From: Chrysochromulina tobinii
Taxonomy: Eukaryota
DNA: 35,151 bases
Direction of reading: 5' to 3'
Assembly (NCBI GenBank): GCA_001275005.1
Contig: JWZX01002534.1
Location: forward strand, 1-35,151
In this document: positions 1-35,151 of the stretch, in pieces
Numbering within the stretch: the stretch's first letter is position 1
Layout of the letters: each line of letters starts with the position of its first letter
The notes under the pieces: model-generated
Database searches by the model: none
Seen by the model: only the letters and a program-made list of their open reading frames with translations
Told to the model about the DNA's origin: nothing
Position numbers and translations under genes: made by a program

Positions 1-350
1 TCGCCCCGGGGTGTGGATGCCGCTCGAGTAGCGCGTCAGCGGGGCATGGGGATCCCCGGTGATCATGTAAATAGGGTGGAGACGTATCAAATGGAGTTGT
101 CGGTGCGCTTGGCGAGGTGGGATATGAAGTCAATGCCCTCGGAGTTGAGGGCCCCGCACGTGCTGATCGCGATGATGACAAGGCGCATGCTGGGTCCGAG
201 GTCACCGTATTCACACGGACGACGTTGCCAACGTGAAGAGGCTCACAGGACAAATTCACATTCTCCCAGATGCCCCACGAAAGTTCGACAGTCAATCCTG
301 TTTTCGCGGGGTCGTCACCCTCTCCTTGGGGGCGCGGATACACCACAACA

Positions 351-487
351 AGACGATGAGAACGCAGAGCGCATCGGAGCTCGGCTCGCAACTACCACGG
401 CGTGCACAATGCCGGCGATCGTCTCACCGAGTCAACCGATCCGGCAGAGTGCGCACATCTCTGACTATCCTGTGGCTCCTGCAGCTG
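351..487 (+). repeat. Direct repeat copy 1 (137 bp; partner at 1477-1619)
   Basis: Aligns to 1477-1619 with 4 substitutions and one 6-nt indel (ctactc present only in copy 2). Confidence 0.95.
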
Positions 488-908
488 GTGGCAGCGGATG
501 CACCAGCGATCAAGGCGCCGAGCCGTGTACAGTTCTCAGTGCAAGTAGACATCTGCGACTGGGAGCCGAAGCAGGCATGTGGAACGACCAACAGCACCGT
601 CGGCCTTGGAAACAGGCACGCTTCTTGCACCTGGCGCTGAACACGCGCCCATAGTCACGGCTGGAGCCTGCGACTATGGTGCGCTCGACTGGGTGTGGGC
701 CACAAACCCTCTCTCAGGTAAGCCATCGCTGCACGTGACGTTCGATTCGCACGTTATCGAGGACGCTTCCCATCCAGAGTGCTTCATTGAGTGGAACGCG
801 ACGACGGCAGTGCACAAGCCCACATCTGCCGCTGTGTGCTATGTGAGCGACAGCCGAGAGGGGTATCACCTCACGCACTACACCTTCGCGGTGTTGGCGT
901 GGGAGTGA
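356..908 (+). pseudogene. Possible frameshifted orphan gene with hydrophobic leader (paralog of 1482-2084)
   Basis: ATG 356 reads MRTQSASELGSQ...LTILWLLQLVAADAP and stops at 640. An overlapping frame (579-908) continues with protein-like sequence. No family recognised. Confidence 0.3.
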
Positions 909-1476
909 CACGTTACGCAACACAAGGGCAAGGCCAAAGCTGCTGCACCATATTGACACACAACAGTTTATGACGGGCATGCGTCAGTGGGGGCTGTGGC
1001 GTTTCCCACAGCGGATCCAGTGAGCCGGGGGATTCATCTCCTCGCGAGTATACGCATGCACATGTACATGATCATGCATGATAGCGCGCAGCCTCGAAGA
1101 CCTGCCGCATGATAGTGCGCAACCTCGTCCTCGAACCTGCCAAAGTGCCGTGCGTGTAGCTTCTAGCTACCGCCAAACCAGCGCGCAGTTTCCGTCACTG
1201 CGTCTTCTGGACAACCTGTGTGAAGCTGAGGCAATGGCTGAAGGACTCGTCGAAGTCACTCAGTTCAAAGGCACTCGACGAGCAGAATGAGATACCCACC
1301 ACCAATATACACCAAACACCCGATCGGACAAGTCCGGAAGTGTCGTCGGTCTCGTACTTCACCGCAGCAGGACTTCACACCGACCAATTCACCGACCCTT
1401 CCAGGGTTCGACGTCCCCGTGAGGAAGTCAGGAATCGGAGTACCCACCTTCGTCCTTGGCTGGAGGCGCACCAACC

Positions 1477-1619
1477 AGACGATGAGCACGCAGAGTGCAT
1501 CGGACTACTCGCTCGGCTCGCAACTACCACGGCGTGCACAATGCCGGCGATCGTCTCACCGAGTCAACCGATCCGGCAGAGTGCGCTCATCTCTGACGAT
1601 CCTGTGGCTCCTGCAGCTG
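1477..1619 (+). repeat. Direct repeat copy 2 (143 bp)
   Basis: Near-identical to 351-487. Confidence 0.95.
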
Positions 1620-2084
1620 CTCACGTGCGCGATGAGCCTGGACGTCGGCCTCGTGGCGGCACGATTAGTGAGCGGCCTACACCAGGCCCGATTCAGCGAC
1701 AGTGGGCTTGTTGTTGTGCGCCGTTGCGTGGCCGACGCCGACTGTGCCAACCAGAAAGCACGAGTCGCACTCGCTGCAGTGGCCACGAGGATCCTCGACG
1801 CACCAGCATGCCGCCTATGCGAGAGCTCGACCGACGCTAGCGCTGCAGCTATCACTCCGCGACGAGGTGTGCACGAGTGGGGCGGCATGAGGCTCAACAT
1901 TGGGGACGTCCTCGTATCGAGGTCAGGGCTTCTCGACACGCACCCGAGTCAGAATTGTCTGATCATGTGGGTGGAAGAGTGTGAAGCGGACGATCCAACG
2001 GCGTTCTGGGTCGATACGCTGCATGCCGCGAGAGGCACGACGCCGACGAGCGTCACGCAGTGGTCGAAGGGCACCATATTCTAG
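1482..2084 (+). CDS. Hypothetical protein with Arg-rich then hydrophobic N-terminal leader
   Basis: Open frame from ATG 1482 (MSTQSASDYSLGSQ...LTILWLLQLLTCAMS). The indel relative to the paralogous leader is in frame, and 2 of the 4 substitutions are synonymous in this frame. Confidence 0.35.
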   Translation: MSTQSASDYSLGSQLPRRAQCRRSSHRVNRSGRVRSSLTILWLLQLLTCAMSLDVGLVAARLVSGLHQARFSDSGLVVVRRCVADADCANQKARVALAAVATRILDAPACRLCESSTDASAAAITPRRGVHEWGGMRLNIGDVLVSRSGLLDTHPSQNCLIMWVEECEADDPTAFWVDTLHAARGTTPTSVTQWSKGTIF

Positions 2085-2247
2085 CCAGAACTCTCTGTTA
2101 TTGAAAGAACGGCTCAGGAACGCGGCGTTTGTCCGGCCGACAAACACAGGAAGTCGATTCATTCATTCGTTATGAATAACTGAGCATTCATTCGAACTGA
2201 GCACAGTCGTTCACACTCTCGTTCACACTGCTTCGCCGAAGTGTCCA

Positions 2248-3580
2248 ATGCGACTCCCTCCGCCCTTCAGCCGTCGACAGGCGCTTCTGCGCGCGCTGGT
2301 CGGTCTCACCGCCGGGCGCCTCTCCCTCGAGGGTGCCCGGCCAGCCCATGCAGCTTACACCGTCGTGTCGACGGGCTCGATCAGCGAGCTGCGGCCAAAA
2401 CTTGCTGACGTTGCTAAGAAGCTTGGTGACAAAACTTTTGAGGAGGAACCGTACCTCTTCGGCGAGAAAGCGCAGCTCGAGTGCGCTCCGCCACCCCTAC
2501 TGCCCTGCTCACTCTCGCGGCGCCCGCCCATGCTCTTTGGGCTCTTTCGGTGAGAGCCACGCACGTGTTCAGGGATGACGATGAGCTGCCCTCGGACAGG
2601 TTTGATATTCAGTCGCTGGAGAAGAACAAGGCGTACGCGCAGCAGATGTCCGCCGACGTGGCCGCCGGCATGCGCAGCTTCTACCAGAGTATGCGCATCG
2701 GCGTACCCGACATGGATAAAGCCGTGACTTTCTGGACAAAAGGCTGTGGCGCGCTCGTGCTCGACACGAAGCTGGTTAATGGTGTGAACGTGACACGCAT
2801 CGGCTTTGGGCCGCAGAGCATCCGACGGGACGACGGCGCCAAGTTTGCACTCGAGATGGTCGAGGGCCCATCGACCAGGTGCGAGCCTCAGCCCTTAGAT
2901 CGTCGAGCCTTCCGAGCAGAGCAACTCGATCATCCTTCGGTGCTCTCGCCCGCATGCCTGCTCGTATCACGTTCACCCGCGCTCGCTCGCCTTGCCCTCG
3001 CAGCTTTGAGACGGGCGGCGTGCTGCAGTACGTCCAGCTCGCCATCCCGATCTTCCGCCTCTCTCAGGTCATGAAGAACGGCGGCGACATTCAGTCCGCG
3101 TACGGCTGGACCCAGCTCACGGCGCCAGGCGGACTGCCGTTGCGGGTGCACATTGACGAGTCGCGCCGCGACCCGTTCGAGTTCGTGGCGCTTCGCACGA
3201 GCAGCCTCAAGAGTAGCGTGGCGCACTACGAGAGCCTCGGCCTGCGCAAGGTCGACGAAAAGTCCGGGCGCAAGGTCGAGCTCTCCATCAACAAGAACAC
3301 CATCTTCGAGAACTCGGATGCGTATGAGCCAGACCGGGAAGTCGGCTCCATCCTAATGTCATATGGAGACAAGAAGGCGGAGACGGGCGTGCTGCTGCTC
3401 CCGCCCCTCAAAGGTGCGAAGCTCATCACGGGCAGCAACGGCGCCGCGGCGGACCCGATGCCGCCGGTGATGAGCTTCGTGGGCGCGCCAGCCATCGTCG
3501 ATCGCCCGGGCCCGGACGGCGTGCTCAGTGTGTTCACGCCCATCGAGGAGTTTGAGGCAAGCCTTGTGAAGACGGCCTAG
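2248..3580 (+). CDS. Two-domain glyoxalase/VOC-superfamily protein with twin-Arg presequence (3 exons: 2248-2480, 2600-2878, 3004-3580)
   Basis: GT-AG introns 2481-2599 (alternative in-frame acceptor at 2572) and 2879-3003 join three ORF pieces in frame. VOC-like motifs: MRIGVPDMDKAVTFWTKGCG...IGFGP...ALEMV and EFVALRTSSLKSSVAHYESLGL...MSYG. The N-terminus reads SRRQALL...PAHA. Confidence 0.8.
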
Positions 3581-4717
3581 GCTGATGCACGTAGCCCCCA
3601 CCCAAAATTGCATGCAAATTATTGTCATGAATTCCATTTGAAAATTCATACAAGCGGGTCGCGGAACTTCACTCACAGGATTCCAGCACACGTCGACCCC
3701 AAATCCCCATGTGGTCATCTCTGACTTTGAGCACAGCTTCATCTGGCACCGTAATCGTCAGTGCCGCGGTCCGTGCTCACCCGTGACTAAGAACGCGATC
3801 CGCCCACCAGAGGAAGACGCCGACGATCACCGGATCGTAAGGGAAGTGCCGTGTTTTCGACGCCCTGGTCGTGGGATGCGTGGTTTGTAGCCGAGATGAT
3901 GGTCCAATGGAGTCTACTCTCGCTGGGATGCGCCCGACTCTCGCTAGTCTGTTGGATGACTGCAGCAGCGTACTTGAAATTCAATGGACCAAGAGTTCCC
4001 GCGGCATGGACCGGAGACGGGGCGGCTTTGCAAGTGAGGCGCGGCGGCTTTATTCGGCAGACACGCACGTATGTGCCTCGGCCCGCTACAAGAACGCCAC
4101 GCTGAAGCTGCAGAGCGCCTTGCGGGACCACGCCACGTTTGCAGCCTATCTCGCCGAGCAGACCGCCAGGCGGACGAGTCAGCTCTTTGGCCATGCGTTC
4201 CTCTCGGGGTACGCGCAGTTAGGGGGGCGAGGGGTCGAGTTGGTGCGGCGGCTCGCCGCTCGCGGCTTGGGATCCTGGCGAGCGCCTCTCCGCGAATGCG
4301 GCGCTCAAATCAGAGTACTTCGCTGCACTCGATAGCGAATGTCCTTCCGCTTCCCAAGCGCCAAGGTTAGGAACTGCCGCTGACCCACCGAAGCCACCGT
4401 CGAGCGTGGACTCGCCGTGAGTATCCCCCGTCAAGCCCTGCCGTCAAGACCCCTGCTCGCTCCCGTGAGAACTCATGCGTGAGAAACAATCATAGCTTCG
4501 CAACGCCCGGTAAGGTAACAACATAGGGGTTGAGGAAAATCCATGAAAACGCGGCCTCGCGTGCTGAAAAACCTTCCTTCAGTGCTTTCTTTCGTTTCTT
4601 ATGTACACGGTACCGTACATGGTACCGTACGAAGAGGAACATGTACCTGGATTGTGTTCGCTACATACGAGGCACACATGCAATGCTCTTGGACGCCTGT
4701 ACACGCGAGTGGATGGT

Positions 4718-5120
4718 TCAGAACTCCTGCTTCTTCGCCGTCAGCGTGCCATTGGCGAAAACGAAGACGTTCATATTCTGGTACTGCAGCTGTGGCAGCT
4801 CTGCAAAGCGCTTCTGGCAAGAGCCGCTGTTGTGGCCAAAATTGCCCTTGAGGGCGATCATCTGCCACGGCGTCTCGAGGCCGATGGTGTATCTCTGGAC
4901 GAGCACACGCAGTTTCTGGTCGTCGTCGGCGGTCCAGGGCCGCCTGCTCACGGAAGTGCGACCATGGAAGAGGGTGAGCAATAGGTGAGACGTCGGACAA
5001 GGCACATTCGGTAAGGTAGTAAATTCACCCGTCCTCCGGCGCCCAGACAGTCTGTTCAGTCGGGGCCCGTTTGGCTTTGTCCAGCTTCTCTATGTCGACG
5101 ACGGCGCCCGTCTTCGACAT
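4718..5120 (-). CDS. Small single-repeat Myb/SANT-domain protein (~105 aa; exons 5120-5029, 4943-4718)
   Basis: An 85-nt GTGAAT...GAGCAG intron (5028-4944) joins MSKTGAVV...APEDG to RPWTADDDQKLRVLVQRY...PWQMIA...SCQKRF, matching the Myb W-x19-W pattern with a C-x-x-R-F third helix. Confidence 0.75.
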
Positions 5121-5313
5121 GGCAACGAACACCAGGAACGCGGGTGGCCCGACAGACACCGACCCGACGCAGGTGCCCGTGAAAGAGAAGAACTTCGACT
5201 TGCCTAATTCGTCCAAGTCTCTCAGTTCTAGCGCTCACATATTTATATTTTTTCTTCAGAACTCGAAACTTTTCCTGATCACTGTTTTCATCTTCCATTT
5301 TCACACTTTGCGC
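5121..5313. promoter_or_regulatory. Short divergent intergenic region, probable bidirectional promoter
   Basis: 193 bp between head-to-head ATGs (5120 minus, 5314 plus), with an AT-rich core (atttatattttttttc near 5240-5256) in a GC-rich background. Confidence 0.45.
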
Positions 5314-5955
5314 ATGTGGTTGCTCCTGTCGCAACTATTCGTACCGATCTCAGCGATGCGAGTGCTCTGCTTACACGGCAAGGGCGGCAGTGCTGCCTCA
5401 TTTCTCGACGACCTCCAGCCGCTGCGCAGCGCCTTGCCTGCAATCGAGTTCCAAACCATGGATGCACCAGGAGGCACGCGCTCGTGGTGGACATACCCGA
5501 GAGGCGAGCGCTCGTTTTCTGCGTCGTCCTTCAGCGGCGACGATGTAAGTATCGCTGCTGTCGAGGCTGAACTAGTCAAAGGCGGCTACGATGGCATCTT
5601 GGGCTTCTCGCAGGGAGCCATGTTGGCAGCCGTCGTTGCTGCGAGGAGCGCGCTGGGCCAAGGGCCGCCGGACTCGAAGCTCAGCCTTACTGTCTGCTGT
5701 GGTGCTGCTCTTCCAAAGCCGTTCGAGCCACTCTTTGCGGCGCTGCGCGAATCAGGCGGCGCGCCCGCCATTCGCTCGTTGCATTGCTTGAGCGCCGTTG
5801 ATACCATGAATCCGCCGGAGCTGGGCAAGGCTCTTGCCACCAGCTTTGGAACTTCCGCATCGCTGCTGTGGCACGATAATGGGCACACTTTGCCGCCGTC
5901 AGAGAGCCTCGGTGAGCTGGTCGCATTCTTCGAGGCGCATCCTGCGCCAGCATGA
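5314..5955 (+). CDS. Serine hydrolase, FSH1/OVCA2 family (alpha/beta hydrolase)
   Basis: MRVLCLHGKG start motif, nucleophile elbow GILGFSQGA, acid in SAVDTM and His in HDNGHTLP. A short hydrophobic leader precedes Met at 5356, which is an alternative start. Confidence 0.9.
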   Translation: MWLLLSQLFVPISAMRVLCLHGKGGSAASFLDDLQPLRSALPAIEFQTMDAPGGTRSWWTYPRGERSFSASSFSGDDVSIAAVEAELVKGGYDGILGFSQGAMLAAVVAARSALGQGPPDSKLSLTVCCGAALPKPFEPLFAALRESGGAPAIRSLHCLSAVDTMNPPELGKALATSFGTSASLLWHDNGHTLPPSESLGELVAFFEAHPAPA

Positions 5956-6150
5956 GTACTCAGCTATCCTCGGGATGCGTGAACCACGCCGGATGGAGAC
6001 CCGGCGCGTGAAAACGTACGAGACGCCCGAATAGGCTGTGCGCGACTACTAAATGTAATGTCCATGTCGCCCCCGTTACCTCTGGGATCATGTGGGAGCC
6101 GTCGTCCTTAGGAGCCCTGTTTCTATCGTTTCGGAGATGAAATCCGCAAG

Positions 6151-7221
6151 ATGGCGCAGCCTTACGCCTTCAATCTCCTGATTATCGCTCTTGCGCCATG
6201 CCCGACGACTCGATGGGATGTCACCGACGTACTCACAGCCCCGCGCAGCAGCAGACGCATGAGTTTCTTGCAATCTGTCCACCGCCCGAACGACGTGGAC
6301 ACAGAAGATGGGGAGATAGAGTGGATCCGTCAGAATGGCCAGTTGCTCATGGAGACGCTGCACAGCTGCGGGGCTATACACTTTCGAGGCTTTGCTTCGC
6401 CGAGAACAACAATCGGTCTCCGCCAATTCTGCGAGGCGCTGCCGCTGATTCCATGCAAGGATCCGCTCACTAGCGTCGGCGTGCGGGGCGCACTTGGGGA
6501 TGGTGTCTACAGGGCAGTGGACTCTGAGAGCTTGTCCAAAACCTTTATCGGATTGCACAATGACGCCACCTATCGTCTCGCCGCGCCATTTGCTGCATTT
6601 GCTTGCTTCCAAGCTGCAGACCGCGGCGGCGAGTTCCTCCTCGCAGATGGCCGCGAAGTTTTGAGTGCGCTCTCACCGAGTCTGCTGCAGCAACTTCACG
6701 ATCGAAGGTTGCGCGTGCGCGTGGCGGCGCTGCCGACTGAATGGCTGGCACATGGGGGGCCGATGCCTCCGACGGTGCGCACACTGCTCGCGTCCGTCAT
6801 CGAGGGTGTTATTGGCGCCGCGTTGGCCGTCGGTGTCCCTCTAGGGCTTGAGCTCGCTTGGAGCTCCGACGGGAAATTGCTCCAGATTCTCGAGCCCACC
6901 AAGTCTGCCTTCAACCGTCACCCAGTCAGCCGCGAGCCCACGTTCTTCAGCGGGGTGCACTCACAATCGAGATACCTTCAGCAGGCTCGCGCCGCCGATA
7001 TGTTTGGCGGCGTCGGCGTCACCGATGTCTTGGACGGCGATCTCGCGCCGCTCGAGATCGAGCTGCTCGACGAGATCGAGAGCGTGATGACGAGACTCAC
7101 GCGGCGCGTGCTGATGCAGCCGGGCGATGTCGTGCTGCTCGATAGCTATCAGACCCTTCACGGACGCGAGACATTCGAGGGCCCGCGCCGGCACGGGGTG
7201 CTGTGGCTTACCTCGCGGTAG
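6151..7221 (+). CDS. TauD/TfdA (clavaminate synthase-like) Fe(II)/2-oxoglutarate dioxygenase
   Basis: GAIHFRGF, HxD in IGLHNDATY, GGEFLLADGR, and distal His/Arg in QPGDVVLLDSYQTLHGRETFEGPRR. The N-terminus is hydrophobic. Confidence 0.88.
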   Translation: MAQPYAFNLLIIALAPCPTTRWDVTDVLTAPRSSRRMSFLQSVHRPNDVDTEDGEIEWIRQNGQLLMETLHSCGAIHFRGFASPRTTIGLRQFCEALPLIPCKDPLTSVGVRGALGDGVYRAVDSESLSKTFIGLHNDATYRLAAPFAAFACFQAADRGGEFLLADGREVLSALSPSLLQQLHDRRLRVRVAALPTEWLAHGGPMPPTVRTLLASVIEGVIGAALAVGVPLGLELAWSSDGKLLQILEPTKSAFNRHPVSREPTFFSGVHSQSRYLQQARAADMFGGVGVTDVLDGDLAPLEIELLDEIESVMTRLTRRVLMQPGDVVLLDSYQTLHGRETFEGPRRHGVLWLTSR

Positions 7222-7459
7222 ACAGTATCCTCCACGCGCAGCAGTCGGCCGACGACGCATGTCAGCCATCATGGGCTGTCGTAGAGTCATCAGTTGATTT
7301 GTAGAGAATACAGTAGGCTGTGTAGGGTTACCACCGGGCTATGATATTGGCACACATCACGTGGCAACACACATTAAGATGATTGTTCTCTCTCTCTATC
7401 TCAATCTCTAACTCGGTGTCTCGGACCGGACTAGGCCACGCTTCCTATGATCATTTATC

Positions 7460-9604
7460 TCACCAATAGTCGCGGAACGAATTGAAGTTGTCAAAACGGC
7501 GCAGCAAGCTCTGCGCGACCCTGGAGCGTTGCGTGGCACTCAGCCGGGCGCTGTCAAGAAGCACCTGCGCGTCTTGGAGCATTTCTCTGCGCACGATGCC
7601 CCGCAGCCACTGCGCACCCGTCTTCCGTAGCCGTTGCACACGGAAGACAATTTCGCCAACGTCGCCGAGCTCCATCGGCGTCACCTCGAACTGCGAGAGA
7701 GCATCGCGTTGGAAGCGCGGCACCGCGCCGGCGGCACGTTGGGGCGTCCACTCGGCGCCGATGAGCAGCGCGTCGATGGCGAGCACTTCGGCTTGCATCG
7801 TATCGAGCGGGTCGCGCAGTGCGCGGTCGGCGGAGCGTACCTTGCGCCAGCCCGTGCGGAGCAGCCAGAGCAGCGCGGACATGAGCATGAGCGCAGGCAG
7901 TGTGGCCATCAGCTGCATGTTGAAGTCGTTGCGCTTGAGCATCGAGTCAATCGCCTCGACCTCTTCCTCCATGAGCAGCCGCAACTGCTGCACCAGCAGC
8001 AGCATCGAGCGGATGAGCTGCCCATTGAGCAGGCTGCTCACGGGCGCCTTCACCTGGTTCTCGAACGCGATGGTGACCGCCTCCATGGATCCTTGGCCCG
8101 CGCGCCGTAGAGCCTCCTCTAGGCTTCGGTCCGAGGAGCTCGGATGCGTGTCGCGCACGAACTCCTGCAGCATGCGTGCGAGCGCGGCCTTGGTCTGTGC
8201 CACCTGCGCCTTATCGATCGTGCTCTCGTAGCCGTGGAAGAGTTCCCGAGCGATCCCTCCGAGGGGCTCCGTCACGTGCGTCGACCAGAATCGTCGCGCG
8301 TCGGCTGCGACCTTGATACTCGCTTTGATGGCGTCATGCCGTGCGGCGAGCAGCACGGGCAGCCAGTGGGCGTACCCGTCCACCAGTATCAGCAGCAGCG
8401 CCGCCCACACGAGCGAGTGGCGTGCGAACACGTTGGGCGGTAGCAAAGCCGGCGGCGGCCGCCCCTCCCGCACCGCTTTGCGCACCATCCAGAGGTCGTC
8501 CAGCGCGTCGCGTGTGGTGGCGACGAGCGTGGCGCGCCGCGACGCGAGCGGCTCCACGTCCACGCTGCCTCGCGGGAAAGGCTCCGAGTACAGGGCGTAC
8601 GGGCCCAGCCGGTGGAGCGTGGCAGCCGTAGCTCGCAGCTGTGACGCGACGCGCGCGCAGATGCGTAGCAGGTACTCGTGCTGCGTGCGGCTCGGCTGCA
8701 CATCCCACGGCATGGAGGCGAGCGGCGGGCCGCCCACCCACCGGCCCAGCTCCAGCCACTCGCCACCCGCCTCGCGCAGTGCCACGCGTAGGTCGTGCAG
8801 GGCGCCCGCGTGGCACGCGAGAGCGCGCTCCGACCGCAGCAGCGCGCGACGCCGAGTGCCCAACCCAATTCGCGTGAGCCGGCCTCCGAGCGGCTCGTCC
8901 AGCTCGCGGTTCGCCTGGCTCGGCGTGGGTACGTCGTCGCGTGACGCGGCGGGCAATGCACCGCCCTCCTTGTCATCTGACTCCCACTCATCCTCCAGCT
9001 CCCATCCATCCTCCGCCTTCTTGCCCTTTCTCTGCTGCCCCTTGGTCTCCTCGCCCGCCTTGCGCACGCTTGTCTCGTCGCCCGCTTTGCGCACACGCGC
9101 CTTGGGCGGCGGCGTCACGAGGCGCCGGAGCTGCGAGACGCCACGTGCCACGGCGTGGTTTGCCGCCAGCGAGGCCGAGGGCCCGGCGACACGTCGCCAG
9201 CGGAGCCGCACACGGCCGACCCGCTCGTACGCCTCGCCGAGCTCCTTGAGCATCCCTTCGATACAGCCCAGCTGCGATCGGCACAGAAGCCAGAGGGATT
9301 CATAGTCGGTTTGCTGCGTCGGCCATCTTCGGCTCTTATCTTCGGCCAAGCCATCAACCTTTAGCCGCGACAGCAGCTGCGCCAGCATGAACTCGCCGCG
9401 GCGCGTGTGCCACTCAGCGTGAGGGCTCTCGTGGCGAAGGGACGTGGTGATCTCGCGCAGCACCACCTCGCGCATAAATGGGGTGATGATCGGCGGTAGC
9501 GGTGCGCCTCCAGAATCAAGGCCGGTGGCGCGGTCGAACGCCAGCAAGAGCAGCAAAGCCACTGCTTCGCGGCGGCCGCGAGGTGAAGGCGAACCCATCG
9601 ACAT
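7460..9604 (-). CDS. NCA2/DGS1-like protein (nuclear control of ATPase 2 domain)
   Basis: The C-terminal half has the NCA2 pattern FWSTHVTEPLGGIAREL...LARMLQEF...FENQVKAPVSSLLNGQLIRSMLLLVQQ...IDSMLKRNDFNMQLMATLPA with two hydrophobic segments. Start taken at ATG 9604 (or 9598); the ORF is open to 9982. Confidence 0.85.
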   Translation of the reverse strand: MSMGSPSPRGRREAVALLLLLAFDRATGLDSGGAPLPPIITPFMREVVLREITTSLRHESPHAEWHTRRGEFMLAQLLSRLKVDGLAEDKSRRWPTQQTDYESLWLLCRSQLGCIEGMLKELGEAYERVGRVRLRWRRVAGPSASLAANHAVARGVSQLRRLVTPPPKARVRKAGDETSVRKAGEETKGQQRKGKKAEDGWELEDEWESDDKEGGALPAASRDDVPTPSQANRELDEPLGGRLTRIGLGTRRRALLRSERALACHAGALHDLRVALREAGGEWLELGRWVGGPPLASMPWDVQPSRTQHEYLLRICARVASQLRATAATLHRLGPYALYSEPFPRGSVDVEPLASRRATLVATTRDALDDLWMVRKAVREGRPPPALLPPNVFARHSLVWAALLLILVDGYAHWLPVLLAARHDAIKASIKVAADARRFWSTHVTEPLGGIARELFHGYESTIDKAQVAQTKAALARMLQEFVRDTHPSSSDRSLEEALRRAGQGSMEAVTIAFENQVKAPVSSLLNGQLIRSMLLLVQQLRLLMEEEVEAIDSMLKRNDFNMQLMATLPALMLMSALLWLLRTGWRKVRSADRALRDPLDTMQAEVLAIDALLIGAEWTPQRAAGAVPRFQRDALSQFEVTPMELGDVGEIVFRVQRLRKTGAQWLRGIVRREMLQDAQVLLDSARLSATQRSRVAQSLLRRFDNFNSFRDYW

Positions 9605-10149
9605 CACACAGGGGTTGACCTCAATAAATCTCGCGTTTCTCTCGTGAATTTGAATCGACGGGAAGTACGCGGAAGAATGTCGGACGCAGCCGAGCGCCAC
9701 GAGCGCCCGGGCGGCAGATGGCTGCCCGTGGCCGTCCTGCGTCCCTTTGCCCCGGCGCACCTGCCCGATGTGGAGTGCATCTCCCGCATGGCGGAGCTCA
9801 TGCGCCAGGTACGCGTCGAGCGGCGTGGCAGATGGCCCACTGCTTGTTGGTCCTGCCTCACCGCCCCGCTCGATCGTGTGACAACCCCGCTCACCCCCCC
9901 TCGTCACCTCGCCACCGCACCCGCGCCGCCATTCAGGACGGAGGTGTGTCCGTTGTGGACGCGCCAAGGGACGCGCATCCAATGAGCGGCCACCTGATCA
10001 TTGCAGCCTCTGGGGTAGGCCTTGTGGCCCCGATCGAGCTCTCGTGTCCAACGGTACTCTCGCGATGGGCACAGTGGGTCAAAGAACAGGTCGGCACCCG
10101 CTGAAAAACAGCGAGCAAACTCTACCGGGAGTGGAAGGAGAGGGCGGGT

Positions 10150-10500
10150 GGCATGGCGACGGTGCACAGCCGTCGGAAAGGTGGACGGGCGTGTGGCGGT
10201 CGCAGCGTTATTCGGCCATGTCGAGGGCCCACGTCGCGCGAAACCAGGCCAGGGCCCTTTCACCGAGCTATTGTTTCTCGCGCGAAACCAGGCCAGGGCC
10301 CTTTCACCGAGCTATTGTTTCTCGCCGCAGCGTTATTCGGGAATTCGGCCATGTCGAGGGCCCACGTCGTGCGAAACCAGGCCAGGGCCCTTTCACCGAG
10401 CTATTGTTTCTCGCCGTCGTTCCTGAAATGGAACGGAAGGGATACGGCCGGGCCATGCTGTCGCACGTGCACGGGGAAGCTTCACATGCAGGACGTGATC
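10150..10500 (+). pseudogene. GNAT (GCN5-like) acetyltransferase fragment broken by internal tandem duplications
   Basis: FTELLFLAVVPEMERKGYGRAMLSHV resembles GNAT motif A (R/Q-x-x-G-x-G). The 133 nt of duplicated sequence at 10282-10414 shift the frame. Boundaries are approximate. Confidence 0.6.
10201..10414 (+). repeat. Compound tandem repeat B-A-A-B'-A (A = 44 bp, three identical copies)
   Basis: gcgaaaccaggccagggccctttcaccgagctattgtttctcgc at 10238-10281, 10282-10325 and 10371-10414. B at 10201-10237 recurs at 10326-10370 with an 8-nt insertion. Confidence 0.97.
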
Positions 10501-10881
10501 GTCGGGCGCGAGTCCGGCGTCGCGGATCTCATCTGCGCCCTGGTGGCAATGGTGACTGCGTACGCGGGCCCAATGCCCGACGGCTTCCTGACGTCCACCA
10601 CGGACACCACGATGATAACGTACCAGAAACGTACAGTGGATCCCCTCACGCATGTCGCGACCGTGGCTAACGAGACGAGGCCGCCGTGCCTAGACCTCGA
10701 AGGCAAACAATGGGAAGGCGAAGGTGGCCGCGGCACCAGCTGCAGCCAAGACGACAACGAGCCGCAAGAGGGCACTGGCGGCTCACATCCCCCCTGCCGC
10801 GTCCATCTTGTCGACGACGTCCACCGCCGCGCCCCCCGCCGCGCCCTCCGCACCTGTCCCGCACTGGTCGTGCTCAGCTTG

Positions 10882-10920
10882 GAGCACCCAGAGCCAAGAC
10901 TTGAGCACCCAGAGCCAAGA
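10882..10920 (+). repeat. 21-bp-period tandem duplication
   Basis: gagcacccagagccaaga occurs twice, 21 nt apart. Confidence 0.9.
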
Positions 10921-11124
10921 ATAAGTCCAACGGCGTTGCAAGAACCTCCACCTGGCGGACGCGGCAGCGCGCGAAGCGCTGCACGGCACCACCATCTACA
11001 AGCAGGTGCCCCCCGAGCTCAGCAAGCAGTACATGTACAAGGATCAAAGGTCTTTTGTGTTTCCGTAGCACAGAAATTTATCCAGGATATGTGCAATGTA
11101 ACCGCTCACGGCCGAATGCGTTCA

Positions 11125-11184
11125 CCCTTCCCCCCTCTTCCCCCCCTTCCCCCCTCTTCCCCCCTTTTCCCCCCTTCCCCCCTT
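11125..11184. repeat. Pure polypyrimidine (C6-7/T) tract; G-quadruplex/i-motif-capable
   Basis: Runs of 6-7 C separated by tt, tctt or tttt over about 60 bp, followed by TATAAA at 11190-11195. Confidence 0.9.
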
Positions 11185-11228
11185 GAGCATATAAACATGA
11201 AACTGTGCTCGCGAGGACGCGCATTTCG

Positions 11229-14200
11229 ATGGAGGCGTCGCCCTCCGAGCCGTCGCCGAGCTCGCCCGTCTTCGACGCGAGCGCGCCTGAGCCATCCAAG
11301 AAGAAAAAGTCGCGTGGCGCACGGCTTAGCAAGGCGGAGCGCGAGGCGAGGCGCGAGGCGCGAGAGGCGGCTGCCGTTGAGGATACGGCCGGGGCATCAG
11401 GAACGTTTGAGGTGCGGCGCAAGCGCCTGCAGCTGCTCGTGTCGCGCTCCGAGTGGGACGAGGCTGCAAGCCTGGGTGGCGAGTCGCTCCCTCTCGCGCG
11501 TGATCTTGTGCGAGCGCTCGTGAAGCTCAACCGTCACAAGCTGCTGACGCACTGTGCGGCACGGGCAGCACGCACTCTGCCCGTGGAGGCACTTGCTGAG
11601 CTTGTGCAAGAGGCACTTGACGAGGGCCGGCTGGCTGCGGCCGTGGCGCTCGCACGTGGTCTTGGCGTGCTCGAACGCTTCGCCTTTGCCGAGCACGCGC
11701 TCATCGCCTACGAAACGGGAGCGACGCAGGAGGCGGCGGACGCGCTGGGCAGCGAGCCGCAGCTGCAGCTGCGCACACTGCACGCGATGCTGGCGACATC
11801 GCGCTGCCTGCAGTTTGCGGTGCAGTACCTGCCCGCACTACGCCAGCTGCCCGCGCCCGATATGCCCACGCTCGAGCGCGTCGGAGAAGAGGCTCTCGCC
11901 GCCGCCGCCGCCGCCGCTGCCGCCTCGACGACTAGCGCCCAGGGCGGCGCCTCGGCCTCTTCCACAGCCTCGGCCTCTTCCACAGCCTCGGCCTCTTCCA
12001 CAGCCTCGGCCTCTTCCACAGCTCCGGCGGCGTCCATAGGCCTCGCCGCCGAGGTGCGTGCACGGCTCGAGGCGGCGCTGCGCGCGCGCTGGCCCGATTG
12101 CTCTGTGCATCTGTTTGGTTCGAGAGCCGTTGGCCTCGCGAGTGCGGCCTCGGACGTCGATGCATGCGTTCTGCTGCCCTCGATGCCCCTCGCGCACTGC
12201 CGCGACGCTGCGGGGCGCGCGCTCGTGCGCCCGCTGCTGCCGCTCGCCGCCGAGTGCGTGCGCGCATGCGCCGAGGTGAGCGGCCTGCATCTCGTGCCCA
12301 CCGGACGCACGCCGCTTCTCCGATTCGAGTTTGATGGCTCAACGGGCCTGTGCGCCTCGGTAGAGCTTTGTGTGAACAACACGGACGGCCTCGCCAACAG
12401 CGCCGTGATGCGCGAGCTGCTCGGCGCGGACACGGCGGGTACGTCGCAGCCGCTGCCCGCGCTGGCTGCCGCGGTCCGTCGATGGGCCCAGCAACGCCTC
12501 CTATGCAGCCTCCCTTCGACCCTCAACAGCTATGCGTGGACGCTCCTCGCTGCATCGACGCTCCAACAGCTGGGCGACTTGCCAGTGGTTGCGGGCTCGT
12601 CAGCTGAGTTTGCGGCACAGCTGTCGCCGCCCGCTCTGGCAGACGTGGCCATGGACGATGGAAGTGGGCACGCTGGCGCCGCTGGTGCACGCGAGGGAGC
12701 TGATGCGAACATCAACCACGCGAGCGACCGGGCGGACATGTACACGGCAAGGGAGCGTGCGTGGCGCGCGATGGCTGCGGCTTCTCTCGCTCCGAGTGGT
12801 GATGCGCCACGTGGCATGGCTGATACACTGCTCGACGGCATCCGCGCCGCATCCCTCGCAGGCACCTCGCCCTCTGCCGCCTCGTTGCCACCGGCACCGT
12901 CCATGCTTCCACAACCAAGTTTGGCAGCGCCACGGCCATCGGTGCCACTTCCGATTCCGCCGTCGCCGCCTCCGGCATCGACGCTGGCGGCTCCGGCGGC
13001 TTCGGCGTCGGCGCAGCGCGCGAGGGCCATCGGGTTATGGGTGTATCACTTCTTCCTGCTCTGGGGGTATGACTTTGCCTACCGACGACGCGTAGTCTCG
13101 CTGCGCCAGCCACACACGCTAACGAAGCTCGACAAGGCGGCGGCGGACGAGGCGTGGCCGCGCCGACGCGACGAGCAAGCACTGATGCTCGAGGACCCAA
13201 TTGAGACGCAGCGCGATCTCGGCCGTCTCGTAGGCAAGCACGCGCTCCAGGCTATCCGACTTGAGGCCGCCTGGGCGGCCATCCGTCTATCCGGGGGTGC
13301 CTCGCTCGAGCAGCTTTGTGAGCCGTTCGACTGGCGGTTACGCCCATACGCGAGCCTCCTCGGCCACGAGCGCCTCGCGCCATTGATGGCGCTGCGTGCG
13401 CTAGGCGGCGCGCCGCCTCTCTACGTGCACGATCAGCCCACCTGCGAGGCGATGCTCGTGTCCTTGCCGCGCGCACGCATTCTGGGGCTCGACTGCGAGG
13501 GTGAGCAGCTCTCACGGCATGGGCGGCTGTGCCTGCTCCAACTGAGTACCGACGCCGGCCAAATCTTCATCGTCGACATGCTTGCGCCGTGCGCCGCGCG
13601 GCTCGTCGATGCGCTCCGGCCGTTTCTCGAGTCCCCGCAGGTGCTCAAGGTGGCGCATGACTGCCGCAACGATGCCGACGCACTTTGGCACCAGCACCGT
13701 GTGCGCCTACGTCATGTCTTCGACACCCAAGCCGCCTACGCCGTCCTCAAGCGCAACCGCCGAGCAGGCGGCATCGGCGGCGGCATCGGCGGCGGCGAGG
13801 GCGTCGGCAGCAGCAGGAGCCTCGGTGGCGGCGACTCAAATTACGCTCCCAATCGGAGCCCCGAGTCGAGCGATTGTGTGTCTCTGGGTTCACTCGTGCG
13901 CCGGATGCTGGGGCACGCCGCCGCCGCCAAGGGCAACATTAGCGCGCAGATGAGCGAAGAGCCTAGCTTCTGGGCGCGTCGGCCGCTGCGCCCGTCGCAG
14001 CTACGCTACGCCGCCTCAGATGTGGCGCATCTGCTGCCGTTGCATGCGCGTCTACTGCTCGAGATGGACTTTGTGGCGGCCGGCGGCTGGCAGAAGCATC
14101 GAGTGGCATGCACAGCGACGGGAGCGGCGTCGGCGGAAGGGGCATTGATGATGTGTGCGTCTGCGTCGCGGGCGTCTGCGATTGGGGCGGATGAGGCCAT

Positions 14201-15440
14201 GGTGGCGGGGCCACCCTCGGCCGCCGAGGCGGCGGCCGCTGAGAGCGAGCGCCTTCGTGCAGCGGTGACAGTCCGGTCGGAAGCGTACCTGCGCGTGCGT
14301 GAGCAAACGTATGGCGTCGCGAGAGCCGAGGACATCCAGCTGCACGCCGTGCTCCCGGGGCTCGTGACCAATGTGTCGCGCTTTGGCCTCTTTGTGCAGG
14401 TGGCCGAGGGGGTGGTGGGGCTCGTTGGGATCCCAGAGCTCCTTGGTCCGTCGGTCGAGGAGGCAGCGGCGATGATGACGACTACGACGACTACAATGAG
14501 GGCCGATGTGAGCCCGCCGCCTCGGCTGCGTGCGCTCAGAACGGTGCTAGCGCCGTATGACGTGGCGCAGCCGGTGACCGTGCGTGTGATCAGTCTGCGC
14601 CACATGGGAGGACGGTTGCAGGTCGGGCTCTCGCTGCATCTCGCACGCCTCAACCCGACGCTTGAGAACCCCGAACAGCTGACACAGGGGCCGACGAGCG
14701 AGGACGGTGGCGGCGGCGGCAGCGGCGGCGGCAGCGGCGGCAGCGGCGGCGGTAGCAGCGGCGGTGGCAGTGGTGGCGGCGTCCCTGAGTGGTTCTGGGG
14801 GCGCGTGCTGCTCGTGGAGTCGCGCCGTGCGACCGTTGGCCTTGAGCTGACCCAACCTTTTGAGCTGCCCCTCGCTTTTGTAGTCGATGCGGCCACGGGC
14901 GAGCGCGCGGCCGGCACGGCGTCGGCTGCAGCGAGCGCGTCGGCCGGTCGCACGCCCGGCGGCCTGAGGCTTTGCGTGCAGGTCGGCCAGCTCCTTCGTG
15001 TGACGGTGGCGCGCCGTCTTCCCGGACGCGTCCAGCTTGGCACGCGGCTTGTGAGAGCAGTGGCCGTGCTGGAGGAGAGGACGGAAACGGCTGAGAAGGC
15101 GGCTCAACTCGGCCTGTCAACCGCGGGGTCGCTGTCGGCAGCACGGGTGTCGCGGGACCAACGCTCGCCAGCAGCAAATGCGGCTGAAGACGAGATGGAT
15201 GGCGATGATGAGGCGTGGAGCGCCGACGCTGCGATGGCGCGCATTGACGCGGGCGTCAAGCGCAGCTGGTTGGCGACGTGGGAGGAGGGCAGCGACGACG
15301 ACGACGACGACTTTGAGGGTGAGGGCGAGGACGAGGACGAGAGCGATTGCGAGGACGCTGACGAGGCAGAGGAGGAGGCTGATGGTCGCCGCAGCCGATC
15401 GAAGCGCAGGCGGTTGGTGGCGAGTAGCAGCGCTGTGTGA
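11229..15440 (+). CDS. Fusion protein: helical N-domain + URT1/Cid1-like terminal nucleotidyltransferase + DEDDy 3'-5' exonuclease (EXD1/Egalitarian-like) + S1 RNA-binding domain(s)
   Basis: Single 1403-aa ORF. NTase: LFGSRAVGLASAASDVDACV, VELCVNNTDGLANS, TLNSYAWTLL. PAP-associated/NRM: FFLLWGYDFAYRRRVVSLR...LMLEDPIETQRDLGR. Exonuclease: LGLDCEG, KVAHDCRNDA, VFDTQAA, WARRPL...RYAASDV. S1: GLVTNVSRFGLFVQVAEGVVGLV...VTVRVI. Acidic tail and basic NLS-like ends. Confidence 0.9.
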   Translation: MEASPSEPSPSSPVFDASAPEPSKKKKSRGARLSKAEREARREAREAAAVEDTAGASGTFEVRRKRLQLLVSRSEWDEAASLGGESLPLARDLVRALVKLNRHKLLTHCAARAARTLPVEALAELVQEALDEGRLAAAVALARGLGVLERFAFAEHALIAYETGATQEAADALGSEPQLQLRTLHAMLATSRCLQFAVQYLPALRQLPAPDMPTLERVGEEALAAAAAAAAASTTSAQGGASASSTASASSTASASSTASASSTAPAASIGLAAEVRARLEAALRARWPDCSVHLFGSRAVGLASAASDVDACVLLPSMPLAHCRDAAGRALVRPLLPLAAECVRACAEVSGLHLVPTGRTPLLRFEFDGSTGLCASVELCVNNTDGLANSAVMRELLGADTAGTSQPLPALAAAVRRWAQQRLLCSLPSTLNSYAWTLLAASTLQQLGDLPVVAGSSAEFAAQLSPPALADVAMDDGSGHAGAAGAREGADANINHASDRADMYTARERAWRAMAAASLAPSGDAPRGMADTLLDGIRAASLAGTSPSAASLPPAPSMLPQPSLAAPRPSVPLPIPPSPPPASTLAAPAASASAQRARAIGLWVYHFFLLWGYDFAYRRRVVSLRQPHTLTKLDKAAADEAWPRRRDEQALMLEDPIETQRDLGRLVGKHALQAIRLEAAWAAIRLSGGASLEQLCEPFDWRLRPYASLLGHERLAPLMALRALGGAPPLYVHDQPTCEAMLVSLPRARILGLDCEGEQLSRHGRLCLLQLSTDAGQIFIVDMLAPCAARLVDALRPFLESPQVLKVAHDCRNDADALWHQHRVRLRHVFDTQAAYAVLKRNRRAGGIGGGIGGGEGVGSSRSLGGGDSNYAPNRSPESSDCVSLGSLVRRMLGHAAAAKGNISAQMSEEPSFWARRPLRPSQLRYAASDVAHLLPLHARLLLEMDFVAAGGWQKHRVACTATGAASAEGALMMCASASRASAIGADEAMVAGPPSAAEAAAAESERLRAAVTVRSEAYLRVREQTYGVARAEDIQLHAVLPGLVTNVSRFGLFVQVAEGVVGLVGIPELLGPSVEEAAAMMTTTTTTMRADVSPPPRLRALRTVLAPYDVAQPVTVRVISLRHMGGRLQVGLSLHLARLNPTLENPEQLTQGPTSEDGGGGGSGGGSGGSGGGSSGGGSGGGVPEWFWGRVLLVESRRATVGLELTQPFELPLAFVVDAATGERAAGTASAAASASAGRTPGGLRLCVQVGQLLRVTVARRLPGRVQLGTRLVRAVAVLEERTETAEKAAQLGLSTAGSLSAARVSRDQRSPAANAAEDEMDGDDEAWSADAAMARIDAGVKRSWLATWEEGSDDDDDDFEGEGEDEDESDCEDADEAEEEADGRRSRSKRRRLVASSSAV
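11949..12020 (+). repeat. Coding minisatellite, 18 bp x4 (ASASST)4
   Basis: gcctcggcctcttccaca repeated four times perfectly, just after a (gcc)n poly-Ala run. Confidence 0.95.
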
Positions 15441-15984
15441 ACTGTGATCCTGTGAGTGTGCCCCTTCGGCTTCGCGTTTATTTTGCCACAACACAAGGAG
15501 ATTCGGTTTTTACCAAACACAAACAACCACCAGCGGCGCGGGGGCACCGCACCCATGGGTATGCGATGGACGCCCAGCTGGACAAAGTACGGGCGGGAAA
15601 TGGACGTCAGGACCACTCCACACCACGCAATACGACACACCACATCATTGCCGTGCACATTCCACCAGCTCAGAGCTCAACACCACCGCCATCGCCGCCC
15701 ACACCTCACACCTCGCTCACTTTGCTCACGAGAGTAAGCCCAAACACCAAGCACGAAAGAGACGATCGAACGAACAGTGCCAACTGGAATGGCCGTCACA
15801 GAGCCGACAGTGACCCTACGCTTAGAGATAGCCCACGGTCGTCCACGAGGCGGCATCGAGTGTAGCGCCTCTTGCAGCTGCGAAAGCGCTGGCGCACACT
15901 CGACGAGCACTCGTAGCGAACCGTGCTTGCCGATCCCCCAGCTCAGTAATCTGCCGTGTATGAGCTCTGTAGGCACGACCCCGA

Positions 15985-18900
15985 TCAGTTAGTGTTCAGC
16001 TGGGCATTGCTGAGGAAGTGCGAGCCGCCGTTGCACCGCCAGCCATCCCCCTCACGATGCCAGTCAAAGCCGGCGGGGCAGAGGCACATCTCCTTGATTT
16101 TCTCGCGCACGGCGGCATCGATGCGGTGCTGCTCCGTCTCCGCCTCCTTGATCGCCTCGCGCATCGACGAGAGCACCGCGCCCACCTGCGCACGTAGTTC
16201 GTCGATGATGTCGCGCGCGTCTCTGCCCGTCTTGCTGCAGACCAGGCCCAAGATATCTGGTGGGAAGTCCTTGGAGCCTTCGCAGCCGCTCAGCTTCGTC
16301 ACGAGCTCGCGGCGCTTTGCGTCCGACTCGTCATAGCCAAGCTCCACGCAGGCCTCCTGAAGCGCCGCCGCGACGTCGGGGCTGCAGTCGCCGCATGAGT
16401 CCTTGGCCTCGATTTCAATGATTCGGATCTCCTCGCGCTCCTCCTCCAGCTCACGCGCCGGCGGCCCACCCTCGCGCATAGGCGGCAGTAAGTCGTCGTA
16501 ATCCTCGGCGCCGCTGTTGATGGTGGTGCTCATGCTAGACCCCATCGAGAAGGCCTTCTCGAGATGCGGCGGCGACGGCCGATGTCTGTCGAACGAGTCC
16601 ATCGCGCTGCGCGCGTCTTCCACGGTGAACGAGGGCTGGCCCTCATCGACGCCTCGGACGGCCGCGGCCGCGAGCCTCTGCGCGCGCATACCCGCGAGCT
16701 CGTCGTACACCCACTCGGCGTCGCGGGCGTTGGCCCATCCCGGCCGCTTCTGGATGCGAGCCAGCCGCTCGCGCAGGACCGCCTGGGCGTCCTTGGAGAA
16801 TGCAAAGCCCTTCCGGTTGCAGCGCTCGAGTAGGTACGCGACGACGTCGTCGGCATCCCAGTCCGGCAGTGTGATCCGCTGCTTGAAGCGCGAGCGGAAG
16901 CCGGGATTGGCGCCGGCGAGCATCGCATCCATTTCCTTTTCGTAGCCGGCGAGCACCACGATGCTCTTGCCCTTGTATTGAGGCGCGGAGAGATTGAATG
17001 TGAGCTGATCGACGGCCTCTTTGGCGTACAGCCCGCCGCGCATGCCGCCGCCGCCGAGGTTGTATGCTTCGTCGATGAATACGAGGCCGCCGGGTGCCGA
17101 CGCCATGAGCTCATCCACCTTCGTCTTCGTGTGACCGAGGTACTCGCCCTGCAAGTTGAGTGCCGACTGCTCAGCGAAGCCGTCGCCAACGAGCACGCCC
17201 TTTGCGCGCAGCCACTTGCCAAGCACGCGCGCAAAGGTAGTCTTGCCCGTGCCCGGGTTGCCGACGAAGACGTAGTTGCCCACTTTGTCGGCAGGCATCG
17301 AAGGGTCGAGCTCGCCGTCCGTCTGCAGCTGCGCGAGCCGCGCAGCGAGTGCGTCGAAGTGCGCCCTGAGGCCGTCGGCCTTGAAGAGAGTCGCCATCTC
17401 TTCCTCCACCTCGTGCAGCAGAGAGGCCGTCTTGGCCGTGCCGCCGCTCGCGCCCTCGTGGAGCCCGAGGTCAGCGAGAGTGATGCTGCGGGCGTCGCCC
17501 CGCCCCGCGAGGGACTCCTTGACACGGCCCATGAGCGAGTTGACGGCGCCCGCGTTGCCAAAGTGCGGCTTGATGCGCTCCCGGATGAGCAGATTGAGCG
17601 CCGCCTTGCAAACGGAGCGTTTGGCCCAGCGCAGGCCGGCGGCAGTGGCGGCGAGGTGCAATAGCTCCTCGAGCTGCGAGTCGGTGAAGTAGGCAAAATG
17701 GAAGGCCGACTCAGGCGAGAAGCGGCGCATGAGCCCCGGATTGACCTCGCGGAGCATCTTCATCATCTCGTCCTCGTACCCGAGCAGCAACACAGCGATG
17801 TCCTCGCCCGGCGAGTTGTGAACCTTGGAGACGATCGTGTCGATGGCCCGCGCACCGTAGAGGCCTTCATGCAGCCCGTAGGCCTCGTCGATCACGAGCA
17901 CCTTGCCTTTGCAGATCTCGAGCAGTGCCGCTGTCTTCTCCTCGGTGCCCCCCGCCGCCGACGCAATCAAGTCCGACGGGGTGCGCACCTCAACCGAGCC
18001 GTCGCTCAAGTAGCCAAGGCCCTTAAGGATGCGCCCGTACACCTTGGCGATCGTCGTCTTGCCGGTGCCAGGGTTGCCGAGGAAGAGCCGATTGAGGGGC
18101 ACGAGGTGCGGGGGCTCGCAATTGAGCTCGCGCTGGTAGTTGATCTGCGCGAGCTTGATCAGTGTTCGCGCCTGCTCCTTGACCGCCTCGAGCCCGACCT
18201 GCCGATCGAGCTCGGCGAGAGCAGCCTTCAGATCGGGCACATGCTCGACCTCTGGCGGCGGGCCGAGCACGTCGACCACCCTCATGAGGAGCTGCTCCGG
18301 GTCGTACTTGGATGGCGCGCGCGTCGGCATGAGCGTGTTATCGTCGCCAATCGCCGTACTAGTCGCGCCATGCGCGCTGGCCTTGCGAAAGGCCACCAGG
18401 GTCACCTTCGACCGTGCGCCCGAAAGGTGCTTCGCCAACCAAGTCTTGACGACCCCAGGCATCGGTGCGCTCGAGGGCACCTTCGCTGCGAGTGCCTCGG
18501 CAATTTCAAGCACGCTCATGCCCGCGGTGATGCCCTGGCTCTTGTACCAACTGCCCGAGCCTGTACCCTCGAGCCTGTAGTAGCCACCGGAATCGTCTAG
18601 ATCGGGAGGCTTGTCGCTCGCTTGAGCATAAATCGAGTGCGTGGCAGCCTGCCCGCCGGACGCATCGAGTGCGAGCTGTAGCTGGGCCCCGTCGCTGCCG
18701 TGAAATGCTTTGAAAAGCTTCTCTGGCCAGTCCGACGACGCTTTGCTGGTTGAGCCTGGAGGCTTGAGCGCACCCAAGACCTCCTTGCCATCGAGCGTGA
18801 GCTGCCCGTCCACGATGCGGATTATGTCGCCAGTCGCCAGCCGGCCGTCTTTCGCAGCGGGCGAGCCTGCCTTGAGAGAGGACACACAGAGGCCGCCGCC

Positions 18901-21900
18901 GCCAATCATGGCGTCCACCGCCTTTCCCTGTATGCCATACGAGCCGTCAGCAGCGGCGTGCAGCTCGATCTCGAGCTTCGTCACGCCTGGCCGCACGAAC
19001 AGGTCCTTGGAGTCGAGCAGGTAGACAGGGCCAGTTCGGCCGCCCAGCTGAACGTGCACGGCGGCGGCATCACTGACGTTGAGCACGAGACCCTCGAGGC
19101 GGCCGTCAGCCGCATGGCCGGCTGCATTTTGCTTTCCGTTCGCCTCAGGAGCGAGGGTCTGCTCGATGTTTTCGACGTAATCGGCCGAAGTGTACCAGGT
19201 ACGCCCGCCAAAGTTGACCTGCAGGTCGTCGCTCACGCACACGACAGTGCCCTCCATGCCGACGACGTCGATGTCCACCCCCTGGCTCTCAATCCCTGGC
19301 AGTGCGCGCACGCGGTCGCCCTCCTTTGGCTTCGCTGGAACTTTTGGCGTCTCCTGAGGGTCCTTCGCGTCCGCCTTGGAGTGCATGACCTCCATCTCAG
19401 AAGACTTGCAATTCCATCCTGTAGTGGTGCCTGCGAAGTCAACCTTGAGGTCGCCGTCGGAGTCGATTCTAGTGACGACCCCAACCATGCCATGCTTGAC
19501 ACTGCCCCAGCCGTATGCTGGCCTAGACACGCTCTGCTTGACGCTTACCCGTGCGCCCACGCACAGCTTGCCGCCCGGCGCCATCGTGGGCGTCGTGGGG
19601 CACACTGCGTGTTCAGGTTTGGCGCAGCACGTGGTGCACAGCCCGCAGTGTTCACAGCCACCCGGGCCCGTCTGCGACGACGGGCCGTGCATCCCGCACT
19701 TGTGGCAGCGCACCGAGCCGCTCCAAGCCTTTTGCGTGTGCACTGCCCGCTGCGGCCGCGGCAGGATACTCTCATGGCCCGGCACGAGTGCCGGATCGAG
19801 GAGCACGGGGCAGCCCACACAGAGCTCACAGAGCTTGAGCGGCTGCGCACCCTCAACCGAGGCGGCAGGCACCTCAGGCGGCTCTACGGGGCCATGTCCC
19901 TTGCGCCGACCTTTTGCGCTCATCTTGGTCCCCTTGGTCGCCTTGGTCGCCTTGGTCGCCTTGGTCACATTGGGCGGCGGCGGCTGCGGCGGCGGCGGCG
20001 GCGGCGGCGGCAGCGTCTGGCTTGTGGCGAGCTCATGGACGCGCTTAGCAGCCTGACGATCCTTCTCGATGCGACCGAGAGCGCGTGGGTACACCTCCTC
20101 GAAAAGGTTCCGCACGTCGCGCGCGTTGGCAAAGCCTTTGACGCCGCGGCGACGGGCGATGCGGCGCGACGCAACCTCCGCAACGTGCGGCTCGAGCCGC
20201 CACGAGTGCTTCTGCGCGATCTCGAGCCAGATCTCCTTGAGCTCGGGCTGTGTGAAGTCCTCAAAGATCAGGTCGCGGAAGCGGCTCTTCATGCCCGGGT
20301 TGAAGCTGTACAGCTTTTCCTCGATGTCGTCCTTGTAGCCCGCGAAGAAGATGGAGAGCCGGTCGCGCTGGTCCTCGGCGGCCGTCATGAGCAGGTTGAT
20401 GATGGCCTTGCCCGCCGAGTTGGACCCCGGATCGAGAGAGTAAGCCTCATCGATGAAGAGAATGCCATCTTTCGCCTTGTCGATTAGGTCAGGCACATCG
20501 GCCGGCTTCATCTGGAGCAGCTTCTCACCGGTCGTCTCGATGAACGCTGTGCCCGTGCGCAGGCCAAGCTCGTGGAGCAGCTTGCCGAGCAGCCGCGCCA
20601 CGGTCGTCTTGCCCGTGCCCGGGTTGCCCATTAGCGAAAAGTTGAGCGATGTAACGACGCGCATCGACTCGGGCAGCCGCCTTTCGGCAAGCACCCGAGT
20701 TTGCAACTGGTACGCTACCGCCTTGACCTGGTGCAGCCCCCGGAGCGCCATCAGCTCGTCGAGGGCTTTTGATTCGGAATCACCGGCCTTCGTCTTCGCC
20801 ACTGACGCCTTGTGGCTGGTACCTTTCTGCTGCTCGTCTTTTGACGCGTGGCGGGAGGGCACAAGTACCAGCGGCGGCGCATCCGGAGGCGTTGGTACTG
20901 CGGTGATCTCTAAGATGCGCTTGTTCGTGTCCGTGATGAGCAGGTGCAGCTCAGCCTCAGTCAAGAAGCTTTCCCCGTGTTCCACGAAGGCTGACTTGAC
21001 GCCGGTCATCGGCGCGTCCAGCCGCTCGGCGTACAGCGCAAGGCACGAGTACAAATGCGCTTGGCCTGGCCGGAAGTCACTAGCCTTGTACACGCCGCCG
21101 TGATCGAGGCGCGCGAGCACCAGCAGAAGGAGCGGATCGAGCATCCTGTCAGTCACCATCGCCCCATCCGCGACGTAGCCATCAAGGATCTCGCTGGCTT
21201 CGGTGCGATAGGGACTGGCCTCGTCCGATGCGAGCGCAAGTGCGTACAGCAGATCGACCGCCGACGCCGCTGCCTGCATCGCCACCACGGAGCCACGGAT
21301 CATCTCGCGCGCCTCGTCGAGAGCGTCCGCCGCCGTCTCCCACGCACCTGCATGCAATGCAGCCAAAGCGCTCTCGACCTTGCGCCGCACCTCAGCGGGG
21401 AGCCTCGAAACGTCGGGCACGAATGGGGGGCGCTGTGGGGATGCAAGTCCGAGAAGGAGCTTGTCGACGGCTGCGCCATTCATCTTCAGACGCGTCGCAA
21501 GGTAGCATCGCGCCGCACGCACGCGGTGCGCGCGTACTAAAAGCGCTGCTGCGTCATGCGCTTGCGGCTCGTCGGCAGCACCCAGCTCAGCAGCGTTCGC
21601 GAGGGCACCACCGAGCGCAAAAACGGCCATGTCATCGTCAGACTGGGCGGCAACCACTAGGTGAGAGACATGGAGCCACGCCTGTTTGCGGCGAAGCTCG
21701 GTCAGTTGGGGCTGTGCCTCTTGCAAGAGGGCCCAAGAGCGCTCGTGTACCTTGCGCTTGCGCAGCCGCCGTAGTAGTAGAAAGAAGCGCACTGCCGCGT
21801 GCATCATGTGGCACGCTGCCCGAGCACTCCGTGAGCGGCGCAGCCGCCACCGACGCGTCGTGGACGTGATGTGGCGCGCGGCCCCCAAGTAGGCAGGTGG

Positions 21901-24858
21901 GAGGAGGGCTGACGTGTGGCAGAGCATGCCAAGTGCAGGCAGCGATGGATGCTTGACGTACGCAACGCCCGAGGTGGCATCTGCCGCGAGCACCTCGACG
22001 CATGCATCAAGGAAGCGCAGCGAAGGAGTCTTGCGCGCAGCACGCTGCAAACGCGTCTCGTGGGTCTCAAGGCCGCCGTAGAGCTCGATCCCGCTGCACC
22101 CCAAGCTATTGGACACAGTGCCGTCGGCTTTGGGCTCGCCCGATGGAGGGCCGGTCTGCAGAAGGCGGAAGTGGCGGAAAGCCTGGCCATTGAAGAGGGC
22201 GGCATCGAGGCTCCATTTCGCGAGCGAGTGAGGATTCTCAGCAAGTGTAGTGTCGTTGGCGTGCTTTCGCAGCGTCACCCACGTCGTGCCTTCGACGGAT
22301 CCTTGCAGCTGCCAGTGGCGCAGCTTGCCCTTCGCTTGCTTCGTCGAACGCACCGCGTACGCCTCGGGGTAGAGCATTCGTCCCTCACCGAGATCGATCG
22401 AGATCCACGAGCCCACACGATTGTCGGTCGAGCAATCCTCGAGCTTCCCGTTGCCGTTGTGCTGCACGAGGGCTAGAGGTTTGCCCTCGCCCACCGATGA
22501 CCGGCGCGCTGTCACGTCGCCGGCCTCCTGTGGGTTTTGGTAAGCACGCGTGCCACCCCGAGTGCCGAGGTAGTGGAGCACGCCGGGGTAGAGGCCTGGC
22601 CCTGCCTCTGGCGTGGCCTGAGCCTGTCTCCCGGCCTCTATCCCTGCTGCTGGCGTGGGTGCCACGTAGGCTCCGTATGGCTCCACGTCCGCCAGCTGCG
22701 CCACTGCCGCCCACGCTCGGCAGAGCTCATGCCGCTTGAGAAGTGCACGTCCGGAGGCGAGCATTGGGTCCGGAAGCACCAAGACCGCGCTGCTCACCTC
22801 GAGCGGCGCACCCAGCGCGCCCATCGTGCCTCGCGGCAAACGGTTGCCTTGCGCCGCATCGCCAAAGAGCGCCAGAAGTGCGAGCGCCGCACCAGCTGTC
22901 GCGTCGATGGGCGCCCCCGTCAGGTTCGCAACTCGAGCTGTCCGCTCAGAGGGTAGTAATTCGGGGCACTCTGCCATCGAGAGCTCGGCTTTGGTTGCAT
23001 GGGGATTGTCGGTTGAATTGTTATTGCCGACGCCGTGCTCGTCATCAGGTGGCGTCCACGCGATGCAGCGCAGCTCCGGCTGCTCAATCCATTTCGCGCC
23101 AAAACCGGCGTTTGCTCTCCACGTTACGCTGCTAGCGTCAGGGAACGATGCATCTTTATCGGGGAGGTGCAGATTGCCCTTGTCCTCACCAAGTGATTTC
23201 TCAGGCTGTGCTAACCAAGATGACTTCGGATTGAACGCAATCCAGAGAGTCTTATCACTCGTGTGCTGAAAGGCGGGTCGGCCGTTCACAAGCTTGCTGT
23301 CATCGCGCCGGTAGGTACCGAGGTACCTGGCCGCTTGCTCAGGCAGCGAGCTGCACTCCACTTTCAGCCCAGGAGGTGGTGAACCAGAGCCCGCACCACT
23401 CTCGTCAGCGTACTCGTACTCAAGATCGAACTTCTGGCTCGCGCCGACTCGATAGGAATTCTTGCGGCCGCTGCCATCCCACTTGACCTTGATCCAGCCC
23501 ACGGTGTCATCGCTGAAAGTCGTGCCCATTTGCTGTTCGCCTTCGTGGTGATCCTGCTCGCCCCAGCTCCAATCGGGTCCTCGTCGCACCCGCACGCCCT
23601 CCTTCTTCTCCTTCAGCGTGCTCCACCACTTCTCCGTCGTGGAGCACGGCTTGCTTGCTGCCTTGGATTTCAGTTCCTTTTGTTTTTGGAGCTCCCCCAC
23701 CTTGAACCACCACTGTTCGCCGTCACTGAACTTCACCTTGAAAGGGCGACTTGAGTTGTCATCCTCAATCAGCCTGCCTGTCTTGCCAACGGTCGGCTTC
23801 GTCGCCGAGTCGGATGCGCTGAGCACCAGCACCGTGTCGCCCACCTGCAGTCGCGCCCCTGCGCCGCCCTCGTCGACCTCCTCCGTCGTCTCCTGAGACT
23901 CCACCTCGGCCTCAGAATTCTCCTCAGCCTCAGACTTCTCCTTTGCCTCTGACTTCTCCTTCGCCTCTGACTTTTCCGCAGGCAGCTTGCGCGACGGCAC
24001 GGGATGTGGTGGGTAGTGACCAAAGCAGATGTCGGCCGCGGCTGCGTGCTCCGCCTTAGATCCGGCAGCGTGGCCGCGCTTCCACCACCTCATCCACTCT
24101 TGAGCGTCACCTGCGAGAACATCGCCTGCTGCCGCCGAGCCCGGCCCATTTGCGCTCTCGGCGGCGCCAGCCATTGCCAGGGTGGCCAGGTGCTCGAGGA
24201 GCCCCTCACGCGTGCCCGGGCACAGCAGGTCGAGGTCGAGCAGCAGATGCGCATGCTCGGCTCCGAGCACGTGCGCCATGCGTGCAACGCAGACGATGCG
24301 AGCGGCGGCCGTGTCGCGCCCCCGAAGGAGGTTGACGTCGAGCACTCCCTCGATCCACGTGGCCCATGCCGCCTGCCGATCGGCGAGTGCAGCATTTACT
24401 TTGGATGCGAAGGCCAGGGCCGTGCTGTAATTGAGCTCGACGCCGTTGGAGCTCGTGCGCTTGAAATCAGCCATGATTGCATGGATGGATGCAGTGTGCT
24501 CCTCGAAGGGCGTGAGAATGATCGTCTTGGGGGAGCATCCCTGAGTTCTCGCCGGTGAGGCGGGCGAGGAAGGCTTAAGCTCCAGCTCGGTTGCAGTGCC
24601 ACCACAATGGTCGTGATCGAGCGCGTCGTGATACTCGCTTCCGCCGCTGCTGCTGCTGGTTGTGCGCTCTGGGCTCACGGTGGTCGCAGTTTGTTCATTG
24701 CCCGTGCCTTCATCCCGGAGCTTCTTGTCCTTGTTCTCATCTTTCGCGGTGGTGTCTGCGGTCTCCTTATCCGCCATCGCCATTTCGTCGCTGAGCTGCT
24801 CTGAGAGTGTGCGTGCGAGGAAAAGGGGCGTAGCGGCGGCCATATCAAGCTCGGTCAT
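15985..24858 (-). CDS. Giant (~2957 aa) protein with three CbbX/SpoVK-type AAA+ modules plus MIB/HERC2, SH3-like, HECTD1-like SUN/discoidin, Cys-rich and PDZ domains
   Basis: Uninterrupted ORF; first ATG at 24858. Three GNPGTGKT Walker A motifs (~20605-20628, 18055-18078, 17239-17262), each followed by hhhDEAY Walker B and an NPGxxxRF Arg-finger box. MIB/HERC2 GVRVRRGPDWSWGEQD...KWD...NSYRVG at ~23420-23600. GVLHYLGT...WISIDLG...LRHWQLQGS...GIELYG at ~22070-22590. PDZ at ~18770-18985. C-terminal CPAGFDW...WRCNGGSH. Confidence 0.92.
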   Translation of the reverse strand: MTELDMAAATPLFLARTLSEQLSDEMAMADKETADTTAKDENKDKKLRDEGTGNEQTATTVSPERTTSSSSGGSEYHDALDHDHCGGTATELELKPSSPASPARTQGCSPKTIILTPFEEHTASIHAIMADFKRTSSNGVELNYSTALAFASKVNAALADRQAAWATWIEGVLDVNLLRGRDTAAARIVCVARMAHVLGAEHAHLLLDLDLLCPGTREGLLEHLATLAMAGAAESANGPGSAAAGDVLAGDAQEWMRWWKRGHAAGSKAEHAAAADICFGHYPPHPVPSRKLPAEKSEAKEKSEAKEKSEAEENSEAEVESQETTEEVDEGGAGARLQVGDTVLVLSASDSATKPTVGKTGRLIEDDNSSRPFKVKFSDGEQWWFKVGELQKQKELKSKAASKPCSTTEKWWSTLKEKKEGVRVRRGPDWSWGEQDHHEGEQQMGTTFSDDTVGWIKVKWDGSGRKNSYRVGASQKFDLEYEYADESGAGSGSPPPGLKVECSSLPEQAARYLGTYRRDDSKLVNGRPAFQHTSDKTLWIAFNPKSSWLAQPEKSLGEDKGNLHLPDKDASFPDASSVTWRANAGFGAKWIEQPELRCIAWTPPDDEHGVGNNNSTDNPHATKAELSMAECPELLPSERTARVANLTGAPIDATAGAALALLALFGDAAQGNRLPRGTMGALGAPLEVSSAVLVLPDPMLASGRALLKRHELCRAWAAVAQLADVEPYGAYVAPTPAAGIEAGRQAQATPEAGPGLYPGVLHYLGTRGGTRAYQNPQEAGDVTARRSSVGEGKPLALVQHNGNGKLEDCSTDNRVGSWISIDLGEGRMLYPEAYAVRSTKQAKGKLRHWQLQGSVEGTTWVTLRKHANDTTLAENPHSLAKWSLDAALFNGQAFRHFRLLQTGPPSGEPKADGTVSNSLGCSGIELYGGLETHETRLQRAARKTPSLRFLDACVEVLAADATSGVAYVKHPSLPALGMLCHTSALLPPAYLGAARHITSTTRRWRLRRSRSARAACHMMHAAVRFFLLLRRLRKRKVHERSWALLQEAQPQLTELRRKQAWLHVSHLVVAAQSDDDMAVFALGGALANAAELGAADEPQAHDAAALLVRAHRVRAARCYLATRLKMNGAAVDKLLLGLASPQRPPFVPDVSRLPAEVRRKVESALAALHAGAWETAADALDEAREMIRGSVVAMQAAASAVDLLYALALASDEASPYRTEASEILDGYVADGAMVTDRMLDPLLLLVLARLDHGGVYKASDFRPGQAHLYSCLALYAERLDAPMTGVKSAFVEHGESFLTEAELHLLITDTNKRILEITAVPTPPDAPPLVLVPSRHASKDEQQKGTSHKASVAKTKAGDSESKALDELMALRGLHQVKAVAYQLQTRVLAERRLPESMRVVTSLNFSLMGNPGTGKTTVARLLGKLLHELGLRTGTAFIETTGEKLLQMKPADVPDLIDKAKDGILFIDEAYSLDPGSNSAGKAIINLLMTAAEDQRDRLSIFFAGYKDDIEEKLYSFNPGMKSRFRDLIFEDFTQPELKEIWLEIAQKHSWRLEPHVAEVASRRIARRRGVKGFANARDVRNLFEEVYPRALGRIEKDRQAAKRVHELATSQTLPPPPPPPPQPPPPNVTKATKATKATKGTKMSAKGRRKGHGPVEPPEVPAASVEGAQPLKLCELCVGCPVLLDPALVPGHESILPRPQRAVHTQKAWSGSVRCHKCGMHGPSSQTGPGGCEHCGLCTTCCAKPEHAVCPTTPTMAPGGKLCVGARVSVKQSVSRPAYGWGSVKHGMVGVVTRIDSDGDLKVDFAGTTTGWNCKSSEMEVMHSKADAKDPQETPKVPAKPKEGDRVRALPGIESQGVDIDVVGMEGTVVCVSDDLQVNFGGRTWYTSADYVENIEQTLAPEANGKQNAAGHAADGRLEGLVLNVSDAAAVHVQLGGRTGPVYLLDSKDLFVRPGVTKLEIELHAAADGSYGIQGKAVDAMIGGGGLCVSSLKAGSPAAKDGRLATGDIIRIVDGQLTLDGKEVLGALKPPGSTSKASSDWPEKLFKAFHGSDGAQLQLALDASGGQAATHSIYAQASDKPPDLDDSGGYYRLEGTGSGSWYKSQGITAGMSVLEIAEALAAKVPSSAPMPGVVKTWLAKHLSGARSKVTLVAFRKASAHGATSTAIGDDNTLMPTRAPSKYDPEQLLMRVVDVLGPPPEVEHVPDLKAALAELDRQVGLEAVKEQARTLIKLAQINYQRELNCEPPHLVPLNRLFLGNPGTGKTTIAKVYGRILKGLGYLSDGSVEVRTPSDLIASAAGGTEEKTAALLEICKGKVLVIDEAYGLHEGLYGARAIDTIVSKVHNSPGEDIAVLLLGYEDEMMKMLREVNPGLMRRFSPESAFHFAYFTDSQLEELLHLAATAAGLRWAKRSVCKAALNLLIRERIKPHFGNAGAVNSLMGRVKESLAGRGDARSITLADLGLHEGASGGTAKTASLLHEVEEEMATLFKADGLRAHFDALAARLAQLQTDGELDPSMPADKVGNYVFVGNPGTGKTTFARVLGKWLRAKGVLVGDGFAEQSALNLQGEYLGHTKTKVDELMASAPGGLVFIDEAYNLGGGGMRGGLYAKEAVDQLTFNLSAPQYKGKSIVVLAGYEKEMDAMLAGANPGFRSRFKQRITLPDWDADDVVAYLLERCNRKGFAFSKDAQAVLRERLARIQKRPGWANARDAEWVYDELAGMRAQRLAAAAVRGVDEGQPSFTVEDARSAMDSFDRHRPSPPHLEKAFSMGSSMSTTINSGAEDYDDLLPPMREGGPPARELEEEREEIRIIEIEAKDSCGDCSPDVAAALQEACVELGYDESDAKRRELVTKLSGCEGSKDFPPDILGLVCSKTGRDARDIIDELRAQVGAVLSSMREAIKEAETEQHRIDAAVREKIKEMCLCPAGFDWHREGDGWRCNGGSHFLSNAQLNTN

Positions 24859-25145
24859 CTTAGCGAGCGCGCGCGCAAGAGTCTTCGGAACCACAAGCTC
24901 GGTTTTTTCAACTCGGCCTCACCCCCCTTGGTTTTTTCCAGGACCCACGCGAATCAGATCGCGCGGGGCTCGAGAATTCAGTTGACCCCCCCCCGCACAC
25001 CCAACCTCTTTCAACAGGTCTCATAGCCTCGACGCTTCGTCTTCGTCAAAAAGTTGGAAGCCACTCCACCCTGAACGGCGTACTGCTGCACGTGCACAGT
25101 ACACACAAACGAAACCGAGCTTCTGGAGAACAGCCCGACGTCCTC

Positions 25146-26762
25146 TCACAACGGGATGTTGCCGTGCTTTCGCCAGGCGCGCTCCTGCCGCTTGTCGCTG
25201 AGCAGCTCCAAGCTCTCCCAGACGAGCTGGCGCGTCTCGCGAGGCGCGATGACCGCATCGATGAAGCCGCGCTGCGCGGCCACGAGCGGGTTGGCAAACT
25301 TAGTCTCATACGTAGCCGTGTTCTCGTCGACGTTCTTGCCACGGAAGATGATTTCGACGGCGCCTTTGGCGCCCATGACGGCGATTTCGGCGGAGGGCCA
25401 CGCGACGTTCACATCGCCGCGAAGGTGCTTGGACGCCATGACGTCGTACGCGCCGCCGTACGCCTTGCGCGTGATCACAGTGACCTTCGGCACGGTCGCT
25501 TCCGCGTAGGCGTACAGCAATTTCGCGCCGTGCCGGATGACACCACCGTGCTCCTGGCCGGTGCCGGGCAGGAAGCCGGGTACGTCTACGAAGGTGAGAA
25601 GGGGGATGCCGTACGCGTCGCACGTGCGCACAAAGCGCGCCGCCTTGACCGCCGCGTTGATGTCGAGGCAGCCCGCGAGCTCTTGCGGCTGGTTGGCTAC
25701 GATACCGACCGTTCGGCCGCCTACCCGGCCAAAGCCAGTGAGGATGTTCTTGGCGTAGTCGGGCTGGAGCTCGAAGAAGGAGCGCTCATCGAGCACGCGG
25801 CGCACGAGCGCGCCCATGTCGTACGGCACGTTCGGGTCTGCGGGCACGATGCGATCGAGAGCCTCGTCGGCGCGGCTGATCGGATCCTCCGTGGGCAAGA
25901 CGGGCACCGGTTGGCGGTTGGAGGAGGGCAGGTACGACATGAGCTGACGTGTTGTGGCCATCGCGGCGACGTCGTTCGGGCACGCGAGGTGCGCCACGCC
26001 CGACGTGCGCGTGTGTGTACGCGCGCCGCCCAGCGCCTCCGCCGACACCTCCTCGTTGGTGACGGTCTTGACAACGTCTGGGCCGGTGACGAACATGTAG
26101 CTCGTGTGCTCGACCATCACAGTGAAGTCGGTCAAGGCGGGCGAGTAGACGGCGCCGCCCGCGCACGGGCCCATGATGATCGACAGCTGCGGCACCACGC
26201 CCGAAGCGTCCACGTTACGCTGGAACACCTCGGCATACCCAGCGAGGGAGCCCACTCCTTCCTGGATCCGAGCGCCGCCAGAATCGTTGAGGCCGATGAC
26301 GGGCGCGCCGACGGCGAGTGCCTTATCCATGATCTTGCAAATCTTCTCAGCATGTGCCTCGCCGAGGCTGCCCCCGAAGACGGTGAAGTCCTGCGAGAAG
26401 ACGAAGACCGTCCGCCCATGGATCTTGCCGTGGCCGGTCACCACGCCGTCGCCCGGAGGCCGATTGCTTCCCATATCAAAGTCTTCGCAACGGTGGGTCT
26501 TGAGCTTGTCGTATTCGCGGAAAGTTCCCTCGTCGAGCAGCAGCGTCAGCCGCTCCCGCGCCGTCAGCTTGCCCTTGCGGTGCTGCGCCTCAATCCGGGC
26601 CTCACCGCCGCCAAGCTTCGCCGCCACCTCCGCTTCCTCGAGCCGTGCCCGCACTGAGGCCGCCTTGGCAAGCGTCTTGGGTGGAGGGGGCAACGAGCAG
26701 AGGCTGCGCGGCAGCAGCGCGTGGCGTGCGAGCCTGGGACGATCGATGACGAGACGTAGCAT
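25146..26762 (-). CDS. PCCB: Propionyl-CoA carboxylase beta chain (carboxyltransferase), mitochondrial
   Basis: [77 protein letters not shown] and terminal WRKHGNIPL. Arg-rich presequence from ATG 26762. Confidence 0.96.
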
Positions 26763-26893
26763 CGATCGGCGTCCGCAGAGGGCTTGCGGCTCGGCCGCGG
26801 TTGCGTCAATTTTCATCGATAGTTCCGATTTCACAACGACTAAGTTTTTCGTGTGCGTGCACATGCGACACTGAGTGTACCTCATGCATCTTC

Positions 26894-27571
26894 TCATGTG
26901 TCCAGCTCCGCAAAGGCGGCAGCATGGGCGAGGCCTTCTCCGAACATATCGGTCTCCTCATCGGGCGCGTGTACGATGACCGCGAGCCGCTGTCGGAGCG
27001 CCGCCTCTGTGAGCATGCCCGGAGGTGGCGGCTTGCCTAGCCGCAGGTCGCGAGCGGCACGTTCCTCATCTGTGAACGCACGGAACGGTGGTCCCGCCGC
27101 TCGATTGCGATCGAGCTTGGGCGGCTCTTTGCGGCATGCCGTGGACCATTCCTTGCAAGCGTCGGCGCGCAGTTGCGAGAGGCTCGCTCCAGAGTACAGG
27201 GCCTCACTCAGCTCGTTATCCCAGCCCTCGTCGAGCAGTGCAGCGCATGCGAGCTTGATGGTCGCACACTCGCGGCCGCATGGCCCATCCTCTTTATGCC
27301 GCTCAAGCTCAAGCCGGTCACCACTCTCGACCAGATCAATCGAACGCATCCAACCACCCGCTGAGGATTCGGGGTTTTGCACATCCTCGAGCGCGCTGAG
27401 GATGGACGCCTCCTCTTTACGCAGCCCAGGATTGCGCTCGAGATGGCCGTGCAGCTCACCGATCAGCAATTCGCAAACGCCGCAGCGAATGTACTTCACG
27501 TCCCCTTGGATGCCCTGTGACGACGCCAGGCTCGTCTGGAGCACAATGATCATGCACAACGTGCGGCGCAT
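26894..27571 (-). CDS. Secreted/ER saposin-B-type (canopy-like) protein
   Basis: Signal peptide [20 protein letters not shown], then [38 protein letters not shown] and C-x6-C, the pattern of plant/algal saposin-like proteins. Confidence 0.8.
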
Positions 27572-27707
27572 AGGGGTCCCGAGAGCGCTTGTATCGACGC
27601 GCACACCGCTAGCGCTTTGGAGACGAGTGAATCCACTTTGTGTGAACATGCTGCATGAACATGCATTTCTCTTCCGCTGGACCCCAACAGTACAAATGAA
27701 CAGAATC

Positions 27708-29783
27708 CTAGGGTGTGTCCGCATGATCTCGCCAATACTTTGGCTGGGATCGCAGTGGGGCTTCCGAACCTCGGCGCTGGAGCTTCGTAGTCGTAGTTGG
27801 CGAGCTCAGGAGCGGCTCAGGAACGAGCTCAGGAAGTCGGCGACCTCGACGTTTGGGTGGTGAGGGCAAGGGCGGTGTCGGCGGCGGCGGCGGGGCGGTA
27901 GGAGGTGGTGAGGGCGGGGGCGGCGGCGGCGAGGGCGAGGGCGGTGTCGGCGGCGGCGGGGCGGGAGGAGGTGGTGAAGGCGAGGGCGGTGGCGGCGAGG
28001 GCGATGGCGGTGTCGGCGGCAGAGGTGAGGGTGGCGGCGGCGTGGGCGGAGGTTGCGATGGATCGGACGACGGTGCAGATGGGGCTTGGCCACTCTGGTC
28101 AGCATCCCGCTCTCGGAACAGATCCACGGCCTGAATCTCGGCCTCGAGATAGACCTCTTGAACATCCCCAGTCGCGGTCCGCTGAAAGGTAGCAGCGGGG
28201 TCGGTGGAGCAACTTGTGCTCGTCACGTTGTACTTAGAAGACGCCAGGGATGCCGTGCCGCCGAGCATGATATTCACGCCGGGGGATCCCATCGGCTTTT
28301 CGGACAGTCCGACGAGGTGAAGAGCATCGCCGAGGCACTGGTCAGCACCTGGAGCACCGTTCCAGCAGTCCTCGACGTACATCGTGCGGTCGGTGTAGCT
28401 GCTCGACACGGTTGCAAACGGGTTCGGGGGGCGCACGAAGCTGCAGTCGAATCGTGAGCCGGACACACTGAATCTGCGGAAGATGGAGAACTGCCTATCA
28501 ACCTCCTTTCGAATGAGTGTGAACGTCGCGACCTTGGGGTTGTCTCTCATCGAGCTGAGCTCCTTATTCCACGCCTTCATCGCCTTCTCGTTACGCGTGA
28601 TCGTGCAATTCGACGCCGCATCGTCCTTTAAGTACGACGGGCCCGTATTCGCGTTGACCCACTGTGGGAACATCTTGACCGTGATCGTGCAGTCCGATGG
28701 GAGGCATACGTATGCGGGCACGCTCGCACAGACTTGGTCGCGGATGCGGACAAAGTACTCACCGAGGTCGTAATGCAACCCCTCATACAGCAATGGAGAC
28801 TCACCGACGAGACTCTTGTCCGGCTGCATGCCCATCGGCTTGGATCTGAGCTTCCCGATCCTCTGAGTCAGCTGCGTGTTGTTCTTCTGTATGAGTACAC
28901 CATTGTCCGCGTTGAAGATGGATCCAGGAAACACGCACCCAGGGGCCGCATTCGTCGACCACAGCCCGCTGGGATTCGCGAACGGCTCCCCAAGGTCGAA
29001 CATGCACGGGTGGGTATTGAGGGCTGCCCCAAAGTCCGTCGTGCCGCTTCCGTGGTCAGAGACAATGACGAGCACCTGTGCGCGGAACGGATCCGGTGTC
29101 GGTGCGGGGGCTTCCTCGTCTGCAGGCTCGGTCTTCTCGGTCTTCTCGGTCGGAGGCTCGGTCGGATAGCCAACATCCCACGGGTAAATGATGGGCGGCG
29201 ATGGCGTTGGCGTTGGCGGAGTCGGCGGTGCTGGCGGTGGCGGTGGCGGTGGCGGCGGCGGCGGGCGCCGCGGCGGTGGTGGCGGCGGGGGAGGCGGCGG
29301 TGGTTGGCGCAGCAGCGACGGTGGCTGGCGCAGCAGCGACGGTGGCGGCGGCGGCGGCGGCCTCGCTGCAACTGGTTGAGGCTCTGCTGCATGCTGCTGA
29401 GTCCACGCAGCCCTGCAGCAGTGCTGCTCAGGGCAAACGGACGACGCGAAGTAGCCAAAGCTGCACGCCGCGTCGCCGATGTCATATCCTGGGCGGCAGC
29501 ACGCACCACCCGTGCCGCAGAAGCCTGGGCAAGCGCCACCCCGATGGCTGCAGTCGTTCCAGCATTCGCTGTTGCTGTTCAAGACCGGACCGAAGGGCTG
29601 TCCTGGGGTGAGTTCTGGCTCCGGTATCAGTGTGACTGTTGAATCCGGATCCGGTAGTTGCGCTGGCAACGGTGCAGCTGCGGGTGCCGGTGCTGGTGCC
29701 AGTGTGGGGGGTGGCGCTTCTGCCACATGCTGAAAAGGCGGCCACTTCGCGCAGAAGTAGGAGCCGCAGCTGCGGCTCGCCAT
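27708..29783 (-). CDS. Pro-rich (extensin/pherophorin-like stalks) protein with Cys-rich module and sulfotransferase-like domain
   Basis: Cys module ECWNDC...GGACPGFCGTGGACCR...HCC. VLVIVSDHGSGTTDFGAALNTHP...LGEPF resembles a 5'-PSB loop, and FTLIRKEVDRQFS a 3'-PB motif. Poly-Pro/SPn stalks lie on both sides. Start is uncertain (ATG 29783 chosen; frame open to 30149). Confidence 0.7.
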   Translation of the reverse strand: MASRSCGSYFCAKWPPFQHVAEAPPPTLAPAPAPAAAPLPAQLPDPDSTVTLIPEPELTPGQPFGPVLNSNSECWNDCSHRGGACPGFCGTGGACCRPGYDIGDAACSFGYFASSVCPEQHCCRAAWTQQHAAEPQPVAARPPPPPPPSLLRQPPSLLRQPPPPPPPPPPPRRPPPPPPPPPPPAPPTPPTPTPSPPIIYPWDVGYPTEPPTEKTEKTEPADEEAPAPTPDPFRAQVLVIVSDHGSGTTDFGAALNTHPCMFDLGEPFANPSGLWSTNAAPGCVFPGSIFNADNGVLIQKNNTQLTQRIGKLRSKPMGMQPDKSLVGESPLLYEGLHYDLGEYFVRIRDQVCASVPAYVCLPSDCTITVKMFPQWVNANTGPSYLKDDAASNCTITRNEKAMKAWNKELSSMRDNPKVATFTLIRKEVDRQFSIFRRFSVSGSRFDCSFVRPPNPFATVSSSYTDRTMYVEDCWNGAPGADQCLGDALHLVGLSEKPMGSPGVNIMLGGTASLASSKYNVTSTSCSTDPAATFQRTATGDVQEVYLEAEIQAVDLFRERDADQSGQAPSAPSSDPSQPPPTPPPPSPLPPTPPSPSPPPPSPSPPPPAPPPPTPPSPSPPPPPPSPPPTAPPPPPTPPLPSPPKRRGRRLPELVPEPLLSSPTTTTKLQRRGSEAPLRSQPKYWRDHADTP
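27855..28050 (-). repeat. Low-complexity Pro-rich coding repeat (SPn/TPn)
   Basis: (ggc)n and ggcgag-rich run encoding PPPTPPPPSPLPPTPPSPSPPPP... Confidence 0.9.
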
Positions 29784-30356
29784 TTTATGCTCTCGATCCG
29801 GATATAAATCCCCCGAAATCTCGATTGGCACGCCGATGAAGAGAATGGGGATGAGCAGCATGATGGGAACTGTAGAGCGGTCTGAGTTCCTTTTTAGGAT
29901 TCGAAACATCTTTCTCCTTTTTAGGTTTAAAAACGTCCTGGATGGGTCCTGGAGGGGTAGGTGAGAGGCGCGTGGGTTTGGCTTGGCAGGCGAGGTCGCA
30001 TCTACAGTCAGCATGGAGGGGTTCATCTTTGATCCACGAGCTCTCCGGGAGAAGCACCAAGAGTTTGAGACGCAACAGACGGGGTTCCGCATTATGGGGT
30101 GCCGGGCGAACCAATGAGCAACATTCACGCAAACAACATTCATCACCACAAACCACCATCACAAAGCCAAAACACATGAATACATGTAGTAGCATGAATA
30201 CTGCATGAAAAGGTTGCACCGAGTCTTCCGTTTCGTAAGAGAAGGTGGAGATTTTCAAACTCGCGGACATTCCGATTTTTGCATGCACGAACCAGATCGT
30301 TGGTCTTGTCTTCTCCGTTCATGTGAATTTTTGTTGGCTTCACTGCATTTTTCGCT

Positions 30357-30866
30357 ATGTTGGCTTCCACTGCAGCTTCCACGACGTTTGAGGCCCTAAG
30401 CGTAAACGAGTTCTTCGACGCGTGCCCGAACAGCATGAGCACCACGGACACGCGCACTGTCAGTGAAATCTCAGACTACCTTGTGCAAAAGTGCACGTTG
30501 GAGCATGCGACCCAGATACTCTTGGTGCTTGACCTGAACAAGGACGGGATCATCGGCCGCAACGAGTTTGTCAAAGGCCACAAGGCGGGCACCTTGGCCG
30601 TCATAAAGAAAATAGAGAGAATGGCTTCAGGCAGCCTTGAGGCACTTGTGGCGCTCACTCGCAACGGCGATGCTGAAGATAAGACGAGCGCAGCGGGCGC
30701 GTTGTCGATTCTGGCGCGAGACAGTGCTGCCAACAAGGCGGCGATCGTGGCGGCGGGCGGCATTGAGGCGCTTGTAGCGCTCACCCGCGATGGCGACGCT
30801 ACATGCAAGGCGGCCGCAGCTGGCGCGTTGGCAACTCTTTTGTCTGGTGCTGAGGCGATTGCATAA
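30357..30866 (+). CDS. EF-hand plus two Armadillo repeats protein
   Basis: EF loop DLNKDGIIGRNE. ARM repeats GSLEALVALTRNGDAEDKTSAAGALSILA and NKAAIVAAGGIEALVALTRDGDATCKAAAAGALATL. Confidence 0.8.
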   Translation: MLASTAASTTFEALSVNEFFDACPNSMSTTDTRTVSEISDYLVQKCTLEHATQILLVLDLNKDGIIGRNEFVKGHKAGTLAVIKKIERMASGSLEALVALTRNGDAEDKTSAAGALSILARDSAANKAAIVAAGGIEALVALTRDGDATCKAAAAGALATLLSGAEAIA

Positions 30867-31260
30867 CACAGGACGCAGCCACGAGGCTCACTTCACACCT
30901 CAGTGTGCTCATCAGGCTCAGCTCAGGTTTTGAGTGACGTGAGTTTTGTCTTGAACAAGCCACCCTCTAGTTCAAAGGACCTCCCGTAAACCTCCCGGTG
31001 TGTGGTGGGAGAATTTTAGGTGCTGCGGGCGTCTACGACGTGAGCGTCGAGAGCTCGTCACTACGTCGTCAGCCGGTGCGCAGTTGGTTCTTGTATCATG
31101 TTGTATCGACGGATGTATAGTACGAACAATTGAGGTTTTTGATCCGCCGCTCGTCAGAACGATCGCCTGTGAGAGCTCACTTGACATACAGCCTCTCCAA
31201 GCATCGCCCCACACAAATCTTAAATCGCGCCTCTCCTCACGGCCTCTCCTATCCTCCCTC

Positions 31261-32171
31261 TCATAGTCCTGCGATGCCGATGCCGATCATGCCATTCGGG
31301 CAGCCCAAGTCAACAATGCGGCCCTGCTTGAGCAAGGCGTTTGCCAGGCCGTTGTAGCTGTTTGGGTAGTTCTCGTCAAATTTGAACCCGTCGTGGAATT
31401 GGTGATAGGGCTCCGCTTGGTAGAACGGAAATGTGTTTGTGTCCATGATGAATGCCACCGCGCGCGCATCGGGGTCGTCGCCCTTGCCATTGGCGAAATC
31501 CAGCTTGTCGCCGTTGGCGATCGATGCCTTGACCACGGCCTGAGCGAGCGGTGATTTGGTGCCGCCCGGCAGGCCGACGACATTGCGATACTCAAGGCCA
31601 CGGTCCCCAAACTGGTCAGGGCGATTACCGTTCTCATCAAAGAGCTTGGCGTACTCGGCCGCGAACTCCGGCACGCTGCTCGGTGGGATCCGTAGGCGCA
31701 CCACCTCCGCGTGGCCGAGCGAACCGTAGTCCGACACTTGTAGCGCATTGTGGTAGCACACCTTGCCATCCTTCGCACCTGCTTTGCCGCCAGCATAGCC
31801 CACCAGTGCTGTAAGCTCACTGTCCTTGCGGCCCAGAATGCGACGCTCCGCCTCCACAAATTCGTGCTGAACGTGCCAGAAGCCTGCGAAGGTCAACACG
31901 AGTCGAGAGAGGTGGAACGGCACAATGAAAGCGTGTGAACGGCACAATGATAGCATGGGAGTCTGGGAGTCTTGCATCGCTCACAGCCGCAACCAAAGTA
32001 GACGTCGATCAGCTCCTCGTCTGCAGCTCGTGCAGGCATACAGGGCGCAGCCAGAGCCGCAGCAGCGGCCGACAGTGCACCACGGCGACTGATCAACGAG
32101 GTTTTAGCAGCAGCCGCACTCGCGATAGCGACCAAGCATGAGAAAACGCGCATCTCAACAGGAAACTTCAT
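31261..32171 (-). CDS. Peptide methionine sulfoxide reductase MsrA-like, probably plastid/lumen-targeted (exons 32171-31985, 31883-31261)
   Basis: A 101-nt GTGAGC...TCGCAG intron (31984-31884) restores the catalytic YFGCGCFW. Also VGYAGG, GHAEVV and FYQAEPYHQFH. The leader has a signal peptide, SRRGAL and PARA. Alternative start at 32153. Confidence 0.9.
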
Positions 32172-32385
32172 GTAAATGACCTGGTGACCTGTGCCGCTGG
32201 GCTGTGGGAATTCAACTCACGTGATTCACGTTCACGTTAAATTGCCCTCTCGTGAGAATTCAACTCTAGTGATCGGAGAGCGCCGAAGGGCTGATCATGT
32301 GGGGAAGCTTGGGCTGAGTGATGTGTGAAACATCTCAGTGTGGAACCATTGGCATTGTGGGTGCCACTACTGTGGAACCCAATTG

Positions 32386-32452
32386 GTGAGTGAGTGAGTG
32401 AGTGAGTGACGAGTCTCGAGTGAGTGAGTGAGTGAGTGAGTGAGTGAGTGAG
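32386..32452. repeat. (GAGT)n tetranucleotide microsatellite, interrupted
   Basis: gtgagtgagt... with a short interruption at about 32410-32417. Confidence 0.97.
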
Positions 32453-32837
32453 AACCATTTCAGACAGCTCTGCCGAGTTGACCCTGGACTGTTATCTGTT
32501 CAGTGCCTGACATGGTCAATAAACCTACCCATTGCTCCGCGTATCTGCCGACGGACGGAAGCCACATGGCCAGTGAGAGACGCTATAAAAATTGTGAGCT
32601 GACTCAGGGAGCAGGGACCGTGACCTGCTAAGAACTTACAAGCGCTGCACGCTCGGAGACGGCTGTGGCTGCGTGCTGGCGAGGCAGCTGTCCGCACTTT
32701 GGTCGCGGCGCGGGACTTGGCCGGCGACTTCGCAGGGGCCGGGGCGCCCCCGGCACGCCCATGGACCAAGACAGCGGCCATCGCGGCCACGGCCTCCAGC
32801 TTCGCTGGTTTGAACGAGCAAGACGCCTCGTCGCCGT

Positions 32838-33482
32838 CTACTCAGTGAGCCCGGGCTTGAGCTGCGCACTCGCGAAGCGGCTAAACATGGAGAAGCAGCC
32901 GAAGAGGCAGATGGCCATCACGACCTTGGACACCAGGTTGGCTGTCGAGTCCTCCGAGGCCTTGCCCGCAATGATGTTGGCGATGCTCCCCGCTGATGAG
33001 CCTGCAAGGACCCACACTCCCGACCACATCGTGTTGAAGAACACGGCGATGAGTAAGTACCGGCGCATCGTGACGAGCTCGGGGGGGAAGATGCTCAGCG
33101 CGTAGAGTTTGAAGGGCGTCGGCATCGGCGCCGCGCGGAGCGTGCTCATCGTCTGGATCGGAAGCTCATGAAGCTCCCGCAGCAGATGCTTGTGGTATCT
33201 TCGCCAGCTGGGCCGTGAGTCTAGCTGGCGAAGAATCAGCGGCTGCAAGAAGGTGCGGCCGAGGAACAGCGCGAGCACGTTGCCGAGCGTCTTCCCCGAT
33301 GCGGACGTGATCATCGCCACATGCTTGCTGAAGCAGAAGCCAGCGGTGAGCTCAATCGGTGTCGTTGGAAGGCAGAGCGCGGTCCACGCAGAAAGTGCTA
33401 GTACGTAGCCGATCTGCCCGGGCAGGCCGAGCTTCGAGAGGTTTTCCAGTGCTTCGAGCACGGGCGCGACCAAAGCCGCCAT
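32838..33482 (-). CDS. VTT/SNARE-associated (TVP38/TMEM64, DedA superfamily) membrane protein
   Basis: LCLPTTPIELTAGFCF, GKTLGNVLALFLGR and LRAAPMPTPFKLYALS with several hydrophobic helices. The C-terminus may extend past a 1-nt frameshift (see findings). Confidence 0.85.
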   Translation of the reverse strand: MAALVAPVLEALENLSKLGLPGQIGYVLALSAWTALCLPTTPIELTAGFCFSKHVAMITSASGKTLGNVLALFLGRTFLQPLILRQLDSRPSWRRYHKHLLRELHELPIQTMSTLRAAPMPTPFKLYALSIFPPELVTMRRYLLIAVFFNTMWSGVWVLAGSSAGSIANIIAGKASEDSTANLVSKVVMAICLFGCFSMFSRFASAQLKPGLTE

Positions 33483-33554
33483 TAGGAAGGTGTGACACAC
33501 AGAGTGAGTCGCGGCGGGTAAGTGAGTCGCGCGGGGATCCCCCGCGAGTCGCGA

Positions 33555-33732
33555 CGCGGGATCGCGCGCGATATCGCGCGACTTTGCTGCGATGTCGCGT
33601 ACGATGTCGCGAGCATTCTCGCGTGCAGCCTCGCGGCGCGGCCTCGCACGCGTTCTCGGGCGCAATAGCGCACGCGGCCTCACGCGCGGCCTCACACGCG
33701 ACCTCGCACACGTTCTCGCACTTGTTCTCGCT
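33555..33732. repeat. Degenerate 12-bp-period CpG-rich minisatellite (~14 units)
   Basis: Units such as cgcggcctcgca, cgcgttctcggg, cgcgacctcgca and tacgatgtcgcg. Contains the perfect palindrome cgcgcgatatcgcgcg (33565-33580). Confidence 0.85.
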
Positions 33733-35151
33733 CGCGGGCCGCCCCGCGAGCCGCGCTGCCCCTGCCAGCGACGCCTCCTGCCAAGCGATCGGCGGCCGCA
33801 ATGGCTCCCTCTCTCCCCGTGGTGAGCGCGGCGTATCTGACGACCTTGCACCACGTCCCCAGCAGCTTCCTCGAGCCGTGCCCGCTGCAGGCACGTCCGC
33901 CGAGTGCGCCGCCAAGCTCCACTGGCACCCCTTTCGTCGACACGCTGGCGTGGATCTTGGGGGAGCTGCACTGCAGCGGTCGGAGGCGATCGACGGGGCG
34001 AAGGACAGCGGGGCCGTACAACGACAAGTCCGAGGCCGTGTGCTCCTACGACGCCCTACGCCTTGGGCTGGACGCGTTCGGGATACTAGTCCGTGGACCG
34101 AGCCGCCTGTGAACGCGTGGGCGTGGTAGGCGGCATCGCAGCTCGTCGGCAGCACGGCTCGGAATGCCTACTTCCAAGGGGAAACGCAGCGGCTGTGCGT
34201 TGCGCGCGCCGTGTGTGCCCGCCGCAGTGCCTGGTTGTGTGCTTCATCAGGGCAGCTTCGTACGGCTGCTGCCTGCTTATCCTGTAAGCACGCAGCAGCC
34301 GTCTTTGCGTCACCCGGCCTCTCGGGCTGCCCTCCCAGTGGGTGGGCGGCTCGAGGGGCCCTCTGAACTCCTTTGGGGCGCCCACGCAGGTGTGCGGCAG
34401 CCCTCTCGAGCGCTATCCTCTCATGGGCCGGAACGGGCGCCGGTTCTGCGCGTTTATTCGTTTGGGTCAGAGGGCGTTTTGCAGGCGCCTTCTCTTTTTA
34501 AGGTGTACCCAAGGCGTTACGCAAGCATCATCTCGTGAGCCTGCGCTCAACTCGTTTGGTGTTAGTTTGGCTACTGTGCAAACTTTTACTTTAGGATTCC
34601 GCAATTCAATCGTACTAAGATCGATATCGTGGTGGTCCCACATCGTTTATGGTTTAACCCATCGAGCATCCTCGTCGGTTATTAATAATGCCTGAGTCCT
34701 GAGTGTGGAGGTATGCGCGGCATTTCTATCGTGTTTAGGGGCGTTGCGGTCCAGACCAGATTTTCCGATCGGGAAATGTGTATGCATACAAAAGGTACGA
34801 TGCATGCATAAACTCTTCTGTTTTGTCACGGGACAGGCCCGACGTGTGAAACAGCTAACAGGTGTCAGTCCACACTCAGGTCGCAGAACAGAGTCGGGCC
34901 CGGATGGAAGCGCGTGTTCGCCTCTTTGCGATAATGGCCAGTGGCGCCGTAAGTGGCGCCGCGTCGTCGAAACCTGCCACGGGTCCAAGGGCCTGCTCAG
35001 CGTCACCTTGCACTTGAGCTTCACCTTATTCCACAGTCGTACGGCATGTACTCGTCACTCGAGCCCGCCTCAGTCACCGCGGCCGACTTGACGTGCAAGT
35101 CCACGACGCCCGTCGGGTCGGACATGGAGTCCAGCAACCAGCCACGCTCCT

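What the first reader, a model, noticed from the sequence alone, without database searches (positions are those of the whole stretch)
11229..15440. Single-chain RNA 'tail-and-trim' enzyme: TUTase fused to an intact DEDDy exonuclease and S1 domain(s)
Seen: one stop-free ORF holds a Pol-beta-type NTase (GS at 12117-12122, DxD at 12153-12161) and a PAP-associated/NRM region closely paralleling plant URT1. It then has a DEDDy exonuclease with all catalytic positions present (DCE 13491-13499, HDCRND to 13673, YAASD 14007-14021), and one clear plus one degenerate S1 domain. Established: TUTases (Cid1, URT1, HESO1, TUT4/7) and 3'-5' nucleases (Dis3L2, Nibbler/MUT-7, EXD1) normally act as separate proteins, and C. 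elegans RDE-3/MUT-2 and MUT-7 work in the same Mutator silencing pathway. Inference: this is a Rosetta-stone fusion coupling 3' tailing to trimming or decay, possibly in small-RNA, transposon or antiviral surveillance. I do not know a described protein with this architecture.
Basis: partly seen in the sequence, partly recalled or inferred. Interest (0 to 1): 0.9.

Follow-up and report, generated by a model that had tools for sequence, protein, structure and literature searches.

The report
RNA tailing enzyme fused to trimmer
One algal gene joins an RNA-tailing enzyme domain, an intact 3'-5' exonuclease domain and an S1 RNA-binding domain in a single protein that is also conserved in water moulds, and it likely lengthens and trims RNA ends in one chain, a job usually split between separate proteins.

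Summary
Real and conserved. The stop-free ORF 11229-15440 (1403 aa) has every motif at the stated coordinates. Its order is: basic N-terminal motif, helical domain, Cid1/URT1-type nucleotidyltransferase, Egalitarian/EXD1/TbRND-type DEDDy exonuclease, S1. The same order occurs in other haptophyte-clade proteins (42-46% identical), in 9 named Saprolegniales oomycete species, and in one unassigned eukaryote, so it is not a mis-assembly. Phytophthora, Pythium and downy-mildew orthologues end after the transferase. One AlphaFold model is compact (pTM 0.83); a second, on a shallower alignment, is not (0.54). Best reading (about 0.5): a nuclear single-chain enzyme that adds short pyrimidine-rich tails and trims them. 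Six literature searches listed no paper whose title or abstract opening describes this fusion.

The parts
11229..15440 (+). ORF, 1403 aa, no intron seen
   Evidence: listed RNA contig pieces cover 3533 of 4212 bases
11298..11342 (+). Basic N-terminal family motif ending in SKAER (aa 24-38), likely a nuclear localisation or RNA-binding signal
   Evidence: found in 33 of 208 stored proteins, all family members, haptophyte-clade and oomycete; function inferred
11406..11873 (+). All-helical N-terminal domain (aa 60-215), no known family
   Evidence: pLDDT 94-97; 46-53% identity to six relatives; with the basic motif, HHalign haptophyte vs peronosporalean 96%, vs Saprolegniales 45%; without it 1-2%
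12042..12590 (+). Pol-beta nucleotidyltransferase palm: G297-S298, D309, D311, E379, N390
   Evidence: VIA-align Z 30.7 to TUT7, rmsd 3.2, 335 aligned
12621..13019 (+). Low-complexity Ala/Pro insert, poorly conserved, predicted disordered, present unspliced in RNA contigs
   Evidence: 11-21% identity; pLDDT under 50 in part; 399 of 399 bases under listed RNA pieces
13023..13340 (+). PAP-associated domain with nucleotide-recognition motif D656-x-x-E659-x-x-R662
13419..14078 (+). DEDDy 3'-5' exonuclease of the Egalitarian/EXD1/TbRND type: D755, E757, D815, Y927, D931; Gly-rich insert at 13755-13871
   Evidence: VIA-align Z 22.3 to TbRND, rmsd 2.6, 225 aligned
14256..14600 (+). Linker helix and S1/OB domain (Pfam match 14340-14441)
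   Evidence: homologous to the oomycete (HHalign 96%) and alveolate-type stand-alone exo-S1 (94%) regions
14796..15053 (+). Conserved block, possible second S1/OB domain (unconfirmed)
   Evidence: relative P0087 has a weak PCB_OB hit (E 0.0095) and P0167 has two S1 stretches
15258..15437 (+). KR-x-W motif, acidic tract and basic tail, likely a nuclear localisation signal
   Evidence: same layout in 7 other haptophyte-clade C-termini of the 10 printed; function inferred

Best explanation
The gene encodes one protein that joins a Cid1/URT1-type nucleotidyltransferase, a DEDDy exonuclease with all five catalytic residues and an S1 domain, and it likely works in the nucleus as a single-chain enzyme that would add short, probably U/C-rich tails to RNA 3' ends and trim them back. 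Shown: one ORF, conserved domain order, conserved active-site residues, matching predicted folds. Inferred steps: (1) the basic termini take it to the nucleus; (2) the helical domain and S1 hold a structured or stalled RNA end; (3) the transferase adds a few nucleotides, with Arg662 relaxing the strict U preference as in CutA; (4) the tail gives the exonuclease a single-stranded foothold; (5) trimming either sets the mature end of a non-coding RNA or starts its decay. This is the logic of the trypanosome RET1 with DSS1/RND and of TRAMP with Rrp6, placed in one chain. The substrate is not known.
For: Both enzyme domains are kept at similar levels: 54-64% identity to five complete haptophyte-clade orthologues, against 3-23% in the inserts. 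All five DEDDy residues are present in 15 of the 18 rows of A3 that hold any exonuclease; two of the others are cut short and one is degenerate. GS, DxD and a third acidic residue are present in 26 of 26 rows with a transferase. The fusion is present in 9 named Saprolegniales species and one unassigned eukaryote. The AlphaFold model of aa 55-1130 has pTM 0.83 and mean pLDDT 81, which suggests a fixed domain arrangement. TbRND, a close solved relative of the exonuclease, is an active U-tail trimmer, and RET1 uridylation stimulates DSS1 (PMC7797062, abstract and introduction). CutA has Arg at the same motif position, and Cid1 carrying the CutA cluster adds about 50% U and 30-40% C (PMC5689010 and PMC7498324, passages). 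One RNA contig bridges the transferase-exonuclease linker (X15, 13289-13487).
Against: No activity, substrate or localisation was measured, and no localisation predictor was run. The closest exonuclease relative, Egalitarian, keeps all five residues, yet mutating them does not affect RNA binding or function (10.1101/2025.08.03.668247, passages). Peronosporalean orthologues (10 of 19 hits) lack exonuclease and S1, so the transferase can stand alone. The Prymnesium parvum model P0008 lacks ExoI and ExoIII motifs. The second model, of oomycete P0017 on 9 sequences, has pTM 0.54; no inter-domain error map could be seen for either model. The third carboxylate is Glu in 9 of 26 rows including this protein, and the position matching Cid1 Lys197 is Gln. 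The motif predicts specificity poorly: several U-adding enzymes lack the His (10.1101/422972, passages). No RNA contig spans the whole ORF, and RNA libraries can hold DNA.
Confidence: 0.5

Rival explanations
1. The transferase is the working enzyme and the exonuclease-S1 half is mainly an RNA 3'-end binding module, as in Egalitarian and EXD1; it selects or holds substrates and trims little.
For: Egalitarian is the best exonuclease match (E 7e-21 single sequence; 1e-45 profile), and its catalytic residues are dispensable. The module is absent in peronosporalean orthologues and degenerate in the P. parvum model.
Against: All five residues are kept across haptophyte-clade, oomycete and unassigned members (29 of 34 fused proteins, near-copies included), whereas EXD1 has lost them. 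TbRND of the same subfamily is active (PMC7797062).
Confidence: 0.2
2. One reading: it works in small-RNA silencing, transposon control or antiviral surveillance, like RDE-3 with MUT-7.
For: Known tailing enzymes and DEDDy nucleases act on small RNAs (own knowledge); EXD1 acts in the piRNA pathway (passage). The patchy distribution would fit a conflict-related gene.
Against: Nibbler/MUT-7 is a distant match (E 4e-9) and no Mut7-C domain was found. The neighbours scanned are metabolic or unrelated genes. No viral copy of the fusion was found. Orthologues follow host groups in the transferase tree.
Confidence: 0.15
3. Both domains are active but uncoupled: the fusion only co-localises two enzymes, and may have arisen more than once from a free transferase and a free exonuclease-S1 gene.
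For: Free exonuclease-S1 proteins exist in Vitrella, Chromera and relatives and free transferases in Peronosporales. The three fused groups do not join in the free exonuclease trees. A transferase tree with all fused forms in one clade is not rejected (p-AU 0.083).
Against: Shared N-terminal motif, shared DxxExxR and the same domain order. One clade of fused exonucleases is not rejected and scores slightly better (p-AU 0.50 on 43 rows). pTM 0.83.
Confidence: 0.1
4. In this lineage the transferase is weak or dead (Glu at the third carboxylate, Gln for a phosphate-binding Lys) and the protein is an exonuclease with a transferase-like RNA-binding scaffold.
For: E379 and Q421.
Against: GS, DxD, N390, Y435 and the recognition motif are unchanged in the rows that reach them; the palm is as conserved as the exonuclease. 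Glu at the third position is tolerated in some active transferases such as TENT5 (recalled, not checked).
Confidence: 0.07

Closest known systems
Arabidopsis URT1, S. pombe Cid1, human TUT4/7 (terminal uridylyltransferases)
   Same: Palm and PAP-associated fold (Z 27-31); GS and DxD motifs; URT1 is the best sequence match (E 1.7e-18).
   Different: His of DxxExxH is Arg; third Asp is Glu; extra helical N-terminal domain; exonuclease and S1 in the same chain.
Fungal CutA (C/U-adding enzyme; PDB 6YWN)
   Same: Arg at the base-selecting position (PMC7498324); second-ranked structure after TUT7 by Foldseek.
   Different: CutA's cluster is ExxNxxR and its E551 and N554 also matter for C preference (PMC5689010); here it is DxxExxR. 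The solved CutA chain matched only the transferase part.
Drosophila Egalitarian / EXD1
   Same: Closest exonuclease sequences; DCEG, HDCRND and YAAxD as in Egalitarian.
   Different: No Egalitarian winged-helix domain; followed by S1; fused to a transferase. EXD1 is catalytically dead.
Trypanosoma brucei RND with RET1 and DSS1 (MPsome)
   Same: A DEDDy enzyme of the same subfamily trims U tails made by a TUTase (PMC7797062; Z 22.3).
   Different: Separate mitochondrial proteins; TbRND uses zinc fingers, not S1.
TRAMP (Trf4) with Rrp6; Drosophila TRUMP (Tailor with Dis3L2)
   Same: Tailing coupled to 3'-5' trimming or decay (TRAMP recalled; TRUMP from abstract start and passages of 10.64898/2026.03.27.714668).
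   Different: Multi-protein complexes. Trf4 has DxxDxxN; Rrp6 has HRDC; Dis3L2 is an RNase II-family enzyme.

Membership tests
Non-canonical terminal nucleotidyltransferase (Cid1/TENT type) | Pol-beta palm with hG[GS] and DxD, plus PAP-associated domain | tested here: met
Non-canonical terminal nucleotidyltransferase (Cid1/TENT type) | Third catalytic aspartate | tested here: inconclusive
   Glu379 here; Glu in 9 and Asp in 17 of 26 family rows
TUTase / poly(U) polymerase (Cid1, URT1, TUT4/7) | DxxExxH cluster in the nucleotide-recognition motif | tested here: not met
   DxxExxR here and in 63 of 66 motifs read; His in two outgroup proteins and one Phytophthora short form
TUTase / poly(U) polymerase (Cid1, URT1, TUT4/7) | Preference for UTP in tailing assays | not testable with these tools
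   needs TRAID-seq or 3'-RACE-seq
CutA-type C/U-adding enzyme | ExxNxxR cluster | tested here: not met
   Arg matches; first and middle positions are Cid1-like D and E
Non-canonical poly(A) polymerase (Trf4, GLD-2) | Cluster ending in Asn (DxxDxxN, ExxDxxN) | tested here: not met
DEDDy 3'-5' exonuclease, RNase D-like | Four acidic residues plus ExoIII Tyr on the RNase D fold | tested here: met
   D755, E757, D815, Y927, D931; Z 22.0 to RNase D, rmsd 2.0, 193 aligned
DEDDy 3'-5' exonuclease, RNase D-like | Exonuclease activity | not testable with these tools
   Egalitarian shows that intact residues need not be used for the known function
Egalitarian | N-terminal winged-helix repeats (PF23713) | tested here: not met
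   no hit at E up to 0.1; present in Egalitarian hits
MUT-7 / Nibbler / EXD3 | Close exonuclease similarity and Mut7-C domain | tested here: not met
   Nibbler E 4e-9 against Egalitarian 1e-45; no Mut7-C hit
MUT-7 / Nibbler / EXD3 | Helical N-terminal domain of the Nibbler type | tested here: inconclusive
   the helical domain was barely covered by the fold search and was not folded alone; no sequence hit
Rrp6 / RNase D | HRDC domain after the exonuclease | tested here: not met
   S1 in that place; no HRDC hit
S1/OB RNA-binding domain (second copy) | Profile or fold match of aa 1190-1275 | tested here: inconclusive
   region lay outside the folded stretch

The most novel reading that the evidence does not exclude
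A template-independent RNA polymerase with its own proofreading exonuclease. One rigid chain would pass an RNA 3' end back and forth between a C/U-adding site and a DEDDy site, with S1 as the clamp, to write a tail of fixed length or sequence on a specific nuclear RNA. It would be an old enzyme shared by haptophytes and oomycetes and cut in half in the Phytophthora lineage.
Probability: 0.2. Interest if true: 0.85.

Novelty: new variant of a known kind. Interest (0 to 1): 0.62.

Why it matters
How a tailing enzyme hands RNA to a 3'-5' nuclease is normally studied in multi-protein complexes (TRUMP, TRAMP with the exosome, MPsome). A natural single chain with both sites intact makes that hand-over testable with one purified protein and two point mutants. 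Nature also supplies the truncation control: Phytophthora, Pythium and downy-mildew orthologues lack the nuclease half. The conserved DxxExxR motif is a further natural test of how these enzymes choose U, C or A. RNA 3'-end metabolism in haptophytes and oomycetes has had little study (own knowledge). The limit: coupling of tailing to trimming is a known principle, and no activity is shown.

Tried and rejected
Mis-assembly or chance fusion: rejected. Relatives at 42-46% identity keep the order. A DNA contig spans 11993-13795 with no difference, and locus L001 is 99.99% identical over 16,209 bases; these two may come from the window's own sample and are not independent.

Inserts as read-through introns: not supported. 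In-frame GT..AG pairs exist (23, 1, 10 and 3 candidates in four inserts), but listed RNA pieces cover those inserts fully. The Ala/Ser run and the Gly/Ser run lie at repeats that the tool skips and have almost no cover, which shows nothing. The one joint in RNA contigs (13812 to 15289, 21-letter side) also stands in the DNA run and looks like a repeat artefact. A second read lay-over with other runs and silent flanks was not obtained, so DNA carry-over in the RNA runs is not excluded.

Viral origin: no relative in viral contigs (138 pattern matches, none confirmed); phage and BFVD searches gave only exonuclease-type matches. Prokaryotic genome contigs were not scanned.

A separate exonuclease-S1 gene in Peronosporales: none among the 20 hits, but that search scores only the 7993 candidates sharing most words, so absence is not shown.

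Family of the helical domain: no usable hit in the ESM Atlas, PDB sequences or Pfam.

A test of one clade on the 144-row exonuclease set did not finish in three runs; the 43-row subset was chosen by me after seeing the first tree. Ten near-duplicate or partial rows were dropped before and eight were listed for dropping.

No genome is held for the window, so paralogues and RNAi genes of the host were not checked. The search for H-to-R data in XTUT7 and PUP-3 returned mostly irrelevant papers. Earlier-findings look-ups by sequence and place were empty.
Full report
Observation. The + frame 11187-15440 is open, with the first in-frame ATG at 11229, giving 1403 aa. The other five frames carry 12-40 stops. 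Pfam finds the transferase palm, PAP_assoc and DNA_pol_A_exo1 above their cut-offs, and S1 below it in the whole protein but above it when scanned alone. The best solved relatives by sequence are Egalitarian for the exonuclease and URT1, CutA and Cid1 for the transferase.

Is it one gene? A DNA contig covers 11993-13795 without a difference, and L001 repeats the region at 99.99%; both may share the window's source. Independent support comes from homologues. One search returned 7 proteins: one at 91% and four at 42-46% identity with transferase, PAP_assoc and exonuclease, one cut short inside the exonuclease, and a Prymnesium parvum model with a degenerate exonuclease. In three metatranscriptome runs the listed contig pieces cover 3533 of 4212 ORF bases (217 further pieces were not shown). 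They include the low-complexity inserts unspliced, and one piece bridges the transferase-exonuclease linker. No piece spans the ORF, and DNA in those libraries is not excluded.

Host. No genome is held. In the transferase tree the protein lies in a fully supported clade with P. parvum and Prymnesium sp., so a haptophyte host is inferred. The runs that hold the DNA or RNA are mixed-culture and freshwater metagenomes.

Distribution. The HMMER search of 1.84 billion representatives (best 150 listed, 51 scanned with Pfam, all scanned with my own domain profiles) and a profile search extended the family. Full fusions occur in Aphanomyces euteiches, A. cochlioides, A. invadans, A. stellatus, A. astaci, Saprolegnia diclina, S. 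parasitica, Achlya hypogyna and Thraustotheca clavata, and in an unassigned Logan protein, P0167. Ten of the 19 hits are 583-626 aa proteins from Phytophthora, Plasmopara, Peronospora, Pythium and two unnamed sources. They share the N-terminal motif, helical domain and transferase, and end before the exonuclease. Free exonuclease-plus-S1 proteins occur in Vitrella, Chromera and unnamed relatives.

History. A basic motif ending in SKAER occurs in 33 of 208 stored proteins, all family members. With that motif the N-terminal regions of haptophyte-clade and peronosporalean proteins align at 96% probability and those of haptophyte-clade and Saprolegniales proteins at 45%; without it both fall to 1-2%. 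Fused Saprolegniales and short peronosporalean transferases are sisters (SH-aLRT 95; 92/87, unstarred). This favours a fused ancestor with loss of the nuclease half in Peronosporales, but the alternative is not rejected (p-AU 0.083). The fused exonucleases do not group in free trees, whose backbone is weak; one clade is not rejected (p-AU 0.50 on a 43-row subset). Single origin is the simpler reading and is not proven. The outgroup sample for the transferase was small.

Active sites. Of 28 rows in alignment A3, 26 hold the transferase; all keep GS, DxD and N390, and the third carboxylate is Glu in 9 (including this protein) and Asp in 17. The recognition motif is DxxExxR in 63 of 66 proteins where it could be read, near-copies included. 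Cid1 and URT1 have His there and CutA has Arg. PMC5689010 (passages and whole Discussion) ties DxxExxH to U, Asn-ending clusters to A and ExxNxxR to C preference; Cid1 given the CutA cluster adds about 50% U and 30-40% C. PMC7498324 (passages) shows Arg557 contacting the incoming base. 10.1101/422972 (passages) warns that several U-adding enzymes lack the His. So a relaxed, pyrimidine-leaning specificity is an inference, and 'TUTase' is not established. Table 1 of PMC5689010 and the supplements of these papers were not seen and may list enzymes with DxxExxR. All five DEDDy residues are present in 15 of 18 rows with an exonuclease. By profile the domain is closest to Egalitarian, then EXD1 and TbRND, and far from Nibbler. 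TbRND is an active U-tail trimmer (PMC7797062, abstract and introduction). [quoted passage not shown] Both enzyme domains are 54-64% identical to five complete haptophyte-clade orthologues, against 3-23% for inserts.

Structure. AlphaFold2 on aa 55-1130 with 28 sequences gave mean pLDDT 81 and pTM 0.83, with low confidence only in the inserts and the end. A pTM this high over four domains suggests a fixed arrangement, but the model of oomycete P0017 on 9 sequences reached only 0.54, and I could not view inter-domain error or run the controlled complex prediction. VIA-align gave TUT7 Z 30.7, TUT1 30.5, GLD-2 30.2 and CutA 30.1 (tied) for the transferase, and TbRND 22.3, RNase D 22.0 and Egalitarian 21.7 (tied) for the exonuclease. 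Each of the 50 listed chains is either transferase-like or exonuclease-like. The helical domain was barely covered and has no assigned family.

Mechanism. I favour (0.5) a nuclear single-chain tail-and-trim enzyme. Nuclear location rests only on conserved basic termini and an acidic tract. The transferase would add a short U/C-rich tail to a structured or stalled 3' end held by the helical and S1 domains; the exonuclease would use the tail as a foothold to set a mature end or start decay. Rivals: exonuclease-S1 as a binding module (0.2), small-RNA or defence role (0.15), uncoupled or convergent fusion (0.1), dead transferase (0.07).

Novelty. Six searches listed no paper whose title or abstract opening describes this architecture; I read listings only, one search listed 30 of 4,453, one search listed 20 of 192 and one search listed 25 of 75, and most subscription journals are not in the library. 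The one paper holding all terms uses 'single polypeptide' for RNase II enzymes, not for a fusion. Database names are uninformative. Unchecked notes from this scan report TUTase fusions to Dis3L2, a different nuclease family, in Naegleria and another eukaryote; if right, tail-and-degrade fusions have arisen more than once, which makes the principle less singular and the coupling more credible. Verdict: a real, conserved, apparently undescribed variant of a known kind of system. Interest 0.62.

Noticed in passing
window 15985-24918 (-): A 2977-aa stop-free frame with several AAA ATPase stretches, MIB_HERC2, SH3_15, PDZ and an F5/8 type C domain; an odd multi-AAA architecture, convergent with the fusion gene.
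   Followed up: no
window 10210-10414: Three overlapping copies of a 72-nt repeat (72-99% alike) about 0.8 kb upstream of the ORF.
   Followed up: no
window 11190-11199: TATAAA followed by an out-of-frame ATG at 11197, 32 nt before the in-frame ATG; the out-of-frame ATG lies in the frame that ends at 11523. Listed RNA pieces begin at 11201 and 11239, though contigs cannot show a start.
   Followed up: partly
P0182 (Phytophthora nicotianae, short form): The only family member read with His at the base-selecting position, where 63 of 66 motifs have Arg; a natural change towards the Cid1 type.
   Followed up: no
P0008 (Prymnesium parvum): Gene model keeps transferase and S1 but lacks the ExoI and ExoIII motifs and has odd insertions; either a wrong splice model or real decay of the exonuclease.
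   Followed up: partly
P0172 (Aphanomyces astaci): A 2104-aa model joins kinase domains in front of the 860-aa fusion; probably merged gene models.
   Followed up: no
P0023, P0028, P0029, P0057, P0081, P0194: Free exonuclease-plus-OB/S1 proteins of Vitrella, Chromera and unnamed relatives; some have lost the ExoIII Asp.
   Followed up: partly
P0046 cluster (ENA/JGI, 426 aa): A further transferase with DxxExxR and no exonuclease, from an unassigned lineage.
   Followed up: no
window 5023-9997 and 25146-34055: Neighbours with Pfam hits: FSH1 hydrolase, TauD dioxygenase, NCA2, carboxyl transferase, weak PMSR, VTT domain; 27708-30158 (-) is an 816-aa frame without a hit.
   Followed up: no

What the first reader, a model, noticed from the sequence alone, without database searches (positions are those of the whole stretch)
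15985..24858. Giant triple-AAA+ (CbbX-type) protein carrying E3-ligase-type recognition modules instead of a helicase
Seen: an 8.9-kb ORF with three complete AAA+ modules, all retaining Walker A Lys, Walker B DE and the Arg finger. It also has SH3-like, MIB/HERC2, HECTD1-like SUN/discoidin, IQ-like, helical, Cys-rich, KEG/Mind-bomb-type SH3 and PDZ segments. Recalled from family knowledge: tandem CbbX AAA modules with this kind of C-terminal Cys motif occur in fungal/protist proteins usually joined to a ZNFX1-like SF1 helicase and NFX1 fingers. MIB/HERC2 and KEG repeats are typical of ubiquitin ligases. No helicase, RING or HECT domain is visible here. Inference: a modular sensor-ATPase with a swappable recognition region, conceptually like the RNF213/ZNFX1 immune ATPases, and not a Rubisco activase.
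Basis: partly seen in the sequence, partly recalled or inferred. Interest (0 to 1): 0.8.

Follow-up and report, generated by a model that had tools for sequence, protein, structure and literature searches.

The report
Domain-swapping triple ATPase motor cassette
A real, intron-free gene, likely from a haptophyte alga, encodes a 2957-residue protein with three CbbX-like ATP motors and an undescribed C-terminal finger, decorated with binding modules that come and go between close relatives; it is predicted to be a target-remodelling machine, possibly for defence, because the same motor cassette is also fused to relatives of the animal immune proteins ZNFX1 and RNF213.

Summary
One minus-strand ORF (24858-15985, 2957 aa) carries three AAA+ modules plus MIB/HERC2, discoidin, Mind-bomb SH3 and PDZ domains, and no helicase, RING, HECT or RZ domain was found. 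An 8469-nt contig from an RNA library crosses most of it without a gap. The modules belong to the SpoVK/CbbX/EccA clade, in a widespread eukaryotic cassette: helical arm, three to five AAA+ tiers, helical bundle, Cys-Cys-His finger. Only tier 3 keeps the aromatic pore loop (98 of 101 relatives); tier 2 lacks sensor-2. Most listed relatives carry a ZNFX1-like helicase (88 of 120), but this gene's sister clade is fused to RNF213-like proteins. Swapping is shown: a 93%-identical relative gains 225 and loses 96 residues of whole modules, and others put TLDc or thioredoxin into the motor region. This protein's 581-residue insert between tiers 1 and 2 was the longest among 254 examined. The modules are general binding domains, not ligase-specific. 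Best reading: a stacked-ring remodeller with exchangeable targeting modules; a defence role is inferred from fusion partners only. The clade and its helicase form are in print; I found no description of the tandem cassette or this subfamily.

The parts
15985..24858 (-). Whole ORF, 2957 aa (P0001), no intron seen
   Evidence: RNA-library contig of 8469 nt over 16397-24864 without gap
15487..24888 (-). Extent covered by RNA-library contigs (likely transcript with about 500 nt of 3' UTR); strand inferred from the ORF
   Evidence: table 8
23869..24858 (-). N-terminal region 1-330, no known family; residues 142-261 resemble paralog P0411
23674..23856 (-). SH3-like segment 335-395 (by eye, not confirmed by a library)
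   Evidence: sequence; searches gave no relevant hit
23416..23598 (-). MIB/HERC2 domain 421-481
   Evidence: Pfam PF06701 E 1e-13; HECTD1 3dkm E 7e-10
23044..23373 (-). Mobile beta module 496-605 of unnamed type; residues 514-609 are absent in P0383/P0385, and a related module lies between AAA1 and AAA2 of P0135
22075..22584 (-). Discoidin (F5/8-type) domain, about 759-928
   Evidence: PF00754 E 1.8e-5, below cut-off; 34% to discoidins of P0412
21724..21846 (-). Degenerate IQ-like basic helix, about 1005-1045 (by eye; clearer IQ-like repeats at this position in P0004, P0036, P0135)
   Evidence: sequence
20869..21468 (-). Helical arm 1131-1330, part of the family core
   Evidence: iterated profile finds 77 of 150 upstream regions, 45 of them helicase-bearing; 0 reversed controls
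19996..20805 (-). AAA+ tier 1 (1352-1621): Walker A/B, GY, Arg finger, sensor-2 present; pore loop deleted
18256..19995 (-). 581-aa insert between tiers 1 and 2
19600..19830 (-). Cys-rich segment 1677-1753 (11 Cys), no family match
19393..19560 (-). Mind-bomb SH3 repeat 1767-1822
   Evidence: PF18346 E 1e-7; HERC2 9l8y E 9e-6
18979..19332 (-). Further SH3-like segments, about 1843-1960 (by eye); shared with P0410 and in part P0411
   Evidence: (no PDB hit)
18754..18969 (-). PDZ domain, about 1964-2035
   Evidence: PF17820 E 1.5e-6, PF00595 E 3.6e-5
18454..18708 (-). Unnamed module 2051-2135, found twice in the N-terminal head of P0036
   Evidence: blastp E 1.6e-16 and 7e-11; no Atlas hit
17449..18255 (-). 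AAA+ tier 2 (2202-2470): sensor-2 Arg replaced by Gly2437, no aromatic pore residue
16564..17448 (-). AAA+ tier 3 (2471-2765): all motifs, CbbX-like pore loop with Tyr2573
15988..16383 (-). C-terminal domain 2826-2957: three-helix bundle, 44-residue helix, three-stranded finger
   Evidence: AlphaFold model mean pLDDT 89.6; no clear fold match
16018..16080 (-). Finger with Cys2927, Cys2942, His2947; metal binding is inferred

Best explanation
The gene encodes one helicase-free member of a eukaryotic tandem SpoVK/CbbX/EccA-type AAA+ family, predicted to work as a stacked-ring protein remodeller whose exchangeable binding modules likely choose its target, most likely in defence or stress signalling. 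Shown: one ORF, three ATPase tiers with unequal motifs, a conserved helical arm and C-terminal finger, and gain and loss of whole modules among close relatives. Inferred: six copies assemble so that each tier forms its own ring; tier 3, the only one with an aromatic pore loop, pulls on the substrate; tiers 1 and 2 act as nucleotide-controlled scaffold; modules in the head and in the tier 1-2 insert project outward and dock the ring on a target; the IQ-like helix may add calcium control; the finger is an output or partner-binding site. The defence context is inferred only from the company the cassette keeps (ZNFX1-like and RNF213-like heads, LRR/ankyrin/WD40 heads) and from the fast shuffling.
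For: Modules group by position with the eukaryotic tandem family, apart from CbbX, SpoVK and EccA. In 101 three-module proteins with the finger: pore loop absent in tier 1 (101 of 101), aromatic in tier 2 in 18 of 101 and in tier 3 in 98 of 101; sensor-2 Arg in 91, 4 and 96 of 101. Eukaryotic relatives have 3, 4 or 5 modules, the extras grouping with tier 3, which fits stacked tiers better than one six-membered ring. The tier 2-3 model superposes over both tiers of Rix7 (441 residues, rmsd 7.6), NVL (468, 8.4) and Cdc48 (454, 9.0). P0383 is 93% identical over 595-2957 but has 225 extra residues and lacks 96; P0410, P0036, P0135, P0126 carry other modules at the same or neighbouring junctions. 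ZNFX1-like head: P0089, E 1e-84 to ZNFX1. RNF213-like head: P0016, E 4e-54; sister to this clade with SH-aLRT 99.6. PMC11513918 (passages) describes the clade as narrow-target chaperones with variable recruiting N-termini.
Against: No experiment on any eukaryotic member was found. The rmsd of 7.6-9 A to stacked AAA+ proteins is loose, the model covers only tiers 2-3, and chains over 3000 residues were not compared. No data on induction by infection; the gene is present in 14 listed RNA runs of mixed cultures, which fits constitutive expression equally well. Retained modules are as conserved as the linker regions (85-98% against 97.6-98.5% in the core), with no test for positive selection. No genome was available, so paralog number is unknown. 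PADLOC gives only P-loop matches. Relatives come mostly from unnamed metagenome gene calls that can be cut at introns or mis-assembled.
Confidence: 0.5

Rival explanations
1. It is a dedicated cellular chaperone, like CbbX, SpoVK or EccA, that assembles or activates one host complex (for example cytoskeletal or membrane-bound, under calcium control), with no link to defence.
For: All characterised clade members are narrow chaperones (PMC11513918, passages). The gene is found in 14 RNA runs without known infection. IQ-like helix, PDZ and SH3 modules are ordinary scaffolding parts.
Against: A fixed client does not call for whole-module turnover at 93% identity or several divergent paralog types; sister and cousin clades are fused to RNF213-like and ZNFX1-like heads.
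Confidence: 0.25
2. The motor core works alone and the extra domains are tolerated passengers of the domain shuffling common in this lineage.
For: P0394, a close paralog (SH-aLRT 100), has no insert and a short unrelated head; the same discoidin occurs in an unrelated channel protein; the modules differ freely among relatives.
Against: About 1700 residues of accessory sequence stay in frame and 85-98% identical between P0001 and P0383, and the SH3-PDZ block is kept in P0410 at about 51% identity.
Confidence: 0.15
3. The C-terminal finger is a catalytic Cys/His unit analogous to the RZ finger, and the protein is a non-canonical ubiquitin ligase.
For: The finger ends the cassette that sits where animal ZNFX1 has its Miz/RZ ligase part (10.1101/2025.10.14.682297, passages). 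First Cys to His is 20 residues here, against 21 between the RZ nucleophile and base (C1860, H1881) in that paper.
Against: Only three conserved candidate ligands, not the four-Cys two-His set of RZ; no Pfam or PDB match; no RZ pattern in 409 fetched proteins; many relatives have a different three-Cys finger at this place.
Confidence: 0.07
4. It is a Rubisco activase or a fused CbbX.
For: CbbX is the best solved match of each module (E 1e-26; Z 25) and tier 3 has a CbbX-like pore loop.
Against: Below the CbbX cut-off; modules do not group with three bacterial CbbX proteins; the family is present in fungi, oomycetes and animals; no plastid leader is evident at the N-terminus (by eye).
Confidence: 0.02

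Closest known systems
SpoVK/CbbX/EccA clade of classical AAA+ ATPases (PMC11513918; CbbX 3SYL/3ZUH, EccA1 9LUR)
   Same: Module fold, GY signature, Asn before the Arg finger, AAA_lid_6 lid, variable recruiting N-terminus; the paper mentions eukaryotic members with an SF1 helicase and a zinc-binding label.
   Different: Three tandem, specialised tiers instead of one; 581-aa insert between tiers; helicase-free shuffled head; C-terminal bundle and finger. The word 'tandem' does not occur in the paper's main text; its Figure 3A could not be seen.
Fungal/oomycete/chytrid 'NFX1-type zinc finger protein 1'-annotated helicase plus tandem AAA proteins
   Same: Same helical arm, three tiers in the same order, same C-terminal finger.
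   Different: No helicase or NFX1 fingers here; tiers are contiguous there.
RNF213 (mysterin) and ZNFX1
   Same: Relatives of both are fused to the cassette found here; RNF213 pairs a variable N-terminal binding module with ATP-driven assembly (PMC11549300, passages).
   Different: This protein has no dynein-like ring, helicase, RING, Miz or RZ domain; its AAA modules are of another clade.
Type II stacked AAA+ remodellers (Cdc48/p97, Rix7/NVL, ClpA/C)
   Same: Predicted stacked arrangement of consecutive modules; unequal tiers.
   Different: Three tiers, 15-18% identity, loose superposition; an analogy of architecture, not membership.

Membership tests
SpoVK/CbbX/EccA clade | GY signature in the sensor-1 region | tested here: met
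   AGY 1506, LGY 2359, AGY 2637
SpoVK/CbbX/EccA clade | Conserved Asn upstream of the first Arg finger | tested here: met
   N1520, N2373, N2651; six residues before the invariant Arg by my count, the paper says four, not reconciled
SpoVK/CbbX/EccA clade | Sensor-2 arginine | tested here: inconclusive
   Present in tiers 1 and 3 (R1580, R2712), Gly in tier 2 as in most relatives
SpoVK/CbbX/EccA clade | Closest profile and fold match within the clade | tested here: met
CbbX (Rubisco activase) | TIGR02880 score above cut-off | tested here: not met
   328.6 bits summed over three modules against 459.25
CbbX (Rubisco activase) | Groups with CbbX in a tree | tested here: not met
   (752 modules, three bacterial CbbX; no plastid or algal nuclear CbbX included)
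CbbX (Rubisco activase) | RuBP-activated remodelling of Rubisco | not testable with these tools
   needs an assay
Eukaryotic tandem AAA plus finger cassette | Helical arm, position-specific tiers 1-2-3, C-terminal Cys-Cys-His finger | tested here: met
ZNFX1-like helicases | SF1 helicase domain | tested here: not met
   family helicase profile, six frames of the window, no hit; no AAA_11/AAA_12 among the 25 of 37 Pfam rows shown
RNF213 family | Dynein-like AAA ring | tested here: not met
   no RNF213 chain among 12 PDB matches; P0001 not found by the RNF213-like parts of P0016
RZ-finger E3 ligases | Four conserved Cys and two His | tested here: not met
   three conserved candidates only; definition from PMC11549300 passage
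RING/HECT E3 ligases | RING or HECT catalytic domain | tested here: not met
   no RING pattern; no Pfam hit in seven non-AAA segments at E<=10
Type II stacked AAA+ remodellers | Stacked homo-hexameric rings | tested here: inconclusive
   loose two-tier superposition of a monomer model; oligomer not modelled

The most novel reading that the evidence does not exclude
The helical arm + tandem AAA+ + finger cassette is an undescribed effector module of innate immunity in protists, fungi and some invertebrates: it occupies the output end of ZNFX1-like and RNF213-like sensors in place of the ubiquitin-ligase part known from animals, and in haptophytes it has become a free platform whose specificity is rewritten by inserting and deleting binding domains, even inside the motor.
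Probability: 0.3. Interest if true: 0.85.

Novelty: new variant of a known kind. Interest (0 to 1): 0.58.

Why it matters
If right, two animal immune sensors have microbial-eukaryote relatives that signal through a multi-tier ATP motor instead of ubiquitin, and an algal lineage diversifies that motor by domain exchange. That gives a concrete, testable candidate for how algae and fungi detect or dismantle invaders. Independently of function, a three- to five-tier AAA+ stack with one predicted working pore and a tolerated 581-residue insert, plus a finger with no known fold match, is structurally unexplored; fungal members in laboratory species make it testable.

Tried and rejected
No genome is held for the window, so no paralog census. 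Viral contigs: 2 pattern matches, no relative. Phage collection: 11 records, single weak modules at 31-39%. Metagenome contig scan used generic patterns, read 2 of 64 parts and gave no relative above 45%; its loci were not analysed further. ESM Atlas gave no usable hit for the C-terminal domain or the 2040-2160 module. Fold searches of the C-terminal model: no Foldseek match at E<=0.001 in PDB or viral libraries, best VIA Z 6.5 on helices only, finger barely tested; this does not show a new fold. PDB 'Cake' hits to the SH3-like segment are summed repeats of non-significant matches. I guessed CVNH, SPRY and primase-like labels for heads of P0314, P0410, P0411 by eye; Pfam did not return them. 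The hole at 20.6-23.2 kb in run X14 and the joints (short sides, or letters between not known) were not taken as splicing; the 23045-23385 joint reads GT..AG on the wrong strand. Single-AAA proteins P0255-P0293 and P0260 look like gene calls cut at introns or contig ends and were not read as a split system. P0384 joins a P0383-like front to a P0410-like tier-2 start (97.7% over 88 aa) with no insert: real recombinant or assembly chimera, undecided, not counted as proof. The 15 helicase/no-helicase changes on the tree are inflated by truncated proteins. The IQ-TREE bootstrap run timed out; supports come from the fast run. Of 23 hand-picked variant positions, 12 were synonymous; the list is biased and no selection claim is made. 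Complex prediction was not used, since ring contacts would pass by likeness to solved hexamers. Literature searches with no relevant description; one search found the clade paper.

Full report
Observation. The window holds a minus-strand ORF from 24858 to 15985, 2957 residues from the first ATG, in a gene-dense, GC-rich eukaryotic region. The nearest named relatives are haptophyte proteins (Chrysochromulina tobinii P0260, 53% over residues 1153-1606), so a haptophyte origin is inferred; no genome is held. Pfam confirms MIB_HERC2, a Mind-bomb SH3 repeat and PDZ above cut-off and a discoidin below cut-off. The other SH3-like, IQ-like and Cys-rich segments are seen by eye only. A profile made from 18 family helicases finds nothing in six frames of the window, and no RING pattern is present.

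One gene. Fourteen listed RNA runs hold 97-98% of the sampled words. I laid four of them. In X5 one contig of 8469 nt covers 16397-24864 without a gap and an overlapping contig runs on past the stop; in X1 two contigs break only at the poly-proline repeat; X14 has a hole at 20.6-23.2 kb. Listed contigs stop near 24890 and 15490. No credible intron joint appears. Contigs cannot prove a single molecule and RNA libraries can contain DNA, but low cover on the flanks favours RNA. An independent full-length metagenome protein, P0383 (3063 aa), has the same continuous frame.

The motor. All three modules have Walker A Lys, Walker B DE, the GY signature and the Arg finger, the marks of the SpoVK/CbbX/EccA clade in PMC11513918 (passages read; its one supplement gave no hit; figures not visible). 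They score below the CbbX, SpoVK and EccA cut-offs. In a tree of 752 modules each one groups with the same-position module of a eukaryotic tandem family, apart from bacterial CbbX, SpoVK and EccA. The tiers are unequal. Among 101 three-module proteins ending in the finger, tier 1 lacks the pore loop in all, tier 2 has an aromatic pore residue in 18 and a sensor-2 Arg in 4, tier 3 has them in 98 and 96 (Walker A and B were used to extract modules, so their conservation there is by construction). P0001 follows this pattern. Relatives have three, four or five modules, extras grouping with tier 3. An AlphaFold model of tiers 2-3 and the tail (pLDDT 88.6) superposes loosely on both tiers of Rix7, NVL and Cdc48 (441-468 residues, rmsd 7.6-9.0). 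Together these favour stacked rings with tier 3 as the threading ring; this is inference.

The cassette and its heads. A helical arm upstream of tier 1 is shared with 77 of 150 upstream regions, 45 of them helicase-bearing, and no reversed control. The tail is a helical bundle, a long helix and a three-stranded finger with Cys2927, Cys2942 and His2947; 219 of 409 fetched proteins match it, and no library names it. Of the 120 best listed long relatives 88 carry a helicase, ZNFX1-like in the one tested. Of 149 proteins with finger, three or more modules and a head of 400 residues or more, 109 have a helicase, 9 an RNF213-like part and 31 something else, some of them fragments; ankyrin, LRR, GTPase-vWA heads were confirmed in examples, and WD40 in a member without the finger match. 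On concatenated tiers, P0001's clade is sister to the RNF213-like clade (FastTree 0.991 with 156 sequences; SH-aLRT 99.6 with 54 chosen sequences); P0016 matches RNF213 at E 4e-54, and three other members share its ATPase part while the rest were assigned by a more C-terminal segment. In animals the C-terminal end of ZNFX1 carries the Miz and RZ ligase units (10.1101/2025.10.14.682297, passages); no RZ pattern occurs in the 409 proteins. So the cassette stands at the output end of both sensor types.

Swapping. P0383 is 93% identical over residues 595-2957 yet has 225 extra residues, two beta modules, before MIB/HERC2 and lacks residues 514-609; P0385 shares the loss. The lost module resembles one placed between tiers 1 and 2 of P0135 (E 1e-8). 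P0036 puts TLDc there and carries two copies of P0001's 2051-2135 module in its head. P0410 (61%) has another head, a C1 finger within its discoidin region and an insert without the Cys-rich and Mind-bomb parts. P0126 has thioredoxin after tier 3. P0394 has no insert. Among the 254 proteins, P0001's 581-residue gap is the longest within a cassette (next 293, 183, 120; the larger or similar gaps in P0002 and P0024 separate groups of modules). Core identity to P0383 is 97.6-98.5%, modules 85-98%. These relatives are metagenome gene calls, so assembly error is possible for any single one, not for all.

What the modules are not. They are named after ligases but bind peptides or glycans in many contexts (general knowledge); the discoidin's best non-family match is an ankyrin ion-channel protein. 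No ligase domain is present.

Mechanism and rivals. Best (0.5): a stacked-ring remodeller aimed by exchangeable modules, probably in defence or stress signalling; the remodeller part is likelier (about 0.7) than the defence part (about 0.4). Rivals: dedicated cellular chaperone (0.25), passenger domains (0.15), cryptic ligase finger (0.07), Rubisco activase (0.02). Against the best reading: no functional data, no induction data, no selection test, ordinary neighbours, only P-loop matches in PADLOC.

Novelty. The clade, its variable N-termini and a eukaryotic helicase form are in print. Searches found no description of the tandem cassette, the RNF213-like fusion or this subfamily; the library lacks most subscription papers, and apart from the four papers read in passages I saw listings only. 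Earlier notes of this scan report the same family in other genomes; they are leads, not independent support. Verdict: new variant of a known kind, interest 0.58.

Noticed in passing
window 11205-15440 (+): Convergent neighbour fuses a Cid1/TUTase-type nucleotidyltransferase, a 3'-5' exonuclease and a weak S1 domain in one 1400-aa ORF: an RNA tailing and trimming enzyme; RNA cover is low.
   Followed up: partly
window 25146-26897 (-), 7460-9982 (-), 6151-7221 (+), 5071-5955 (+), 30357-30866 (+), 31261-31977 (-): Ordinary neighbours: carboxyl transferase, NCA2, TauD dioxygenase, FSH1 hydrolase, armadillo protein, weak MsrA-like protein. No defence cluster is evident.
   Followed up: partly
P0145, P0154, P0244: Tandem modules of this clade (4-5) end in a trypsin-like peptidase (PF13365, E 7e-21 to 8e-24), although the preprint 10.1101/2023.10.06.561273 (passage) found no peptidase association in the clade.
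   Followed up: partly
P0049, P0055, P0070, P0007: The helicase plus tandem AAA form is annotated in animals: Hydra, Clytia and the beetle Zophobas.
   Followed up: no
P0234: A 1054-aa protein made of 16 matches to the C-terminal finger with no ATPase: the finger is an independent module.
   Followed up: no
P0002: Haematococcus protein with two complete triple-AAA cassettes flanking a helicase.
   Followed up: no
P0002, P0031, P0069, P0113, P0151, P0161, P0242, P0250, P0273 and others: A second C-terminal finger type (CxxC plus a later Cys) replaces the Cys-Cys-His finger after the same long helix; 9 changes of type on the 156-taxon tree. Both types show three candidate ligands.
   Followed up: partly
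P0394, P0314, P0321, P0325, P0332: Close paralog lineage whose tier 1 has lost the GY signature and Arg finger and which starts with a hydrophobic leader (by eye).
   Followed up: no
P0410, P0411, P0204: P0410 has a C1 zinc finger inserted within its discoidin region; P0411 has a weak histone-fold match (E 0.095); P0204 joins a URGCP-like GTPase and vWA to the cassette.
   Followed up: partly
window 16942 and 18069, loose contig ends: Read by eye as CbbX-like motifs, so probably transcripts of a true CbbX in the same cultures.
   Followed up: no
window 23628: All seven laid runs that cover the place read T for the window's A (Trp411 to Arg); possible error or private allele in the window.
   Followed up: partly
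P0125 and other bacterial-type proteins: Up to eight tandem modules of this clade in one chain.
   Followed up: no
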